Shown: piece by piece, positions 1 through 64,000 of the stretch
How positions within the stretch are numbered: the first letter of the stretch is position 1
How the letters are laid out: the number at the start of each line of letters is the position of its first letter
Assembly (NCBI GenBank): GCA_050178795.1
Contig: JBFXFT010000003.1
Location: 3,955 to 67,954, forward strand
Direction: 5' to 3'
DNA length: 64,000 nt
Origin: Spirochaetales bacterium
GTDB lineage: Bacteria > Bacillota > Clostridia > Christensenellales > UBA1242
Made by a program: the position numbers and the translations under genes
Notes under the pieces: generated by a model
The model's database searches: none
What the model saw: only the letters and a program-made list of their open reading frames with translations
Told to the model about the DNA's origin: nothing

Positions 1-101
1 AAGAGGCAGATATGGAGCTACGAGAAGAGGGTATAAGTTTTTGTACCTCTAAAACTGTTGATAATGTTTTTGCTACATTTAGTGATAATATAGAAAAATA
101 A
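1..101 (+). CDS. 3' end of an upstream hypothetical protein (partial)
   Basis: Open frame from position 3 (EADMELREEGISFCTSKTVDNVFATFSDNIEK) to TAA at 99-101; truncated by the window edge. Confidence 0.5.
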   Translation, partial: EADMELREEGISFCTSKTVDNVFATFSDNIEK

Positions 102-133
102 GTCTACAAAATTGGCTAAATTTTAATAAAAAA

Positions 134-961
134 TCAGTCCTTTGCGACTGATTTTTTTATTTTGTCATGATAAAAATAATTTTTAAAGTTTACACCATTG
201 TCACGGCAAAAGTTATTTATTTCTACTGCAAGTTTTTGCCAGTAGTCTTTATTGTTTTTAATATAAATTTCATTATAGAGTGAAATTAATTTAGGGTACT
301 TTTTTCTGATGTAGTTTAATATGGCAATTTTATATTCACCACGCAAATTTAAGTTTTCAAACCAATATTCATCTACAAAATCTTTGGTCTTCAAAATTAT
401 GTTTTGCCAGTCAGATATCATAGGGAATATTGGGGACACAAAGCACACAGTTTTAATTCCATTATCGTGCAAAGTCTTTAGGGCGCTAATCCTATCTTCT
501 ATGCTTGATGCTTTGTCCATATCGTTTTTAAAAGCCTCATCAGTTGTGTTGATTGAAAACGACACAATTAAATTTTTCATTTGTTTTAATAAATTAATGT
601 CTCTAAGAATTAATTTGTTTTTGGTTGAAATACTAATTTCAATATCTAGACCCACAAGTTGTTCTAAAATTTTTTGTGTCAATTTGTATTCTTTTTCAAA
701 GTCGTTATAGACATCGGTTACGCTCGCTAAAAAAACACTTTTACCAATGAGCTTTTTAGTGTTTAGCGGTTTATCGCAAATTTTTATATCAATAAATTCG
801 CCCCACGGTTCACTATGATTAGTGAATCTCTTCATAAATGACGCGTAACAATACTTGCAGCCATTTGTGCAACCAACATAAGGATTTATAACAAAATCTG
901 CACTTGGTAATTTGCTTGCAGTTATTAAATCATTGGTTTTTATTTCTTTTACTGTAATCAT
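134..961 (-). CDS. Radical SAM protein, spore photoproduct lyase-like family
   Basis: INPYVGCTNGCKYCYA (CxxxCxxC), VTDVY, STKN motifs. Confidence 0.85.
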   Translation of the reverse strand: MITVKEIKTNDLITASKLPSADFVINPYVGCTNGCKYCYASFMKRFTNHSEPWGEFIDIKICDKPLNTKKLIGKSVFLASVTDVYNDFEKEYKLTQKILEQLVGLDIEISISTKNKLILRDINLLKQMKNLIVSFSINTTDEAFKNDMDKASSIEDRISALKTLHDNGIKTVCFVSPIFPMISDWQNIILKTKDFVDEYWFENLNLRGEYKIAILNYIRKKYPKLISLYNEIYIKNNKDYWQKLAVEINNFCRDNGVNFKNYFYHDKIKKSVAKD

Positions 962-977
962 TTAATTCTCCTAATTT

Positions 978-1529
978 TTATAGTTTTTTAAACATAATAT
1001 TTCTATGGTATTGCTTCCCAAGATGTTCAAAACTATATTTGTCAACCACTTCAAAATTTAATTTTTTTAATGAATGCATACTTGCGGAATTTGTTGGATC
1101 AACAGTGCATATAATAAATTCTTTTTTATTCTCTTTTGCAAACTCAAAAAAATATTCCAATATTCTTTGCATAAATCCATTACCTCTATAATTTGGGTCA
1201 ACAAAAACCGCTCTAAAATATAGTACCTTATCTTTATTTAAATTTGCTAACAACGCGCTTTTATAATAATTTTCGCTAGAATATTTTGATAACAATATGT
1301 CGCCATAGGCAATTAATTTATTGTCTTGTTTATCAAAAATGCCTATGCATTCATTTTTGTCATCGCTTAGACACTCTTCTATTCTGCTCTTTGACACTTC
1401 AACCAAATGACTTTCTTTTGCCAAGTTTTTTAAAACAATATTTTGTAGTTGATACACTTTTTCAGCATATTCTGCAGTTAATTTTTGTGCGAAAAATATA
1501 TTATAATCAATGTCTAAATTGTCAATCAT
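978..1529 (-). CDS. GNAT family N-acetyltransferase
   Basis: VFVDPNYRGNGF acetyl-CoA motif A and N-x-x-S motif; start moved to the ATG at 1529 behind a GGGAG RBS. Confidence 0.85.
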   Translation of the reverse strand: MIDNLDIDYNIFFAQKLTAEYAEKVYQLQNIVLKNLAKESHLVEVSKSRIEECLSDDKNECIGIFDKQDNKLIAYGDILLSKYSSENYYKSALLANLNKDKVLYFRAVFVDPNYRGNGFMQRILEYFFEFAKENKKEFIICTVDPTNSASMHSLKKLNFEVVDKYSFEHLGKQYHRNIMFKKL

Positions 1530-1713
1530 AAGATGCTCCCTTTTAATTTTTTGTAAGCAACTTTTTATTACTAAAATTATTATATCACACTTACATAACA
1601 TAATAAAATACATTATATTACTTACTCAAAAATCGTCTTTACTATTTTATATTGTTTTAATTAAACAACTATGTTAAAATGTAATTACATTTATTAAAAA
1701 GGAAACGATAGTT

Positions 1714-2538
1714 ATGTTAAAAAAGAACGATGCAAAATTTATTATTTTTTCCGATATTCACTATGCGCCAGTGGCTCTTGACATTAAGGTTGACGGAGTT
1801 CAAAGAAAACTAACTGAGTATGCCGTTCCACTTGCAAATAAATTGATTGAAACCGTGAACGAAACAATGCCAGATGCCGTCATTAACTTGGGCGACTCTA
1901 TTCAAGATTCAAGTAATTACGAAGAAGACATAAATAATTTAAAATATATTTGTAACGTGTTTAAAGGGTTTAATGTGCCTTTTTTATCGGTAAGTGGCAA
2001 CCATGATTTGCGCCTTTTAAGTAGGCAAGAAGTCAGCGATATTATGGGACAAAATCATCACAATTTTTCTGAAGATATAAAAGGCTATCACATAATGTTT
2101 TTGGGGCTAGATGTGAACGAGGCTGCTCCAAATGGCTCTGGTGGAATCCTTAGAACTAGAAAATTGCGTTCTTCAACCCTTGAGTGGATTAAAAACGATT
2201 TATTAAATAATAATTTGCCAACCTTAATTTTTATTCATTATGGTGTGGCAGAAGATGATATGCAAAACAATTTCTGGTTTTACAAAAATAAAGAGGCGGC
2301 CCTACTTGAAAATAGAGTAGAACTTAAACACATTTTAGAAAACGACAACAATGTGCTAGCCGTATTTAGCGGACATCAACATTGGACAAAAAGACTAGTT
2401 GAGGGCAACATTCAATATTTTGTTGTAGGCTCTTTAACAGAAAATATGAAAAATGACGGCGTACCTGATGGCATATATTTAGAAGTAGATATAAAAAATA
2501 AAGATATTGAAGTAAAAGAACATCATTTGAAAATATAA
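1714..2538 (+). CDS. Calcineurin-like metallophosphoesterase
   Basis: SDIH, LGD, GNHD, H and SGHQH motifs. Confidence 0.9.
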   Translation: MLKKNDAKFIIFSDIHYAPVALDIKVDGVQRKLTEYAVPLANKLIETVNETMPDAVINLGDSIQDSSNYEEDINNLKYICNVFKGFNVPFLSVSGNHDLRLLSRQEVSDIMGQNHHNFSEDIKGYHIMFLGLDVNEAAPNGSGGILRTRKLRSSTLEWIKNDLLNNNLPTLIFIHYGVAEDDMQNNFWFYKNKEAALLENRVELKHILENDNNVLAVFSGHQHWTKRLVEGNIQYFVVGSLTENMKNDGVPDGIYLEVDIKNKDIEVKEHHLKI

Positions 2539-2582
2539 TATAGTCACATAAGTTATGATATTAAAAAAATAGAGGTAATAAA

Positions 2583-3038
2583 ATGGTAAGAGTAAGTTCC
2601 AGAGCTATAATTATAAAAGACAACAAATTGGTTTTAATGTTTAGAAACAGGCATGGAAAAATATACTACGTTACGCCTGGCGGTGGAGTAAATGATGGCG
2701 AAACACCAAAACAGTGCGTAATAAGAGAGGTTGAAGAAGAGTTTGGAATAATAGCTAAGCCTTTAAAAAAACTATACATCTATAAAGATGCTGGCACGAC
2801 CCAACATTATTATTTGTGCGAATGGATTGGCGGACAGTTTGCAACTGGCAAAGGTGAAGAATTTGAAAACAACGACCCAGAAAACATATTTATACCAAAA
2901 CTTGTACCCATTGAGGAACTAAAAAATTTGCCACTAGTTCCACCAGAAATTAAAAATAAACTTATTGAGGACCTTAAAAATGGGTTTGAAAACAAAACAA
3001 TTACCATTAAAGGTTTATATGAGGGCAAATGGAAATAG
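2583..3038 (+). CDS. NUDIX hydrolase
   Basis: PGGGVNDGETPKQCVIREVEEEFG Nudix box. Confidence 0.9.
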   Translation: MVRVSSRAIIIKDNKLVLMFRNRHGKIYYVTPGGGVNDGETPKQCVIREVEEEFGIIAKPLKKLYIYKDAGTTQHYYLCEWIGGQFATGKGEEFENNDPENIFIPKLVPIEELKNLPLVPPEIKNKLIEDLKNGFENKTITIKGLYEGKWK

Positions 3039-3198
3039 ACTGCGCACAACAAAACTTGGAAAACGACAAAATTTAGTTAAAAAGATAAGTTTATGACAAT
3101 AAATTTGTCTTTTTTAATATCTGCCTTAGGTAAAATATTGTTATTTTGTTTCAATATGCGTTATAATATTATTAAATAATTGTGCTGGAGGGCTAAAT

Positions 3199-4281
3199 AT
3201 GAAAAAAGTACTAGTATATACTTTTAGTATTCTATTTATGATTTCCAGCATTTTTTTTAACCTATCAGGTTGCCAAAACAACAGTGAAATTAATGACGAC
3301 GATACTAATACGGACGACATTTTGTCTACCTATTTTGATTTAACTTTGCAAGACGGAACACTAGAATTCACCTCTTCTATTATGGACTCTGAGGACTTTT
3401 CTAGAATTATTCCTCTTGGACAAATTAACCCACCTGGACACACCTTCCCTACCGACCACATCTATTTTGTATTAAATGGTCTTTCAAAACCTGTTTATGC
3501 TCCAACTGCTGGAAAAGTTTTGTACATTGACGAACCGGGTATGTACGGAGACCGTGCAATTAGAATTGGCGTTACAAGTACAATGTCTTACTATCTTGGT
3601 CACATTTTTATTGAAGATGGACTAGAAGTTGGCGATACTGTTTTAACAGGAGAGCAAATAGGTACAAGTGGCAACACATCTTGCGTTGATTTTGGCGTAC
3701 TCAATAAAGATATTGAGAACAATTTTATTTCGGACAAATACCCAGTAACTACAATATATGGCGACAAACCTTTATACTACTATAACGAGCCTCTACGCAC
3801 TGAACTATATGCGCTAGTAAAACCCCCTCAACCCTATGATGAGCCAGAATATGTATACGACGGCGGAGTAACAGACGGCGAGTTTGTCCTTGACGAGTTA
3901 GGGACACTTAGTGGAAACTGGTTTAAAGAAAACTGTCTTAACTCCGATGGTTGGTACGAATGGGAAGACACTTTGGCGTTTGGCTATGACAATTTTTATA
4001 CCGACCAAATAAGGATTGCTATTGGCACATATAGCAATGCCTTTGCCCTTAATAATGAAGATGACCCTATGACTCCAATAAGTGTTACAACAACCTCTGG
4101 CGCAGTCGCATATTACCTTTATAATGCTAATAACACAAGTAAAGGTCTTCCAACTAGTGAAAGAACTGGGCTAATGATGGTTGAAATGTTAAGCGACACG
4201 CGCATAAAATTAGAAATTTTTGAAGATACGACAAGTTTAACTCGCGAATTTACGAGTAGCGCACTATATTACGTGCGCTAA
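3199..4281 (+). CDS. Lipoprotein with M23 peptidase-like (duplicated hybrid motif) domain
   Basis: Signal peptide with LSGC lipobox; GHTFPTDHIYF, VYAPTAGKV, YLGH, VLTGEQIGTSG. Confidence 0.65.
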   Translation: MKKVLVYTFSILFMISSIFFNLSGCQNNSEINDDDTNTDDILSTYFDLTLQDGTLEFTSSIMDSEDFSRIIPLGQINPPGHTFPTDHIYFVLNGLSKPVYAPTAGKVLYIDEPGMYGDRAIRIGVTSTMSYYLGHIFIEDGLEVGDTVLTGEQIGTSGNTSCVDFGVLNKDIENNFISDKYPVTTIYGDKPLYYYNEPLRTELYALVKPPQPYDEPEYVYDGGVTDGEFVLDELGTLSGNWFKENCLNSDGWYEWEDTLAFGYDNFYTDQIRIAIGTYSNAFALNNEDDPMTPISVTTTSGAVAYYLYNANNTSKGLPTSERTGLMMVEMLSDTRIKLEIFEDTTSLTREFTSSALYYVR

Positions 4282-4320
4282 CATATATTGTATTTTTTAC
4301 ATAAAATAGAGGAAGTTTAT

Positions 4321-4935
4321 ATGGCACAAAAGGGAATATTAAAAATGTTTGACGTAACCAGAGGTGAATACTACTGGTTAATACAGAACAATAGAAAAGT
4401 ATTTGCAGAAAGTGGTAATTGGTTCCATGTTGCAAACGACTCTAAGCCATCATTTGGAGCACGAGTAATATATTGCTATAAAAAGGGCTTTAATAATAAG
4501 TTTTATTCGGCCAATTCGCCAGACAACTTTTTTGGTGCCGCTGTACTACTTCTTAACAAACCTTGCCAAAATGGTTTAGAAAAACTCAATGCTGTCTTAG
4601 CAAGGGAATGCGATTTAAAATATCCCTTCTTATTAAAAAATGGTGTGCCTGCTTTTCTATCATTTATTAGATGGTACGACGACACAGAAAAATTAATTAT
4701 TGCAATTCCTAATGTATTGCGTGAGGAAAATGATGTTTCTGCTTATATGAACTTACCATTTAGTTTAAAAGAGAAAAATACCTATTCCGAAGCAAGTAAA
4801 GAAAAAGGCACACTTCCATATATGGTAGAGAACAATGAAATAGTTGAATTATTACCAGAGCATATTAAAGAAATTCTTGAAATACAGACCAACAAAACAG
4901 AAAAAATTGACCCTGATAATGCACTTGAACAATAG
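4321..4935 (+). CDS. Hypothetical protein
   Basis: Long ORF; GAGGA RBS before the ATG at 4321; no recognisable motif. Confidence 0.6.
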   Translation: MAQKGILKMFDVTRGEYYWLIQNNRKVFAESGNWFHVANDSKPSFGARVIYCYKKGFNNKFYSANSPDNFFGAAVLLLNKPCQNGLEKLNAVLARECDLKYPFLLKNGVPAFLSFIRWYDDTEKLIIAIPNVLREENDVSAYMNLPFSLKEKNTYSEASKEKGTLPYMVENNEIVELLPEHIKEILEIQTNKTEKIDPDNALEQ

Positions 4936-5037
4936 ATGATTAATGCCTTATTTTTTATGTATATTTACAAGGTTTTTTAAAAAAATATATTGTAATATAT
5001 TAAGCCATATGATATTATAAACACAAGAGGATAAACT

Positions 5038-6147
5038 ATGAGCGATATGAAAGAAGCGCTAGAAATTTTGCGCGTAAAACAAAAATTTGATAGAGGCTAT
5101 GTTTCTCATTTAATGGATACAGACGGACATAGGGTTGTTGAACATAAAAAAATTTTATGGTTTAATAGAGATGTATACGTATTAGAAATTTCTGAAAACC
5201 TTGCAACCCAAATAGTAAACAGAAAAATGGTGGCGGATATTGCCCACGACTTGCAAAGAAAATATGATGACCTAATTAACCTGCCTATATATGAAAGAGG
5301 CAACAAAGACATTAAAGACCTATCAGATTTGGGACTACTTATTAGGACAGCCGAAAAAATAGAATACACATACGCAAGCAAAAAAGACACTTTGGCTTTT
5401 GACCAAAAAGTTGCCGAATTTTCCGACCTATTAGACAAAAATGTAATATATACTGGCGGCGCACATAGTCCATACTCCGTGCAAAATATGCAAATTACAA
5501 GCCTTAATGAAAAAGAAAAAGCGATGTGTGAAAGCTTAAATGGAAACAACAAGCAACAAGGACTAGTTAATAGTCAAAAGACTGTGCAAGCAGTAAAAGG
5601 CAATGTAAATTTAATTGCGAACGACCTAGATTTAAACGCCTCTGCACAAAAAAAATTGAATCAAATTATTTTAATGTCTAATAATATACCTGTAACCAAA
5701 TATTTGGATATTATTTCAAAAAATATAGATAAAAATGAATTTATAACAGATAAGTATGTATACATTAAAGATAGGGCTTTTACAGATTATACTTTGTCTA
5801 AAAAACAATCTGAAAACTCCCAAAAAACCGATTCGGTATCTCTACAACTAATTGACAGTGAACCACTTACCGTAGGACTACCTTACTCAGATGCAGAAAA
5901 TTTACAAATAAATAACCTTTCTCAAAAAGATGTATACTTGACTTATGAAACAATACGTAATTACTTCTCAGAACCAAGACAATCTTTTAAAGAAGAAATG
6001 CACTTTTCTTTTGATAAGAGTGATAATTTAACGGCAGTAGAAATTACAAAAACTCAAAGCCAAAATGATAAACCAAAATCTTCAGTAAAAACCTATAACG
6101 CAGAGCAAATTGAAAATATGCTATCTGAACAAGGAATGGAAGCATAG
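5038..6147 (+). CDS. Hypothetical protein
   Basis: 369-aa ORF with GAGG RBS; no recognisable family. Confidence 0.65.
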   Translation: MSDMKEALEILRVKQKFDRGYVSHLMDTDGHRVVEHKKILWFNRDVYVLEISENLATQIVNRKMVADIAHDLQRKYDDLINLPIYERGNKDIKDLSDLGLLIRTAEKIEYTYASKKDTLAFDQKVAEFSDLLDKNVIYTGGAHSPYSVQNMQITSLNEKEKAMCESLNGNNKQQGLVNSQKTVQAVKGNVNLIANDLDLNASAQKKLNQIILMSNNIPVTKYLDIISKNIDKNEFITDKYVYIKDRAFTDYTLSKKQSENSQKTDSVSLQLIDSEPLTVGLPYSDAENLQINNLSQKDVYLTYETIRNYFSEPRQSFKEEMHFSFDKSDNLTAVEITKTQSQNDKPKSSVKTYNAEQIENMLSEQGMEA

Positions 6148-6232
6148 AAAAATAATATTTGTTTTAAATATTGACAATTATTATTACGTTATAATGTACA
6201 TATAAAACAATAAATATATAAAGGGGATAAAT

Positions 6233-6748
6233 ATGCAAAATGTGTTAAAGCCAAAACAATATGAGTTAGTATATAATAGTTTGGAAGAGGATTTATTAAA
6301 AAGATTTGGTCACTATACTATTGACGCCAAAAACAAAAATTTTAGGGCTTTTAGCTTTGAAGTTGGAACTTTGGTTGTAGAAAACCATAAAAAATATGGT
6401 AATAAAGCTGAAAAATATTCTTTTTATGACAAAGATAGAAATTTAATTTGGTCTGGCACAAATTATAATAAATATAATGATTCGGCAGTATTTAACTCTT
6501 TAACTATACTTGTTACTGAGAAAGGTATCGTTGTTGCTCATGATGAACTTGATAATAGAAGTCCATTTGCCTGGAAAGGAAAATATGAATGTGTTGCTTT
6601 TGATCAAATAAATACTTACATACTTACTAACAATCCTAGCATTTTAGAAAATATTTTTGATATGACCTTTGACCACAATAACTATTCATATTCAAACAAG
6701 AATGAAATTCCTTACAACGAAATTGAAACAGAGGAGATTTCGAAGTAA
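6233..6748 (+). CDS. Hypothetical protein
   Basis: 171-aa ORF; AAGGGG RBS; consensus-like TTGACA...TATAAT promoter upstream. Confidence 0.65.
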   Translation: MQNVLKPKQYELVYNSLEEDLLKRFGHYTIDAKNKNFRAFSFEVGTLVVENHKKYGNKAEKYSFYDKDRNLIWSGTNYNKYNDSAVFNSLTILVTEKGIVVAHDELDNRSPFAWKGKYECVAFDQINTYILTNNPSILENIFDMTFDHNNYSYSNKNEIPYNEIETEEISK

Positions 6749-6778
6749 AATTTTAAATAGTTAATCTTTTATAATAAG

Positions 6779-6804
6779 AAAAACCGCTCTCAAGAGCGGT
6801 TTTT
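6779..6804. terminator. Bidirectional intrinsic terminator
   Basis: AAAAACCGCTC-TCAA-GAGCGGTTTTT between convergent genes. Confidence 0.85.
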
Positions 6805-6818
6805 GATTAATCCAATAT

Positions 6819-7160
6819 CTAGAAAACTAAAAGTGTATCTGTTGGGTCCAAAAAGCCAAGATCCTTGCCACCAGTTAAATTTGTTTGATTGTCGCAATGC
6901 TCGCAAGCCGTGCAATCAACGCAGTTGGCGCAATTTGTGCAACTTGTACAACCAGAGCAGTTGGTGCAATTAACGCAATCGGTAAGAGTTTCAAAGGCGG
7001 CTATTGCTGCCTCTTTGCTGTACCTATACTTTGAGTATGTGTTGCCTCCCGGAAAAACAAAATAACCCGCCGTTAAGTTAGTGTATGGCCTTTTTTCGTT
7101 GATGTCTTCCTCAATGTACTTGATGTCCTCTGGTGTGAGTTTAGTAATTTCTTCGGTCAT
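6819..7160 (-). CDS. Small protein with Cys-every-third-residue repeat
   Basis: CVNCTNCSGCTSCTNCANCVDCTACEHC; GAGG RBS. Confidence 0.7.
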   Translation of the reverse strand: MTEEITKLTPEDIKYIEEDINEKRPYTNLTAGYFVFPGGNTYSKYRYSKEAAIAAFETLTDCVNCTNCSGCTSCTNCANCVDCTACEHCDNQTNLTGGKDLGFLDPTDTLLVF

Positions 7161-7246
7161 AGTATTATACCTCTAGTATGCATATTTTTATTAATTTGTC
7201 GCCTTTATTATAAGGTAAAATAAAATAAGTGTCAATGTATATTTAT

Positions 7247-8074
7247 CTATAATTGAGTAAAAGCAAAACTCAATACTCCAAGTAAAACTATTATAGATGC
7301 TATAAACTGTACCCTACTAGTTTTTTGCTTATTTATGAAGTAAGTTGCTAAAATTGTAATGGCTAAACTTAGTGGAGTAACTAGCATATATAGCGTTGCA
7401 GAACTTGCCGATAGTATTGCTGCAAACAAAAAACTTACAACTCCAAAAATTTGTATTAAAAATGCCTTCTTAAATGCCACAGTAGTAGGTTTAATTTGTT
7501 TAGTAAAAGGTAATAAAAAAACACAACCTAAAAACGCCATAAAAAAGATATAACTTGCTGGACTAATTTGTTTTAAAATAAAATAAGCCACATAACCACG
7601 CGCAACGCTCATAGTAACTTTTAAAATTAGTGCGAGTTTTGCTTTATTAAAACCCGTATTACCTTTACTTAAAATAAAGGTACCCAAAACAACTAGTAAA
7701 ATTGCCAATAACGCAAATATTTTAAATGAGGACGCACCAATACTTACATCTATAAAATAGGTTATCGCCGTCGCCAAACTGCCAAATGTAACCATTTCCA
7801 TTGGTGTAACAACTTCCAACCCCTTAACCATGCCAAAAAGGTCGCCAATTCTTAAAATGGCGGCAAGAATTATTAATAAAATTAGGTCTAATTTAAAAGT
7901 AATGTCAAATGGGTAAAATATAAACAAAAATACGCTAAAGACTAACAAAGCGACATTAAGAGCATAGATGTATGCATTTGTTTTGATGCCCTTTTGCAAG
8001 GTATCTTTGGCGTAAAAATTATTATAACTGCTAAATGTTGCATTAATTATTAGTAAAAGCGGTGTAAAAATCAT
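7247..8074 (-). CDS. DMT/EamA-like membrane transporter
   Basis: About 10 hydrophobic segments in two repeated halves; C-terminal IVLLGV. Confidence 0.7.
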   Translation of the reverse strand: MIFTPLLLIINATFSSYNNFYAKDTLQKGIKTNAYIYALNVALLVFSVFLFIFYPFDITFKLDLILLIILAAILRIGDLFGMVKGLEVVTPMEMVTFGSLATAITYFIDVSIGASSFKIFALLAILLVVLGTFILSKGNTGFNKAKLALILKVTMSVARGYVAYFILKQISPASYIFFMAFLGCVFLLPFTKQIKPTTVAFKKAFLIQIFGVVSFLFAAILSASSATLYMLVTPLSLAITILATYFINKQKTSRVQFIASIIVLLGVLSFAFTQL

Positions 8075-8229
8075 ATTTTTGTCCTATTTAATATGTAAAT
8101 TGTTGTTACATTATAGCATAAAATAATGCTCCACCCTATTTAAAAAACCTCATTTTAAAAAAAATAAAGGGTTTGACAAAAATATTTTTCAATGGTACTA
8201 TTTAATAAACAATATAGGAGAATATTTTA

Positions 8230-8790
8230 ATGATTTACTACGTAAGACATGGACAGGCTATTCACAATTTAGGAGAACTTTTTTGTGAAGAAGATAAAGA
8301 ATTTAGTCTAACAGAAAAAGGTTTTGAACAAGCAAGAGAGACGGCAAAAGCACTAAAGGACATTAAATTTGATATATGCTACTGCTCTCCAAAGAGGCGC
8401 ACTGTACAAACTATGGAAGAAATAGTAAAATACCACCCTGGACTTAAAGTAGTTATGGACAATAGAATTGTAGAGCGTATGTGGGGCGAAGCGAGTGGGC
8501 TACACATAAGCGTATGTGATGTAGAGCCAGGCAGATGGCACATGGATACAAAATTTCCGTTTGAAGGAATTGAAAGTGTTGACGATGTTTTTAAAAGAGC
8601 AAAAAGTTTTTATGATGAGATTTGTGACGAAAATAAAAACATTCTAGTCGTTTCACACAGTGGTTTTGGAAGAGTAAGTTATTGCTATTTTCACGGATTT
8701 CCTAAAAACCGCGATTTAAAAGATATAGTAATTAAAAACTCAGAAGTGCTAAAATTTGAAAAAGTAAAAGAAAACGATAAAACAGTTTAA
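8230..8790 (+). CDS. Histidine phosphatase (phosphoglycerate mutase family)
   Basis: VRHGQ, SPKRRT, ERMWG, VVSHSG. Confidence 0.9.
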   Translation: MIYYVRHGQAIHNLGELFCEEDKEFSLTEKGFEQARETAKALKDIKFDICYCSPKRRTVQTMEEIVKYHPGLKVVMDNRIVERMWGEASGLHISVCDVEPGRWHMDTKFPFEGIESVDDVFKRAKSFYDEICDENKNILVVSHSGFGRVSYCYFHGFPKNRDLKDIVIKNSEVLKFEKVKENDKTV

Positions 8791-8799
8791 AATAAGTAC

Positions 8800-8832
8800 A
8801 AAAAAAACTAACCAAATTGGTTAGTTTTTTTT
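8800..8832. terminator. Bidirectional intrinsic terminator
   Basis: AAAAAAACTAACCAA-A-TTGGTTAGTTTTTTT. Confidence 0.8.
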
Positions 8833-8846
8833 AATTTTAATAGTAA

Positions 8847-9671
8847 TTAAGCCATATTAAGGTCTACATCTACCGTATGATTAACTGCAGCAACTTTACC
8901 CTTACTTGCAGTAGCCGCTTTAGTTTTATCTGCTTCAATTCTTTTTAACTCTTCTGCAAAAGCCTCAACATCTAAACATAAGTTAGTTTCTTTTAAACTT
9001 TCATAGTATCTTATGGCATCGGTGTCTCTTTTAATTTTTAAAACTTCTAAATCGAATTCTTTTGAAGTTTTGCCTGTAGTGGCACCAGAAAGGTCATCAT
9101 AAGTATAGCCTTTAAGATATTCTTTAAGTTTTGCTTGTCTACGCTCTTCCCATTGTACCTTGTCTGCAAAAGTCATTTCGCTTAATGGTTTTTCGCTTGC
9201 TAATACGGTGTTTCTAATTCTTCTCATATCTTTAAGACTTAGACCAGATTCCAAAAACTCAGTATCAGTTAAACAATTTTTGTCTGCAACTTCTTTTACT
9301 ACTCTATTGCCAAAAAGACCAGTAACCGAATATTGTCCATTGCCAAGATATTCAAAGTTTTTTAAGTTTTTAGCTTCAATTTTTCCTTCTGGATTAATTA
9401 AAACATCTACTAGTCTGTCTTTTCCTTTTATTATGGCTGCAAAATAGTAGCCATTTGGTAAATAAGTAAAACTAGTGTTTAAATTTCCTATCATTCCTGC
9501 CCCATTGTAAAAACGATATGAAGAAACCTTTTCATTTGTATCTCTATCATATAGTCCATAAGAATCTTGGTCGTAATCAACAACCACTGGCATTGAATCT
9601 CCAGACGCATAAGTCTTATTTGCATAAACGGTTTTGCCACGTTCTTCAAGCCTCAATTCTAATCTTCCCAT
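8847..9671 (-). CDS. Hypothetical protein
   Basis: GGAGG RBS before the ATG at 9671; no recognised family. Confidence 0.6.
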   Translation of the reverse strand: MGRLELRLEERGKTVYANKTYASGDSMPVVVDYDQDSYGLYDRDTNEKVSSYRFYNGAGMIGNLNTSFTYLPNGYYFAAIIKGKDRLVDVLINPEGKIEAKNLKNFEYLGNGQYSVTGLFGNRVVKEVADKNCLTDTEFLESGLSLKDMRRIRNTVLASEKPLSEMTFADKVQWEERRQAKLKEYLKGYTYDDLSGATTGKTSKEFDLEVLKIKRDTDAIRYYESLKETNLCLDVEAFAEELKRIEADKTKAATASKGKVAAVNHTVDVDLNMA

Positions 9672-9806
9672 AAAAACCTCCAAGGTTAAATATATAATTA
9701 ATAATATTGTATGCTTTTAAAAACCAAATGTCAATAGTCATTTATAAATAATAAGTAACTATATCATTAAAAAAGAGGCAAATTGCCTCTCTTTTTTAAA
9801 ATTTAA

Positions 9807-12422
9807 TTAATCTTCAAGTTTTTTTAGTGAATCTAGAATATTTTGCTCTAATTGTTTATTTTTGTCTAACGTTTTTTGAACCTCTTTTGCTTGTTCTGGA
9901 GCGTTAGCCACAAACCTTTCGTTACTTAGCATTCTGCTAGAACTTTCAATTTGTCGTCTTGTCTTTTCTAGTTCTTTTTCTAGTCTCTCTTTTTCCTTTT
10001 CAAAATCTATCATATCGCTAACTGGAAGATAAACTCTGCAATTTGCAAATACTAGTTCTGCCGCCTTGGCGTTTTCGTAAGTCTCAACATATTCTACACT
10101 CTTTGCGCCTGCAAGTTTTTCAATAAGTAGTTTAGAATTTATTAATAATTCCTTATTTTCAAGCGGAAGAATAATTATGCTAATTTTTTTATTGTCTGCA
10201 ACGCCCATATTTGCCCTCGTGTTTCTTATGGATTTTACTATTTCCATAATACTTTCCATTTCTAGGCTTGCTTGCTTGAATATTAACTTTTTATTTGCAA
10301 CTGGAAAAGCGCTCTTCATAATGGTTTTTTCGTGTTCTGGAAGGCTTAAATAAATCTCCTCCGTTGCAAAAGGAATAATTGGGTGTAGTAACTTTAAAAT
10401 GCGTTCTAACACATATAAAAGCACATTTACGGTCTTATTTTTGTTTTCTAAATCTTCACCATATAGGCTGGTTTTGCTAATTTCAATGTACCAGTCGCAG
10501 AACTTATTCCAAACAAACTCATAAAGTTCGTTTGTTGCTAAATTGTACTCAAATTTGTCATACAAATGAATTGTGTGCTCTATTTGTTTGTTTAGTTCGC
10601 TTAATATCCATTTATCTGCCATATCAAGTTTTTGGGTTTCAATGCTTTGTTTTTTGTAGCCATCAACATTCATCAAAACAAAGTTGCTTGCGTTCCAAAG
10701 TTTATTAATAAAATGGCTTGCACTCAAAATGTTTTCATTTTTATATCTGCTATCTTGCCCCGTACTGGTGTTAGATATTAAGGCAAACCTCATAGCGTCT
10801 GCGCCATAGTCCTTTATTATTTCAAGTGGGTCAACACCATTGCCTAAGTTTTTACTCATTTTGCGACCTAAACTATCTCTAATTAAGCCGTTTAAGTAAA
10901 CGTCGCTAAATGGAATTTTGCCTGTAAACTCTAACGAGGTAAATATCATACGAGCAACCCAGAAGAAAATAATGTCATACCCTGTAACCATTACATTGGT
11001 TGGAAAAAAGTAGTTCATTTCCTCTGTGTTTTCTGGCCAACCTAGTGTGCTATACGGCCAAAGTGCAGAACTGAACCATGTGTCAAGCACATTTTCGTCT
11101 TGCTTTATGTGAGTTCCACCACATTTAGAACATTTTGTAGGGGCATCAACCTCTACCATTATGTTTCCGCAATCTTCACAGCTGTAAACAGGTAGTCTGT
11201 GTCCGCTCCAAAGTTGCCTTGATATGCACCAATCTTGAATGTTATCCATCCAATTTATATAAACCTTTTCAAAGCGCTTTGGGTGAAAATCAATCTCTTT
11301 ATTTTTTACAACTTCAATGGCAGGTTTTGCTAAACCCTTCATCTTTACGAACCATTGCGTGCTTATTATTGGCTCTATCATGGTCTCGCAACGAGTACAA
11401 TGACTTGTTTTGTTTTTATGGTCCTCAATTTTTTCTATTAGACCTAGTTTTTCAAAGTCTTTTAAAATTTCTTTACGGCACTCTTCCCTAGTTAGGTTAG
11501 CATATTTGCCTGCAAACTCGTTCATAGTTGCATCGTCGTTCATAACTCTAATGCTCTCTAAATTGTGCCTTCTTCCTACTTCGTAGTCGTTAGGGTCGTG
11601 CGCTGGTGTAATTTTAACAACTCCGCTTCCAAAGTCCATTTCTACATATTCGTCTGCAATTACTGGAATAACCCTATTTATAATAGGAAGTATTACATTT
11701 TTGCCAACAATATTTTTGTATCTTTTATCATTTGGGTGTACTGCAACTGCGGTGTCACCTGGTATTGTTTCTGGTCTAGTCGTTGCAACAACAACATAGC
11801 CACTTCCATCTTCTAATGGGTACCTTAAATGCCAAAGTTTGCTTTTACTATCTTTATATTCAACCTCAATGTCGCTAATGGTCGTTTTACAACTAGGGCA
11901 CCAGTTTATAATCCTGCTACCTTCATAAATTAGACCTTTATTATATAGTTTAACAAAGGCAGTATTTACCGCCCTGTTCCTTTTTTCGTCCAAGGTAAAA
12001 GCAAGCCTGTCCCAATCACACGATGCGCCAATTTTTTTAATTTGACCAACAATGCGATCGCCATACTTCTTGTACCAATCGTTCATATGTCCTAAAAAGG
12101 CGTCTCTTCCAACCTCTTCCTTTGTAAGCCCTTGTTTTTTTAAATAGTCAACAACTTTTGCCTCCGTTGCAATAGCGGCGTGGTCCATACCAGGCAGCCA
12201 TAAAGCCTCATACCCTTGCATGCGTTTAAAGCGCGTAATTGCGTCTTGTAGCGACTTAGTGAACGCGTGACCTATATGAAGTTGACCCGTTATGTTTGGT
12301 GGTGGCATGATTATTGTAAAAGGTTTTTTGCTTTTGTTGACGACAGCCTTAAAATAACCCTCTTCTAGCCATGTATTGTAAATTCTATTTTCAATTTCGC
12401 TTGGATTATATTTTCTGTCCAT
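9807..12422 (-). CDS. valS: Valine--tRNA ligase
   Basis: PPPNITGQLHIGH, DWCISRQLWSGH, KMSK, C-terminal coiled coil. Confidence 0.98.
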   Translation of the reverse strand: MDRKYNPSEIENRIYNTWLEEGYFKAVVNKSKKPFTIIMPPPNITGQLHIGHAFTKSLQDAITRFKRMQGYEALWLPGMDHAAIATEAKVVDYLKKQGLTKEEVGRDAFLGHMNDWYKKYGDRIVGQIKKIGASCDWDRLAFTLDEKRNRAVNTAFVKLYNKGLIYEGSRIINWCPSCKTTISDIEVEYKDSKSKLWHLRYPLEDGSGYVVVATTRPETIPGDTAVAVHPNDKRYKNIVGKNVILPIINRVIPVIADEYVEMDFGSGVVKITPAHDPNDYEVGRRHNLESIRVMNDDATMNEFAGKYANLTREECRKEILKDFEKLGLIEKIEDHKNKTSHCTRCETMIEPIISTQWFVKMKGLAKPAIEVVKNKEIDFHPKRFEKVYINWMDNIQDWCISRQLWSGHRLPVYSCEDCGNIMVEVDAPTKCSKCGGTHIKQDENVLDTWFSSALWPYSTLGWPENTEEMNYFFPTNVMVTGYDIIFFWVARMIFTSLEFTGKIPFSDVYLNGLIRDSLGRKMSKNLGNGVDPLEIIKDYGADAMRFALISNTSTGQDSRYKNENILSASHFINKLWNASNFVLMNVDGYKKQSIETQKLDMADKWILSELNKQIEHTIHLYDKFEYNLATNELYEFVWNKFCDWYIEISKTSLYGEDLENKNKTVNVLLYVLERILKLLHPIIPFATEEIYLSLPEHEKTIMKSAFPVANKKLIFKQASLEMESIMEIVKSIRNTRANMGVADNKKISIIILPLENKELLINSKLLIEKLAGAKSVEYVETYENAKAAELVFANCRVYLPVSDMIDFEKEKERLEKELEKTRRQIESSSRMLSNERFVANAPEQAKEVQKTLDKNKQLEQNILDSLKKLED

Positions 12423-12454
12423 TACATTTTTTTCCTTTTTTTAATATGTAATTT

Positions 12455-12483
12455 ATTATAATCTACACAGCAAAATATGTCAA
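12455..12483 (-). promoter_or_regulatory. Sigma-A promoter of valS
   Basis: TTGACA-17 nt-TATAAT about 30 nt upstream of the ATG. Confidence 0.75.
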
Positions 12484-12528
12484 TGTTTAAGATAGGATTG
12501 TTCTTTATATGCTGACTTAAAAACCAAT

Positions 12529-14280
12529 TTAAGACCTTATTTCAATGTGAACGTCTTTTAGTTGACGCCTAGTTACCGTGTTTGGTGCGCCCATAAGCAG
12601 GTCTTGAGCTTTTCTGTTCATTGGAAAAGCCACAACCTCTCGTATGCTATCTTCGTCTAAAAGTAGCATCAAAATGCGTTCTATTCCTGGCGCTATGCCA
12701 GCGTGAGGCGGCACCCCATATTGAAAGGCGTTATATAGTGCGGCAAATTTGCTTTTTACATCTTCCTCGGTATAACCCGCTATTTCAAAAGCCTTTACCA
12801 TAACATCTATATCGTGGTTTCTAACTGCACCACTGCTAAGTTCCACGCCGTTTAGAACGAGGTCATATTGATAGGCTAAAATGTCAAGTGGTGCAAGTGT
12901 TTCTAGTGCTTTTAGCCCACCTTGTGGCATGCTGAATGGGTTGTGTGAAAACTCAATTTTTTGAGTATCATCATTAAATTCAAACATAGGAAAATCTGTA
13001 ATCCAACAAAATTTATATTCACCCTTTTTAATTAGGTCAAGCCTCTTTGCTATTTCCGTTCTAAGCGCTCCACTTAGCCTTGTAGCCACCTTAAAAGTGT
13101 CTGCAATAAAGAATATAGATGAGCCCTCGCTAGCCTCCGTTAGGCTTATTATTGCCTTCTTTTCGTCCTCACTTAAAAACTTAACAATTGGTCCAAATAA
13201 CTCACCATCTTGTAGCACTTTAAGCCATGCAAGACCCTTTGCGCCCTCTTTCATCATATCCTCGGTTAATCTTTCATAAAAACTCTTTGAAAGGTCTTTA
13301 ACATCTATGCTAATGGCTCTAACTTCTAAGCCTTTAAACGCTCCAAAAGATGTGTTTTTAAACATTTCTGTAAGATTTTTTATTATGATTGGGTTTCTTA
13401 AATCTGGCTTGTCTGTACCATATTTTTCTAATGCCTCTTTATAAGGAATTCTTATAAATTTTTCTTGAGAAACGGTGTATTTACCGTACTCTTTAAATAT
13501 TTTTGGTATTATGTCTTCAATTACTGCAAACACATCTTCTTGTGTTGCAAAACTCATTTCCATATCTAGTTGGTAAAACTCGCCTGGTGAACGGTCCGCC
13601 CTTGCGTCTTCGTCTCTAAAACAGGGCGCTATTTGGAAATATCTGTCAAAACCAGACGCCATAAGAAGTTGTTTAAACTGTTGTGGCGCTTGCGGAAGGG
13701 CATAAAACTGACCTGGATGCAACCTTGAAGGCACAATATAGTCTCTTGCCCCTTCTGGACTTGAAGAGGTTAAAATTGGGGTTGTAATTTCCAAAAACCC
13801 TAGTTCTGTCATATATTTTCTTATTGCCGAAACCACTTGACTTCTAAAAATTATTTTTTTATGCATCTCTGGGTTTCTTAGGTCTAAGTACCTATATTTT
13901 AAGCGCACTTCTTCGTTTACATGCATACTCTCCATAATTTCAAACGGCAGAGTATGTTCGCACTCGCTTAAAATTTCAAGTTCTTGTACCTTTATTTCAA
14001 CTGTTCCTGTGTTAATTTTTTCGTTTACCGTGTCAAGGCTTCGCTCTATAATTACACCTTCTACCGATATTACATCTTCCTTTGAAATTTTGTGTACGAA
14101 CTCGTCTGGCATAAGTAGTTGCATCATTCCATAGTGGTCCCTTAGGTCTACAAAGGTAATACCGCCGTGGTCGCGAATAGTGCTAACCCAGCCAGCAACC
14201 TTTACCCTCTCGCCTATTTTGTCTTCGGTAATTTCCTTACTTGTTAGAGTTCTATAACTCTGTTTAATTAGTTTTTCCAT
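12529..14280 (-). CDS. aspS: Aspartate--tRNA ligase, probably non-discriminating (Asp/Asn)
   Basis: RDHGG, YALPQAPQQFKQLL, FRDED, PPHAGIAPGIER; His in the RDHGG loop is typical of non-discriminating AspRS. Confidence 0.97.
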   Translation of the reverse strand: MEKLIKQSYRTLTSKEITEDKIGERVKVAGWVSTIRDHGGITFVDLRDHYGMMQLLMPDEFVHKISKEDVISVEGVIIERSLDTVNEKINTGTVEIKVQELEILSECEHTLPFEIMESMHVNEEVRLKYRYLDLRNPEMHKKIIFRSQVVSAIRKYMTELGFLEITTPILTSSSPEGARDYIVPSRLHPGQFYALPQAPQQFKQLLMASGFDRYFQIAPCFRDEDARADRSPGEFYQLDMEMSFATQEDVFAVIEDIIPKIFKEYGKYTVSQEKFIRIPYKEALEKYGTDKPDLRNPIIIKNLTEMFKNTSFGAFKGLEVRAISIDVKDLSKSFYERLTEDMMKEGAKGLAWLKVLQDGELFGPIVKFLSEDEKKAIISLTEASEGSSIFFIADTFKVATRLSGALRTEIAKRLDLIKKGEYKFCWITDFPMFEFNDDTQKIEFSHNPFSMPQGGLKALETLAPLDILAYQYDLVLNGVELSSGAVRNHDIDVMVKAFEIAGYTEEDVKSKFAALYNAFQYGVPPHAGIAPGIERILMLLLDEDSIREVVAFPMNRKAQDLLMGAPNTVTRRQLKDVHIEIRS

Positions 14281-14316
14281 CTTTTTTTCTCCATATTTGT
14301 TAGTTTTAAAGTCAAA

Positions 14317-14350
14317 ATAAAAAAATCTCGGGCAATTTCCCGAGATTTTA
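14317..14350 (-). terminator. Attenuator terminator in the aspS leader
   Basis: Minus strand AAAATCTCGGG-AAATTG-CCCGAGATTTTTTT, between the promoter and aspS. Confidence 0.85.
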
Positions 14351-14391
14351 AAACTTTTTACTTAATTTTAATCTACAACAAAATAACCCAT

Positions 14392-14451
14392 TTAAAATGT
14401 GTTCAATAAATTATTATTGTTGTTATTGTTGATTAAAATAAATTGTTTCAT
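14392..14451 (-). CDS. Asn-rich leader peptide MKQFILINNNNNNNLLNTF
   Basis: AAGGA RBS, ATG at 14451, 7 consecutive AAC/AAT codons, TAA at 14394-14392. Confidence 0.8.
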   Translation of the reverse strand: MKQFILINNNNNNNLLNTF

Positions 14452-14480
14452 TTGTTTTGTTCCTTAAATAAAGTAGCCTT

Positions 14481-14509
14481 AGTATATTTGATTTTTAACA
14501 AACTGTCAA
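14481..14509 (-). promoter_or_regulatory. Sigma-A promoter of the leader-aspS transcript
   Basis: TTGACA-17 nt-TATACT. Confidence 0.8.
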
Positions 14510-14510
14510 C

Positions 14511-14546
14511 AAAAAAATAAAAGTCCTTTAGTTATGGACTTTTATT
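14511..14546 (-). terminator. Terminator of the SipW/fibre operon
   Basis: ATAAAAGTCC...GGACTTTTAT hairpin followed by a T-run on the minus strand, just after the last gene. Confidence 0.7.
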
Positions 14547-14554
14547 CTATCTTT

Positions 14555-15115
14555 TTATTCTTCTTTACTTTTAGCGGTTTTTACAAAGTCAGCAATTTGA
14601 ATTGCCATAGCTATAAGTAGTGGAATGATTATTATTGTAACAAACAAAAGGGTGTTACTTAACATAGAGGCTAAAAACTTTATTATGGGCATTTCTCTAA
14701 CATATACGCCTTCAATTTTTGCAACCGTTATAATTTCTACATCTTCAACGGAGTTTGCGTCTCCCTTGGTTGTAAACCAAAGCACTCCCTCGTTGTCAGT
14801 AATTTGCGTTACCCTGTGCGTAATATAACTACCTGCGAGGCTACCATAATCGCTTTTATAGGTAATAATATCGCCTATCTGTATTTCAGTTGGGTCAGTG
14901 TCTTTAATTAAAATTACATCTCCAACATTTAGTGTTGGCTCCATACTTGCAGTCAAAATGTAGCAAACCGAGTAGCCAAACACAGTAATCATTTTGTTTT
15001 GAGAACGATAATAACTAAATAGAATGGCTGTAAAAGTAGATGCAACAATAAAAACGATTAATATAATTGAAATTACTTTATCTAATACGCGTCGGTTTTT
15101 TGTTTCTTCTTTCAT
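14555..15115 (-). CDS. sipW: Signal peptidase I, SipW/S26B type (copy 2)
   Basis: LTASMEP (catalytic Ser), ITHRV (His), TKGDAN; N- and C-terminal TM helices. Confidence 0.9.
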   Translation of the reverse strand: MKEETKNRRVLDKVISIILIVFIVASTFTAILFSYYRSQNKMITVFGYSVCYILTASMEPTLNVGDVILIKDTDPTEIQIGDIITYKSDYGSLAGSYITHRVTQITDNEGVLWFTTKGDANSVEDVEIITVAKIEGVYVREMPIIKFLASMLSNTLLFVTIIIIPLLIAMAIQIADFVKTAKSKEE

Positions 15116-15122
15116 TTTGCCT

Positions 15123-16928
15123 CTATTCTTCTAATTCTTTTAATTTTTGTATCAACTCTTCTAGTTTATACTTGTCATAATCCTCGTCAAAATCGTCTGA
15201 ACTACTATCATCTTCCTCTGGAAGTCCGTAGCCCATTAAAGACCCTTCCTCGTCACCTATTATTGGCAAGTCATCTATAGGAGAAGGTGCTATTGGCTCT
15301 TCAACTATTGGTTCTACAACATCAATTTGTTCAGTGTTTTCTGTCTCTTCACTAAGTCTTAAAGCCTCAATTTCGTCATCGGATAGTCCATCAACTTTAA
15401 TTGGCAATACTTTTAATTCGTCTTGCTTAGTCTCTTGGAACTTTAATACTTGTTCTTTATACTCTTTTAGTTTTTCTTCTTGATATTTCTTAATAGCATC
15501 GTTCAATTCTTTTTGCTTAATCTCTTGATACTTTAATACTTTCTCCCTTAACTCTTTGTCTCTTTGTTCTTTTATTCTTTGTTCTGCTTTTTCTTGAGTT
15601 ATTGGGTAATCTGCCATGTTAAGCGTATGTCTTGCTTCAGCAATGGCAACATTTTTGGTTCTAATTTGCTCTTCAATGCTATTGATTGTGCTTCGTAGGT
15701 CTCTAATATTTTGTTGTTCTTTCTCAATTAGCCTATGTTGTCTCATAACATCGTTTGCCATATCAACCATAATCTTATGTTTGTATTGCAAAGCCTCATG
15801 TTTAAATTGCAACAATTTATATTTATCTTCTAGAACTTCAATCTTTTTATTTAAAGGAGTTGTTTTTCTTTCAATAGCAACTCTAATTTTCTCTTCTAAT
15901 TCATCTTTTCGTCTTTGAATTTCAAGCTCTTTATTGCGCTTTTCAATTTCTTTTTCTAACTTTAATTGTTGTTTATAGTCTCTCTCTATGTGTCTTTTAA
16001 ATTCAGTATTAAACACAATTTCAGTTAAGAAGTTTGTAAACACGAAAACATCAGACAATTCATCGTCTGTCCTCTTTGGCATTTTGCCATCAAACGTTTT
16101 ATCTTCATAAGTATAACCTTTGCTGTTATACCTACTAATGTAATCCCATAAGTCCACACAAGTTTTAAAGTTAACGTTTTTTGTCAACAAGTTTGTTTGA
16201 ATAAGTGGTGGTTTAATAAGCTCTACGCCGTGTAATTCTTTAATTAATGGCAAAGAATAGAAGTCACTAATAATTCTTCTAATCCTTACAATTCTTCCAT
16301 AGCCAGAAAGATGTGAAACATCTTCTGTAACATCTACTTTTTGGTTATCTGCTTGAGTTTTATATGCAAACTCAAGAGTCATTGTAGACACTTTGTTTTT
16401 TCTTTTTACTGTTTTATTGATGTCATATTTTACATCAATGCGCTCATCTTTGTTTCTTAAATCCTCATAGCGCCTTTCAATAAATTCATTTAACCTTCCT
16501 AAAAGGGTAAAAAGGAACCTATTTTCATAAATAGCACTATTTGATTCATAATAAATATTTAATATTCTATCTGGTTTTACTTCATTATTTTTTTCTACCC
16601 TGGCAATCATATTTGTATGTTGTGCCAAGTGCCTAATGGATTGTGTATTTACTCTTTTAACCTTTTCAATAGGCACAATCTCATCTTTTTGTTCAATAAA
16701 TGTTCTAGACTCTCTTATTGCCTTATCCATAAAAGGCAATGTGGCTTCAATCTTTTCAAGCCATTCAAAATCCAGCAGTTTGTTGCCGACAACACCGCTT
16801 AAAAAGTTGTTTCCACTGGTATTATTGTGTAAAGATTCTTTGTAATCTTTATACTTCTTATCATCTTCCAGCGTACGTTTCCATGACATATACGCTTTAT
16901 AGAAATTAATAGAATAACTACTTTTCAC
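15123..16928 (-). CDS. DUF2357 (McrC N-terminal-like) protein with coiled coil and acidic tail; no nuclease domain seen
   Basis: EIVPIEKVKRV, SIRHLAQH, IYENRFLFTL, LLTKNVNF..LW pattern; follows an McrB-like gene; C-terminal half K/E/Q-rich heptads. Confidence 0.7.
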   Translation of the reverse strand: MKSSYSINFYKAYMSWKRTLEDDKKYKDYKESLHNNTSGNNFLSGVVGNKLLDFEWLEKIEATLPFMDKAIRESRTFIEQKDEIVPIEKVKRVNTQSIRHLAQHTNMIARVEKNNEVKPDRILNIYYESNSAIYENRFLFTLLGRLNEFIERRYEDLRNKDERIDVKYDINKTVKRKNKVSTMTLEFAYKTQADNQKVDVTEDVSHLSGYGRIVRIRRIISDFYSLPLIKELHGVELIKPPLIQTNLLTKNVNFKTCVDLWDYISRYNSKGYTYEDKTFDGKMPKRTDDELSDVFVFTNFLTEIVFNTEFKRHIERDYKQQLKLEKEIEKRNKELEIQRRKDELEEKIRVAIERKTTPLNKKIEVLEDKYKLLQFKHEALQYKHKIMVDMANDVMRQHRLIEKEQQNIRDLRSTINSIEEQIRTKNVAIAEARHTLNMADYPITQEKAEQRIKEQRDKELREKVLKYQEIKQKELNDAIKKYQEEKLKEYKEQVLKFQETKQDELKVLPIKVDGLSDDEIEALRLSEETENTEQIDVVEPIVEEPIAPSPIDDLPIIGDEEGSLMGYGLPEEDDSSSDDFDEDYDKYKLEELIQKLKELEE

Positions 16929-16963
16929 TTTTTACCTTTCCCATTTATTTTTTTATTTTTTTA

Positions 16964-18493
16964 TTATACTAGTTTTTGATATTCGCTTAGACATGCTTTA
17001 CATTCTTGCATACTCTCTTTTCCGAAGAGTTTGTCCATAAACTTAATTAATCCTTCAATTTCATCTCTTACATAAGACAAGTTCAAATATGCAAACTTAC
17101 GATAAACCTTTTTTGCCATTACATAGTCAATTCCGTTAAGTTCTGAACCACCACACGCCATGTAGGATGGAACGAATGTCTTTAATTGACGCAAAATACG
17201 GTTACCAAAAGCAAGTCTAAAATGTTGAATAACATAGTCGTCTAATTGTTCTAGTTTTTGCAAATTATCTTCTGAAACATGAAAATCCTTTATTGATTTT
17301 TCAATTAACATATTGAAGTGGTCAAAGCCAAGTTTCATAGCTGGGGTATCAGGTGCCTCAAATGGGGTACCCTTTGTATTGATATCAATAGGCATAGCTC
17401 TGTCGTAAACCTTATCTGTAATAGCGAATGTAGAGTCATCGTTATTGGCTGTTCCTATGTACCACATATTTTGAGGTATTAGTAACTTGCCGCCAACTAA
17501 TTTTTTAGGGTCATTGTCCCATACGCTTGCTACAAGTTCTACAATCCACTCATCCTTACTAGGCATTTCCAAAATAGATAGTAATTCTGCAAAGTAATAC
17601 TCAACCCTCGCAATGTTCATCTCGTCCATTACTGTTATGTATACTTCGTTTGTATAGTTTGCTATATACATTTGTTTTAATATATCTGTCTCTGTATATT
17701 TCTTAGTAAACTCGTTGAAATAACCAAATATTTCGGCTTTATCTCTCCAAGACGGTTGAACTGATGCAATAAGTGCATCGTTTTGTAAAAACTTACCCCA
17801 AGCGTAAGCAAGAGATGTTTTACCAGTTCCTGAAATACCTTGCAATATGATTAATCTTGTAGATGAGAATGAAGCGACGAATAATCTAATGATATCAATT
17901 GTGTAATAAAGTTTTAATTTTGAACAACAAAAATTTCTAAACCTTTCACAAAGTCCCGGTAAATCAATTTTGTTGTCATATTGTGGTGCAACATAATTTT
18001 CAAACATTTTATCAACTTCTGTAAGTTTATAAAACCTTGAAGTGTTGCTTTGTCCGTTGCTGTCCTCATTAAGAGACTCAAGTTCATCACCTGTCAGTTC
18101 GGAAATTTCATTTGGATTTAAACCTATTTGAGAAACCTTCATAGACAAAATTTTGTCTTTTTCAAGGTTAAGGCGCATAACTTCTTTGTTTAGGGAGTTA
18201 ACTTCTTTAACTAAGTCGTCTTGAACGACTGCCTTTTGTGCCATAACCATAAGTCTTTTTATACCACGAAAGATTAAGTAAATAATTCCTAAAAGGAAGC
18301 CAAAGACTAATAAAATACATAGAATTCCTACAATCCAAAACCAGCCACCCAGTTCTTCACTATAGGTTGCTATGGTGTTGCCATAGGTTACAACGTCAAA
18401 TGCTGTTAGAATACCGAATACAATTCCTTGTACTATTGTCAGTATGCCATCAAGCAATTGGCCGAAAAAATCTATAATAAAATTAGCCAACAT
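16964..18493 (-). CDS. Membrane-anchored McrB-like AAA+ NTPase
   Basis: Walker A GISGTGKT, VQPSW, Walker B DEMNIARVEYYFA, GTANNDDST (NxD), DKVYDRA; N-terminal hydrophobic helices plus short coiled coil. Confidence 0.85.
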   Translation of the reverse strand: MLANFIIDFFGQLLDGILTIVQGIVFGILTAFDVVTYGNTIATYSEELGGWFWIVGILCILLVFGFLLGIIYLIFRGIKRLMVMAQKAVVQDDLVKEVNSLNKEVMRLNLEKDKILSMKVSQIGLNPNEISELTGDELESLNEDSNGQSNTSRFYKLTEVDKMFENYVAPQYDNKIDLPGLCERFRNFCCSKLKLYYTIDIIRLFVASFSSTRLIILQGISGTGKTSLAYAWGKFLQNDALIASVQPSWRDKAEIFGYFNEFTKKYTETDILKQMYIANYTNEVYITVMDEMNIARVEYYFAELLSILEMPSKDEWIVELVASVWDNDPKKLVGGKLLIPQNMWYIGTANNDDSTFAITDKVYDRAMPIDINTKGTPFEAPDTPAMKLGFDHFNMLIEKSIKDFHVSEDNLQKLEQLDDYVIQHFRLAFGNRILRQLKTFVPSYMACGGSELNGIDYVMAKKVYRKFAYLNLSYVRDEIEGLIKFMDKLFGKESMQECKACLSEYQKLV

Positions 18494-18529
18494 AGTAGCC
18501 CTACTCCTTTAATTGTTAAAATCTATTGT

Positions 18530-19180
18530 TTAGTTGTCTTTTTTCTTTTGCTCCAAAGACTCCAAGTACTTTTTAGCAAGTTCTTGTTTTTCTTCTTCAG
18601 TCAATGATTCAAGACCAGCAACAACTTTCTTGTCACTTTCTTTATATTTTGAAAGTAGCATAATAAAGTTTACAATTTGGTAAATAAATATTGCCGCTAA
18701 TGGAAGAACGATACAGATTAAGAAACCTGTGCTTGATTGAATATAATCAACAATGCTTCCAAAGCCATTTAATTTAATACCAATATACTTAGCAACGATG
18801 TCGCCTGAAGTAATTGTAGCCAAGTCTGATTGATTAACATTATCACCTTGAGTAGAATAATATCTAACTCCCGCAATAGTAGCGTAGGAAATAATTCTGT
18901 GAGTATTTAAAACTTGCTCACCTTCAATAATTGTTCTAAAAGTAACAATATCATCTATTTCAAATTGATCTGTAGGACTTGTAGTCTCAACAAAAATCAA
19001 GTCTCCGGGACCAAAAACTGGCTCCATAGAATCTGTTTGCACGGACAAATACCCTACACCAAAAATGTTCGGTACGCCTTCTGTAGTACTTAAAGATAAA
19101 ATAACTGTTAGTAAAGAAAGTGCGAAGATTATCCAAATTAAAGTATTGCCTACAATCTTCATGATTCGCCTTGTTTTCAT
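18530..19180 (-). CDS. sipW: Signal peptidase I, SipW/S26B type (copy 1)
   Basis: QTDSMEP, NTHRI, TQGDN; two TM helices. Confidence 0.9.
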   Translation of the reverse strand: MKTRRIMKIVGNTLIWIIFALSLLTVILSLSTTEGVPNIFGVGYLSVQTDSMEPVFGPGDLIFVETTSPTDQFEIDDIVTFRTIIEGEQVLNTHRIISYATIAGVRYYSTQGDNVNQSDLATITSGDIVAKYIGIKLNGFGSIVDYIQSSTGFLICIVLPLAAIFIYQIVNFIMLLSKYKESDKKVVAGLESLTEEEKQELAKKYLESLEQKKKDN

Positions 19181-19198
19181 AAGTTTTTCTCCATATTT

Positions 19199-20701
19199 TT
19201 AATACAACCAAGTAAGTGTGGCGCTATATTCACTGCTTGCATAGCCCAAATTACCATTAGCTTTTACGCTAACTCTATATTGTGCTCCACTTGGCAAGTA
19301 TACATCTCCATCAAACATTGTATTAACTAAATCTAATGTTAATGAGGTCGTCGTCACCGTATAAGTAACCTCAGTGGTATCATTATACGCACTAATTGTA
19401 TACGATGCTGCGTTTGCAACTGTGTTCCAACTAACTGTTGATGAAACAAGTTCAAAATTGGTTGGAGGTGTTAAAATATTGAACGACAGTGTATTTGAAT
19501 AACTACTACATCCGTATATCTCCGAATACACTTTAACGTTTACATAATACTGCCCCACTTCTAATGCTGCTAGTTCATCAATATCTAGCGAGGTTGCTGT
19601 TGTAAAAACAGTTCTAATAGGGGTTAGTTCGCCGCCGACATATCTGGCAAGTTTAATAATATAATTTTCCGAATAAGTCGTAGCGGAAAGGTTTGTTGTG
19701 GTCGCACTCCAAGTATAATGTGCTGCCACATCATTTACTATTGTAGGAGTGTTAAATTTTTCAATAGCCACATAGTCTTGTCCCACTAATGCTACGTCAT
19801 AACTATTAAAACTAAAATTAATATTTGCTGCGCCACCAGAAATTGAATTTGTTGAATCAATGTCTTGTCCCTCAGACCAAATATAAATCCTAATTTTTGT
19901 TATAGCCTCTGGCATCAATAATGTAATATCATTGGACTCTCCAGCACTAATAGGGTCGTAAGTCGTAACTTCAACGGCTTCTTGTTGAGGTGTTCCTAAA
20001 ACATCTGTTACCAAGTTGTCTACCAAAGTTAGTCCCGTTGCTGGCATATTTACACCGTCATAAGGTTCCTTGCCCTCTGCAAGATAACTACTATGATATA
20101 AATCAATTTTGTCATTTCTTGTTGTTGAGTTTGGTTCCCAAATATAATCAACTGAGGAAATGCCTGTGCCATCAAGCGCAATTGCATCTTCTGAATTAGT
20201 GGCATAGCCAAAATTCAAGAATGCAACTCTAGTTGATAATTCAACATCTTTGTCGCTTAAATCTGTAACACTTGAGTCCATTCCTAAAGTTAATTTTTTT
20301 GCATAAGCATCGTTATTCAATATATAAATATCAAATACGTAATACAGGTCACTATTCGTCAACAAAATTGTTGAGAAAGTATTGCCAGAAAATTCACCTG
20401 TATAAAATTGCATATTACCATTAACAACTGTCGCACTTGATGAAATAGAATTTACTAGTAAATTTTGGTCAATATCAATACTAGCGATACTACCATCTGT
20501 AGTCAAAGTTGGACTCCAATCTGACCCATTACCAGAAAGCAAAATGCCTTCCGATTGAGAAGTAGACATTGTTATTGTTGTAATTGCCGCATGAGTAATT
20601 CTGTTATACCATGCATAAGTAAAAGAAATAATCGCAAAAACAGTTACAAGCATCATTGCAACACTGAATAATATTGGAACTGTTTTTGCTTTATTTCCCA
20701 T
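19199..20701 (-). CDS. SipW-substrate secreted protein (TasA/pilin-like domain plus FN3-like C-terminal domains)
   Basis: Signal peptide ending TYAWY; LSTRVAF, YIWEPNST, IWSEGQDIDS; C-terminal SWNTVANAASY / YRVSVKANG FN3-like. Confidence 0.75.
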   Translation of the reverse strand: MGNKAKTVPILFSVAMMLVTVFAIISFTYAWYNRITHAAITTITMSTSQSEGILLSGNGSDWSPTLTTDGSIASIDIDQNLLVNSISSSATVVNGNMQFYTGEFSGNTFSTILLTNSDLYYVFDIYILNNDAYAKKLTLGMDSSVTDLSDKDVELSTRVAFLNFGYATNSEDAIALDGTGISSVDYIWEPNSTTRNDKIDLYHSSYLAEGKEPYDGVNMPATGLTLVDNLVTDVLGTPQQEAVEVTTYDPISAGESNDITLLMPEAITKIRIYIWSEGQDIDSTNSISGGAANINFSFNSYDVALVGQDYVAIEKFNTPTIVNDVAAHYTWSATTTNLSATTYSENYIIKLARYVGGELTPIRTVFTTATSLDIDELAALEVGQYYVNVKVYSEIYGCSSYSNTLSFNILTPPTNFELVSSTVSWNTVANAASYTISAYNDTTEVTYTVTTTSLTLDLVNTMFDGDVYLPSGAQYRVSVKANGNLGYASSEYSATLTWLY

Positions 20702-20736
20702 TTTTTAATCTCTTAGTTTAATTTAATGTTCAAATA

Positions 20737-21969
20737 TTACGCTATTATTACATCAGTTGCTGTTCTGCTTCCGATAGAACCAGTCAACTCGCCTGTAACA
20801 ACAACATTATAAGTATCAGAAGCTGTTACTGGTGTATCTAATGTTATTTCAGTAATATCTGTTGAAGAATAAGTTACTGTACCTGTTGATAGGTATAGTC
20901 TGTAGTCTAGAGATACTGTAGCATCAGTTTCATCTGTGAATACATAAGCTATATAAGTAGCACCTAAGTCGCCTGCTCCACTTACTGTTACGATTGTATC
21001 AGCAACAGGAGTGCTTAAAGCGGTTGCAGTTTTACTACCAAGTTGAGTAGAAGTTGCACCTGAGTCAAATGCTAAAGATATAGAAACGTCACCTGCTGAT
21101 GTTCCGTTGTTACAATCTACGTCTTGTCCTTCCATCCAAACATATACTTTAACCTTAGTGATTTGTCCATTGGTTGCCCCTGGAACTGTTCCAATAACTG
21201 GAGAATCACCGATGTTAATATCTTTTGCTGTGTCAACTAGAGTAGTGTAAGTTGCGTTATAACTTAATAGTCCGTAAGCGTCAATGTCAGTAACTTCTGT
21301 GCTTCCATTGTCTCCAGATATTCCGTTATATTCATATTTTGCTGAGTCTGTTGCCCCACTTGCTAAAGCAGATGCTGAACGAGCTGTAGAATTTGGTTCC
21401 CAAATATAAGTACCAACTCCTTCTGCTAGTCCTGTAACTACTGCTGGGACGTTGTCGCTACCTTCAATAACGAAGGCAACCCTTGTAGAAAGTGAAGTGT
21501 CTTGGTCGTTTGCACCATCTACAACTGATGAAGATTTAGTTAAGCTTAATGTTAGGTCTTCTGCACCTTGGTTTAAGAAATATAAATCAAATACTAGATA
21601 ATTTGTTAAATCTTGTGCCAAAGTAAAGCTACCATCACCAGAAGTTGCACCATAGAAAGTGTACTCTCCTGAAGCTAGGCTATCAACTGTAGAAACTGGT
21701 TCCATTGAAGCAATGGAAAGTCTACTGTTCTCTTGTGGTTGACCTGCAGTTAAATCAAAGTCTGTTGTTGTAATACTTGATCTCCAAGTTAATGCATCAG
21801 TAGAAATTTGAATACCTGAAGCAGCGGATGCTGTAAAGTCAAAACCACTTGCTGCTGCTTGAGAGCCTCTTGTAAACCATGCATAAGTTGCTGTCGTTGT
21901 AGCTGCTGCAGTAACCACTAACATTGCTAAGCTTGTAACTATTGCTGTTAGTCTTTTTTGATTTTTCAT
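20737..21969 (-). CDS. SipW-substrate secreted protein, putative major fibre subunit B
   Basis: TYAWFT signal; YIWEPNST; VWMEGQDVDC; close paralog of 22085-23329. Confidence 0.8.
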   Translation of the reverse strand: MKNQKRLTAIVTSLAMLVVTAAATTTATYAWFTRGSQAAASGFDFTASAASGIQISTDALTWRSSITTTDFDLTAGQPQENSRLSIASMEPVSTVDSLASGEYTFYGATSGDGSFTLAQDLTNYLVFDLYFLNQGAEDLTLSLTKSSSVVDGANDQDTSLSTRVAFVIEGSDNVPAVVTGLAEGVGTYIWEPNSTARSASALASGATDSAKYEYNGISGDNGSTEVTDIDAYGLLSYNATYTTLVDTAKDINIGDSPVIGTVPGATNGQITKVKVYVWMEGQDVDCNNGTSAGDVSISLAFDSGATSTQLGSKTATALSTPVADTIVTVSGAGDLGATYIAYVFTDETDATVSLDYRLYLSTGTVTYSSTDITEITLDTPVTASDTYNVVVTGELTGSIGSRTATDVIIA

Positions 21970-22084
21970 TTTTTTCTCCTTTTTGTTTTAATGTGAAATT
22001 TAGTATATATATTATTTTTTTCAAAACAATTATATAACATTGTTTGGTCCTATTTTACATAAGACTTGTTGAGGTTATAGTTCA

Positions 22085-23329
22085 TTAAGCAACTATAACG
22101 TCAGTAGCTGTTCTACTACTAATTGAACCAGTCAATTTGCCAACTACTACAACATTGTATGTTCCAGGAGTTGCTGCAATGTCGTTATCTAATGTAATTT
22201 CAGTTACATCAGTTACTGCATAAGTTGCAGAACCAGTTGCTAAGTATAGTCTGTAATCAACAGAAATATTAGTATCAGTTACTGTTTGGAATACATAAGC
22301 TGAGTAAGTAACACTTAGGTCACCTGCTCCTGTTACTGCTAGAGTAGTAGTTCCTGCAAGTGAAGTAAGAGTATCTGCGGTTTTGTCACCTAGTTGAGTA
22401 GCGTCTGCACCTGAGTCAAATGCTAGCTCTATTGCTACGTCACCTGTTGAAGCGGCGTTGTTAGAGTCAACATCTTGTCCTTCCATCCAAACAAATACTT
22501 TAACTTTAGTGATTTGTCCACTGCCTGCACCTGGTAATACGGTAACTACGCCGCTATCACCAATTTCAAGGTCATGAGTTGTGTCAACAATTGTTGTGTA
22601 ACTTGCGTTTGCAGTTAAGTGACCATAATAGTCAATATCTGTAACTGGTACGCCACCATTGTTGTCATACAAACCATGATACTCATATTTTGCTGAAGCG
22701 GTTACGCCTGCAGCTAATGCTGATGCTGAGTGAGTTGTAGAATTTGGTTCCCAAATGTAAGTGCTGCTTCCACCTGCTAAGCCAGTTGCTGTTGTTGGGT
22801 CGTTGTTACTTCCCTCTACAACAAAGCCAACTCTTGTAGAAAGTGATGCATCTTGATCATTTACGCCATCTGTTACTGCTGAAGCGTTTGTTAAACTTAA
22901 AGTTAATGCGTCAGCACCTTGGTTTAAGAAATACAAGTCAAATACCAAGTAATTAGTATGATCTGCACTGATAGTAAAGTTACCGTCGCCAGAGGTTGCT
23001 GTATAGAAGTCAAACTCTCCGTCTGTTAAATCGGCTGTACCATCAATTGTAGAAACTGGTTCCATTGAAGCAATAGAAAGCCTACTATTTTCTTGTGGTT
23101 GACCTGCTGTTAAATCAAAGTCTGTAGTTGTAATACTTGATTTCCAAGTTAATGCGTCTGTAGAAACTTGGATACCTGAAGCAGCAGATGCTGTAAAATC
23201 AAAACCACTAGCAGTTGCTTGTGTTCCTCTTGTGAACCATGCAAATGTTGCTGTTGTCGTAGCCATTGCAGTAATTGCTAACATTGCTACGCTTGTAACT
23301 ATTGCAGTTAGTTTTTTTTGATTTTTCAT
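22085..23329 (-). CDS. SipW-substrate secreted protein, putative major fibre subunit A
   Basis: TFAWFT signal; YIWEPNST; VWMEGQDVDS; strong AAGGAG RBS. Confidence 0.8.
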   Translation of the reverse strand: MKNQKKLTAIVTSVAMLAITAMATTTATFAWFTRGTQATASGFDFTASAASGIQVSTDALTWKSSITTTDFDLTAGQPQENSRLSIASMEPVSTIDGTADLTDGEFDFYTATSGDGNFTISADHTNYLVFDLYFLNQGADALTLSLTNASAVTDGVNDQDASLSTRVGFVVEGSNNDPTTATGLAGGSSTYIWEPNSTTHSASALAAGVTASAKYEYHGLYDNNGGVPVTDIDYYGHLTANASYTTIVDTTHDLEIGDSGVVTVLPGAGSGQITKVKVFVWMEGQDVDSNNAASTGDVAIELAFDSGADATQLGDKTADTLTSLAGTTTLAVTGAGDLSVTYSAYVFQTVTDTNISVDYRLYLATGSATYAVTDVTEITLDNDIAATPGTYNVVVVGKLTGSISSRTATDVIVA

Positions 23330-23391
23330 TTTTTTCTCCTTTTTGTTTTTTATTGTTTATTTTTGATTAAAGGCAATAATTTGACCAATAA

Positions 23392-24318
23392 TTACACCTC
23401 CTCATCTTCTATTACAGATATGTTCCATATCATTTGAAGCTCTGAAGAAAACTTGTCGTTCACACAATCATAGTCTGCTCCTTCAAGCCAAATGACAACG
23501 GTATATCTGTCATAGCTTCCCAGTGATAAGTTAACAACGTCGTGCGCTATTGTGTCTAAAGAGTAAAACTCTTCAACAGTAACGCCTGTCCCTTCTATTT
23601 CCCCATCAATTTGTTCTTCATAGGTGTGGGTATAGACAGTAGGAACTCCATCGCTAAAAATTTCAACGCGCATCGCTGTTTCAACACTTTGTGTGCTCAG
23701 TTTAATGCGCAGATCACTAGTATAAGTTAAATCCGCATCTCCAGTGTTAAGTACATAAAACGTATAGCATATGTAATTATCACCATTATGGGAACCGCCG
23801 CCTAGGTCATCTAAGCCAGGTGGCAACCAACTATAAGATATGTTATCTAAGGAGGTGATTGCGGAAGCCTTCAAACCAACGCTTAATCTTTGAAAATTAT
23901 CATCGTCGCTCAAAGAGACTGCTTTGGTAATTCTTTGGTCCGCAATGACGTTAATTCCATAACCAGAATTGACATAAGTATAACTCAAAGAGTACACAAC
24001 GCCTATGGTTAGTAAAATTAAAATCATACCAATTGATATTAGTCTGCCAATAATTATATCACGAGAGACCTTTTTTGTATACCTTTTTGTCGTCAAATTA
24101 CGAAAAAAACCGATTTCTCGCTTGTCTAATTTGTCCTTTAAATCCTCTAAATCTACGGGTGTAAACCTCTTTTTTTTGTCCTTAGAAGTTTTAAGATTTA
24201 AGTCGTCCAAATTAGAAGCTCCTTCGCCGAGTGATTTACCACTTTCTGGAGGCGATGGTCCTCTGTTGTTGACCGCTAAACCGCTGCCAATAATTTCCTT
24301 ATCTGTATTTTTATCCAT
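23392..24318 (-). CDS. Bitopic membrane protein carrying the same WxEGxD domain (putative anchor subunit)
   Basis: About 90-aa charged N-terminus, one TM helix, IWLEGADYDCVN; no YAWF motif. Confidence 0.7.
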   Translation of the reverse strand: MDKNTDKEIIGSGLAVNNRGPSPPESGKSLGEGASNLDDLNLKTSKDKKKRFTPVDLEDLKDKLDKREIGFFRNLTTKRYTKKVSRDIIIGRLISIGMILILLTIGVVYSLSYTYVNSGYGINVIADQRITKAVSLSDDDNFQRLSVGLKASAITSLDNISYSWLPPGLDDLGGGSHNGDNYICYTFYVLNTGDADLTYTSDLRIKLSTQSVETAMRVEIFSDGVPTVYTHTYEEQIDGEIEGTGVTVEEFYSLDTIAHDVVNLSLGSYDRYTVVIWLEGADYDCVNDKFSSELQMIWNISVIEDEEV

Positions 24319-24368
24319 ATCTTTTTTCCTCTTTTAAGATTGTTATAAATTTAGGTTTTTATTACTCA

Positions 24369-27300
24369 TTATGGAACGTGAGTAAAGGTTGTAACTCCGA
24401 CTATTGAATCATAGTAGAATGAGAAGCCTGGAAGTGCTTGATAAGTTGCTAGTAATGTACTTGGTACTCTAATTACTATGCTTTCATAGGTTTGAACTAC
24501 GTCGCCATTTGCATTAACTTCAACGGTAACACCAACTGCAAATGCGTCTGCGTTATAAACGTCAACGTTGTAACCTGTAACAGTAACGTTTACATTAAAC
24601 TCAAATAGTGTAATTCTTGAATTTGAGAATGCACGACTATAAATGTAGTTCTCATAAGTATCTGTATAGAAACACGCAGTGCCAGTAGTTGTGCCAGTAC
24701 CAAAGAACGCATAAGGTTCAATTGATATGTTAGAGTAAACTTTACCTTTGTTACCATAAGCATAACTTGTTGCTGGGTGCAATTCAACGAGTGTTACAGC
24801 CGTATTGTTATAAATAGAATAGCTGTTAATAATTGAAGCAAAGCCCGTAATACTTATGCTTGTTAAGACTGGGTTAGATGCAATTGCGTACGAACTCAAA
24901 AGTACACCAAAACCAGAAGAATTGTTTTGTAAATGAACTGTAGTTAAGGCAGAATTTTCTGCTATTGCATATTGAGACAATGTCAAGTTGTAAGGATAAG
25001 TTGTTACATAACTGTTGATGTTGGTGTTTTGAACCGTACCAGCAATAAATGTAAGTGTTTGCAAGTAATCGTTGTGATAGAACGCTTTTTCAGCAATTTC
25101 TATAACTGTCGTCTCAATTGTGTAAGATGTAGAAGTGTTAGATGGTAAGTATTTATAAAGAACCGTCATGTCGCTCGATTCGTAAATAACTTTATTGCTA
25201 TTTGCGTCTGTATCAATATAGAATGGCTCAGTTCCTGTTCCAGTGAAGCTTACATCTTCAATTTCACTGTTACTAAACATATCCATATTTACGTTTTCTA
25301 CTCCCCTAGGAATAGTTATAACAGTAACCGCTGTTCCGCTAAATACATCTGCACCTAGCGATAGAACCGTATAAGTTTGAGAACGATAAGTAAGTGTTGC
25401 TGGTATAGCAACCGTTGTCAATACTCCTAGATACTTACAAATGTGTGCAGTATAAGTTGTGCCTAAAATATAGAAGCCCCAAGTACTTGAATAATCAATG
25501 TTATAAGTTGTACTAATTTGGCTCATAACAAGTGACCAGTATTGGTCCATCAAATAGTCAGAAAGTAGACTGCCTGGAACATATATTTTTACTGTGCTTG
25601 GAATTGTTGTAATTGTCGCATTTACCACTGTTACATAAATTTCATTGTTGAATGAAATACTAATTAATTCGTCTGCAAGTTCAAAAATATTGTCTGCATT
25701 TAAGTTAATTAATTCTGAGTCAAACACTATGGTTAAAACGTTTGTGCTGTCATAGAACGCCCTATATGAGTTAAGTGTTGGAAGACCGCCAATTATCAAG
25801 TGCGCCGTTCCGCCACCATTCATATTTGCAAAGGCGTAATCGCTTGTAACGCTTAAACACTCTTCAAATACAAATGTGTAAGTAACATTCGTTCCACTTA
25901 CTATTCCGTTAAACATATTTGAACCAAGTGAACGAATGCTGTTAAATGTTAAATTGCCTGAGATATTTGCAAAAGCAAAGGCGTAATTTGCATCAATAAG
26001 TGTTAAAGCAGAATTAAATGTCAAGGCGTCATCGTAAGTAATATAAGAGAATGCATAAGCGCCAAGATAAGATACTGACGAAACATTTAAAGTAACATCT
26101 GTAAAGTCAAATGAATGGAAAGCATAAGAGTCAACAGCACCAGTTAATGTCAATGTATTTGGAATATTGATGTTTGTAATACTGCTATTTCTAAATGCGT
26201 TTGCTCCAACTCCATTAAAGGTTGTAGTGTTTGGAATGTATAAGTTAGTTACAACTGTGTTGTATAGGAAGTTTGCGCCTACAACAAGGCTTGTTGGATA
26301 AATATAAAGTGAACCAATGTGGGTTGAATAAACCGTATCTGCTCCTGCAAATAGTCCAGCAGGTAGCGATGTTATTCCAGAGTTAATTTCAACTACAACA
26401 TAAGTCGTTAGATATGATATGTTGCTTGTTTGGTTACCAAGCATATTTGAAGTAAGTGGTAATGTTCCAGCAATAATCAAGTGTTGAATTAAACCTGCGT
26501 TGTTGAATATTCCGTAAGTACCATCACCATAAGCATAGAATGGGTTAGAAGTATATGAACTGTTACCAATTGTAACTACGCCCAAACTAATTGGTAAGTG
26601 ATAGAAAGCGTTTGCACCTATCGTTACTACGTCTGTTAAGTCAAAATCAACAAAGTTGTCTGAACTCGTCTTAGTAAATGTAGTTTCCGAAAAGGCATAA
26701 GTACCAATACTATCTACGTGTTGTACCCAAGCAAGGTCACAATCTTGTGCAAATACCGCATTAGAGAAAGCATAACTTGTAATGTTATAAACTATGCCAT
26801 ACTCTACTGAAGAAATTTCATAAGTAAGTCCAGTCATAACATCTATTGTGCTGTTTGCAAAGGTGCTTGGTCCAGTCATGGAGATTACACCAGAGGTTGA
26901 ACCATTGTAAATTATGTTTGTAATGACAGAGTTTGCAAAAGCACTATTACCTAAGTCAACCGTTGACGCATTAATATTTATGGTTGAGATGACATTTGTG
27001 TTAAACGCACTGGTATTGATGTCTAGACTTGTGTTTGTGAAGTTAATTGTTCCAATATGTGCGTAATAGAAGGCATTTTGACCAATTGTAATATTATTTG
27101 CGTTTACATTTAAAGTCTCAATTGTAACTGGTACACTGCTAGATTGACTAATAAATACGCTTGCTGGAATCGTCGTAACACTGCTTGAAATGTTTATTAT
27201 TCCGTAATCAACCGACCAAGAATTGTCAACATAACTGTTTCCAAGTGCGTTATATGAGTTAATTGCAGGTAAGTTGCCAACTATGTTAAGTACATCAATT

Positions 27301-30300
27301 CTGCCTGCGCCATAAAGTACGCCGTTTACTCCATCACCATAAGAGTAAGAATCGCCATATAGTGCTGCGTAACTTGAATTACCTAATGTTAAACTGCCAA
27401 TTTTAATTGGTATAAAGGCAAACAACTCTTCGCCAAGAGTAATTGCGTGGCTCAAATCTAGGCTCACATAAGCGTTAGCAGAAGTCTTTGAGAAGGTCGT
27501 ATACATAAAGGCATTATTTTCAATAACCTCTGCGTAGTTAATAAATGTGACATTACAATCTGTTCCAAAAGTTGCATGATAGAATGAGTAGGCACTTATT
27601 TCTTGTACTACGCCGCTGCTTGCGTCTGTAAGACCTGTAATTGCATAGATTGTTGCGTATTGGAATGTATACTCGGCACCAGCGTTATAAGTTATTTCTC
27701 CCACGCCAGAAGTCCTATCGTACACTATGTTTCTTAAAATAGAATACTCAAAAGATTTTGTGTTAAAGTCAAGGCTTGAACTGTATATGTTGAAGTAAGT
27801 TATATCGGTATATGCAAAACTGTCCTCGCCAATATTTAAACTTGATGAATATATATCAAGTGTTGTTATGTGGTTCCTGTAACTTGTGCTATAACCGCTA
27901 AAGCCATAATCTGGAAGTATTGTAACGGCTGCTTCAATTGTTAGTACGCCAATAGTAAGAGATGAGTTACCGCTTAGACCTAGTGCCCTAGTTTGGTACA
28001 TCTCGTTTACATTTGCGTCTGGTAAGTTGCCCGCTATTATAACCTCTTCAACGGTTATTGTGCCAGCGTCTCCAAATATACCTTCACTACCAGATTCGTT
28101 GCCATAATAATATTCTGGTAAGTGGCTGTTGTAATATTCATTGTTGCCTAGAGTTATTGTTCCAAGTGGACTGTATATGTTTTCAAAAATTGAATGTCCG
28201 ATTGTAGGTACTCTTGTAAAGTCAAATGAAACTTTTGCTCCACCACTACTTGCTGTAAATGTTGCATGCTCAAAGGCAAAGTTGCCAATGCTGGATGCAT
28301 ATTCAAATAGGCTTAAATCTGAGTCTTGACTAAATGTTGTATATTGGAAAGCATACTCAGTAACGTCTTGTAACACACCAGCATAATCAAGTAACAAGTC
28401 ATCATAATAAACAAAGTTTGTAAAGTCGCCAATAGTTGCAAAATGGAAGGCATAGTCACCAGTAAATGAAAGTTCGCCATAATTTAGTGCGTCATATTCA
28501 ATGTTGCCAACCGAAATACAGTTAAAGGCATATTCGCCAATCGTTAAATCCTCAGATTGTATATACATATCTGTTACTATCAATCTGCCAGATACGCTAT
28601 ATGAATAGAACATGTAATCTGGTATATTAGTACAATATTGAGTTATGTATATATTACTTATATATATATTAGCGCCATTTGCACCTAAAACGTAAGTGCC
28701 AAGTCTTTGAACAGGAAGTTCGCCGTCAATATATAGGTTTGTGATTGTGCTTACATCGCCACCTGTAAATATACCGCCAGCACTTGTTCCATATACAAAG
28801 TTGCTTTGATTGTTGTTATAGAAAGTTGTGTTTCCTAATCTTACTGTAAGTACTTCAATGTCTCTTAGTGCCTCATTTGCAATAGTTAAACAACTTGTAA
28901 GGTCAAGAGTTGATGTTGTTGCAGATAGAGTATAGAAAGATAATGTTGCGGCACTTGAAGTTCCAAGTGTGTCAATATAGCATGCAGAACTAATTATTGT
29001 GTTAAGGAAAGTATTTGATGCAATTGCAATGTCTTCAAACACAAGGCTCGTACAGTCATAAATTCTGGCGTTTTCAAAGGTATATTGTCCAATTGTTCCG
29101 CTTAAGTACATTGATGTAACAGTATAAAGGCTTGCACCGTCAAATACGTAACTGCCTATTGTTCCGTCAAAGGATATCGCTGTAACCCCTGTTGTGTCAC
29201 TGTTATAGAAAGCATAGTTTGCGACTGTACCAGTAACATCAATGCCAGTTGCAGGTACTATAGAGTCAGCAAAAGCGTAAGTCTCAATGGCAACTAAAGT
29301 CAAATCTCCAAGTGAGCCTACATCACTATATCTAAATGCGTACTCTTGAATTATTGTCGCTGCACTATCATCAAGTAGTGTCTCGCCAGAGTAAGAATAA
29401 ACATTTGTCACAGTAGCGTAATAGAAAGCATAACTTCCTATGTTGCTTATATCATATAAATTTAAGTTCGTAATTGTTATTGCGTTTGCTAGTGCCGAAC
29501 CATAAAACATAAAGTCATAAAGTAGTCCGTTGGTGTTTTTAATGGTAACGTTGTCATATTCCCTATCTGAGGTTTCACTACCGAATAGGAATGTTGCTTT
29601 ACCTGAAGATATTTCTGGAAGCATACCGTCAATAATTAAGTTGGTTGCTTGGAAATCAGAATATATCATACCACTAGTCGTTCCACCATAACTACAATAA
29701 GTGTTTACCTCTGCTTGTGAAACATATAGTGTTTTAATACCAATTGAGAACTCATCTAGGTACATACCCTTAAAGGCAAGTCTTCCTATAGTCATTACTT
29801 CAAAAGCCGAAACTTTGTTGTAAGGATAAAGTTCTGTATAACTCTTAAATTTTAATTCAAAGGCAGAGTCGCCAATTGTTGTAACTCCGTCCAAATAAAG
29901 TTCACAACCATATAAGGAGAAGTTGTTAGTCATACTAGCAGTTATGCTGGTTATGCCACTTAGGTCTAATACCACGCCATAGAAAGAGGCTGAGTTAAAT
30001 GCTCCGTCCCCTATTGCATAAGTTCCGTGAAGGTCTAGTGTATTATTTATTACTCCATCAGTCGTATTTGCAGTTTCAAAAGTTGAAAGTGAAGTTGTGC
30101 CAGTAGTACCTATTGTCGAATTTGCAAAGGCTTGTATTCCAACAGCCGTCATAGCAGAGAAACTTGTTGGTCTAGCGTTTGATGTTGTAATTCTTGCATT
30201 ATAGAAAGCATAATTGCCAATGCTTGCAACGTTACCTAGGTCTAAGTTGTCTATGTATGCGTTATAGAAGATATCTGTTCTTATGTAAGTCATATTGCTT

Positions 30301-32747
30301 GGCAAGTGTATATTTATTGCCGTTGTTCCGCCAGCGTTAATGGCACGCCTATAAGCAGAACTTGATATTCCTACAACCCTGTAAGTAGTCGTATTATGAA
30401 CTATGTTATTATAAATACTTAGGTTATTCCAATTGCCTCCATAGTAAACAACTTCAACACTGTTGCCGTCAATAATTCTATAATAGTTTAAATATTCGTC
30501 TATAAAGTCGTATGTGGTATAGGAATTTATGTACCACGCGTCCGTAATTGCATAATTTGTTTTGAATGACGTCATGTTTGAAGATGACATAAATAGTAGT
30601 GTCTTGTCTGATGTTAAGTTAGATATGTAGCTTAGTAAGGTAGATGTATTTTCGCTCTCATAAAAGACTTCGAGTAGTCCGTTTAATGAGGTGTTTACAT
30701 TAAATGCGTCTATGCCAACTGAAACTATTGAACTTGACAACGTAACTTGACCTATTGAAGTACCATAGAAAGCGGCACTTCCAATTGAAATTTCGTCAAC
30801 TGGGAAGTAAACATACTGCAATGTAACCTTATTGTAGAAGGCACTACTTGGAATTGCGTCGTTCTCAATGTTGGCAAACGACAAATCTAAAGACTCTAAA
30901 ACTGTCATATATGTGTTTATGAAAGTAAAGTCTAAAACTTTAACTACTGTCGTGTTGTAAGTGTAAAGAGCAATACCTTTAATGGTTGCAAGCCATGCTT
31001 CATACTCCGCTTGAGTTGCACCGTTATGAAGATTGTTGTAATACTCTTGCAAATAGTAGTTTACCGTCCTCGTGTCTGTTCCTATTGAGTCTAGTTGTAT
31101 ATTGACCCTGTAGTAGTCATTTGTTAAATCTATAACAGAATCGCTAGCATTATCAATGTTTTCAATATCAATGTCTAAGAAAACCAAAGAGCCGGTTACA
31201 CTATATCCTGTTGTGGAACCGGGACCGTTAATAACCCTTGTATTTATTGGGTTAGAAATGCTATTAAGTTCTCTTGACATCCAGCCAAGTGACCAAGTAG
31301 GAAGACCTATTGCAACACCTGTGGTTGAGAACTTATTTGAGTTATAAATATATATTTGAACATTGCTCTCTGGTTGTTGAGTCATACTAGAAAAGTCAAT
31401 GTTTTGAATTTCGCCGTAGTTATAAACCTCAATGTTGCTTGCGCCACTTACCGATGTAATTGCACCAGTTGTGCTTGCTACGCCTATTGAAACTCTTGTA
31501 TTGCTGTCTACTTCCATTGTTGCATAAGTAACAGCAATTGTAGAAATCTTTTTCATAACGGAAACGCCATATTGATAATAGCCATAAGTGTCTACATCGT
31601 TGTCATCTTTTAAACAGTTTACATAGAAGTCACCAGTGTTTTCATCTGTTCCGTTTCCTAGAATTACTGATTGTGCGCTACCACCAGATCCTAAAATTTT
31701 AAAGGTGGAATTTGGCGTATCAATAATCAGGTCTCCAAGTACATAAAGAGTGGAACTATCTGAAACGTCCAGTCTCGTTATGCCAGAACTACCTATATCA
31801 TAAGCAAGGTTACCATTAATTGTTAGCGTGTAACTGTTTAAAACAATGTTTACCCTGTGCGTTATTGTAACGTTTCTTGAAATTGCAATGTTGGTAGTAA
31901 GATAAAGTGTGTCACCATTTGACGCACTGTTTATTGCGTTTATAAATGCATCAGAAGTTGAAACGTAAATAGATAGTCCGCTATCGTCGTTGTCGTCATC
32001 TGGTGCGTTTGTTTGTTTTAGAGTAACAATTGCGTTTATAGAAATTTCTCTTTCCTCTTGTGTCAAATTGTTATACTCGGTTAAAAGCTCTGTAGGTATT
32101 TCACTAAGAGCGACATCTAGTCTATAAAAAGTGGACTCAGTAGCCTCGGTAGTACCCATATTTATTACTGGCAAACTATTTGCAATACAATAGCCGTTCG
32201 TAGTAATGTTTGAAATATAGGTTGTTATGTTGGAAGCAATTGTATCTTGAAAGTCTTCGTTATAAGCGGATACATTTTCTCTAGCCGTAACTTGGCTATA
32301 CGCGTTAACTGCATCGGTAACATCTACTAGTTGATAGTAGTAGTAACTCAAAAACTCTGTTATGTTTGTATTGTCATAATAAACCCTTAAAATAGATTTT
32401 AAGTCAATAGTTCCAGTATTTTCAACTTCAAGATAAATTGATGTATACTCGTTTGAGTACCATGGCTTTTGAATAAGGTCATAAGTTGTAACGCTCGTAG
32501 CAGAAGAATAAATACTTACTGCATCAGTTAGTCCGTCAATGTAGGTATCTCCGCCAAGTGAATCGTCATAGTTTTCATAAATTCTAACAGTGGCAGCAAG
32601 TTCGCCTAAATTTAATGTACCAGCAATATCGGTTAATTGAGAAGAAAACCATGCATAGGTCACAGTTACATTAAAAACTATAAAAACTAAAATCAAATAA
32701 ACTAAAATAAATGGGCTTAATTTAGTATGGCTTTTAAATTTACGCAT
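24369..32747 (-). CDS. Giant (2792 aa) SipW-substrate surface protein with BspA-type leucine-rich repeats
   Basis: TYAWFS signal; many IGxxAFxx repeats (LRR_5-like); IYVP..L..Y caps; no LPxTG or C-terminal TM. Confidence 0.85.
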   Translation of the reverse strand: MRKFKSHTKLSPFILVYLILVFIVFNVTVTYAWFSSQLTDIAGTLNLGELAATVRIYENYDDSLGGDTYIDGLTDAVSIYSSATSVTTYDLIQKPWYSNEYTSIYLEVENTGTIDLKSILRVYYDNTNITEFLSYYYYQLVDVTDAVNAYSQVTARENVSAYNEDFQDTIASNITTYISNITTNGYCIANSLPVINMGTTEATESTFYRLDVALSEIPTELLTEYNNLTQEEREISINAIVTLKQTNAPDDDNDDSGLSIYVSTSDAFINAINSASNGDTLYLTTNIAISRNVTITHRVNIVLNSYTLTINGNLAYDIGSSGITRLDVSDSSTLYVLGDLIIDTPNSTFKILGSGGSAQSVILGNGTDENTGDFYVNCLKDDNDVDTYGYYQYGVSVMKKISTIAVTYATMEVDSNTRVSIGVASTTGAITSVSGASNIEVYNYGEIQNIDFSSMTQQPESNVQIYIYNSNKFSTTGVAIGLPTWSLGWMSRELNSISNPINTRVINGPGSTTGYSVTGSLVFLDIDIENIDNASDSVIDLTNDYYRVNIQLDSIGTDTRTVNYYLQEYYNNLHNGATQAEYEAWLATIKGIALYTYNTTVVKVLDFTFINTYMTVLESLDLSFANIENDAIPSSAFYNKVTLQYVYFPVDEISIGSAAFYGTSIGQVTLSSSIVSVGIDAFNVNTSLNGLLEVFYESENTSTLLSYISNLTSDKTLLFMSSSNMTSFKTNYAITDAWYINSYTTYDFIDEYLNYYRIIDGNSVEVVYYGGNWNNLSIYNNIVHNTTTYRVVGISSSAYRRAINAGGTTAINIHLPSNMTYIRTDIFYNAYIDNLDLGNVASIGNYAFYNARITTSNARPTSFSAMTAVGIQAFANSTIGTTGTTSLSTFETANTTDGVINNTLDLHGTYAIGDGAFNSASFYGVVLDLSGITSITASMTNNFSLYGCELYLDGVTTIGDSAFELKFKSYTELYPYNKVSAFEVMTIGRLAFKGMYLDEFSIGIKTLYVSQAEVNTYCSYGGTTSGMIYSDFQATNLIIDGMLPEISSGKATFLFGSETSDREYDNVTIKNTNGLLYDFMFYGSALANAITITNLNLYDISNIGSYAFYYATVTNVYSYSGETLLDDSAATIIQEYAFRYSDVGSLGDLTLVAIETYAFADSIVPATGIDVTGTVANYAFYNSDTTGVTAISFDGTIGSYVFDGASLYTVTSMYLSGTIGQYTFENARIYDCTSLVFEDIAIASNTFLNTIISSACYIDTLGTSSAATLSFYTLSATTSTLDLTSCLTIANEALRDIEVLTVRLGNTTFYNNNQSNFVYGTSAGGIFTGGDVSTITNLYIDGELPVQRLGTYVLGANGANIYISNIYITQYCTNIPDYMFYSYSVSGRLIVTDMYIQSEDLTIGEYAFNCISVGNIEYDALNYGELSFTGDYAFHFATIGDFTNFVYYDDLLLDYAGVLQDVTEYAFQYTTFSQDSDLSLFEYASSIGNFAFEHATFTASSGGAKVSFDFTRVPTIGHSIFENIYSPLGTITLGNNEYYNSHLPEYYYGNESGSEGIFGDAGTITVEEVIIAGNLPDANVNEMYQTRALGLSGNSSLTIGVLTIEAAVTILPDYGFSGYSTSYRNHITTLDIYSSSLNIGEDSFAYTDITYFNIYSSSLDFNTKSFEYSILRNIVYDRTSGVGEITYNAGAEYTFQYATIYAITGLTDASSGVVQEISAYSFYHATFGTDCNVTFINYAEVIENNAFMYTTFSKTSANAYVSLDLSHAITLGEELFAFIPIKIGSLTLGNSSYAALYGDSYSYGDGVNGVLYGAGRIDVLNIVGNLPAINSYNALGNSYVDNSWSVDYGIINISSSVTTIPASVFISQSSSVPVTIETLNVNANNITIGQNAFYYAHIGTINFTNTSLDINTSAFNTNVISTININASTVDLGNSAFANSVITNIIYNGSTSGVISMTGPSTFANSTIDVMTGLTYEISSVEYGIVYNITSYAFSNAVFAQDCDLAWVQHVDSIGTYAFSETTFTKTSSDNFVDFDLTDVVTIGANAFYHLPISLGVVTIGNSSYTSNPFYAYGDGTYGIFNNAGLIQHLIIAGTLPLTSNMLGNQTSNISYLTTYVVVEINSGITSLPAGLFAGADTVYSTHIGSLYIYPTSLVVGANFLYNTVVTNLYIPNTTTFNGVGANAFRNSSITNINIPNTLTLTGAVDSYAFHSFDFTDVTLNVSSVSYLGAYAFSYITYDDALTFNSALTLIDANYAFAFANISGNLTFNSIRSLGSNMFNGIVSGTNVTYTFVFEECLSVTSDYAFANMNGGGTAHLIIGGLPTLNSYRAFYDSTNVLTIVFDSELINLNADNIFELADELISISFNNEIYVTVVNATITTIPSTVKIYVPGSLLSDYLMDQYWSLVMSQISTTYNIDYSSTWGFYILGTTYTAHICKYLGVLTTVAIPATLTYRSQTYTVLSLGADVFSGTAVTVITIPRGVENVNMDMFSNSEIEDVSFTGTGTEPFYIDTDANSNKVIYESSDMTVLYKYLPSNTSTSYTIETTVIEIAEKAFYHNDYLQTLTFIAGTVQNTNINSYVTTYPYNLTLSQYAIAENSALTTVHLQNNSSGFGVLLSSYAIASNPVLTSISITGFASIINSYSIYNNTAVTLVELHPATSYAYGNKGKVYSNISIEPYAFFGTGTTTGTACFYTDTYENYIYSRAFSNSRITLFEFNVNVTVTGYNVDVYNADAFAVGVTVEVNANGDVVQTYESIVIRVPSTLLATYQALPGFSFYYDSIVGVTTFTHVP

Positions 32748-32787
32748 TTGTTCTCCTCCTTTAAAGTATTGCGGTTAAACTTACTGA

Positions 32788-33399
32788 TTAGTTATAAACT
32801 ACTGTCGTTGTACCTAGGCTTATGTATGTATTTGCAATTTCCATACCAGCGTCTGAGTCTATGTAAATGTACCAGTAAAGTGATAATGTTTGTCCTGCCT
32901 CTATCGTGTAGGCGGTTAGTAGAGGAACGCTCCTCAAAGTATATTGGTCAGTTTGGCTATCATAAACAGCCGAAGTTTTATAAATACCTTTTGCGATTAT
33001 TGGGTCGTTGGTTCCAAAATAAAGGTAGTCATTTAGTGGCGAATCATAAACGACATTTTGCAAATATAGGCTTATAATCATATCGTTTTGTTGAGACTCG
33101 TTTTCAATGTCGGTCATTATGTGAACGAAACTTCCAGGAATTAAATTATTTTCTGTAAAGCCAACTTGTGGGTCAATCTCTTCATACACGAAGTTGTTAT
33201 AAATGTCGGTATATCCGTAATGGTTTGTGACATTTGAGTCAACAGAACCAATATAAATTGTCCTGTTATAGGACATTGTTTTACCTATGTAGCCTTGACC
33301 GTTAAACCAAGCATAAACAGAAGTTATATTGGCAACTAGTAGAAGCACTACCAAACTAAAACTTACAAGTATTGGTGTTAATTTATTTTTACGTTCCAT
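32788..33399 (-). CDS. SipW-substrate secreted protein (minor subunit)
   Basis: Signal peptide ending VYAWFN; NLIPGS TasA-like motif; start overlaps the upstream stop. Confidence 0.75.
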   Translation of the reverse strand: MERKNKLTPILVSFSLVVLLLVANITSVYAWFNGQGYIGKTMSYNRTIYIGSVDSNVTNHYGYTDIYNNFVYEEIDPQVGFTENNLIPGSFVHIMTDIENESQQNDMIISLYLQNVVYDSPLNDYLYFGTNDPIIAKGIYKTSAVYDSQTDQYTLRSVPLLTAYTIEAGQTLSLYWYIYIDSDAGMEIANTYISLGTTTVVYN

Positions 33400-34316
33400 T
33401 AAATCACCTCACTTTCTGCAATATTGTCAAATTGCAAAGCGATGTTTAATAAAGAACCTGCAATAGAGTTTGTGCAAAGTGGGTCGCCACCTTCTAGCCA
33501 AATTCTAACAACGACGTGTATTTGCACTCCGTTTGTTAAATAGTACAAAGTATGTGATGCGCTAAACACGGAATCTTCATAGCCATTGTATCCCGCAAAT
33601 GTTTCAACGTCTTGGTCTGTAGTATAGCCAACTTTTGTTATGCTATCAATATTGCTTACTGCTTCCGTGTAATAGTTGCCGTAATACTCTTGCCTATTGC
33701 CAATTATTTTTGTTGTAGTAGATTCGCCTTCAACAAAAGTTAGTGAAACCCTTACTGGGTTAATTAAGTTATTGCTAATGTCTTTAATGTAGGAATTGGT
33801 GTCATCAAAAATCAAGTAACGATTGTCACCTGTTGATTCAAGTGTTAAGTCAAAATAAATAAAACTTACATTCCTGTCTGATAGGTCGGCATCTCTGAAT
33901 TGAATAATTCCTATTTCGTCGCTCGCTACATCAATGCCCTCATAAATATTTTCTTCATCAACATAGTAAGTTCCTGAGTCTCGTAGGAATAGGTCGCGAC
34001 CATCGCTACTAGACGCCTCCTTTAATGAGAATGTAGAAAAAGATGCACCCAAGTAATTGTTAATATTAATTGACTCGGACACATTGCCATTTACTGTCAT
34101 AACCAAACCTTGTGATTCACCAAGTACAATATTGACACCAGTGATATCCGAAAACTCGGTTGAGAAAACCCAAGCATAAGAAACGGAAATAATGCCAACA
34201 ACCAAAATAAGGGTAAGCGAAATCAATAACGATACATTTGATTTTAACGCTACCCTACTTTGTGGAGTTATTTTAACTTGACTTGATTCTCTTTTTTCCA
34301 TTTTGTCATCAACCAT
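33399..34316 (-). CDS. SipW-substrate secreted protein (minor subunit)
   Basis: SYAWVF after a hydrophobic stretch; EASSSDG, VRVSL, IWLEGGDPLCTN. Confidence 0.75.
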   Translation of the reverse strand: MVDDKMEKRESSQVKITPQSRVALKSNVSLLISLTLILVVGIISVSYAWVFSTEFSDITGVNIVLGESQGLVMTVNGNVSESININNYLGASFSTFSLKEASSSDGRDLFLRDSGTYYVDEENIYEGIDVASDEIGIIQFRDADLSDRNVSFIYFDLTLESTGDNRYLIFDDTNSYIKDISNNLINPVRVSLTFVEGESTTTKIIGNRQEYYGNYYTEAVSNIDSITKVGYTTDQDVETFAGYNGYEDSVFSASHTLYYLTNGVQIHVVVRIWLEGGDPLCTNSIAGSLLNIALQFDNIAESEVI

Positions 34317-34765
34317 TTAAAATTCCACGACTAAATCATCTTTTAACAAAACACAATGCTAAAGTTTTGGATGATTAGTGCTTGTTTTGTCCTTATGTTT
34401 TAATCTAGACAAATTAACGAGTATACAAAATTACAAAAATTTCTAAATAAATGTAAAAACTATACACTCATACCTAATATACAAAAAAAATCAACCTTCG
34501 GTCAAATAAAACAAAGCCCTTTCAATTAAATTATTATATATAATAATAAAATATATACAAAATTTCTCAAAAAATTTTTTAGTTATAATTTTATGACTAT
34601 TTTTTGATGCATTTTTTGCTTTTTTGATAAGTGAACACCAAAAAATGTTTTAAAAATTATCTAAAAAACATTATAAAAACATAAAAATTATTAAATTTAT
34701 TTCTCTTGCCTTATTTAAAATTTTATGATAACATTATATTATTCTAAAAAGGAGAATGTTTGTAA

Positions 34766-35158
34766 ATGAAGAGCAATAAAAGATTATTATTAATCACTTC
34801 AATTTCTACTGGCTTAATTGTTTTATCCAAAGGTGCATCTCTTTTAATTAACACTTTTGTAGACGATATGGTAGGCTTTGGCGAAACATGGTATTTGGTA
34901 TTATTCCTTGTTTCAAGTTTAGTACTACTTGGCGTTCCTACTTTAATGATTAAAGTTGGACTAGTAAAATTTGGAAGAATTCTTTACGTGGTACTTGCGT
35001 TAATGATTTATGTCGTTCAAATGGTATCATTCTATGTTTTATCTCCAGAAGTATCAGTCACTTTTATTGTAGATGGTTACCTACCTCTACTATTTGTTGA
35101 GACTGCAATTTTATTAGCATCTGCCGTACTGGTTCTAGACACCAAGGTAGAAGAGTAA
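34766..35158 (+). CDS. Small membrane protein (about 4 TM)
   Basis: AAGGAG RBS; hydrophobic 130-aa ORF. Confidence 0.7.
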   Translation: MKSNKRLLLITSISTGLIVLSKGASLLINTFVDDMVGFGETWYLVLFLVSSLVLLGVPTLMIKVGLVKFGRILYVVLALMIYVVQMVSFYVLSPEVSVTFIVDGYLPLLFVETAILLASAVLVLDTKVEE

Positions 35159-35215
35159 ATGCAGTAAAAAGACAATTTTGGTACATATCACACGGTTTGA
35201 TATGTATATTGGTTG

Positions 35216-35254
35216 GCAATAAAAAAACAGGTTTTAGACCTGTTTTTTATTTGC
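35216..35254. terminator. Bidirectional intrinsic terminator
   Basis: AAAAAAACAGGT-TTTAG-ACCTGTTTTTT between convergent genes. Confidence 0.8.
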
Positions 35255-35267
35255 TATTAAAAATAAA

Positions 35268-35492
35268 TTATCTTGACTTGTTTTGATTCTTTTTCTTTGC
35301 TAATTTTTCCATTATTTCTTTATTTATTCTCGCTGCAAATTCTTCATCTGTTTCATTTAAGTATGCATCAGAGTCTTCAGATTTTACAATTTTATAAAGT
35401 TTTACTTGTCTTGCTATATAAATTATAAGTGGAACCGCTATTGTAAGAAATACTAAAACAGTAACCAAAATATAAACAGTTAAACTACCCAT
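35268..35492 (-). CDS. Small single-TM protein
   Basis: GGGAG RBS; N-terminal TM, charged tail. Confidence 0.65.
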   Translation of the reverse strand: MGSLTVYILVTVLVFLTIAVPLIIYIARQVKLYKIVKSEDSDAYLNETDEEFAARINKEIMEKLAKKKNQNKSR

Positions 35493-35707
35493 ACCTTTTT
35501 CTCCCGCGCTTATTATAACACAAAAGTTTAAAAAAATTGCAACTTTTATTGATGCAATAATTATTTTTAAAATAAAAAAAAGAAGTTAAAAAACTTCTTT
35601 TGTTTTTATAAACGTCGTAAAATAATAATTCTATAAAGTGTATATAAAATCATTTTTTAAAATCTGCATAAGTGTTAGTGCGCTTAAAAAGTTAATTGCA
35701 AATCTTT

Positions 35708-35914
35708 TTAGTAACCCTTTCCCAGCTCATCAATTTCTTGTGCAACTGCTGTTGCGGACATAACCCTGCTAGCTTGTGCCACTTTTGCAGTGCCACGAGA
35801 ACTCAATAATGTGTTGTGTTGTATTTTGTTGAATTGCTCACACATTTCAAGTCCTGCTAATGCCGTTAATGAATTAGCCCTCTTGTCTCCAAATAATTCG
35901 TTTCCCATAATCAT
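35708..35914 (-). CDS. Small hypothetical protein
   Basis: AGGAG RBS; 68 aa; directly downstream of 35933-36379. Confidence 0.55.
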   Translation of the reverse strand: MIMGNELFGDKRANSLTALAGLEMCEQFNKIQHNTLLSSRGTAKVAQASRVMSATAVAQEIDELGKGY

Positions 35915-35932
35915 TCTCCTATTTTAGTGCTG

Positions 35933-36379
35933 CTAGTTTTTTTTGATTGATTGAACAACGTCTTTTAACATGTGGTATAAGTCTAATTTTTTAATCTTTC
36001 TTAGGTCAATAACTTTATTATCTTTAAAAGTTGCGGAGATAGAATAGAAATGTTCTTTAAAGTAAAAATATGTTTGCAAAACTCTACTATTGTCTTTTTC
36101 AACTAACACATAATAATCAGTGTTGTTTGAAACTTTTTTTACCAAAGTGGTCTTGTAACCCTTTAATAAAATTTGACGCAAATTGAAATTGACAAGTTCA
36201 TGTATGTCGTCTATTATTTCCATCTTGCCTCTAGTGCCAGTAAGCGTAGCGTGTGGCAAACTATATGCAAATAACATATATGGTGCCCATCCGCTCTTAG
36301 CGTATCTGGTTGAGTCAATTAATTGCCCTTCGTTTGGTAATTCTACAGAAATATTAAAATTACTCAACATTACTTGCAT
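35933..36379 (-). CDS. Hypothetical protein
   Basis: AAGGGAG RBS; 148 aa. Confidence 0.6.
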   Translation of the reverse strand: MQVMLSNFNISVELPNEGQLIDSTRYAKSGWAPYMLFAYSLPHATLTGTRGKMEIIDDIHELVNFNLRQILLKGYKTTLVKKVSNNTDYYVLVEKDNSRVLQTYFYFKEHFYSISATFKDNKVIDLRKIKKLDLYHMLKDVVQSIKKN

Positions 36380-36576
36380 TACGAATACTCCCTTTAAAGT
36401 CTATTCAGTATTATGTTAGACCAAAATTGCATTTTTGTCAACCCTCTTTATTGCGTAAAAGACAAAAAAATACCCCTTAATATGACAAAAATATGTATTT
36501 TTTGCGTTTTTTAGACATTTTAAGCAAAAAAAATAAACTGAACTTAAATCAAATTGCTCCAGTTTATTTTGTTTTA

Positions 36577-37947
36577 TTATGCCGAATGTTCTATTGAATC
36601 CTCGTGTTTAGGTTTGTCTTTTATCAGTAGCAAATTTAAAAATTTACCATTGCTCTTCGTTTCAATAAAGCAGTCTATGCGCTTGTCTTCAGTTAAAAGT
36701 TTATCCATTCCGCCTTCTTCAATAAGCCACCTATCAACTTTTTGTTTCAATTCATCAGAATCAAACTCTCCTGCTAAATCCATATAAAGCACTTCCAAAC
36801 TATTATCTATCATTCCATAGTTGGTATAAAGATTTTTTGGGTTAAGCCCCAATTGCTTATAAAGATTTTTTAAAACACGAAACTCTGCACCATCTATGTA
36901 TTCCTCAAGCATATAGGCAAGCCCATAGCGCTTAGCGTCCTCACTGTTTCTGTTTTCCTCAAATGGTTTATATTTTATTCCAAACAAAGATGTACTATTG
37001 ATTGGTCGTCTTTCGCTATAATAGTTTACCTCAACGGTATACTTTAATTCATCTTCTGTACCTACGGTCTTTTTAAAATATTCCCTGCCAAGTGCCAAAG
37101 CCTTTTCATATTCGCTTGGTCTTACGCTTAGAGTATTGTAATAAATAAAACCATATTCGCTGAGTGTCTTTAAATTTTCCCTCAAAAATTGCGTAAACTT
37201 TTCGCCCCTCTCGTGATCGTCGTCGTGAACGGCAAAAACTGGAACTTTGCCCCTATTTTTTGAGTTTATTTTTTTTAAACGTAATTGGTGTTTTACAATC
37301 CCTCTATCGGCATCACTCTTTACATTGCTTTTTAGTGTTTCTTCAATCAAACTGTTTATTATGTTAGGAAATTCTGTCAAAAACTCGTGGTTTGTTTTTA
37401 GTTCCATTTTTTTAGGGAATGTATCTTTTTTTATTCTTTCTAGTTCGCCCTCAAAATTTGTATTGTACCAATCATAAAACTTTTGTGAGCGGTTTGGGCT
37501 ATATTTAATTTGTTCCAAAATGTCTTGCTTTAAAGATGTTGCAGGGTAAACAATAGTGTAGTCTATGCGCCTTTTTGCCATTTCTTCGCACACTTCCTTA
37601 TTGCTAGAAATAAAAATACAAAGATATTTGCCCATGTTGTTTTCAACAAAGTCTACATAGTTTTTAGGAAATTTGGGGTTTTGAATGCGGTTTTCTTTAT
37701 CTATCCACAAAAACTCACCCAAATGTACGTCTAATATATCTTTTTCAAATCCGTAAGCCATTTGGTGCGATATTAAATTAAAGGTCCTTGAACTAGTTGT
37801 TTTTCCGCTCATCGGAAAAGCGCTAATGATTTGCGTAGAGACATTTTTTACAAGTGGTTCATAATCTGGTCTAAACTTTAGCCTTGTTTTGCCGTCTATC
37901 GTATTTGAAGAATATTTTTCAAAAGCGTTATTGACATTTTTTTCCAT
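36577..37947 (-). CDS. P-loop kinase-like protein fused to an unknown C-terminal domain
   Basis: IISAFPMSGKTT P-loop; NPKFPKNYV, IFISS, IVYP. Confidence 0.6.
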   Translation of the reverse strand: MEKNVNNAFEKYSSNTIDGKTRLKFRPDYEPLVKNVSTQIISAFPMSGKTTSSRTFNLISHQMAYGFEKDILDVHLGEFLWIDKENRIQNPKFPKNYVDFVENNMGKYLCIFISSNKEVCEEMAKRRIDYTIVYPATSLKQDILEQIKYSPNRSQKFYDWYNTNFEGELERIKKDTFPKKMELKTNHEFLTEFPNIINSLIEETLKSNVKSDADRGIVKHQLRLKKINSKNRGKVPVFAVHDDDHERGEKFTQFLRENLKTLSEYGFIYYNTLSVRPSEYEKALALGREYFKKTVGTEDELKYTVEVNYYSERRPINSTSLFGIKYKPFEENRNSEDAKRYGLAYMLEEYIDGAEFRVLKNLYKQLGLNPKNLYTNYGMIDNSLEVLYMDLAGEFDSDELKQKVDRWLIEEGGMDKLLTEDKRIDCFIETKSNGKFLNLLLIKDKPKHEDSIEHSA

Positions 37948-38767
37948 TTATTGCCCCCAAAAATAATTTTGCGTCATCATTTTTATTTTTGTAAATACAT
38001 TGCACTGGTATGTTATATGCACCAGAAATGTTTAATATTTTAAAGTCTCGCGTCAAATATTCCTTTGGCGCAAAACCAACACAGTCCATTTCTGATACAA
38101 AGTCTACAATTAACTCATCGTGTCCCAGTTGAATTTTATTACTAAATTTTTTAAATTGAGACTCCAACTCTTGAATGTTTAAATAACGAAGTTTGCTGCC
38201 AAAATCTTTAATAACAACTGGATAATTGTAACAATTTTCCGCATTAATTAGGTTTCCAAAAGTAAAAAATACATAGTGCAAATTGCCAATAATTTGGCAT
38301 TCAAGCGTGTCGCTCTTTGGTTGATTATAGTCTTTTAAAATGGCAAAATCACACTCGTTGTTTTCAACCGCTAAAATTGTCTCTTTGTTAGATAAATGAT
38401 TTAAAACTCTTATATTGTAATTTGCAAAATTTTTAACATACGGTGCAAAATATTGCCTTGCTAAAATTTGAGAACAAGCAATAGTCAAAACTTTTTTGTG
38501 AGTTATTTTTCGCTTTAACTTGCCCTCTGCCAATGTAAGAGCACTTATTGGTTTATTTACCTCATCTAAAAGTTCTTTGCCCTTTAATGTTAATACTAGT
38601 CCTCTTCTTGTCCTTTCAAAAAGTTTTACGTCTAATAACCCCTCTAATTTTTTTAAAGACTGGCTAATAGCGCTTTGCGTTACATGCAACTCTTGAGAGG
38701 CTTTATTCATACTTCCGCAGGTCGCTACACTTACAAATATTTTATATAATTCAAAATCAATATCCAT
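37928..38767 (-). CDS. LysR family transcriptional regulator
   Basis: GSMNKASQELHVTQSAISQSLKKLE...LFERTRRGLVLT. Confidence 0.93.
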   Translation of the reverse strand: MDIDFELYKIFVSVATCGSMNKASQELHVTQSAISQSLKKLEGLLDVKLFERTRRGLVLTLKGKELLDEVNKPISALTLAEGKLKRKITHKKVLTIACSQILARQYFAPYVKNFANYNIRVLNHLSNKETILAVENNECDFAILKDYNQPKSDTLECQIIGNLHYVFFTFGNLINAENCYNYPVVIKDFGSKLRYLNIQELESQFKKFSNKIQLGHDELIVDFVSEMDCVGFAPKEYLTRDFKILNISGAYNIPVQCIYKNKNDDAKLFLGAINGKKCQ

Positions 38768-38861
38768 AACAAAAACTCCTTATAAGGATATTAGCACATC
38801 TTAGTACTAAAAACAATACCCTATACAAAAAATAATTATGGGTTTGCATCTATAATTTTTA

Positions 38862-39563
38862 CTATTTTCCTAATTCGGAAACACCGTCTTTTGCAACTTG
38901 CTTTTTTAAAGTTTCAATTTCTTTTTTAAGTTCTGCATTCTCTAGTTTTTGCAAATAATAATCAGCATAAAAACTAACTCCAACAGCGACTGTATTTGTT
39001 ACAAATTTGTCTTGTATGTATCCCTTCCCTTTTTCAACTGGTATGACATTCACATTTATGTCTTCAAACCCTTCTAGTTCTTGCCTTGCTCTTGCTAGTT
39101 CTTCATAACTTATTTTTACAGTTCCAAATACGCAATCTTCATCCGTAATTCCTGCACTTTTAAAGCCCCTTGGCAAAATATTTACTATGTTCTTTTCCGT
39201 AATTGAAAGCCCTGTTTCTTGCTTCATTTCAAGGACAATTTGTTCCTTAGGTGTCATTCCAGGGTCAATTTTACCTGCTGGAAATTCAACAAGACGGCAC
39301 CCAACAGTTGGACGATATTGATCTAATAAAACAAAGTGCTCTTTGCCTAATTTATCAACCGCGATAACCATAACTTCTACCACATCTGGCATGCTGTTAC
39401 CGTTTTTCATATATGCCGTTTTATCTTTTGGCTTTCTACTAAAAAATGTAAAAACCTTTTTTTGATTGTTGATGTTTGTAACTTCAAGTTCATAACAATA
39501 AACCTTCTTCTTGTCGCCAAACACCTCTTCTCTTATAAGTTTGCTATCTACTATTTTTGCCAT
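38862..39563 (-). CDS. NUDIX hydrolase, ADP-ribose pyrophosphatase-like
   Basis: QYRP, EFPAGKID...EMKQETGL, SAGITDE. Confidence 0.85.
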   Translation of the reverse strand: MAKIVDSKLIREEVFGDKKKVYCYELEVTNINNQKKVFTFFSRKPKDKTAYMKNGNSMPDVVEVMVIAVDKLGKEHFVLLDQYRPTVGCRLVEFPAGKIDPGMTPKEQIVLEMKQETGLSITEKNIVNILPRGFKSAGITDEDCVFGTVKISYEELARARQELEGFEDINVNVIPVEKGKGYIQDKFVTNTVAVGVSFYADYYLQKLENAELKKEIETLKKQVAKDGVSELGK

Positions 39564-40641
39564 ATTCTTTTTCGTCCTCCCTTTGTCTTAAAAAATCTAT
39601 GGTATTGTCTTTAAAAATTTTATAAATTGCTTCTTTATTTACTGGCTCTTTATAAATAAAATTGCCTAACGGTTTATCTAAAAAGTACTCAGAATATTGC
39701 TCTTGTGAAGCGACCAATGTTAATGGATCATATAGACAAAATTTTGACATCTTTTCAAAAATATTTTTTGCAGCCATCAATTTTTCTTGTGGCTCTTTTA
39801 ATGTGTTATAATTTGCAATTATTGCGTTTTGTTCCTCACTTTGCACACCAGTAAAAGTATTTAAAAACCAAGTTGGGGTTTGCCTTCCTAGTGAGTTACC
39901 GTCAAAACAGTTTATTATGAGTTTAACAAAAATGTTTCTTAACGAATCATAAGTGTGAGTTCCTAAAATATGTCCTGTATTTTTCAAAGCATCATAAAAA
40001 CTCTTACTAAAATTTATCTTATATACATCAAGCCTATTCATTATGTTTGTTTTAACTTTATTCTCTGCTAAAAAACCATAAACTATTTCTGCACTTATCA
40101 TATCGTCTTTATTGTTTGCAGAATCGTCTGGCAAATAAACGCCATCTTTAAATTTTTCTAAATCTATTCCGCCTTGAATACTTACATTGTTAATTTTTTC
40201 TAAAAACAAATTTGGACTTGCGTTTATGAAGTTTGCTATGTCGGTCATTTGTGCAATTATTAAAAGATTTAACGAGTGCGGTTTTGCTTTTTCAAAAGTT
40301 TCCTTTAAAAATTTTTGCGCATTTGTCAAAATTGCGTTATTTGCTTTATCCATAAGTGTTTTGGTGACGCCGTCCATTTGAAAAAGGTTATGCGAAACTT
40401 TTTCTTTGTCAGTAAATTCGGCTTTTTCGTCCCCAACACACACTGGCACATCTAAACCAAGTTCATTGCAAACCCCTTTTGTATATAGGGCACGCTTTTT
40501 TATTGTATCGGTGATGCCGTGCGTCACAATTATGCCTGCTAAGTCCAATAATTTTTCGTTTTTTAACGAACCCATTAAAATTAAATTGAGCAAATCGTCT
40601 ATGTCTTTGTTTGGGTCAGTTACTACTATTAGTTTACTCAC
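39544..40641 (-). CDS. Nucleoside hydrolase-fold protein, XopQ/HopQ1-like
   Basis: TDPNKDIDD, IQGG, ANN..D, LYDPLTL; GTG start with AAGGAG RBS. Confidence 0.75.
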   Translation of the reverse strand: MSKLIVVTDPNKDIDDLLNLILMGSLKNEKLLDLAGIIVTHGITDTIKKRALYTKGVCNELGLDVPVCVGDEKAEFTDKEKVSHNLFQMDGVTKTLMDKANNAILTNAQKFLKETFEKAKPHSLNLLIIAQMTDIANFINASPNLFLEKINNVSIQGGIDLEKFKDGVYLPDDSANNKDDMISAEIVYGFLAENKVKTNIMNRLDVYKINFSKSFYDALKNTGHILGTHTYDSLRNIFVKLIINCFDGNSLGRQTPTWFLNTFTGVQSEEQNAIIANYNTLKEPQEKLMAAKNIFEKMSKFCLYDPLTLVASQEQYSEYFLDKPLGNFIYKEPVNKEAIYKIFKDNTIDFLRQREDEKEYGKNSR

Positions 40642-40907
40642 TTTTTTCTCCTTAGTCCACAGTTTTTTGGTGTATTTATTTTAATAAATAATACCCACAT
40701 AGACATATTATCACTGTAAAATAAGGGTGCATATAGCCATTAACTTAACCCTAAATTAGAATTTCTAAACACTGGTTTTTTTGTATCATTTTTAGTAAAA
40801 ATTTTTAATACTAAAAATAAAATATATGTCAAAACGCTAGTTTTTTTATCAAATTGTTGTTATAATATTATAACTAAATATATTTTTATAAAGGAGGTAA
40901 CGTTTTT

Positions 40908-41507
40908 ATGAATAATAAATTATTTGACGCCTTAAATACGCGTCGTAGCAGATATATGTTAAGTAAAAAAAGCACGCTTTCAAATGAAGAACTTGAAACT
41001 CTACTACAAAATGCACTAAAACTTACGCCAAGTGCTTTTAACTCGCAAGCGGGTAAAATTGTGCTATTATTAAACGATAATCACACTAAATTATGGGAAA
41101 TTGTAAAGGGCACATTAAAAAAACTTGTAAGTCAAGAGCAATGGGCTCAAACCGAGAGCAAAGTAAATGCTTTTGAAAAAGCCTATGGTACAGTGTTATT
41201 TTTTGAAGATATGGACATAATTGAAAACTTACAAACAAAGTTTCCAACATACAAAGAAACATTCAGTATTTGGTCTGACGAACAAGCAGGAATGCTACAA
41301 CTTTCGGTATGGGTAAGTTTGTCAGAGAATAATATGGGTGCAAGTTTACAACACTATAATCCTATAATTGATGACGAGGTAAAAGAAACCTTTAACTTGC
41401 CAAAAAATTGGAAATTGATGGCTCAAATGCCATTTGGTGTAAGCCTAGAAGAACCTGCAGAAAAGCCAAAACTACCGATTAGTGAACGATTAATAATAAA
41501 AAAATAA
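40908..41507 (+). CDS. Nitroreductase family protein (Frm2/Hbn1-like)
   Basis: RRSRY, PSAFNSQ, GASLQHYNP, AQMPFG. Confidence 0.92.
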   Translation: MNNKLFDALNTRRSRYMLSKKSTLSNEELETLLQNALKLTPSAFNSQAGKIVLLLNDNHTKLWEIVKGTLKKLVSQEQWAQTESKVNAFEKAYGTVLFFEDMDIIENLQTKFPTYKETFSIWSDEQAGMLQLSVWVSLSENNMGASLQHYNPIIDDEVKETFNLPKNWKLMAQMPFGVSLEEPAEKPKLPISERLIIKK

Positions 41508-41513
41508 TCAAAT

Positions 41514-41540
41514 AAAAAACTAGCAAACGCTAGTTTTTTT
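41514..41540. terminator. Bidirectional intrinsic terminator
   Basis: AAAAAACTAGC-AAAC-GCTAGTTTTTTT. Confidence 0.8.
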
Positions 41541-41581
41541 GTGCTTAAAATTACTAAAATAATGTTTTTAAAAAATTAATT

Positions 41582-42742
41582 CTACACTAAAATATTCAAA
41601 AGTTTGTCCTTCAAATCAAGTCTTTCCCAAGGGTAATCGCATACTCCAAAATGCGCTACTTTTGCCGTTTGAAAATATATTGGACTTTTCAAATTTAGGT
41701 TATTTATTATCGCTTTTGGTCTTAAATCCACCAATTTTTTTATTAAATTTTCAACTGTTTTTTCGTCATGTTTTTTATTTGTTTGAGTGCCGAAAAACTC
41801 CACATTAAAGGATAGTGGTTGCGCCTTTCCTATTGCATAACAAAGCGAAACCTCACACTTTTTTGCCAGTTTTGCAGCAACTATATTTTTTGCAATGTAT
41901 CTACATATATAAGCGCCTGACCTGTCTACTTTGCTTGGGTCTTTTCCGCTATATGCACCGCCACCTTGCCTGCAAATTGTGCCATAACTATCCACCTGTA
42001 ACTTTCTTCCAGTGACCCCTGTATCTGCCTCATAACCACCAAGCACAAAACGACCGCTTGGGTTTATTAAAATTTGAGTTTTATTTAAGTCATAATCTTT
42101 AAAAACTGGGTCAATTACAAACTTTTTAACCTCTTCTCTTAACTTATCTAAACTCAAACTTTCCTTGTGCTGGGTTGAGACCAAAATGTTTAAAATTTTT
42201 ACATTTTTATCTTCAAATTGAACTGTAACCTGGCTCTTGCCGTCTGGCATAAGCCCATCTATTATTTTTTGTTCTCTAACTTGGGTTAGCCTATTAGTTA
42301 AGCCCTTTGCAAGTACAAAACTAAGTGGCATAAGTTCTTCTGTCTCGTCACAAGCATAGCCATACATTATGCCTTGGTCCCCTGCCCCTTGGCCATCATT
42401 TTCATCTAGCGAGTTTTGCTCCCTCGCCTCAAAACTTTTGGCAACACTCGCAGAAATGTCTGGGCTTTGACTATTTACTAGCACCTCAACTTTCAAATTA
42501 TCTACTTCATACCCAAGTTGCTTGACCGTGTCTTTTACAATTTTTTCATAGTCTGGTTTATGTATTGAAGTTATTTCCCCACTAACTATTATTTTGTTTT
42601 TTGTCGCCATAACTTCACACGCAACTCTTGCCTCACTATCAGACTTTAAGCAGTCGTCTAAAACCGCATCGGCTATTATGTCGCAAACCTTGTCTGGGTG
42701 ACCTGATGTAACACTCTCGCTAGTATAAATTTTTGTATTCAT
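41582..42742 (-). CDS. metK: S-adenosylmethionine synthetase
   Basis: ESVTSGHPDK, GAGDQG, GGGAYSGKDPSKVDRS. Confidence 0.98.
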   Translation of the reverse strand: MNTKIYTSESVTSGHPDKVCDIIADAVLDDCLKSDSEARVACEVMATKNKIIVSGEITSIHKPDYEKIVKDTVKQLGYEVDNLKVEVLVNSQSPDISASVAKSFEAREQNSLDENDGQGAGDQGIMYGYACDETEELMPLSFVLAKGLTNRLTQVREQKIIDGLMPDGKSQVTVQFEDKNVKILNILVSTQHKESLSLDKLREEVKKFVIDPVFKDYDLNKTQILINPSGRFVLGGYEADTGVTGRKLQVDSYGTICRQGGGAYSGKDPSKVDRSGAYICRYIAKNIVAAKLAKKCEVSLCYAIGKAQPLSFNVEFFGTQTNKKHDEKTVENLIKKLVDLRPKAIINNLNLKSPIYFQTAKVAHFGVCDYPWERLDLKDKLLNILV

Positions 42743-42783
42743 TAAAAAACTCCTTATGTTATTTTAACCATAAAGAGCCAATG

Positions 42784-42807
42784 AAAAACCCATCGTTTGA
42801 TGGGCTT
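42784..42807 (-). terminator. SAM riboswitch expression-platform terminator
   Basis: CCCATC-AAAC-GATGGG followed by TTTTT; its 5' arm can alternatively pair with the P1 3' strand GATGGG. Confidence 0.8.
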
Positions 42808-42822
42808 TAAACAATAAAAAAC

Positions 42823-42910
42823 AACCCATCATTCAGGCCTTAGCACCTTGTAATTTTACAGGTTGCTGTGTGGTCAACGAGCCTTGTCTCTCGCACACTC
42901 TTTATGGTTA
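42823..42910 (-). promoter_or_regulatory. SAM-I (S-box) family riboswitch, compact variant
   Basis: Minus strand CCATAAAGAG...GAGAGAC..GGCTC.TTGA...GCAACC...AGGTGCTAA...GATGG upstream of metK. Confidence 0.85.
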
Positions 42911-42914
42911 TTTT

Positions 42915-42943
42915 ATTATAAAATTTTATTGATATTTTGTCAA
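42915..42943 (-). promoter_or_regulatory. Sigma-A promoter of metK
   Basis: TTGACA-17 nt-TATAAT. Confidence 0.8.
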
Positions 42944-42960
42944 ATTAAATAGGGTAAATT

Positions 42961-43713
42961 TTAGTTTTTTATTACAATATTTTTACTATTTTTTAATGCA
43001 CTTGCGGCTTCCTCATCTAAATAGATTATTGCATTAGGATGTGTTTGCAAAATTGAGGCTGGGCAAGTGTTACACATTGTACCTTCTATCATCATTTTTA
43101 CAGCGCTAGCCTTTGTTAAACCAGTTGCAATTAAAATAACTTCCTTTGCATTTAAAATGTTTTTAAGCCCCATAGTAATTGCCCTTGTTGGCACCTCTTC
43201 TTTAGAGTTAAAATTGCGAGCATTTGCCTCTATGGTGCTGTTTGACAAATTTACTACGTGGGTGGTGATGCTGACAAGTGTATTTGGCTCATTAAAGCCT
43301 ATATGTCCGTTTACACCTAACCCCAAAATTTGTATGTCAATATTGTGTTTTTCAAGCAGTGCGTCATAACGAGCGCACTCTTTTTCTAAATTACTTGCTA
43401 CACCATTTGGAATATTTGCATTTTTTAAGTTTATATCTATATGATTAAATAGGTTTTTCATCATATAGTAGTGATAACTATTTACATCATTCTTTTTTAA
43501 GCCAACATATTCGTCCAAATTGAAGGTTGTAACGCCTTTATAACTAGTCTTGTTTTGACTATAATCCTCAATTAAATTTTTATAAAGAGGCATCGGTGTG
43601 GAACCAGTTGGAAATCCAAGTGTACAATTTGGGTTTTTGCAAACTTCTTCTATAATTTGTCTTGAAACATCTTTAAACAGTTTTTCTTTGTCGGCATAAA
43701 TGTAAATTTTCAT
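42961..43713 (-). CDS. nagB: Glucosamine-6-phosphate deaminase
   Basis: PTGSTP, FNLDEYVGL, GLGVNGHIGFNEP, PASILQTH. Confidence 0.96.
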   Translation of the reverse strand: MKIYIYADKEKLFKDVSRQIIEEVCKNPNCTLGFPTGSTPMPLYKNLIEDYSQNKTSYKGVTTFNLDEYVGLKKNDVNSYHYYMMKNLFNHIDINLKNANIPNGVASNLEKECARYDALLEKHNIDIQILGLGVNGHIGFNEPNTLVSITTHVVNLSNSTIEANARNFNSKEEVPTRAITMGLKNILNAKEVILIATGLTKASAVKMMIEGTMCNTCPASILQTHPNAIIYLDEEAASALKNSKNIVIKN

Positions 43714-43762
43714 AAGTCTTCTTCTTTTAATTTATATTGCGTTTTTATTATAGCACTGCGTA

Positions 43763-44455
43763 TTATTTTTTTGTTACTTTTTTTGTTTTTTTGTTAAAAG
43801 GCTTTTTAATAAAGTCAATTTTTGCGCCATTAACCATTAAAATAAATTTAGATAAATCGGTATTAGGCTTTAACCTATAATCTTTGCCACTTTTTACAAT
43901 AAATGTGCCAAGTTTTTGCAAAGCAGTTTCATTTGCTATTTCTAACTTGTAGTCAAGTCTTGCTTGTTTACTACCAAGTTGACGCCAGTAAAAATATTTG
44001 TTTAAGTCTCCACTAGCGACATTAAATGATTTGCCAGCAAAAATACAATTTTTAATTAGTTCATCATAATTACTTGAGCCGTTAATGTTTTTTTGCAACT
44101 CATCAACTAAAAAGAGCGTAGCCATACTCGCAAATTTTGAAGTAAGTTTTTGAACCCTGTTACCATCGTTCTTTGTTTCTTCATCTCCCCTTAGTAAAAA
44201 TGAAATTTCGTCGGCAAAAGTGTAGGACATTAAAACATCTTCATACTTTTTCATTATTGCAATTGCTGTATCAACCATGGCTTTAAGGTAAATTGGGTCA
44301 TATTTGAGTCCAGCATTTTTTAAATATTTAGAACTAAATTTAACGCCGTCTACCCTAACTACAATAAAGTCTGTCCCTGCTAAAACTACATCTGTTTTTT
44401 CTTCATTTTTTGCAAAGCGTTGTTCATAACGCGAATATTCACCACTGTATCCCAA
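43763..44455 (-). CDS. tRNA(His) guanylyltransferase Thg1-like protein
   Basis: VVRVDGVKFS, YTFADEISFL, RVQKLTS..AS, YFYWRQ; probable TTG start after GGGAGG. Confidence 0.8.
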   Translation of the reverse strand: MGYSGEYSRYEQRFAKNEEKTDVVLAGTDFIVVRVDGVKFSSKYLKNAGLKYDPIYLKAMVDTAIAIMKKYEDVLMSYTFADEISFLLRGDEETKNDGNRVQKLTSKFASMATLFLVDELQKNINGSSNYDELIKNCIFAGKSFNVASGDLNKYFYWRQLGSKQARLDYKLEIANETALQKLGTFIVKSGKDYRLKPNTDLSKFILMVNGAKIDFIKKPFNKKTKKVTKK

Positions 44456-44598
44456 AGCACACCTCCCTTTAGGCAATGTTTTTACGCCTCAATGATATAA
44501 CTTTTATTTAATAATGTCAATTTTAAAGCCAAAATTGAAAATGATAAAATTTTATTTTTAATATTGCAAAAATAACTAAATTGTGTTAGTCTCTTATT

Positions 44599-45762
44599 AT
44601 GGGTAAAAAAGATAGAGACCTAATTATAGGCAACAACATTATAATAACCGAAAAAGGTAATGACAGAGTTAAGGTTGATAACTCGTCTTATCATATAGTT
44701 GAAAATGGTCGCGGTAAAAGATCAAAGTTTTGGTTAAGTAAACAAAATGGAGATAAGCTTGAAAATTTATATCTTTTTAAACAAAACTTAATATCGGTTT
44801 CACGTGAAGATATTGGCGAGTTATTTTATTACTTGTTATCAAAACAAGTTAAAGCCCCTGCTGTAGAGTGTCACTTAGCCAAGTATCAAAGGAAAGATGG
44901 TTCTATTGAATGTGGCATACTATCAAAAAACTATAAAACCAAAGATTCTATTGTTGAAATATCTGGAAAGTCTATACTTTTACAATATGCAGATAAATAT
45001 TTTGACAACAATAACGGCAAAAAAGTTCAACTTTCAAATTGCGTAAATTCTTATATGGACGCAATCAAATATTTATATGCTGATAGCAAAATAGATTATA
45101 AAGATTTAAGAGATTCACTAGTTCAACAAGTCATTTTGGATTACTTATATCACCAAAATGATAGGCACTGGGGCAACATTACATTTTTAATGGACGAGGA
45201 AATAGGTCCATCATCAATTAGAGTTGCGGACTCCTATGACAACGGTAATATGTTTTTGCTTAACAAAGATATATTTAAGATAAATCAATATTTAACACAA
45301 ATTAATGGCGGCGACAAGTTATTTACAGACGCATTTTTTGCCGAAACAAAAAAGAATGTTCCACTATTTGCAATAAGTATTCCAACGGTAAATAAAATGT
45401 ATGGCAACGAGTCTGAGTCCAAGTCTTATGACTGCCTTGAACCTTGCCAAAAGGAAATACCTTTTGCGATTGATATAGCAAAAGAGTTACTAAAAAACCC
45501 TGAAATGAAAATGTTTTATGAAAATGTAAAAAATAACACCGACATAATGGAAGCGGTTGCGGAAATGTCTCAAACAGAGGAAATGCCAAAAGGACTTGAA
45601 GAACTTTCTCAACTTATTTTCGAAAATAGAACTGCAAAAATTGATGAGGCTATGCTAAACCTTGTGGCAAGAAAAGAAGCAAAAGAGCAAGCCAAACTTT
45701 CAGAAAATGCCTTCACCCATTTTAATGAAGTAAATAGCGATTTAGGGAGGGAGATAAGATGA
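44599..45762 (+). CDS. HipA/HipT-like Ser/Thr kinase
   Basis: G-rich loop GRGKRSK, YLFK, GE, DYL..QNDRHWGNI, YDNG. Confidence 0.8.
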   Translation: MGKKDRDLIIGNNIIITEKGNDRVKVDNSSYHIVENGRGKRSKFWLSKQNGDKLENLYLFKQNLISVSREDIGELFYYLLSKQVKAPAVECHLAKYQRKDGSIECGILSKNYKTKDSIVEISGKSILLQYADKYFDNNNGKKVQLSNCVNSYMDAIKYLYADSKIDYKDLRDSLVQQVILDYLYHQNDRHWGNITFLMDEEIGPSSIRVADSYDNGNMFLLNKDIFKINQYLTQINGGDKLFTDAFFAETKKNVPLFAISIPTVNKMYGNESESKSYDCLEPCQKEIPFAIDIAKELLKNPEMKMFYENVKNNTDIMEAVAEMSQTEEMPKGLEELSQLIFENRTAKIDEAMLNLVARKEAKEQAKLSENAFTHFNEVNSDLGREIR

Positions 45763-46079
45763 AAATAAATTATTACTATAAAGATATTAAACTCGGCACT
45801 CTAACCTATAAACAACACACATACATTTATGTTTCGGACCTAGAAAACGAGGCGATAGCACTGCAAAAACACCCTCTTATGAAATTTTACACCCTAGCAA
45901 ATAGTCATAAAAACAAAAGCCAAACCTTGTTTAAAGAATTTACTGAATTTTTAGAGGCTACCAACCGTAAAGACATAATTGAAAGGGCAAAAATAAAAGA
46001 AAAGGACAGCGCTTTTACTAAACTTTACAAGTTTGCAAAACTAAATCAAGATACGAGCGAGTTTTATATTAAAGCATAA
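45759..46079 (+). CDS. Small protein resembling the HipA N-terminal (HipS-like) domain
   Basis: MKINYYYKDIKLGTLTY..TYIY..LF..F pattern; ATGA overlap with the kinase. Confidence 0.5.
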   Translation: MKINYYYKDIKLGTLTYKQHTYIYVSDLENEAIALQKHPLMKFYTLANSHKNKSQTLFKEFTEFLEATNRKDIIERAKIKEKDSAFTKLYKFAKLNQDTSEFYIKA

Positions 46080-46101
46080 AAAATTGTAAATTAATTACAT
46101 T

Positions 46102-46131
46102 AAAAAACCGTGCTAGCTGCACGGCTTTTTT
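46102..46131. terminator. Bidirectional intrinsic terminator
   Basis: AAAAAACCGTGC-TAGCT-GCACGGCTTTTT. Confidence 0.8.
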
Positions 46132-46147
46132 ATTTTTATATATATTT

Positions 46148-47842
46148 TTACATTTCTTCAAGCGTATCTATACAAATTAGGTTAAGTGCAAATTTTAATG
46201 TGGTTAAAACTGCTTGCAATAAATCCATTTTTGCTTGGGTTGTGTTTGGGTTGCCATCTATTACCTTTTGTGTGGTATAGAATTTATTTATTGCCTTACA
46301 CAGATCCATACTCATCTTGCAAACTATGCTTGGCTCTTTATTAATAAGCGCTAAGTTAAAGGTGTCTTTTGCGTTTATAATTTGCCTTATAAGTTCAAAT
46401 GCCTCTTTATTGTCTTTAAAAACTGAGTAGTCTGGCTCAAGCCTTATATTAGTACTGCCCTTTCTTAAAATGCTTCTGCTTCTTGCATAAGAATATAAAA
46501 TATAAGGTGCGGTATCTCCCTCAAAACTTAAAGATTGTTCTATGTCAAACACGCTGTCTTTGTTGCGTCCATTTTTTATAGTTGCATATATTAAAGATGC
46601 CTTTGCAATTTTGTTTTTTACTTCTTCCCTATATGAATCACTAAAATTTTTCTCTTCAATAATTTCTTCAACCCTATTCTCTACGCTTTCAAATAGGTCT
46701 ACGAGTACCGCTTGTTTACCTCGCCTACTAGCAATTTTTGCATCAGGCAACGAGAACATACCATAGTAAATGTGTTCTAGTCCGTTAACAAATTTTTCAC
46801 CCATAAGTTCTAACACTTTAAATAGTTGTTGAAAGTGTCTTTTTTGTTGCACTGCTGTAACATAGTACATATTGTCAAAGTGATAATCGTTATACCTTGA
46901 AATGGCTGCTGCAACATCACGAGTTGAATAAAGACTAGCTCCATCTGATTTTTGAATTAAGTATACGCCTAGGTCATATTTTTCCAAATTCACAACTTTG
47001 GCGCCTTCACTGACTTCAAGTAGTCCAAGTTTTTCAAGTTTTTCAACTGTTGCATCCATATCGTCCATATATGCGGACTCGCCTTTCCAACTGTCAAACT
47101 CTACCCCTAAGTAGTCAAGTAATCTTTTAGCCTCTTTTAATGATATCTCCAAGAACCATCTATAAATTTTATAGTCCTCACCCTTTTTTGCCTCAATGTT
47201 TTTAAAAATTGCACGCGCCTCTTCAATAAGTGTTTCATCTGTTTCAGCTTCGGAAGAAAATTTTACATAAAGGTCTTGAATGGCGTCTACACCCCTTTTT
47301 TCAATATCTTCTTTTTTGCCCCACTTGTAATAAGCCGCTATCATCTTGCCAAAAGGTGTGCCATAATCGCCCACATAGTTTATGCGAATAACTTTATAGC
47401 CAAAACTTTCACACAATCTCGCTATGCTCTCGCCAATCATCGTTGTGCTTAAATGCCCTATATGCATATATTTTGCAAGATTAACTGAACTGTAATCAAT
47501 GCAAACGGTCTTACCTTGCCCTACGTTTTCGGTAAATATTTTTGCACCATTTTTATCTATTTCTTTTATTACATTTTCTGTAACTAGTTGTTTGTCCAAA
47601 TAAAAATTAAGGTAGCCATTTACAACTTCAACCTTGCTTATGTATTTATTGGTTTTTAAATTGTCTTTTAAATAAATTCCCACTTCTTGTGGAGATTTTT
47701 TTAATACCTTGCTAAATTGAAAGCACGGTAAAGCGTAATCGCCAAGAGCAATGTCTTGAATTGGTACTAACATATCCTTTATTTGCTCTTTTGTGTAGCC
47801 CTCTAAAGTAATCAATTTTGCAACAAGTTCTTTATAGTCCAT
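46148..47842 (-). CDS. argS: Arginine--tRNA ligase
   Basis: DYSSVNLAKYMHIGH, KSDGASLYSTRD, FEGDTAPYILYSYAR. Confidence 0.97.
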   Translation of the reverse strand: MDYKELVAKLITLEGYTKEQIKDMLVPIQDIALGDYALPCFQFSKVLKKSPQEVGIYLKDNLKTNKYISKVEVVNGYLNFYLDKQLVTENVIKEIDKNGAKIFTENVGQGKTVCIDYSSVNLAKYMHIGHLSTTMIGESIARLCESFGYKVIRINYVGDYGTPFGKMIAAYYKWGKKEDIEKRGVDAIQDLYVKFSSEAETDETLIEEARAIFKNIEAKKGEDYKIYRWFLEISLKEAKRLLDYLGVEFDSWKGESAYMDDMDATVEKLEKLGLLEVSEGAKVVNLEKYDLGVYLIQKSDGASLYSTRDVAAAISRYNDYHFDNMYYVTAVQQKRHFQQLFKVLELMGEKFVNGLEHIYYGMFSLPDAKIASRRGKQAVLVDLFESVENRVEEIIEEKNFSDSYREEVKNKIAKASLIYATIKNGRNKDSVFDIEQSLSFEGDTAPYILYSYARSRSILRKGSTNIRLEPDYSVFKDNKEAFELIRQIINAKDTFNLALINKEPSIVCKMSMDLCKAINKFYTTQKVIDGNPNTTQAKMDLLQAVLTTLKFALNLICIDTLEEM

Positions 47843-47999
47843 TACTACCCCTTTAATATATGTAAATTAACAGTTTAATGTTATCATACAGCAATTTAAT
47901 AAGTCAAGTTAAAACAATTCTTTAATGTTTTGTAAAAGTATTTGTTTAGAATAAAAAATAGAGATATCCACTATCCCTATTTTTATTTTTTTAGTTTAT

Positions 48000-48803
48000 T
48001 TACTTTAATAGTGCAGCCATTTGTTTTGTAATCATATCAACAGCCTTTTTAGGTGCTAATCTGTATAATTTATCCATAAATCCTGAGTCTTTACCTACAA
48101 TAATTCTAAATTTTTCTTTTTCTATACCTTTCAAAATTATTTCAGCCGCTTTTGGAGCCGTTGTCATAGTGTAACTCTTTGCGTTTTCACCCATACTTTT
48201 CATTTCAACGCCAGAGTTTTGTGTTATGTTTGTAGCAACTCCACCAGGGAATATGACGCTAACTCTTACATTTGTATTTTTAAGTTCTGCATATAGTCCT
48301 TCAGTCATAAGTTTAACTGCCGCTTTTGATGCGCCATATATTGTTTGTCCTGGTACAGGTAGGAACCCACCCATACTTGAAACATTGGCAATACAAGATG
48401 TTCCACTGTTCTTTAATAGATATGGAAGGAACGCTTTTACCATATATAATGTACCAAAGAAGTTTACATTCATTACGCGCTCTATTTGGTCATAATTTAA
48501 GTCGTTTAGAGGTATAAATGGTTGAATTATTCCAGCAACATTTAGTAGTCCATCAAGTGCTCCATGCTCCTTTAATAATATTTCTGGCAAATTGTCTACT
48601 TGCGCTTTGTCTGTTACACTTACAACGTGAGTAGTCAAATTTTTTGAAAGTTCTTTGGCTAGTTCAGCAGTCTCTTTTAAACCTTTTTCACTTATATCAA
48701 GTGCTGCAACTTTTGCACCTCTATTTAATAGTGCTAATACAACCTCTCGGCCTATTCCATTTCCGCCACCAGTAACGGCAAATACTTTATCTTTAAATTC
48801 CAT
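48000..48803 (-). CDS. Short-chain dehydrogenase/reductase
   Basis: TGGGNGIG, NVAG, YGASK; start at the ATG at 48803 after AAGGAG. Confidence 0.92.
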   Translation of the reverse strand: MEFKDKVFAVTGGGNGIGREVVLALLNRGAKVAALDISEKGLKETAELAKELSKNLTTHVVSVTDKAQVDNLPEILLKEHGALDGLLNVAGIIQPFIPLNDLNYDQIERVMNVNFFGTLYMVKAFLPYLLKNSGTSCIANVSSMGGFLPVPGQTIYGASKAAVKLMTEGLYAELKNTNVRVSVIFPGGVATNITQNSGVEMKSMGENAKSYTMTTAPKAAEIILKGIEKEKFRIIVGKDSGFMDKLYRLAPKKAVDMITKQMAALLK

Positions 48804-49054
48804 TTTGTTTTCTCCTTTACATCTATTTTTTACCATAATATTTATAGCATAATTCAAATTTATAACAAAGTAAAATAATATGCGGTTTTGCAACTTTTAT
48901 AAAATAATGTAAATTCCACTAATCATATACCATTATTTGACCACTTTTTGCCAAAATCTACGATTAGTAGACCATTTATACACAATAAATAGGTTGTACT
49001 TTTTTTATAGTTTCTGTTAAACTTTGATTAGTTTAAATTTTAGGAGAATGAAAT

Positions 49055-49690
49055 ATGGAAAACAACAACGTAGGAAAAACAATTGCAAACTTGAGAAGAA
49101 AAAATAATTTGACACAAAGTCAACTCGCAGAAAAATTGTTCGTTTCCGACAAGGCAATTAGTAGATGGGAATCTGGCGTAGGTCTTCCAGAAATTGCAAA
49201 TCTAATTGAATTATCAAAAGTGTTTGGCGTTTCGGTAGACTACATAGTAAATGGTCAAGGAGCGGAGATGACACAACCAGTAAATAGTGCGCCAGTAAAT
49301 GAGATTAGAAACTACGAAAGACAATATGAAACACCGAAGCGTGAACTTGACGCAGATACCGTTAAAACAATGTCTATTTTAAGCATATCTCTAAGTGGTT
49401 TTGGTCTAATTATGGGGCTAATAGTTAACCCATTTGTGGGAATTGTACTTGCTATAATTGGTTTAATTTTAGCGCTAGTTTATAAAGACCAAACATCTCT
49501 ATCAACTGTTGCTAAAATACTTAGCATAGTATCAGTAGCCATTTGTGGAATAATAACCATATATGCAATAATATCTTTAATAAATAACGACACAATGGTT
49601 AATAACATATTTGACCTATTTAAAGATATCATGAATGACTTTATGGACTTTGGCACTAGTGGTTTTGGTTTTATTAAAAATCTATTTTAA
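49055..49690 (+). CDS. XRE-family HTH regulator with C-terminal TM helices
   Basis: LTQSQLAEKLFVSDKAISRWESG; hydrophobic C-terminal half. Confidence 0.88.
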   Translation: MENNNVGKTIANLRRKNNLTQSQLAEKLFVSDKAISRWESGVGLPEIANLIELSKVFGVSVDYIVNGQGAEMTQPVNSAPVNEIRNYERQYETPKRELDADTVKTMSILSISLSGFGLIMGLIVNPFVGIVLAIIGLILALVYKDQTSLSTVAKILSIVSVAICGIITIYAIISLINNDTMVNNIFDLFKDIMNDFMDFGTSGFGFIKNLF

Positions 49691-49835
49691 AAACATTTAA
49701 CAATAATTTCAAAATTAAAAAATAAGGACCAACTCCTTATTTTTTATTAATTTTAAACTATGTCTTTACAAATTTTAAAAAAGTAATATAATATATATTG
49801 TATAAAGATATTTAAAAAGTATAGAAGGCGTTATA

Positions 49836-50447
49836 GTGACAAAAAGAAAAGAGTTCGTTGAAGGCACTAAAAAAATTTTAGGCAAAAAAATTGAACCTAG
49901 GTTGAAAAATCAAAATGGCACTACCCTACTTGTAGTTGATATGCAGGCAGGTTTTATTAACGAACACAATAAAGAATATGTGCCAGCGGTTATTGAATTA
50001 ATTGAATCAAATCTATTTGATAATTACATATACACAAAATACATAAATACTGCAAACAGCCCTTTTAGTAAAATTTTAGGTTGGACGGACTTACAAGATT
50101 CAGCGAGCCAACAACTAGTTGTCCCTTATTTAAACAACAGCGAAATAATAGTTCAAAAGCATACTTACGGCATAAGCGACGACAGGGTAAAAAAGTTTAA
50201 AGAAGACAAAGTAAAAGAAATTTATATTTGTGGCACCGACATTGACGCCTGTGTATATGCAATAGGAATAAGTCTATTTGATAACAACGTAAAACCTATT
50301 TTTATTACCGATGCATGCATGACTTCGTCAGAGACTGATGACTTAAGAGACTGGTCTTTAAAGATAATAGAGAGACAATTTGGTAATGCGTGCATGATAA
50401 CGTCAGATGAATTAAAAGAAAAGTTAAAAAGAAAAAAGAAAAGTTAA
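49836..50447 (+). CDS. Isochorismatase/cysteine hydrolase family protein
   Basis: LLVVDMQ, KHTYG, GTDIDACV (D-K-C triad). Confidence 0.88.
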   Translation: MTKRKEFVEGTKKILGKKIEPRLKNQNGTTLLVVDMQAGFINEHNKEYVPAVIELIESNLFDNYIYTKYINTANSPFSKILGWTDLQDSASQQLVVPYLNNSEIIVQKHTYGISDDRVKKFKEDKVKEIYICGTDIDACVYAIGISLFDNNVKPIFITDACMTSSETDDLRDWSLKIIERQFGNACMITSDELKEKLKRKKKS

Positions 50448-50501
50448 AAAAATATTTATTCGCCAATTTTATATACTTCCACTAAATACGGCAAGTATAG
50501 C

Positions 50502-50531
50502 AAAACATACCCATTTTTGGGTATGTTTTTT
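50502..50531 (+). terminator. Intrinsic terminator
   Basis: AAAACATACCCA-TTTT-TGGGTATGTTTTTT. Confidence 0.75.
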
Positions 50532-50635
50532 AGTCAATCTGTTCCGACAAATTTCTAAAAGATATTGACTTTTTTACGCAAACGATATATACTGAAATCA
50601 GTATAAAAAAACAATTTAATAAGGCGGTTTTCTTT

Positions 50636-53197
50636 ATGGACGAGCAAACTAGAAATATTGAGAAAGACAAAGTTAAAAAGTTAAAGACAAAAAAGACTGA
50701 GGCTTACAAGGAAGCTATTAAGGCTAGGCACGAAGCGCTAAACTCTACTGTGGTTATGGACATTCCAGTTGAAGGTAGCATAATGTACTTTAACAATTAT
50801 TCCGACATTCACTATGAAGAATGTGATATGGAAAAATTGGATCAAGATTTCAGGGAAGATGCAATAATACCTAATATGCACGTGACTCTAGGTGGCGACA
50901 AAATTGATATGCCGCTAAAAGACTCTGTGACTAGTATTTATGAAAAGGTTACAAACCCTTCCGAAGGGAAAGAGATGTTTGCTGAATCTGTCAAAGAATC
51001 TGGCATTTTGAAAAACGTTGATGGTATGTTTAACGGAAATCATGGTTACAGATTGATAACACTAACCTCTTTTGATGCTAACCAAGATATGTCAAAAGAA
51101 CTAGCAATAGAAGAATCTGCTGCTATTAACCAATTAGAGTTAAATTACCTTTTAGACGACCCAATACACCCGGGCAAAAAAGTCAGGGTTATAATTCACT
51201 TAAGGCATGGCGAAGGAATACCTGCAAACGAAGGTGCTGCCGTAGACAAAATGCTACAAGGTGACAATATAAAGTGTGTTGATGTATATATATCAGAGCA
51301 CACACATAAAATTTACATTGGCAGTTCCGAAATTAAAATTGATGAAGCTAATAGAAAAAATCCAAAAACTAAAGTTATTACCGCTGTAAACTTCGGTTCA
51401 AGACAAGAACGTAGCGAGTACGGCGACAGGGCTGGCTACCGTCCAACTCCAAGAGTAGATGGCGAAATTTTAAGAATAGCTTTGGTTCCCAATGCAGATA
51501 AAACCGACTTTTCTGTAAACGTTGATTTAATAAACAAAAGGGAACTTTTAAATAACATAGTTATACAAAAAATGGCTAAAGTACAAACAATCTGTGACAA
51601 ACTTGAGGAAAAAGAATATGCCTCTCAATCACAAGTTGCGACTGCTTATAAGAATAGTAGTGCTGCCATTTACCAAAACACATTAAAACCTTATAAGGCT
51701 GGCAAAGAAAAAAATTTATTCCAACCTATCAAGGGTACTTTCATTGCATCATGGAGCGGCTTTGTTGTTGGTAACTCCGACGTAAAAAACGAAAAAGCTA
51801 TTGAGAAAAAAATTGAACTAACATCTAAATTGAATGGTTCTGCCAAAATCTTCTTGAATGGAGATATGGTTTTCTACAAAAAAGCAGACTTCTTTAAAAG
51901 ACAAAAATTTGCAGACGACGTCTTTTCTTACATAGAATTATTGGCAGAAAAACTAGAAAAAGTTAAGCACAAAATAATTGGTTACAATTCTGGTGTTGAA
52001 GAACAAAAAATGATGATGTATCAATCAAAAGAATTAGCCAAATATGCTATGATTCGTCTACAAATGGATGAAAAACTGGTTTATAGACCTTATGATAAAA
52101 CCAAATTGCTAGCAGAACAAAAGAAAATTCAAGCAGAACAAGTAGACGCTCATAACAAAGGTATTCTTTCTTCAGCAATCAATGAGTACTTTGCTATGAA
52201 ATCAATGTGGGAATATTATACTGGTAAAAAGCAATACTATTATGATATGACCGCCAAAGAGAAACAATATCCAAAAGATAAAGTTTTTCAATATTTAGAA
52301 AATTTGCAAAAGTTTGATATTAACTTCCATATGAAAAACTATAAAGCTATAGAAGATGGTTTTGTAAGTAAACTAAGGCTAGAGAGAACTCTATTAAGTT
52401 TGCGAAAAGATAGAGAATATATAGATTACACCTTTCCTCTTTCTGCAATAGAATTAAGAGATCCTCATCCAAACTTGATTCAACACATTTTGTGTGAGTT
52501 CTTAGGAATAGACCCTAAAACCATTGCCATTAACCCTAGACCAAATACCGAAACTTTTTTAACCTTACCAATAAAAACTAATAAAAATAGATCAAAAAAT
52601 TTAAACTTGCTTTTCAAATATTCAAAAAGCGTAGCTAAACGTAGTGCTCAAACAACACATTTTTCTACACAAGAATCAAAAAGACCTAAAGTGGATGCTA
52701 TTATCGTAAATACTAAAGGCGGTTATGAGTACGTAACAAAGCAAAGATCGCTTGATCCAGAATATAAATCACTTGCAGCAGGTGAGGCTAGCACAGACGT
52801 TTTAAAAGATATTTGGTATATTTCTGCAGGTAGAGATGATGGTAGCAAGGACAGAGTGGACCAAGAGCAATCTGTAAGCAAACTATACAAATTTGAATGG
52901 GATGAAAGCACACAAGAAAGTAATGCTGACTATGAAGGCAGAGATATGTATAGAAAAGCAAAACTTAAACCATCCCTACTTTGCAGTTCTGTCAACTACG
53001 ATAGCGCTCTAACACATGAGGATGTATTTGAAACAGTTGTTCAAAATATGGTGGTAAATAGCTTTAATAAAACTTACTATAAAGTTGCAAAGATAGAACT
53101 TGTAAAAAATCAAAGTAAGGCAAGGGAAGCCATTGAAAAGGCTCTTGATGGTAAAGCCTCAGTTTCGAGAGAAGGAACAGTTGGCAAACAAATTTAG
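50636..53197 (+). CDS. Large protein with an N-terminal metallophosphoesterase domain and a second degenerate copy
   Basis: SDIH, GGD, GNHG, RHGEG, EHTH; second unit SWSG / LNGD / GYNSGVEE. Confidence 0.6.
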   Translation: MDEQTRNIEKDKVKKLKTKKTEAYKEAIKARHEALNSTVVMDIPVEGSIMYFNNYSDIHYEECDMEKLDQDFREDAIIPNMHVTLGGDKIDMPLKDSVTSIYEKVTNPSEGKEMFAESVKESGILKNVDGMFNGNHGYRLITLTSFDANQDMSKELAIEESAAINQLELNYLLDDPIHPGKKVRVIIHLRHGEGIPANEGAAVDKMLQGDNIKCVDVYISEHTHKIYIGSSEIKIDEANRKNPKTKVITAVNFGSRQERSEYGDRAGYRPTPRVDGEILRIALVPNADKTDFSVNVDLINKRELLNNIVIQKMAKVQTICDKLEEKEYASQSQVATAYKNSSAAIYQNTLKPYKAGKEKNLFQPIKGTFIASWSGFVVGNSDVKNEKAIEKKIELTSKLNGSAKIFLNGDMVFYKKADFFKRQKFADDVFSYIELLAEKLEKVKHKIIGYNSGVEEQKMMMYQSKELAKYAMIRLQMDEKLVYRPYDKTKLLAEQKKIQAEQVDAHNKGILSSAINEYFAMKSMWEYYTGKKQYYYDMTAKEKQYPKDKVFQYLENLQKFDINFHMKNYKAIEDGFVSKLRLERTLLSLRKDREYIDYTFPLSAIELRDPHPNLIQHILCEFLGIDPKTIAINPRPNTETFLTLPIKTNKNRSKNLNLLFKYSKSVAKRSAQTTHFSTQESKRPKVDAIIVNTKGGYEYVTKQRSLDPEYKSLAAGEASTDVLKDIWYISAGRDDGSKDRVDQEQSVSKLYKFEWDESTQESNADYEGRDMYRKAKLKPSLLCSSVNYDSALTHEDVFETVVQNMVVNSFNKTYYKVAKIELVKNQSKAREAIEKALDGKASVSREGTVGKQI

Positions 53198-53264
53198 TTA
53201 TTTAGTCATTTATAAATTGATTTAATCTCTAATAAACATTATAATTAAAACCGAGGTAATTAAT

Positions 53265-53522
53265 ATGAAATATGGAATAACCGAAAAAGGCAACTTAATA
53301 TTTTGTGCAAACTGCGGTAAGGGTCTAGCAACTGATGGAGAAATGAAATACAATTATTGCTCTAGATGTGGCGCCCCACTATCAATAGAAAGCATAGAGC
53401 AAAAAGAAGATGAGATACTTCAAATTAAGACTGATTTATTGGACGACTTAAAAGACATTGCAGAAAAATTGGAAACTGACTCATTTGAAGCAGTGCTAAC
53501 GAGGTATGAAGACGAAGACTAA
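53265..53522 (+). CDS. Double zinc-ribbon small protein
   Basis: CANCG...YCSRCGAPL. Confidence 0.75.
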   Translation: MKYGITEKGNLIFCANCGKGLATDGEMKYNYCSRCGAPLSIESIEQKEDEILQIKTDLLDDLKDIAEKLETDSFEAVLTRYEDED

Positions 53523-53585
53523 TTAAATAAAAACCCCAATACAAGTTGGGGTTTTTTAATGCTTCAAATTTGTTTTTTAAAAATG

Positions 53586-53614
53586 TTGTCAATAAAGGTT
53601 TCTTTTGCTATAAT
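53586..53614 (+). promoter_or_regulatory. Promoter of tRNA-Thr
   Basis: TTGTCA-17 nt-TATAAT with extended TG. Confidence 0.7.
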
Positions 53615-53635
53615 AACAACTAGTAAAAAAGCCTT

Positions 53636-53711
53636 GCTTCTGTGGCTCAGTTGGTAGAGCAATTGATTCGTAATCAGTAGGTCGGCGGTTCGATTCCGCC
53701 CAGAAGCTCCA
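53636..53711 (+). tRNA. tRNA-Thr(CGT)
   Basis: 76-nt cloverleaf GCTTCTG...CAGAAGC-T-CCA; anticodon loop TT-CGT-AA; T-loop TTCGATT. Confidence 0.97.
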
Positions 53712-53714
53712 AAT

Positions 53715-53747
53715 AAAGTCTTGCAAAACTTATTTGCAAGACTTTTT
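53715..53747 (+). terminator. tRNA terminator
   Basis: AAAGTCTTGCAAA...TTTGCAAGACTTTTT. Confidence 0.8.
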
Positions 53748-53858
53748 ATTTGTGTAATCAAATTTCACGATTTCACAATTATTTCACATAAGTGTAGTAC
53801 ATTAAATTGTTATTTTTAAACTTATGATATAAAATATATAAATGAGAGGAAATAAAAA

Positions 53859-54521
53859 ATGTATAACATTTTAATTGTAGATGACGAAAAAAATATTGTA
53901 AATGTATTAAAAGAGTATGCAAAATACTATGGCTTTTTGGCAGACACAGCATCAGATGGTCTTGAGGCACTTGAAAAAGTTAACGAAAAGAATTTTGACT
54001 GTATGATAATAGATATTATGATGCCAAACCTAAATGGTTACGATACAGTTAAGGCAATGAAAAAAATAAAAAACATTCCAGTAATTATGATTAGCGCCAA
54101 AGGCGAAGAGTATGACAAGCTTCATGGTTTTGAACTTGGAATTGACGACTATATTGTAAAACCATTTTCCCCAAAAGAGGTTATGGCGCGCATAAAAGCG
54201 GTTCTAAAAAGAACAAATGGTTTTGTGGACTATGCCGAAATAGACGACCTAAAAATTGACTTAAATGGGCGCAAAGTTTTTGTTAAAGACGAACTTATAC
54301 AACTTACAAAAAAAGAGTATGATTTGCTTCTATATTTACTAAACAACAAAGGGGTCGTGCTATCAAGAGAGCAACTAATTAATACCGTTTGGGGCTATGA
54401 CTATTATGGCTATGATAGGACGCTAGATACACACATAAAAATGCTAAGGGCACATTTAAAAGAATGTGGAAAATATATAAAAACAATTAGGGGCTTTGGT
54501 TACAAATTTGAAGAAAATTAA
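53859..54521 (+). CDS. OmpR/PhoB family response regulator
   Basis: IVDDE, DIMMP, DDYIVKPFSP, winged helix LSREQL...RGFGYKF. Confidence 0.95.
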   Translation: MYNILIVDDEKNIVNVLKEYAKYYGFLADTASDGLEALEKVNEKNFDCMIIDIMMPNLNGYDTVKAMKKIKNIPVIMISAKGEEYDKLHGFELGIDDYIVKPFSPKEVMARIKAVLKRTNGFVDYAEIDDLKIDLNGRKVFVKDELIQLTKKEYDLLLYLLNNKGVVLSREQLINTVWGYDYYGYDRTLDTHIKMLRAHLKECGKYIKTIRGFGYKFEEN

Positions 54522-55905
54522 TTTTAAGAGCATAAGAATTAAAATATTGCTAAAATTTTTAGGAATTTTGAGCATAGTTTTTTTGATGATTTGGGCACTT
54601 GAAATTATTTTTTTTAAAGACATTTATGAAAATATAAAAATTAACGAAATAAAGGACGTAGGTTCTCAAGTTGTTGAAAATTATGATGTAGATAATCTTG
54701 ATGCCCTACTTCAAATATCTTTTGAAAAAGAGTGTAACATTATCGTGTTTAATGTTAGCGGTGATGTAGCCAACATTTTATTTTCAAGTTCAAGAATATC
54801 TGATATAGGCGCTTTGAGCCTTTCAATTAGCAATATGCTAACAGAACTTGGTACCAAAACTCAAACCACTTATATACAAGATGACAGGGCAAGTTATACA
54901 ACAGTAACTTTTGCACAAGTCGCAACGGTCAACGAAGAAACCATTTATTTTTATGTAAACGCGGCAATTACTCCCGTAACTTCTACGGTTGAAGTTTTAA
55001 CATTACTTTTAATTATTGCCACGAGCATAGGCTTTTTAATTACCTTAATTATGTCAATAATCTTTTCTAAAAAAATATCTCAACCGATTATGCAAATTGC
55101 CTCATCTGCAAAACAATTATCTGGCGGAAATTTGGAGGTCAATTTTAACAATAAAGAATACGATGAAGTTGCGGAACTGTCCAACACTTTAAACTATGCC
55201 ATTGCAGAAATAAAAAAGAGCGAAGACTTACAAAAAGACGTAATTGCAAATGTGTCACACGAACTTAGAACCCCACTAACTATGATTAAGTCATACGCCG
55301 AGTTGATTGATGACTTTAGCGGAGACGATAAAGAAAAAAGGACAGAACATATTAAAATTATTTTAGAGGAAACAGACAGGCTAGAGTATTTAGTAAATGA
55401 CATATTAGATTTGTCTAAATTACAAGCAGGTACAATGGTTTACACTAAAGAAGACTTTAATTTGAGTGAAACGCTTACAAAATTTGAAAAATATTACACA
55501 AAAAAATATAGACCTCAAGGTTATCAGTTCATTTTTAAATACCCTAAAACAGTTACGATAAACGCCGATAAAAAACGAATAGAGCAAGTAATAATAAACC
55601 TAATAAACAACGCCATAAATTACTCTGGCGACAATAAATCAATTGAAATTACACTAGTTAAAGTAAAAAATAAAAACCTATATCATTTACAAATAAAAGA
55701 CCACGGAATAGGCATCTCTAAGGAAAATCAAAAACAAATATTTGACCGTCACTTTAGGTCCACAAACGCAAGTCGTGTAATTGCTGGAAGTGGTATTGGT
55801 CTATCTATAGTCAAACAAATTTTAAACTACCACAACTTTGAGTTTGGCGTAAATAGCGAGTTAAACGTTGGTAGCACTTTCTTTATTGACTTTCCTGTCA
55901 GTTAA
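54496..55905 (+). CDS. HAMP-domain sensor histidine kinase
   Basis: Two TM helices, HAMP, SHELRTPL, NLINNAINY, DHGIG, GSGIGL. Confidence 0.95.
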   Translation: MVTNLKKINFKSIRIKILLKFLGILSIVFLMIWALEIIFFKDIYENIKINEIKDVGSQVVENYDVDNLDALLQISFEKECNIIVFNVSGDVANILFSSSRISDIGALSLSISNMLTELGTKTQTTYIQDDRASYTTVTFAQVATVNEETIYFYVNAAITPVTSTVEVLTLLLIIATSIGFLITLIMSIIFSKKISQPIMQIASSAKQLSGGNLEVNFNNKEYDEVAELSNTLNYAIAEIKKSEDLQKDVIANVSHELRTPLTMIKSYAELIDDFSGDDKEKRTEHIKIILEETDRLEYLVNDILDLSKLQAGTMVYTKEDFNLSETLTKFEKYYTKKYRPQGYQFIFKYPKTVTINADKKRIEQVIINLINNAINYSGDNKSIEITLVKVKNKNLYHLQIKDHGIGISKENQKQIFDRHFRSTNASRVIAGSGIGLSIVKQILNYHNFEFGVNSELNVGSTFFIDFPVS

Positions 55906-56024
55906 AAAACGATTTTAAAAACACAATAAATTTAAAAAAAATAAATTCTTTGCAATTTATTTTTTTTATTTCACTTTAATTTCACGATGACCATATATCT
56001 TTAAATCAGTGAGGTAAATTTATT

Positions 56025-57902
56025 ATGTCTTTATTAAAAATTTCTAACCTAAAAAAGAGTTACAAAATAACAAAAACAGAAAAGCAAGATGTATTAAAAG
56101 GAGTAAACATTGAGTTTAAAAGTGGTGACCTAGTTGCCCTACTCGGCGAATCTGGTTGTGGAAAGTCAACTTTAATAAACATACTTGGTGGACTTGACAC
56201 GGATTACACTGGAAGCGTAGTAATAAAAGGCGATTTTATTAGAGATTTTGACGAAAAACAAATGGACGACTACCGCAAAAAGCGCGTAGGTCTTATTTTT
56301 CAAAACTATAATCTAATAAAGCACATGACCGTCTTAGAAAATGTAGAAATTGCAATGGCTATGAGCAACATAGAAAAAAAGACACGCGAAGAGCGTGCAA
56401 TGGATCTTTTAAAACTTGTTGGCCTACATAATTTTGCTAAAAAACTTCCAAATCAACTATCTGGTGGTCAAAAACAACGCGTCGCAATAGCGAGAGCATT
56501 AGCAAATAACCCAACTATATTACTTGCAGACGAGCCAACGGGCGCACTAGACAAAGATGCCGCCGAAACAATTTTAACAATACTAAAAAAGATAGCCCAA
56601 AAAGGAAAACTTGTAATAATTGTAACTCACTCTCAAAAAGTCGCAGATGAGTGTGGCAGAATTATAAAAATAGATGACGGAAAAATTGTTTCAGATGTAA
56701 AAAACAATAATCTTAAAATTGAGGCGGTGCGCGACAAGGAAATTACCCCTCATAGTATAGATAGCAAAGAATTATTTAAAATATCTAAAAACAACTTGAA
56801 ACAAAATAAAAAACGAGGGCTTTTAGTGTCAGTTGGTATGGCAATAGGTCTTGCAACCGTAATAATTATACTGGCGCTTAGTAGCGGTCTTGCCTCCTAT
56901 GTAAACGATGTGTTTACGCAAAATATTACCGCTTTAAATATTACCGCTTATAAGTCATCAGGCTATGAGTTTAGCGACAATGAAGTAAGCAACGTTGAAC
57001 AATTGGAAGGTATTGAAGACGTAACCGTCGCAAGCACTCTTAGCGACCTTTTGTATGTCGCGAGCGGACTATCGAAAAATGGAACTGTGGCAACTCTATA
57101 CGAATACTATGACGATTTTGAACCAGACTTACTATATGGGCTTTTACCCGCTTCAACTGGTTACATTATGGTAAATGAGACATTTGCATCTTCATTATAT
57201 GCGGACGACATTTTTTCAGTAATAGGACAAGTTATAAACATTTCCTATAATGAAACAGTTAAGAGTTACACCGTTTCTGGAATTTATGATGACATAAGTG
57301 ACGATAGTGATGAAATAAACGCATACATAACAAATACAGATATGACTTCACTTTCCTCTGGCACTGCAAATGAAAACCTGCTTTACATAACGGCTAGCGA
57401 TTCTAGTTATGTTTTAGCAATTATTGACGATTTAAATACACTAGGATATGAAACGCTTCAAGCAGATTCGTCAGTGCAAACCGTCTTAAATTATATTGAT
57501 ATAGGCACAGGAGTTTTGACTGGAATTAGTGCAATATCTATGGTCGTTGCAGCAATAATGATTTTTATTGTAATGTATATAAGCGTAGTTGAAAGAATGA
57601 AGGAAATAGGCATATTGCGTGCCATTGGTGCAAGAAAAAGCGATATAAGAAAACTCTTCATTTTTGAAGCAGGAATGCTTGGTTTAATAGGTGGACTAAT
57701 ATCTTGTGCCCTTGCACTAATAATAACGATATTAACCAACATTATTTGTTTAACCACTATATCGGCTTCGTTAATTAGTTATAACATTCTTTATTATTTG
57801 ATTGGACTATCTGCAAGCGTAATTATTAGTATTTTGGCGGGAATATCGCCAGCAATTTACGCCTCAGAACTAGACCCAGTAGACGCTTTAAGATACGAAT
57901 AA
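56025..57902 (+). CDS. MacB-like fused ABC transporter ATPase/permease
   Basis: GESGCGKST, LSGGQKQR, ADEPTGALD; FtsX-type ERMKEIGILRAIGA; ends LDPVDALRYE. Confidence 0.93.
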   Translation: MSLLKISNLKKSYKITKTEKQDVLKGVNIEFKSGDLVALLGESGCGKSTLINILGGLDTDYTGSVVIKGDFIRDFDEKQMDDYRKKRVGLIFQNYNLIKHMTVLENVEIAMAMSNIEKKTREERAMDLLKLVGLHNFAKKLPNQLSGGQKQRVAIARALANNPTILLADEPTGALDKDAAETILTILKKIAQKGKLVIIVTHSQKVADECGRIIKIDDGKIVSDVKNNNLKIEAVRDKEITPHSIDSKELFKISKNNLKQNKKRGLLVSVGMAIGLATVIIILALSSGLASYVNDVFTQNITALNITAYKSSGYEFSDNEVSNVEQLEGIEDVTVASTLSDLLYVASGLSKNGTVATLYEYYDDFEPDLLYGLLPASTGYIMVNETFASSLYADDIFSVIGQVINISYNETVKSYTVSGIYDDISDDSDEINAYITNTDMTSLSSGTANENLLYITASDSSYVLAIIDDLNTLGYETLQADSSVQTVLNYIDIGTGVLTGISAISMVVAAIMIFIVMYISVVERMKEIGILRAIGARKSDIRKLFIFEAGMLGLIGGLISCALALIITILTNIICLTTISASLISYNILYYLIGLSASVIISILAGISPAIYASELDPVDALRYE

Positions 57903-57914
57903 AGGATTGATGAT

Positions 57915-58760
57915 ATGAAAAATAGCAAAAAAAAATTAATACAACAAAAGGAACTTCAGGACGCAAAAGGGCTTACGCGCAAAAAGCACAAATTTAACTT
58001 AAACCCTAAAACCTTTTTCATAATAAAAATTGTCTTGATTGCGCTAGTTCCAATATTTTACTTTGTATATTCTCCTTTACTATTTTTGATTATGCTGGCT
58101 TGGATCGGTTTATTCTTTTTATCAAATATCGCCGAAAAAAATATGAATAAAAGTTTTATTAAGTCAAGGCAAATTCATATTTCCAAATTTGACAGCGCCA
58201 TTGCCTTAATAATTATAGTCATATCTATAGTCGGTGTAAGTATGAGCGGAATGAATAAGGTAAAAGAGGGCTCTTTTGCCGAGATGGACCAAACTACCGT
58301 ACACGAATTTGTAATGAATGACGATATGATGGGTGCAAGACAGAATAATTGGTGGCGCTCTTTAGTCAAAAAACTTACCAACCTTGGCTCGTTACTTACT
58401 GGCGAGCGCTCAATATTTACCAGCGCACACAATTTTGGACTAGTGGCACCACCCGATGACTTTGTACCACCTACGGATATGGATATGTCTGATATGCCAG
58501 AAATGCCTACTAGAAACACAGAGTTTAACATTGATGATGTGCCAATTCAATATATGTTTTCGTCCATACTATCTTCTGTTAATTCGTTTTTAATATTCTT
58601 AGTTCCTAGCATTGGCGCAATATCTCTATTAGTCGTTTACAAAAATAAAAAGCGAATGGATAAAGAAGAAAATGAAGTAATATTTGAAGATAAACTTTTA
58701 ATACTATCAGATGAAGAAATTGACCGAATACTATCCTTTGGTGAAGATGTAAACAAATAA
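57915..58760 (+). CDS. Membrane protein co-transcribed with the ABC transporter
   Basis: About 4 TM segments; Met/Pro/Asp-rich loop; AAGGA RBS. Confidence 0.7.
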   Translation: MKNSKKKLIQQKELQDAKGLTRKKHKFNLNPKTFFIIKIVLIALVPIFYFVYSPLLFLIMLAWIGLFFLSNIAEKNMNKSFIKSRQIHISKFDSAIALIIIVISIVGVSMSGMNKVKEGSFAEMDQTTVHEFVMNDDMMGARQNNWWRSLVKKLTNLGSLLTGERSIFTSAHNFGLVAPPDDFVPPTDMDMSDMPEMPTRNTEFNIDDVPIQYMFSSILSSVNSFLIFLVPSIGAISLLVVYKNKKRMDKEENEVIFEDKLLILSDEEIDRILSFGEDVNK

Positions 58761-58787
58761 AAAAAGCAAGTTTAAAACTTGCTTTTT
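58759..58787. terminator. Bidirectional intrinsic terminator
   Basis: AAAAAAGCAAGTTT-A-AAACTTGCTTTTTT. Confidence 0.8.
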
Positions 58788-58812
58788 TGTTTTAATATTG
58801 GTGCTATAATTT

Positions 58813-59085
58813 TTATCTATCAGCCTTCCTTCTGTTATTTGCAATACTCAATGGTTGTAAATTACTTATATCATCACTTCCGCCCCTTGCAAGCGGAATT
58901 ATGTGGTCAATATTCCAACCCAATTCACTATGCTCATTTCCATAAGCACTCTTTTGGATTTCAGTGCCATAGACATCTAATCTGCGCATATTAGGGTTTT
59001 CACCGTTAATTTTTCTTGCCTTATCCCAAACTCTATGTGCTAATTCTGTCAATTTTTTCCCATCCCTATTATTTGTATTATTCAT
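58813..59085 (-). CDS. Stand-alone HNH endonuclease
   Basis: GWNIDHIIPLARGGSDDISNLQPL...NNRRK; AGGAGG RBS. Confidence 0.88.
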   Translation of the reverse strand: MNNTNNRDGKKLTELAHRVWDKARKINGENPNMRRLDVYGTEIQKSAYGNEHSELGWNIDHIIPLARGGSDDISNLQPLSIANNRRKADR

Positions 59086-59485
59086 TTTTAATACCTCCTT
59101 ACGAGAAAATCAATTATATAATAATGCAATTAAAAATAAATCACAACTGTATTTTCTCACTTATTTTTTTCGTTAAATTTTTTTGTTTTAAAATTGTAGA
59201 TTAAATGCCAAATATGTAGAAATTTACACATTTAACATAAATATACCCTTAAATTAGAACAAATAATCTATAAAAATACATAATTTCGCCAAAAGTTTAT
59301 ACATATTATACAAAATTTTGCATAAAAATACAAAATGCCGTATATTGATTGACTTGCCCTTAATTATATAGTATCATTAGTTTAATTAAATTAAAGTAGC
59401 CTTTTAAGTGGCTATTAAAATTTGCATATTTATTATTTAAAAAGGCTTTATCTGATAACAATTTTACGGGAGAATTGATGTAAAA

Positions 59486-62400
59486 ATGAGTTTGAATAAC
59501 ATAATTTTTATTGTGAATATTTTAATTACCTTGTTTCTCGTAATTGGTATTTTGTGGGGCATAAAACGTGGCACTGTAAAATCATTTTTAAGACTTAGTT
59601 TTCTAATATTTAACTGTATATTTTTGCTTATAGTTACTCCCGCTGTTTCAAAACTAATCTTAAATTTAGATTTTTCTTTTTTTGTAACGATAGTAAAAGA
59701 CGGTCATTCTTTTACCTCATTAAATGAACTAATAAATTACTATTTGTCAAGCAATCAAACGCTTGTAGACTTAATTGCAAACAACAGTATTATCGCTTCG
59801 TTTGTAGATAAAATACCTCTAGTTGTTATAAACTTTGTTTTATTTATAGGTGGTTATTTTATTTTAAAATCTTTAACACTTCCAATTTATGGCTTAATTG
59901 CCAACAGAATTGCAAACAACATTGATAAAAAGAGGGGCGTTGACCCAGAGACATATAAAAAGAGTTTTAAAAATAAGTTTTTTGGAGCTCTTTTAGGCAT
60001 GTTCCAAGGTGCACTTACTGGTATGATACTTTTCCTACCAGCTTCTACCATATCTTTCATTTTTAGTACCGATGTTGCAAGTTCCTTTGCGATAAACAGC
60101 AACATATCAATAACCGCTCAATACGCAGTTGCAACGGCACCTACGACTAGCACATATAATGCATATTCAACCAATGAAGAAATTAATAACTTCTTAACCA
60201 TTTACTATAATACTCTACTATCAAATACCATTAACACTATGAAATTAAAGTCACTTAATGAACTTATCTTTACAGAGTTATCTTCAATAAATGTAAATGG
60301 AGTAAAGATTAGTTTGGTTGGCGAAATACAAAATGCAACTGAATTAATAGCAGAGGGACAGGCACTACTTAGTGATTACGATATAACAGAACTTGACGCA
60401 GTAACAGAGGCTGACTGGTTAAACCTGGCTGCAACAATCAACTATGACGATCTAGAACAAATACTTACAAACTTGTTTGAGTTAAAGTCCTTAAAACTTA
60501 TGGGAAACGACGTACTAGACTTTGTATACAAAGAAGTAGTACAAAAAGATGGCTCACTAGAACAACTTAAATCAGCAATGCCAGAAGACCTAAGCACCTT
60601 AATAGATAGTTTACTTTCATCATTTACTTCTGGAGACATAGAAAGTTTAAAGACAGATATATTTAACATATTTGACACCTTAAAAACTCTACAAGCAAAC
60701 GGATTACTAGATTCCTTTAAAGACCCTGCAATATTAAACAAAATAGATTATTCAATTAAAAATAGTGACGAAAAAATGGTACAAGAAGTAATAGACACAA
60801 TTTTAAGCGACATAATAAACACCTTGCACCCTTACACAGAAAAAGAAATAAAGACAAATGTAGTAGACAAATTAATATACTCTCAAACAGTAAAAAGAAT
60901 TATGCCAGACCTTATGAACTTGTTGATAAATGCTTTAAACAGTTCGTTAGATATAGATTTAGACAATGTAACAAAATTAAACATATCTTGGTCAAATGAA
61001 TCAACAAAAATAGCAAAAATACTATACCAAGCAAAAACAGTTGGCTATTCAATGCTACCAGTTCTAAATGGAGATGTTGAATTTGGCTTAAACGAAGAAA
61101 CTTTAAAATTAATACCTGCAAACTCAGTTGGCAAAATAATAAACCTACTTAGCGAAAGTCAACTATTTGGCGACTTATACTACGACGCCGCTTATCAAGT
61201 AATAAATAACTACATTGAAGAGGAAACTGGTCAAGAAATTTCATTAGAGTTTATTGAAATTGAAGATGTGGACTGGCAACAAGAACTAGTTGCAGCACAA
61301 GACTTCTTACTAAACTTAATTCAAACAAGCAACCAAATTTCTAGTAGCACAAGTTTAAGTGCAGCAAGCTTAACCTCTTTACAAAAAGCAACAGAAACAC
61401 TATTCACTTCGCCACTAGTGCAAGAAGCAATATATCAAATGGCTAATGTGCTACCTGGTATAATAACAAAAAATTTAAACTCTGAAACAATATCTGAAAC
61501 TGACGGTACACTAATAAACAACATATTGACAGACTTGCAATCTATGACCGTTCAAGAAATTCAACAAGACTTATTAACATTTATACCGCTATATCAAGAA
61601 CTTGAACTTTTAAACTTTACAAGCCTTGACGACATATTTAGCCTAAGTCCAGCACAAATTACAGAAATTGTTACTTCAGTTGCAAACTCTAACATTGGCA
61701 AAAGTTTAATGCCTGAGATGATTAATTTAATAATAGAAAAAGTCAATCAAACATTAGATACTAATATAGTATATATGAGTAATTACTCCTCACTTAGCAG
61801 TGCAGATACTCAGAGATTAGGCGTCATAGCAAACGATGTACTTAGTGCCATTAATAGTCTACGAGAGATTGATTTGACTACACTAAACGTTGACGACCTA
61901 CTTGTAGCAATTCAAAATAGCGAAATAGAAAAACTTGGCGATGCACTTAACAACTTCAAACAAATTGAAATTTTTAGACCATTATATTTTAGTATAATAA
62001 AACAAACACTTTTAAACAAAGAACTCTTAGAACAATATGTCCCTGCCGAATTACTTGAATATGATACTTTGACAAACGAACAAATAGGCAATATTGACTG
62101 GCTAAGCGAAGTCAATATGGTTAAAGATGCAACGTACATTGTACAAAATGTAAGCAAACTTCAAACTGAAGAATTTGACAGCACAATGAGAGTAGATAAC
62201 TTCTTAAAGCAATATGGCAACAACATTTTATTAAATCTGGGATTCATAAACGGCATCAATTACTTATTCCCTTATGTAGACATTAACTTACTAAGAGCAG
62301 TAAACTTAGTAAATAATGCCTCCACCATTAGTGGAGTGGCAGAGATAGTATTCATTTACCTAGACTTTGAGTACAACGGTTTAACAAATGTTACTGCAAC

Positions 62401-62887
62401 ACAAGAGTACAGAATATTGCAAGCAATAAAGAGCCTGCAAGGCAACACGACAATATTAAATCTTGCGGCAAATTTAAGTAATACTCCTAGCGTTGCAACA
62501 ATTAATTACACTTCAATTGCCCCAGCAATAACAATACTTGCTGACATGTTAAACGGAGATAGAGTTAACATAAAATCGCTTTACTCTTACATAGACACAA
62601 TAAAACCACTTATCCCTTGGATTTCTGAACTCGTTAAAAGGTTCTCACACGGCTACAAACTTCCATACTTCCTAAATGTATATATGGATGTACTTGGAGC
62701 GAGCGTACAAGTTTACTCTATACACCTTGGTCAAAGCTCTATGACTACCAACACTGGTGAAAGTAAGACGATGACGACAGAAGAAATAGACGACTTGCTT
62801 GAATATTTGGCATTGGTACCAAGTTTTGTAACGATGCAATTTGTATACGATTCAACATTCGTGCAACCAAGTACATACCTAGGTTAA
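59486..62887 (+). CDS. Large membrane protein with CvpA-like N-terminal TM domain and long helical region
   Basis: WGIKRGTVKS...NKFFGALLGMFQG CvpA-like pattern; repeated I.W..E motifs. Confidence 0.6.
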   Translation: MSLNNIIFIVNILITLFLVIGILWGIKRGTVKSFLRLSFLIFNCIFLLIVTPAVSKLILNLDFSFFVTIVKDGHSFTSLNELINYYLSSNQTLVDLIANNSIIASFVDKIPLVVINFVLFIGGYFILKSLTLPIYGLIANRIANNIDKKRGVDPETYKKSFKNKFFGALLGMFQGALTGMILFLPASTISFIFSTDVASSFAINSNISITAQYAVATAPTTSTYNAYSTNEEINNFLTIYYNTLLSNTINTMKLKSLNELIFTELSSINVNGVKISLVGEIQNATELIAEGQALLSDYDITELDAVTEADWLNLAATINYDDLEQILTNLFELKSLKLMGNDVLDFVYKEVVQKDGSLEQLKSAMPEDLSTLIDSLLSSFTSGDIESLKTDIFNIFDTLKTLQANGLLDSFKDPAILNKIDYSIKNSDEKMVQEVIDTILSDIINTLHPYTEKEIKTNVVDKLIYSQTVKRIMPDLMNLLINALNSSLDIDLDNVTKLNISWSNESTKIAKILYQAKTVGYSMLPVLNGDVEFGLNEETLKLIPANSVGKIINLLSESQLFGDLYYDAAYQVINNYIEEETGQEISLEFIEIEDVDWQQELVAAQDFLLNLIQTSNQISSSTSLSAASLTSLQKATETLFTSPLVQEAIYQMANVLPGIITKNLNSETISETDGTLINNILTDLQSMTVQEIQQDLLTFIPLYQELELLNFTSLDDIFSLSPAQITEIVTSVANSNIGKSLMPEMINLIIEKVNQTLDTNIVYMSNYSSLSSADTQRLGVIANDVLSAINSLREIDLTTLNVDDLLVAIQNSEIEKLGDALNNFKQIEIFRPLYFSIIKQTLLNKELLEQYVPAELLEYDTLTNEQIGNIDWLSEVNMVKDATYIVQNVSKLQTEEFDSTMRVDNFLKQYGNNILLNLGFINGINYLFPYVDINLLRAVNLVNNASTISGVAEIVFIYLDFEYNGLTNVTATQEYRILQAIKSLQGNTTILNLAANLSNTPSVATINYTSIAPAITILADMLNGDRVNIKSLYSYIDTIKPLIPWISELVKRFSHGYKLPYFLNVYMDVLGASVQVYSIHLGQSSMTTNTGESKTMTTEEIDDLLEYLALVPSFVTMQFVYDSTFVQPSTYLG

Positions 62888-63012
62888 ACGACTAAAAAAT
62901 TAATAATATAATTATTGCCTTATTGCCAGCTTATGACACCCCAATTTGGGGCAATCTGTTGACTATAAGGCAATAATATGTTATCATTCTACGGTGGAGA
63001 TTTTTTATTAAA

Positions 63013-63699
63013 ATGCAAAAAGAATTTAATGATAATTTTAAATATGAACACATAAAAGCGATTATCTTTGATTTTGATAAAACACTATATTTTTCCAAAG
63101 ATTTGGACGACTATTATACTAAGTTTATTAAGGACACAATAGTTAAACTTGGTGGCTACAATGAAGAAGAGGCTTTAAAAATTATGGAAGAGTATGGTTT
63201 TATTGGAGACAAAAAAAGACCTTCTTTTGCTAAAACCTGCTGCAACTTTGGAATAAGCAAAGAAAGTTGGGACGCTTACAGAATAGAAAACTTCTTTGAG
63301 TTTGACTATGAAAATGCAGACGTAGTAAGCAATGCCACTCTACAAAGACTGGCGCAAAAATATCCACTATTTCTAGTTTCAAACGAAGTGAAGAAAAACT
63401 TGATAACAAAGGCTAACAAACTAAATATTGAACTTTCTCACTTTTCAAACATTTTTGCTCCAGACGCTACAGAAATAGACACTTACCCAACTAAAAAAGA
63501 AATATATAAACTTATAGGTGACAACTTAAATTTAACTTATAACTCACTATTTGCAATTGGAGACAGGCTACTAGTAGATGTGCAACCTTTACTGGAACTT
63601 GGCGGGTCGGGCATAATTATTACCCACCCAGACCAAATAAACGAAATATGTGATGAAATTATAAAAAAATCTACTAATGATAAAGAGGTGCTTTACTAA
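63013..63699 (+). CDS. HAD family hydrolase
   Basis: FDFDKTL motif I, VSN, IGDRLLVD. Confidence 0.88.
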   Translation: MQKEFNDNFKYEHIKAIIFDFDKTLYFSKDLDDYYTKFIKDTIVKLGGYNEEEALKIMEEYGFIGDKKRPSFAKTCCNFGISKESWDAYRIENFFEFDYENADVVSNATLQRLAQKYPLFLVSNEVKKNLITKANKLNIELSHFSNIFAPDATEIDTYPTKKEIYKLIGDNLNLTYNSLFAIGDRLLVDVQPLLELGGSGIIITHPDQINEICDEIIKKSTNDKEVLY

Positions 63700-64000
63700 T
63701 GAATAATGATATGTCAAATGTGCAATTAGTTATTTTAATGGGAGGAAACGCAACAAGGCTTGCTCCCCTAAGTTATAGTTTACCAAAAGGTCTGCTTAGC
63801 ATTAACCAAAGACCAGCAATTTTTAATATGATATCTGCCTTTATTAAAAAAGGTTTAAAGGATATTACATTTGTAACAAGTCCAACAAATAACAAAACTA
63901 TTAAGGACTTCTGCAACAAGGCTTATAGCCGTTTAAATATTAAATATGTAATACAAGAAAACCCACAAGGTCCATTGCATGCATTCGCGCAAGCAGAACC
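63699..64000 (+). CDS. Sugar-phosphate nucleotidyltransferase (partial)
   Basis: Manual translation MNNDMSNVQLVILMGGNATRLAPLSYSLPKGLL...; start overlaps the HAD stop; runs off the window. Confidence 0.85.
   Translation, partial: MNNDMSNVQLVILMGGNATRLAPLSYSLPKGLLSINQRPAIFNMISAFIKKGLKDITFVTSPTNNKTIKDFCNKAYSRLNIKYVIQENPQGPLHAFAQAE

Follow-up and report, generated by a model that had tools for sequence, protein, structure and literature searches.

The minus strand of the window, by which we mean the whole stretch of 64,000 nucleotides that was analysed, carries a short leader with a run of asparagine codons and an intrinsic terminator directly upstream of aspS. We are confident, although short of certain, that this element acts as a transcription attenuator of the ribosome-dependent, leader-peptide kind, with charged tRNA-Asn as the signal that it senses. 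The identification draws on sequence, conservation and computed folds alone, without support from data on expression, termination or ribosomes.

The genome to which the window belongs comprises 933,501 bp in 11 contigs, has 33.6% G+C and is rated 100% complete. The organism is known from assemblies only. An earlier note on this DNA, made from the sequence alone, had described a promoter, an AAGGA ribosome-binding site, a 19-codon ORF (14451-14392), a terminator and then aspS on the minus strand, and all of these were found to be present at those places (Table 1). The product of the regulated gene was identified by the profile NF001750 with 772.3 bits (cut-off 443), the match covering profile positions 2-587 of 590. 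Downstream of aspS is valS, which has a perfect consensus promoter in front of it.

The gene upstream of the leader encodes a SipW-like signal peptidase. The leader terminator is not the terminator of this gene, because the SipW-like gene has a hairpin and T-run of its own. That hairpin (14511-14540), with its loop of 9 nt, was not among the terminators listed by the scan. The arrangement shows that the leader and aspS form a transcription unit separate from the SipW-like gene. The homologous leaders of relatives, which are described below, are also preceded by comparable promoters, as read by eye.

Table 1. Features of the leader locus and its neighbours (positions are those of the window).
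Feature	Position	Strand	Remarks
SipW-like signal peptidase gene	end 14555	minus	TIGR02228, 103.6 bits
Hairpin and T-run closing the SipW-like gene	~14540-14511	minus	Read by eye; 9-nt loop
Sigma-70-type promoter of the leader-aspS transcript	14481-14509	minus	11/12 consensus positions, 17-nt spacer
AAGGA ribosome-binding site of the leader ORF	14461-14465	minus	9 nt before the ATG
Leader ORF, 19 sense codons and stop	14392-14451	minus	ATG at 14451, stop 14394-14392; homologous ORFs at 30 asnA loci and at G012 aspS
Sensor, seven consecutive Asn codons (codons 8-14)	14410-14430	minus	Codon run
Eighth Asn codon (codon 17)	14403-14401	minus	From reading of the ORF
Region 1, 5' strand of the putative anti-antiterminator	14405-14423	minus	Spans the later Asn codons and the codons after them
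Region 2	14364-14392	minus	Predicted partner of region 1 without a stalled ribosome and of region 3 with a stalled ribosome
Region 3, terminator 5' arm, loop and first 3 nt of 3' arm	14330-14355	minus	Predicted to be captured by region 2 in the antiterminator
Intrinsic terminator (attenuator)	14314-14349	minus	11-bp stem 14349-14339/14332-14322, 5 G-C pairs, 6-nt loop, T-tract to ~14314
Bacterial-type aspS, regulated gene	12529-14292	minus	Ribosome-binding site 14292-14289, ATG 14280, product of 583 aa

The closest relatives are distant, with AspRS identities of no more than 62%. Inspection of 30 aspS upstream regions identified one other genome of the family (G012) with the promoter, ribosome-binding site, Asn-run ORF, shared nucleotide block and terminator. 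A search for the shared block then led to two more genomes (G007 and G015), in which the same leader precedes asnA, the gene for aspartate-ammonia ligase (TIGR00669, 321 and 326 bits, respectively, cut-off 292.8). Only block matches with 0 or 1 mismatch led to further loci. When the motif was searched with 2 mismatches in 401 family genomes, 321 had hits and a reversed-pattern control behaved similarly, so that this search was uninformative in bulk.

The asnA gene is present in 55 of the 401 sampled family genomes. We took 35 asnA loci from family genomes and dropped three that had less than 300 nt of upstream DNA. At 30 of the remaining 32 loci a short ORF with an Asn run is followed by an intrinsic terminator; at the other two (L089 and L098) this arrangement was not found. 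Conservation of the Asn run in relatives, which had been proposed as a check on the earlier reading, is thus borne out by homologous leaders at these 30 asnA loci and at the aspS gene of G012. Every one of the 32 leaders that were extracted has both an Asn run and a terminator.

A covariance model (R1) was built with the off-state structure from 23 of the 32 leaders. Left out were two leaders with a double hairpin (L080 and L102) and seven without the conserved block (L086, L087, L088, L091, L092, L103 and L104). In the genome of the window R1 identified only the element described here (72.2 bits, E 8.6e-9), the next matches having E values of 0.07 and 0.9. At E<=0.001 it gave 35 matches in 30 of 151 sampled family genomes, and the genes downstream of these matches were named mainly by NCBIfam. 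Thirty-three of the matches directly precede genes for asparagine or Asn-tRNA synthesis, namely asnA (7), bacterial-type aspS (8), the archaeal-type aspartate-tRNA(Asn) ligase (8), asnS (1) and gatC, the start of gatCAB (9). One of the remaining two has no ORF within 900 nt downstream (G064), and the other lies upstream of a metG-like gene (G077) and has a short ORF with four Gln codons, not Asn codons. Most of the matches (28 of 35) are to leaders that had not been used to train R1; in 26 of these 28 the gene that follows is Asn-related. At the level of the order, R1 had no match at E<=0.001 in 145 genomes of 41 other families; the model is sequence-specific and divergent leaders are not excluded by this result. 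One member of this clade of Clostridia, Candidatus Caccopulliclostridium, is placed by NCBI in Clostridia incertae sedis.

The gene arrangements behind these matches vary. In G013 the leader heads an operon of gatC, gatA, gatB and bacterial-type aspS with gaps of 3-12 nt, and spacing alone suggests that the same gatCAB-aspS operon exists in G129, G067 and G110. Three genomes that belong to a single genus (G068, G111 and G142) have separate Asn-only leaders for aspS and for gatC. The codons of the leaders also vary with the gene that follows: all 8 leaders ahead of the archaeal-type AspRS mix Asp codons with Asn codons, and 7 of the 8 ahead of bacterial-type aspS, that of the window included, are Asn-only. 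Bacterial-type aspS is an accessory gene, present in 86 of the 151 family genomes, and 12 of these 86 have it under leader control, eight directly and four via gatCAB-aspS (three of the four by spacing only). In the first 36 genomes asnA and bacterial-type aspS had appeared to be mutually exclusive. This pattern was not borne out by the larger sample, in which 4 of 10 asnA-positive genomes also had bacterial-type aspS.

A family of leaders of this kind could in principle consist of RNAs that switch without translation, either as riboswitches or as leaders that bind a tRNA or a protein in the manner of a T-box, with the ORF being incidental. The first part of region 2 is a nucleotide block that is conserved whatever the reading frame, and the leader stop codon is found either directly before the block or 7-10 codons after. 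This frame-independent conservation indicates selection at the RNA level on that part of region 2, as would be expected of a translation-free switch. In addition, T-boxes are at home in this genome, which has four of them (upstream of pheS, thrS, ileS and glyS), and some relatives have a T-box before aspS (L013, L029 and L038). However, the T-box model (RF00230), which finds the four T-boxes elsewhere in the genome, does not find one at the leader, and no Rfam family matches the region above chance level even at E<=10. The Rfam scan of positions 12000-17000 at that threshold identified no T-box and no His, Leu, Thr, Trp or Phe leader, and returned four chance-level matches only; the sole match that overlaps the element was Spd-sr07, whose 23.5 bits (E 2.8) fall short of its gathering score of 55. 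Further against a translation-free switch, no leader has lost the ribosome-binding site, the ATG or the in-frame Asn run, and the 23-sequence alignment shows no variation in the ATG columns. The in-frame ATG and Asn codons indicate that the first part of the leader is translated, which remains an inference. Variation inside the Asn runs is mostly synonymous (AAT/AAC), which, together with the in-frame Asp codons before the archaeal-type AspRS, is a signal at the level of codons and not one of RNA binding. On this evidence we consider a switch that operates without translation to be highly improbable, and a leader that is read by a ribosome remains the preferred interpretation.

To follow how a ribosome on the leader would affect the fold, the nascent RNA of the window was folded to 4 nt into the terminator 3' arm, and all RNA up to 12 nt beyond the first base of the A-site codon was masked. 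With the A site on codons 1-6, regions 1 and 2 were paired (dG -20.2), and of the 21 nt that comprise the terminator 5' arm, its loop and the initial 4 nt of the 3' arm, 0-5 were engaged by upstream RNA. When the A site held one of codons 7-18, region 2 formed pairs with the 5' arm and loop of the terminator and with the beginning of its 3' arm, such that 15-16 of the 21 nt were engaged; the free energy of this antiterminator was -13.1 kcal/mol for A-site codons 8-17. Once the A site had reached codon 19 or the stop codon, region 2 was masked and 5 nt were engaged. The antiterminator is therefore predicted solely for A-site codons 7-18, and the alternative folding that had been suggested as a check does yield a structure that depends on the position of the ribosome.

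In the ribosome-free fold the region 1:2 helices were 14423-14417/14381-14375 and 14415-14405/14392-14382. The antiterminator joined 14389-14364 with 14355-14330 through 22 bp in five helices, and the terminator (14349-14322) had a dG of -15.1 kcal/mol. The complementarities named in the earlier note, between the Asn-codon stretch and the RNA downstream of it and between that segment and the terminator 5' arm, are real and were found within the larger helices of these folds. All of the helices are A/U-rich and weak, and the antiterminator of the window was only about 1 SD better than those formed by shuffled upstream sequence (-10.9 +/- 2.0 kcal/mol). A smaller antiterminator, consisting only of the end of region 2 and the base of the terminator 5' arm, was considered and rejected (-3 to -10 kcal/mol, few nt captured); the fuller pairing emerged once the terminator loop was included in the folding.

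Based on these folds, we propose the following mechanism, in which translation of the leader, stalling and read-through are all inferred. Transcription would begin from the promoter at 14509-14481 and a ribosome would start on the 19-codon leader. When Asn-tRNA(Asn) is plentiful, the ribosome would reach the stop codon and cover region 2, so that the terminator would fold and transcription would stop before aspS. When Asn-tRNA(Asn) is scarce, the ribosome would stall on the Asn codons at 14430-14410, or on that at 14403, holding region 1 and leaving region 2 free. The free region 2 would then pair with 14355-14330 (the 5' arm and loop of the terminator plus the beginning of its 3' arm) to form the antiterminator, with read-through into aspS as the consequence. 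In the absence of translation, regions 1 and 2 would be expected to pair with one another and the terminator would still form.

The 32 leaders were folded as well, with the ribosome placed at the last Asn codon of the run as the stalled state. The mean number of terminator nt captured was 6.6 in the ribosome-free state, 11.9 in the stalled state, 3.4 with the ribosome at the stop codon and 5.0 when the upstream part was shuffled. Capture in the stalled state exceeded that of the shuffled sequence in 31 of 32 leaders, that of the ribosome-free state in 28 of 32 and that at the stop codon in 32 of 32. The last comparison is partly built in, as more masked RNA means fewer pairing partners. The RNA that follows the Asn run was also searched for duplexes with the terminator. 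Relative to shuffled sequence the mean z was -2.39, 18 of 32 leaders scored below -1.64, and the usual partner of this RNA was the apical part of the terminator.

Alignment of the 23 leaders allowed conservation of the pairs to be assessed. In the off-state structure 87.3% of cells were paired, compared with 81.8% in shuffled and 43-57% in slid alignments; the region 1:2 helix of the family was 90% paired, and 9 of 12 terminator pairs had changes on both sides across the family. For the antiterminator 82.5% of cells were paired, compared with 76.8% when shuffled and 39-51% when slid; 0 of 500 shuffles attained the 82.5%, and 9 of the 17 antiterminator pairs had changed on both sides. No covariation was detected in the small apical hairpin of region 1:2 in this 23-sequence alignment. 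A single member (L081) supplied the structures, the aligned leaders are related, which inflates the shuffle tests, and RNAalifold alone on the MAFFT alignment produced only 10 pairs. Within these limits, the aligned sequences indicate that the predicted terminator and antiterminator pairings are both kept across the family, with compensatory changes.

Together, the leader family at Asn genes and the antiterminator fold at codons 7-18 support the proposal of the earlier note that ribosome stalling at this leader reads the supply of Asn-tRNA(Asn). The folds do not by themselves specify asparagine, because any slowing of the ribosome over codons 7-18 yields the same predicted structure, and an attenuator that reports general translation speed or stress would look alike in this respect. 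It would not account for the codons being Asn in every member, or Asn and Asp before the archaeal-type AspRS, nor for the association of 33 of 35 R1 matches with genes of Asn and Asn-tRNA synthesis. We give such a general sensor no more than the slim chance that we allow a switch without translation.

Still less probable, in our opinion, is that the small ORF is a gene for a peptide with a function of its own, for instance a signal or a product akin to a bacteriocin, with the hairpin as its own terminator and aspS transcribed from a promoter of its own. The N-terminal part and the Asn run are alike between species, and the likeness extends to the C-terminal part in the major asnA group, which is what a functional product would predict. 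Yet the position of the stop codon and the C-terminus vary widely over the family, with leaders of 13-31 residues, and the gene that comes directly after the ORF, on its own strand, is always Asn-related. Moreover, the extracted leader element, which runs to 9 nt past the terminator, ends just 37 nt short of the aspS ATG, and the promoter scan reported no promoter between the leader terminator and that ATG. A chance ORF beside an ordinary terminator in A+T-rich intergenic DNA, for which it could be said that AAT and AAC are common codons at 33.6% G+C, is untenable in view of the homologous leaders in dozens of genomes, and chance is excluded as the origin of the Asn run, which is the sole run of at least seven AAY codons on either strand of the genome where base composition predicts 0.003. 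The only other run of at least five AAY codons in the genome lies inside a 126-codon frame.

If the element is a leader-peptide attenuator that senses charged tRNA-Asn, the gene content of the genome becomes relevant to its purpose. The earlier note had suggested looking for the presence of gatCAB and the absence of asnS. The first part of this expectation was met, as gatA (608.3 bits), gatB (549.8 bits) and gatC are all present, the last of them, as read from the sequence, directly behind ligA and without a leader. The second part was not, as asnS is also present (621.9 bits, with a plain promoter), and the cell therefore does not rely on transamidation alone for Asn-tRNA(Asn). The search for asnA and asnB found neither in this genome, which is rated as complete. 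There is a second AspRS, of the archaeal type, which is assigned by NCBIfam as an aspartate-tRNA(Asn) ligase (425.6 bits, cut-off 353) and has a plain promoter. The tRNA-Asn has U1-A72 and the tRNA-Asp has G1-C72; U1-A72 in tRNA-Asn has been reported for genomes that use GatCAB for Asn (PMC4206432).

The RDHGG motif is present in the window AspRS and in four other leader-linked bacterial-type AspRS proteins; the bacterial-type AspRS of G163, which has a mixed Asn/Asp leader, has RKLGG in its place. A histidine in this N-terminal motif is said, from work on Pseudomonas aeruginosa, to be a signature of non-discriminating AspRS, and our literature search found no paper that states such a rule. 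We infer that the window AspRS is non-discriminating and charges tRNA-Asn, in the absence of aminoacylation data. Indirect pointers to activity of the AspRS on tRNA-Asn are the Asn-only leader, the gatCAB-aspS operon of G013 and the co-regulated gatC of G068, G111 and G142.

On this basis, we infer that the extra bacterial-type AspRS would make Asp-tRNA(Asn), which a constitutive GatCAB would amidate, thereby placing Asn on its tRNA without asnA or asnB. In the simplest view, free Asn would have to be imported and would be charged by AsnRS, and a drop in charged tRNA-Asn would cause the attenuator to induce the AspRS that feeds GatCAB.

Leader-peptide attenuation is known for Trp, His, Phe, Leu, Thr and Ile/Val. 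The enterobacterial examples include the trp, his, leu, thr, ilv and pheA operons, as well as pheST, where the gene controlled is an aminoacyl-tRNA synthetase. The element described here resembles these in having a promoter-near ORF, in our interpretation translated, that strings together codons for the amino acid being sensed, in its mutually exclusive predicted helices 1:2, 2:3 and 3:4, and in the intrinsic terminator before the structural gene, and it resembles pheST in that the regulated gene can be an aminoacyl-tRNA synthetase. Unlike them, it is inferred to sense asparagine, its regulon combines a direct asparagine synthetase with the tRNA-dependent route (AspRS and GatCAB), its host belongs to a small-genome clade of Clostridia, and it has no sequence similarity to known leader families.

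The nearest functional parallel is not an attenuator peptide. According to PMC4206432, which cites Saad et al. (2012, J Biol Chem), a tRNA-Asn-dependent T-box controls the aspS-gatCAB transamidation operon of Clostridium acetobutylicum. The two systems are alike in that low charged tRNA-Asn relieves, or in our case is proposed to relieve, termination before AspRS/GatCAB genes in Clostridia that also have AsnRS, and the leader-gatCAB-aspS operon of G013 is the direct counterpart of the C. acetobutylicum operon. They differ in the sensor, which here would be a translating ribosome on Asn codons with no direct binding of tRNA, and there is no T-box sequence or Stem I at our leader. T-boxes were also observed upstream of aspS in an order-level relative (L038), with a specifier read by eye as AAC, and in the closest relative (G027), with a specifier that was ambiguous by eye.

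Leader peptides and T-boxes can occur side by side in Firmicutes, to judge from PMC5794164, in which a leucine-rich attenuator peptide is described for the ilv-leu operon of Staphylococcus aureus. That leader differs from ours in its amino acid, its restriction to a biosynthetic operon and its unrelated sequence. An Asn leader-peptide attenuator was not found in Rfam 15 or in the literature searched, which did not extend to supplements and subscription journals, and a prior description is not excluded. A term search in the text of two attenuator surveys likewise returned no mention of an asparagine leader peptide. What we describe is, in our interpretation, a known mechanism with a new amino-acid specificity, Asn, and a coherent Asn/Asn-tRNA regulon in uncultured Clostridia with small genomes (~1 Mb).

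A broader interpretation can be put forward only tentatively, and we consider it less likely than not to be correct. It is that the codon make-up of a leader reports which tRNA is served by each AspRS paralogue, the bacterial-type enzyme being a dedicated maker of Asp-tRNA(Asn) with GatCAB, and thus in effect Asn-biosynthetic, and the archaeal-type enzyme being a housekeeping one of dual specificity; that a clade-wide Asn regulon (asnA, asnS, both AspRS types and gatCAB) rests on one attenuator; and that a second conserved upstream ORF at asnA may be an arrest peptide. If correct, the distinction between Asn-only and Asn-plus-Asp leaders would help to predict, from sequence alone, which tRNA the product of each duplicated AspRS gene serves. 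The leader would also be a compact natural part of ~150 nt for asparagine-responsive gene control, and its recognition would improve the annotation of abundant uncultured gut genomes, in which these ORFs of 13-31 codons are uncalled. For the family itself, the element would represent a ribosome sensor in a lineage of Clostridia whose relatives use T-boxes, and a single switch that governs asparagine synthesis by AsnA as well as by the tRNA-dependent pathway of AspRS and GatCAB.

Asp codons were found among the Asn codons of all eight leaders that precede the archaeal-type aspartate-tRNA(Asn) ligase (L128, L132, L134, L137, L139, L142, L147 and L148), and seven of the eight leaders of bacterial-type aspS genes were Asn-only.

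At asnA, the leader and its terminator are frequently followed by another coding element. A second conserved upstream ORF was identified between the leader terminator and asnA at 17 or more of 30 asnA loci (including L081, L094, L107 and L112). Its peptide has a conserved core, Asn-Ala-Val-Ala-Gly-Glu/Asp, which is followed by Asp/Asn-rich codons, and the 3' end of the ORF is often a mimic of a ribosome-binding site, after which there is a hairpin that could sequester the ribosome-binding-site-like stretch. Together with the transcriptional attenuator, the second ORF would make up a tandem control in which it appears to serve as a translational attenuator or an arrest peptide. It is not present in the window. 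A diverged version was observed upstream of aspS at locus L014.

The table includes three leaders or leader-like elements from related genomes. The genes behind the Asn leader at L152 constitute a complete transamidation operon, and the same genome (G013) has another bacterial-type aspS copy elsewhere. The short ORF at L141, which matched the leader covariance model, has four consecutive Gln codons, not Asn, and also has a terminator; this element may be a different leader-peptide attenuator. No ORF of at least 80 aa was found within 900 nt downstream of the leader at L122, which may be an orphan remaining after gene loss.

Coordinates of features near the window aspS and of three leaders or leader-like elements in related genomes
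Feature	Position	Strand	Description
Promoter before valS	window 12455-12483	minus	perfect consensus, 12/12 matches
Two ORFs upstream of the signal peptidase gene	window 15123-18493	minus	
L152	G013:C5:266000-271800		Asn leader, then gatC-gatA-gatB and bacterial-type aspS, gaps of 3-12 nt
L141	G077:C15:19738-19864		model match upstream of a metG-like gene
L122	G064:C1:233959-234115		well-formed Asn leader, 95.1 bits

The window genome (G000) had four T-box matches, before pheS, thrS, ileS and glyS (loci L006-L009 on contigs C1, C2 and C6), only one of which reached the Rfam gathering score. T-boxes were identified upstream of aspS in three relatives, with specifiers that, read by eye, were GAC (Asp) in G031 (L029), AAC (Asn) in G050 (L038), a G+C-rich order-level relative, and ambiguous in G027 (L013). 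In the window, an Rfam scan of the region upstream of valS identified neither a T-box nor any other Rfam element; aspS and valS are separated by 106 nt, and the perfect-consensus promoter lies within this interval. On the other side, of the two ORFs beyond the signal peptidase gene, one encodes a 601-aa product without an NCBIfam match, and the other a 509-aa product whose McrB-like match is weak (E 3.7e-6).

The bacterial-type AspRS of G001, which belongs to the same genus as the window genome, was 43% identical to the window AspRS, lower than the 51-62% identity of the bacterial-type enzymes of other genera. Based on these sequence identities, paralogy or transfer of aspS inside the family is suggested.

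Follow-up and report, generated by a model that had tools for sequence, protein, structure and literature searches.

A membrane-anchored McrBC derivative encoded between two SipW-type signal peptidases in a conserved operon of pilin-like genes

The window, that is, the whole 64,000-nucleotide stretch of DNA analysed here, encodes a McrB-like P-loop NTPase and a McrC-like partner that lie between two SipW-type signal peptidases in an operon of pilin-like genes. We consider it probable that the pair is a CoCoPALM-type membrane-anchored GTPase ring, part of the machinery of a SipW-processed and possibly TasA-like fibre, and not a restriction enzyme. The pilin-like family, its membrane-anchored member, the tail motif of the upstream SipW and the co-occurrence figures reported below are new to this analysis.

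The NTPase (P0001; 16964..18493, minus strand; 509 aa, ATG start) begins with a pair of hydrophobic helices and a conserved heptad stretch next to the membrane; its AAA+ core bears both Walker motifs and an N-N-D-D signature. Among solved structures, the closest in sequence is that of E. coli McrB (6hz4_A, E 5e-5, residues 208-371); the NCBIfam McrB model matched the NTPase at E 3.7e-6, a score far below the model cutoff, and Pfam AAA_5 at E 0.0024, also below cutoff, AAA_5 being found in 38/49 family members. An alignment of 75 family members shows little or no variation in Walker A (GxSGTGKT), in Walker B (DEMN) and in the segment GT[AI]N-N-D-D-STF, and the G-T-G-K of Walker A, the D-E of Walker B, and N350, D352 and D353 are present in all 75. 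A sequence-only reading had given coordinates for the pair that proved exact, both open reading frames lying on the minus strand, and had credited the NTPase with intact Walker motifs, which the family alignment bears out. Its label of an NxD-type signature corresponds to one of two possible readings of N-N-D-D, namely NxD plus a further D; the same residues fit NxxD as well, HMMER aligning them gap-free to the N-T-A-D of E. coli.

Transmembrane prediction places hydrophobic segments at residues 13-31 and 57-75 of the NTPase, and the translation beyond them displays a 3-4 hydrophobic spacing (L94/V98/L101/V105/L108/I115), with a heptad-like stretch at 87-120 that is conserved in the family. 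These membrane helices, the heptad stretch and a linker make up the first 190 residues, which have no domain match: a Pfam scan of residues 1-127 at E<=10 returned noise only, and no DNA-binding reader domain was found at the N-terminus. The N-termini of relatives gave weak matches to FtsL_2 (8/49) and FtsL (4/49), and no FtsB homology was seen. On these predictions, the NTPase is membrane-anchored through its own N-terminal helices, in agreement with the earlier proposal of a membrane-bound pair whose NTPase begins with hydrophobic helices and heptads and has no reader domain.

The McrC-like partner (P0002; 15123..16928, minus strand; 601 aa, GTG start) is composed of a DUF2357 N-domain, helices and an acidic tail. 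The full-length protein had no match in the Pfam scan; residues 1-310 alone matched DUF2357 (E 1.7e-6, 27.9 bits, cutoff 23.3), as did 17/34 homologues. AlphaFold2 (mean pLDDT 71.2) predicts a mixed N-domain (1-306), helices at 308-436 and 445-505, disorder from 506 to 580 and a helix at 582-600, the acidic tail being disordered as judged from the translation and this model. When compared with 48,161 chains, the N-domain retrieved both solved McrC structures within the top 26 matches (6ut5_G, Z 7.2, rmsd 3.7, 111 aligned; 6hz4_M, Z 6.5, rmsd 4.5, 114 aligned), and the sole matches of the C-terminal half were coiled-coil structures. No PD-(D/E)xK family was found in the 34 homologues at E<=1e-3, nor did Pfam find any in the C-terminal half of P0002 at E<=10. 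The sequence-only reading fared well here too: the N-terminal half is DUF2357-like, the internal repeat and acidic tail it described are present in the translation, and the C-terminal half, in which it saw no nuclease, is predicted to form long helices only, with no nuclease family emerging from the HMM scan. Its view that the pair does not cleave DNA agrees with our finding that the two proteins are not organised as a restriction system; the mechanical work that it proposed instead is a possible activity of the pair. Judged by sequence and predicted structure, the pair derives from McrBC but has neither a reader domain nor a nuclease fold. It shares with canonical McrBC (E. coli, 6hz4; T. gammatolerans, 6ut5) an AAA+ core that carries both Walker motifs and an N..D signature, as well as the fold of the McrC N-domain. 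By contrast, membrane helices replace the DNA-binding N-domain, a coiled coil replaces the PD-(D/E)xK nuclease, and the pair is embedded in a secretion/fibre operon.

This operon, a context decisive for function that the sequence-only reading overlooked, consists of 11 minus-strand genes (14555-34316), with intergenic gaps of 36, 35 and 7 bp along the series SipW-McrB-McrC-SipW. Seven genes precede the upstream SipW and the pair, six of whose products show T[FY]AW[FYV] after an N-terminal anchor; an anchor followed by [FYW][ASG]W[FIVLMY] occurs in 6/857 ORFs of the genome, all six in this operon. The first gene encodes a pilin-like protein of 305 aa (33399..34316) with an anchor, SYAWV and, near its C-terminus, WLEGGD, which has 97 phmmer matches in related loci. 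It is followed by a small pilin-like protein of 203 aa (32788..33399), in which VYAWF follows the anchor and WxEGxD is absent and which has 7 phmmer matches including itself, and by a giant surface protein of 2792 aa (24369..32747) that combines VTYAWFSS with BspA-type leucine-rich repeats (Pfam LRR_5, E 7.2e-55, 6 stretches) and is a candidate fibre-borne adhesin; giant proteins occupy the equivalent place in loci L006 and L078. The next protein, of 308 aa (23392..24318), is a membrane-anchored pilin-like protein (TM 93-111) and a candidate fibre base or anchor. Its cytoplasmic N-tail of about 90 aa contains FTPVDL, it lacks an AWF cleavage-type motif, and its extracellular domain ends in WLEGADYDC; all 63 homologues of this protein carry WxEGxD. 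The probable major subunit (414 aa, 22085..23329; TATFAWFTRG ... WMEGQDVDS), its 71% identical paralogue (410 aa, 20737..21969) and a pilin-like protein of 500 aa (19199..20701; SFTYAWYNR ... WSEGQDIDS, extra C-terminal region) complete the series, the last directly upstream of SipW, where the canonical gene order places a pilin-like gene.

The upstream peptidase (216 aa, 18530..19180; two TM helices) and the downstream one (186 aa, 14555..15115; short C-tail, encoded at the operon's end) reach 66.1 and 103.6 bits with TIGR02228, the model of archaeal/ER-type signal peptidase I, above its cutoff of 51.85; with the Bacillus SipW equivalog model, the two reach 83 and 96 bits, below its cutoff of 190. 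S51 and H94, the Ser/His catalytic pair, are invariant in 49 upstream SipWs. The upstream enzyme carries a long cytoplasmic C-tail that holds a conserved LTEEEKQELAKKYLESL motif, with the family consensus LSEExKxxxIEEYLAxQ, and the tail past the last TM helix has a median length of 54 aa in upstream SipWs (n = 66) versus 19 aa in 41 downstream SipWs. Mean column identity is highest for the McrB-like NTPase, the most conserved part of the cassette (67%), against 29% for the upstream SipW and 24% for the pilin-like proteins, as would be anticipated of machinery in comparison with exposed subunits.

The order pilin-like / SipW / McrB / McrC / further pilin-likes / SipW recurs in Clostridia, and in a collection of species-representative genomes at least 583 of 599 pattern-matching stretches encode a relative. 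Among 83 loci, McrB lies on the query strand in 79, nine of which are at a contig edge, leaving 70 testable loci. A SipW is found within two ORFs upstream of McrB, on the same strand, in 65 of these 70, and at least two SipWs are present in 39/79 loci; motif-positive ORFs amount to 151/310 inside the operon span versus 11/703 outside it. The divergent genome G013, of the same family as the window's genome, carries the same cassette at 40% (McrB) and 27% (McrC) identity. In one order, the McrC-like gene is present in 15/151 genomes, and the pilin body in 14/15 McrC-positive versus 0/136 McrC-negative genomes, these genomes being kin and not independent. Among 61 relatives of the window's genome, 4 have the McrC-like gene, and the pilin body is confined to G000 and G013, both McrC-positive. 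Two relatives, G043 and G054, encode a membrane-anchored pair with neither SipW nor pilin body, indicating that in some lineages the pair occurs independently of SipW. Downstream of the L006 cassette lie genes for two EAL (c-di-GMP) proteins.

The window McrB shares 51-62% identity with Clostridia versus 38% with G013, suggesting horizontal movement. Such movement would suit a reading in which the pair came to lie between the two signal-peptidase genes as an unrelated insertion and the adjacency carries no functional significance. This reading is almost certainly wrong, as it is already contradicted by the recurrent order and by the co-occurrence of the pilin body with McrC: the same order is seen in 65 of the 70 testable loci and kept in the divergent G013 cassette (40% and 27% identity), and the pilin body was found in no genome lacking the McrC-like gene, either in the order surveyed (0/136 genomes) or among the relatives of the window's genome (0/57).

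The CoCoPALM class was named in one paragraph by Bell et al. 2024 (eLife 13:RP94800, PMC11090510), its analysis being deferred, and we found no published follow-up or analysis of it. The traits given in that paragraph recur in the window: a McrB-like GTPase fused to a TM and coiled-coil N-terminus, no conventional reader, signal-peptidase-family genes nearby, and a coiled coil on the McrC homologue (PMC11090510). As to the NxD clade to which the class is assigned there, N-N-D-D fits NxD then D and also aligns gap-free to N-T-A-D; as to its FtsB-homologous N-terminus, the TM and heptad layout is present and Pfam gave no FtsB match. We conclude that the pair matches CoCoPALM, with nothing in the published paragraph contradicting membership.

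CoCoNuT, the sister clade, is predicted to be defensive and, by the same account, belongs to the McrB branch of CoCoPALM (PMC11090510); it has in common with the window pair its long coiled coils and, in many cases, the loss of the McrC nuclease. According to that paper, CoCoNuTs also encode additional nucleases (HEPN among them), RNA-binding domains and helicases, of which the window operon has none: Pfam and NCBIfam detected no HEPN or other extra nuclease, no CnuH helicase and no CnuA partner among the 11 operon proteins. Conversely, the TM anchor, SipW and the pilin-like genes are window features that the CoCoNuT passages of PMC11090510 do not describe. The sister clade's predicted role and the Type IV restriction ancestry apparent in the E. 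coli McrB match speak for a pair that is still immune, a McrBC/CoCoNuT-like sensor-effector tied to the fibre as phage receptor or decoy and using a non-nucleolytic abortive route, as do the best PADLOC match of the NTPase, the candidate defence protein PDC-M26A (E 1.2e-34), and the patchy distribution (4/61 relatives, 15/151 genomes of another order). We nevertheless hold an immune role to be quite improbable, given that the pair has no nuclease or other effector domain, that no PADLOC model matches the McrC-like partner, and that the fully read loci contain no defence genes, the neighbours being pilin-like or housekeeping (AspRS, ValRS). The identity of the McrB columns is, moreover, far above what is usual for immune genes, and the pair co-occurs strictly with one structural protein family. 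A McrB-family AAA+ NTPase that moved from restriction to a non-defence role is already represented by PcdA of Staphylococcus aureus (PMC10602043), which keeps EVE reader-type N-domains and works with FtsZ and DivIVA in division. PcdA lacks a McrC partner, a membrane anchor and a SipW neighbourhood, all three of which the window NTPase has.

The pilin-like family is recognised by its T[FY]AWF signal and its WxEGxDxDC body. AlphaFold2 predicts for the 414 aa protein a beta-rich core (40-305; mean pLDDT 61.8). The TasA fibre 8aur_A heads its structural matches (Z 5.8, rmsd 4.1, 146 aligned; VIA, 48,161 chains), a weak match tied with unrelated sandwiches, Z values below 8 being unable to separate kinship from a common beta-sandwich. 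Other donor-strand fibres gave Z 4.5-5.2, and Foldseek returned nothing at E<=1e-3. The closest named ESM cluster of a pilin-like protein carries, as a lead only, Peptidase_M73 (score 0.88), which we take to be the TasA/camelysin family. TIGR04088, the model of the SipW-dependent signal, touched 1/8 pilin-likes (E 0.042, 14 bits, below the 19-bit cutoff). As in the Bacillus TasA-SipW system, a dedicated archaeal-type signal peptidase adjoins the fibre-subunit genes, and the Phe at P2' of TasA has an aromatic counterpart in the ...TFA/WF... of the window pilin-likes (PMC10269814; the slash marks the putative cleavage site); the predicted subunit would also be a beta-sandwich like TasA (PDB 8aur). 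The window differs from Bacillus in the number of its subunit-like genes (6-7) and peptidases (two) and in encoding a membrane-anchored pilin-like protein, and, unlike TasA, the four pilin-like proteins scanned at E<=0.01 had no Peptidase_M73 or TasA Pfam match, their sole Pfam match being a weak, below-cutoff hit of Arch_flagellin on the 414 aa protein (E 0.0015). With type IV filament machines (type IV pili, archaeal pili) the analogy is one of principle: subunit precursors held in the membrane, a signal peptidase devoted to them, an NTPase on the cytoplasmic side, hexameric there and expected to be so here, and a single operon for major and minor subunits (10.64898/2026.04.22.720090). In place of a class III prepilin peptidase, the window has enzymes of the SPase I type, which remove the anchor; in place of PilB/GspE it has a McrB-family AAA+ NTPase; and a PilC-like platform protein is absent.

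In the working model that we favour, the McrB-derived GTPase would form a hexameric ring at the inner membrane face, held by the N-terminal helices and the juxtamembrane coiled coil, and the DUF2357 domain of the partner, whose nuclease has been replaced by the long coiled coil and acidic tail, would plug into this ring and activate it. The operon would export pilin-like beta-sandwich proteins via Sec, and the two dedicated SipWs would trim them at a T[FY]A/W[FY]-like site, the product probably being a TasA-like surface fibre with a giant leucine-rich-repeat adhesin, rooted by the uncleaved membrane-anchored pilin-like protein. The ring may then act as a cytoplasmic NTP-driven platform that organises or gates the adjacent SipW and the membrane-held precursors, its likeliest docking site being the conserved cytoplasmic tail of the upstream SipW, such that cleavage, which would create a new N-terminus, and subunit addition could occur in order at one site.

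TasA-type fibres are built by donor-strand assembly. To our knowledge, this assembly needs no NTPase, and we know of none in the Bacillus system, so that an energy need for the window fibre is not obvious. This would favour a different assignment within the same operon role, in which the ring acts on the finished fibre or in signalling and not in assembly: it might remodel the anchored pilin-like tail (tension, retraction or release) or relay surface contact through the McrC coiled coil. In agreement with this, the family of the anchored protein keeps a basic cytoplasmic N-tail, the AWF cleavage-type motif is absent from 57/63 of its homologues and present in 6, the partner's coiled coil and acidic tail resemble a reach-out or adaptor element, and the two EAL proteins of L006 would suit a signalling role. 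Also in favour of such a role, FTPxDL is conserved in 17/63 of these homologues against a background of 6/1275, but it is confined to a subclade, the one that includes the window. Against it, conservation next to McrB is tightest for SipW and not for the anchor protein, 65/70 loci keeping the order pilin-like-SipW-McrB-McrC. We regard action on a finished fibre or in signalling as an unlikely alternative to a part in assembly.

A bolder form of the assembly reading, which we put forward as a tentative possibility, is that the McrBC-derived ring serves as the indispensable cytoplasmic engine of a widespread and hitherto unseen class of surface fibres in gut Clostridia and small-genome Bacillota, in which SipW cleavage of membrane-held, TasA-like subunits is coupled to NTP hydrolysis through the conserved cytoplasmic tail of the peptidase. 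If true, a new kind of NTP-powered pilus machine would have been built from an immune enzyme, independently of the type IV filament and sortase routes. The pair would be a clear case of McrBC rebuilt to serve the cell surface, and would draw attention to an uncharacterised fibre system that is common in Clostridia of the rumen and gut, with at least 583 relatives in a species-level genome collection. Should the ring power or gate SipW-dependent polymerisation, TasA-type fibres would acquire an energy-coupled way of assembly. The census figures and motifs make the CoCoPALM class directly testable, and the signal and body motifs of the pilin-like family would provide a handle for adhesive fibres in uncultured bacteria.

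The two genes lie on the minus strand and have exactly the limits that the sequence-only reading had given them: an McrB-like NTPase of 509 aa (16964-18493) and an McrC-like partner, P0002, of 601 aa (15123-16928). The closest solved protein to the NTPase by sequence is E. coli McrB (6hz4_A, E 5e-5, residues 208-371). Curated family models only graze it, Pfam AAA_5 scoring 18.3 bits (cutoff 22) and the NCBIfam McrB model 25.9 bits (cutoff 637); the PADLOC candidate-defence model PDC-M26A matches at 1.2e-34. The 75 family members gathered at related loci show little or no variation in Walker A (GxSGTGKT), Walker B (DEMN) and GT[AI]-N-N-D-D-STF. The signature of the NxD branch is described by Bell et al. 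2024 (eLife, PMC11090510) as NxD followed by a second D. The N-N-D-D stretch is compatible with this signature, as had been called previously, and is equally readable as NxxD; HMMER aligns it without gaps to the N-T-A-D of E. coli, and both aspartates are invariant across the 75 members. The N-terminus consists of hydrophobic segments at residues 13-31 and 57-75, then R-G-I-K-R, after which hydrophobic residues recur with 3-4 spacing to about residue 120, as read from the sequence. This juxtamembrane stretch is kept in sequence (L94, E97, E111, I115 and K119 are invariant in 49 homologues), which argues for a specific contact over a plain tether. Coiled-coil calls rest on this sequence reading for McrB and on AlphaFold2 for McrC; a simple in-house heptad score, which flagged nothing in McrB and only residues 389-441 in McrC, was not discriminating.

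P0002 starts with a GTG codon, a choice supported by its N-terminus (..FYKAY..), which lines up with the start of its homologues (..FYRAY..). The full-length protein has no Pfam, NCBIfam or PADLOC match, and DUF2357 is recognised above the gathering score (E 1.7e-6, 27.9 bits vs 23.3) when residues 1-310 are scanned by themselves; the domain is matched in 17 of 34 homologues. AlphaFold2, run on an alignment of 34 sequences (mean pLDDT 71.2), predicts an N-domain of mixed alpha/beta structure (1-306), followed by two helices of great length (308-436 and 445-505), a disordered acidic region (506-580) and a last helix. When the model was searched against all structure representatives, its N-domain matched both solved McrC proteins, of T. 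gammatolerans (6ut5_G, Z 7.2, rmsd 3.7, 111 residues) and of E. coli (6hz4_M, Z 6.5, rmsd 4.5, 114 residues), modest Z values that carry weight solely in combination with the Pfam match, while residues 306-505 matched coiled-coil and other long-helix proteins. Foldseek returned no PDB match at E<=1e-3 for the P0002 model, and a profile built from the 34 McrC-like sequences retrieved coiled-coil noise alone from PDB sequences (best E 0.026). The family's most conserved motif, S[VI][RK]HLAQHT, falls within residues 78-131, which are modelled at low confidence, as would be expected if this segment were ordered only inside the ring. Domain scans detect no reader domain in the NTPase, and Pfam finds no nuclease family in the C-half of P0002 or in the 34 homologues, bearing out the proposal of an McrBC-like pair stripped of both. 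A defence role, for which the PADLOC match would speak and against which the absence of a nuclease stands, is given very little credence, and PcdA of S. aureus provides a precedent for an McrB outside defence.

An archaeal/ER-type signal peptidase I lies on either side of the pair (TIGR02228, 66.1 bits upstream and 103.6 bits downstream, cutoff 51.85). These SipW-type genes lie at 18530-19180 upstream and 14555-15115 downstream, and the gaps along SipW-McrB-McrC-SipW are of 36, 35 and 7 bp, therefore defining an 11-gene operon at 14555-34316. Seven further genes on the same strand lie upstream of the pair, and in six of these an N-terminal hydrophobic anchor precedes T[FY]AW[FYV], as in TATFAWFTRG. 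This anchor and motif occur in 6 of the 857 ORFs of the 933,501-base genome, all 6 within this operon. A conserved body ending in WxEGxD is found in four of the six, followed by xDC/S in three, and one of the six, a protein of 2792 aa, carries BspA-type leucine-rich repeats. The seventh protein (308 aa, 23392-24318, minus strand) has a WxEGxDxDC body, lacks the cleavage-type motif and bears one transmembrane helix, preceded by some 90 aa of cytoplasmic tail. Within this tail lies FTPVDL; F[TS]Px[DE][LIVMF] precedes the transmembrane helix in 17 of 63 homologues of the anchored protein vs 6 of 1275 other ORFs, and is limited to a subclade. In the stretch separating aspS from the last gene of the operon (14281-14554), we noted a strong promoter-like site at 14509-14481 (11/12) and, before the aspS start, a terminator-like hairpin at 14349-14322, a layout resembling a leader or attenuator; Rfam at the gathering threshold gave 0 matches in 9000-36000.

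To the pilin-like family, Pfam and NCBIfam assign no name, and the NCBIfam model of SipW-dependent signals matched one of eight proteins, below its cutoff. AlphaFold2 gave a mediocre model of the 414 aa member (22085-23329, minus strand; mean pLDDT 61.8), its core at 40-305 being rich in beta structure, and Foldseek found no PDB match to the model at E<=1e-3. An exhaustive structural aligner ranked the TasA fibre 8aur_A first (Z 5.8, rmsd 4.1, 146 aligned), a score that unrelated sandwiches reach alike, and scored further donor-strand fibres (CS17 and CFA/I pili, the Sulfolobus thread, cannulae and archaeal bundling pili) at Z 4.5-5.2. The ESM Atlas returned unnamed clusters only, the nearest named one carrying Peptidase_M73 (53% of members), the camelysin/TasA family, at 0.88, under the trust level. 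At the predicted cleavage site, ..TFA↓WF.., an aromatic residue occupies P2' as it does in TasA, a feature that the abstract of PMC10269814 links to SipW. We conclude that the subunits are secreted and of the SipW type, and that as fibre subunits they possibly resemble TasA, the fold assignment being tentative.

A single-protein query yielded no relative; scanning one genome per species with an alignment yielded at least 583 relatives among 599 candidate stretches, the best 80 being mostly from Clostridia (Ruminococcus, Acutalibacteraceae, Oscillospiraceae). ORFs were called in 83 loci and labelled by phmmer with the window's proteins as queries. McrB was on the query strand in 79 loci, nine of them at a contig edge; in the other 70, a SipW gene lay at most two ORFs upstream of McrB on the same strand in 65, and adjacent SipW was absent in 5. 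SipW was present anywhere in the locus in 70/79 and in two or more copies in 39/79. With the signal motif included, the loci typically run pilin-like, SipW, McrB, McrC, several pilin-likes, SipW, and motif-positive ORFs number 151 of 310 within that span vs 11 of 703 beyond it. Chance adjacency of the pair and the signal-peptidase genes is hardly credible given such counts. In G013, a genome of the window's own family, the order is giant protein, SipW, McrB, McrC, SipW, with identities of 40% (McrB) and 27% (McrC). Right after this cassette in G013 (locus L006, G013:C3:8800-28799, 11490-15132) are two EAL-domain (c-di-GMP phosphodiesterase) proteins (about E 3e-57 each). Across loci L006 and L008-L078, the McrB-like protein of the window (16964-18493) is 51-62% identical to its Clostridia homologues vs 38% to that of G013, and there are sequence hints that the system may have been transferred horizontally.

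A census of 151 genomes from one order (that of G061) found an McrC-like gene in 15. The pilin profile is matched in all 15, reaching the body (profile positions >200) in 14, with the exception, G092, fragmented at the locus; among the 136 genomes without the gene, none matches the body and 17 match the signal region only (positions <=105). The 17 (G075, G078, G084, G101, G106, G107, G118, G124, G125, G127, G128, G135, G152, G161, G173, G191 and G205) match mostly in large proteins (frames mostly 410-770 aa), with up to 8 per genome (G128); the anchor and AWF-type signal are therefore in use beyond this system. Of the 61 genomes related to that of the window, G000 and G013 alone have the pilin body. 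Since the genomes of both censuses are kin, their counts describe a pattern and amount to no statistical test. An orphan, lipid-anchored paralogue outside the window and away from the operon (G000:C7:7491-9290, minus strand, 599 aa) has a lipoprotein-type signal (..SALFAGC..) and a C-terminal domain matching the body profile (E 3.8e-50, positions 52-319) with WxEGxD present. Two genomes, G043 and G054, have a membrane-anchored McrB and an McrC with neither SipW within 20 kb nor pilin body. The neighbours of the G043 pair (locus L005, G043:C8:41500-61499, 5779-18647) are a BspA-repeat protein and two transglutaminase-core/AgI-II-C2 proteins (730 and 1602 aa), so the module still stands next to surface proteins, of a different kind, which suggests that more than a single type of surface assembly makes use of it. 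Taken together, the pair very probably works with the fibre operon and is no restriction enzyme. The earlier interpretation of a non-restriction derivative with membrane helices stands in that respect, and is otherwise superseded by the context of two SipWs and pilin-like genes.

The SipW immediately preceding McrB (n = 66) has a median length of 249 aa and a cytoplasmic tail of median 54 aa past the last membrane helix, with the consensus LSEExKxxxIEEYLAxQ (in the window, LTEEEKQELAKKYLESL); its tyrosine is kept in 90% or more of 49 sequences. For downstream SipWs (n = 41), the medians are 199 aa and, for the tail, 19 aa. A cytoplasmic partner best explains a conserved cytoplasmic motif on an enzyme with an outward-facing active site, and the neighbouring ring would be the obvious candidate. 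In solved McrBC structures, McrC stimulates McrB by inserting into its ring. Bell et al. state that McrB is a hexamer and that McrC interacts with its signature motif, stimulating GTP hydrolysis (PMC11090510). By analogy, the ring would be held beneath the membrane by twelve helices plus six juxtamembrane ones and activated by the partner's DUF2357 domain, the coiled coil taking the place of the nuclease that normally dimerises the McrBC complex. We favour, as probable, a ring that would be the cytoplasmic platform of the fibre machine, ordering or gating SipW cleavage and subunit addition. The main rival retains the operon membership and assigns the ring a role in signalling or an action on the anchored pilin-like protein; we hold it to be less likely.

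The platform reading concerns a pair that belongs to a known, uncharacterised kind. One paragraph of Bell et al. (PMC11090510) outlines a large clade whose GTPases carry a fused FtsB-like transmembrane/coiled-coil domain and are accompanied by proteins of the signal-peptidase family, coiled coils being usual on McrB and McrC homologues alike; it names this clade CoCoPALM and defers its analysis to a later paper. Three of the five defining features are seen in the window's pair, and NxD-branch membership and FtsB homology are compatible with it, though not reproduced. Searching the literature for CoCoPALM, or for McrB with pilus, AAA+ and signal peptidase, found no follow-up beyond the eLife paper, whose supplements may list pilin-like neighbours or FtsB evidence, and its preprint. 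CoCoPALM is thus already named, yet unexplored and abundant, and is now testable.
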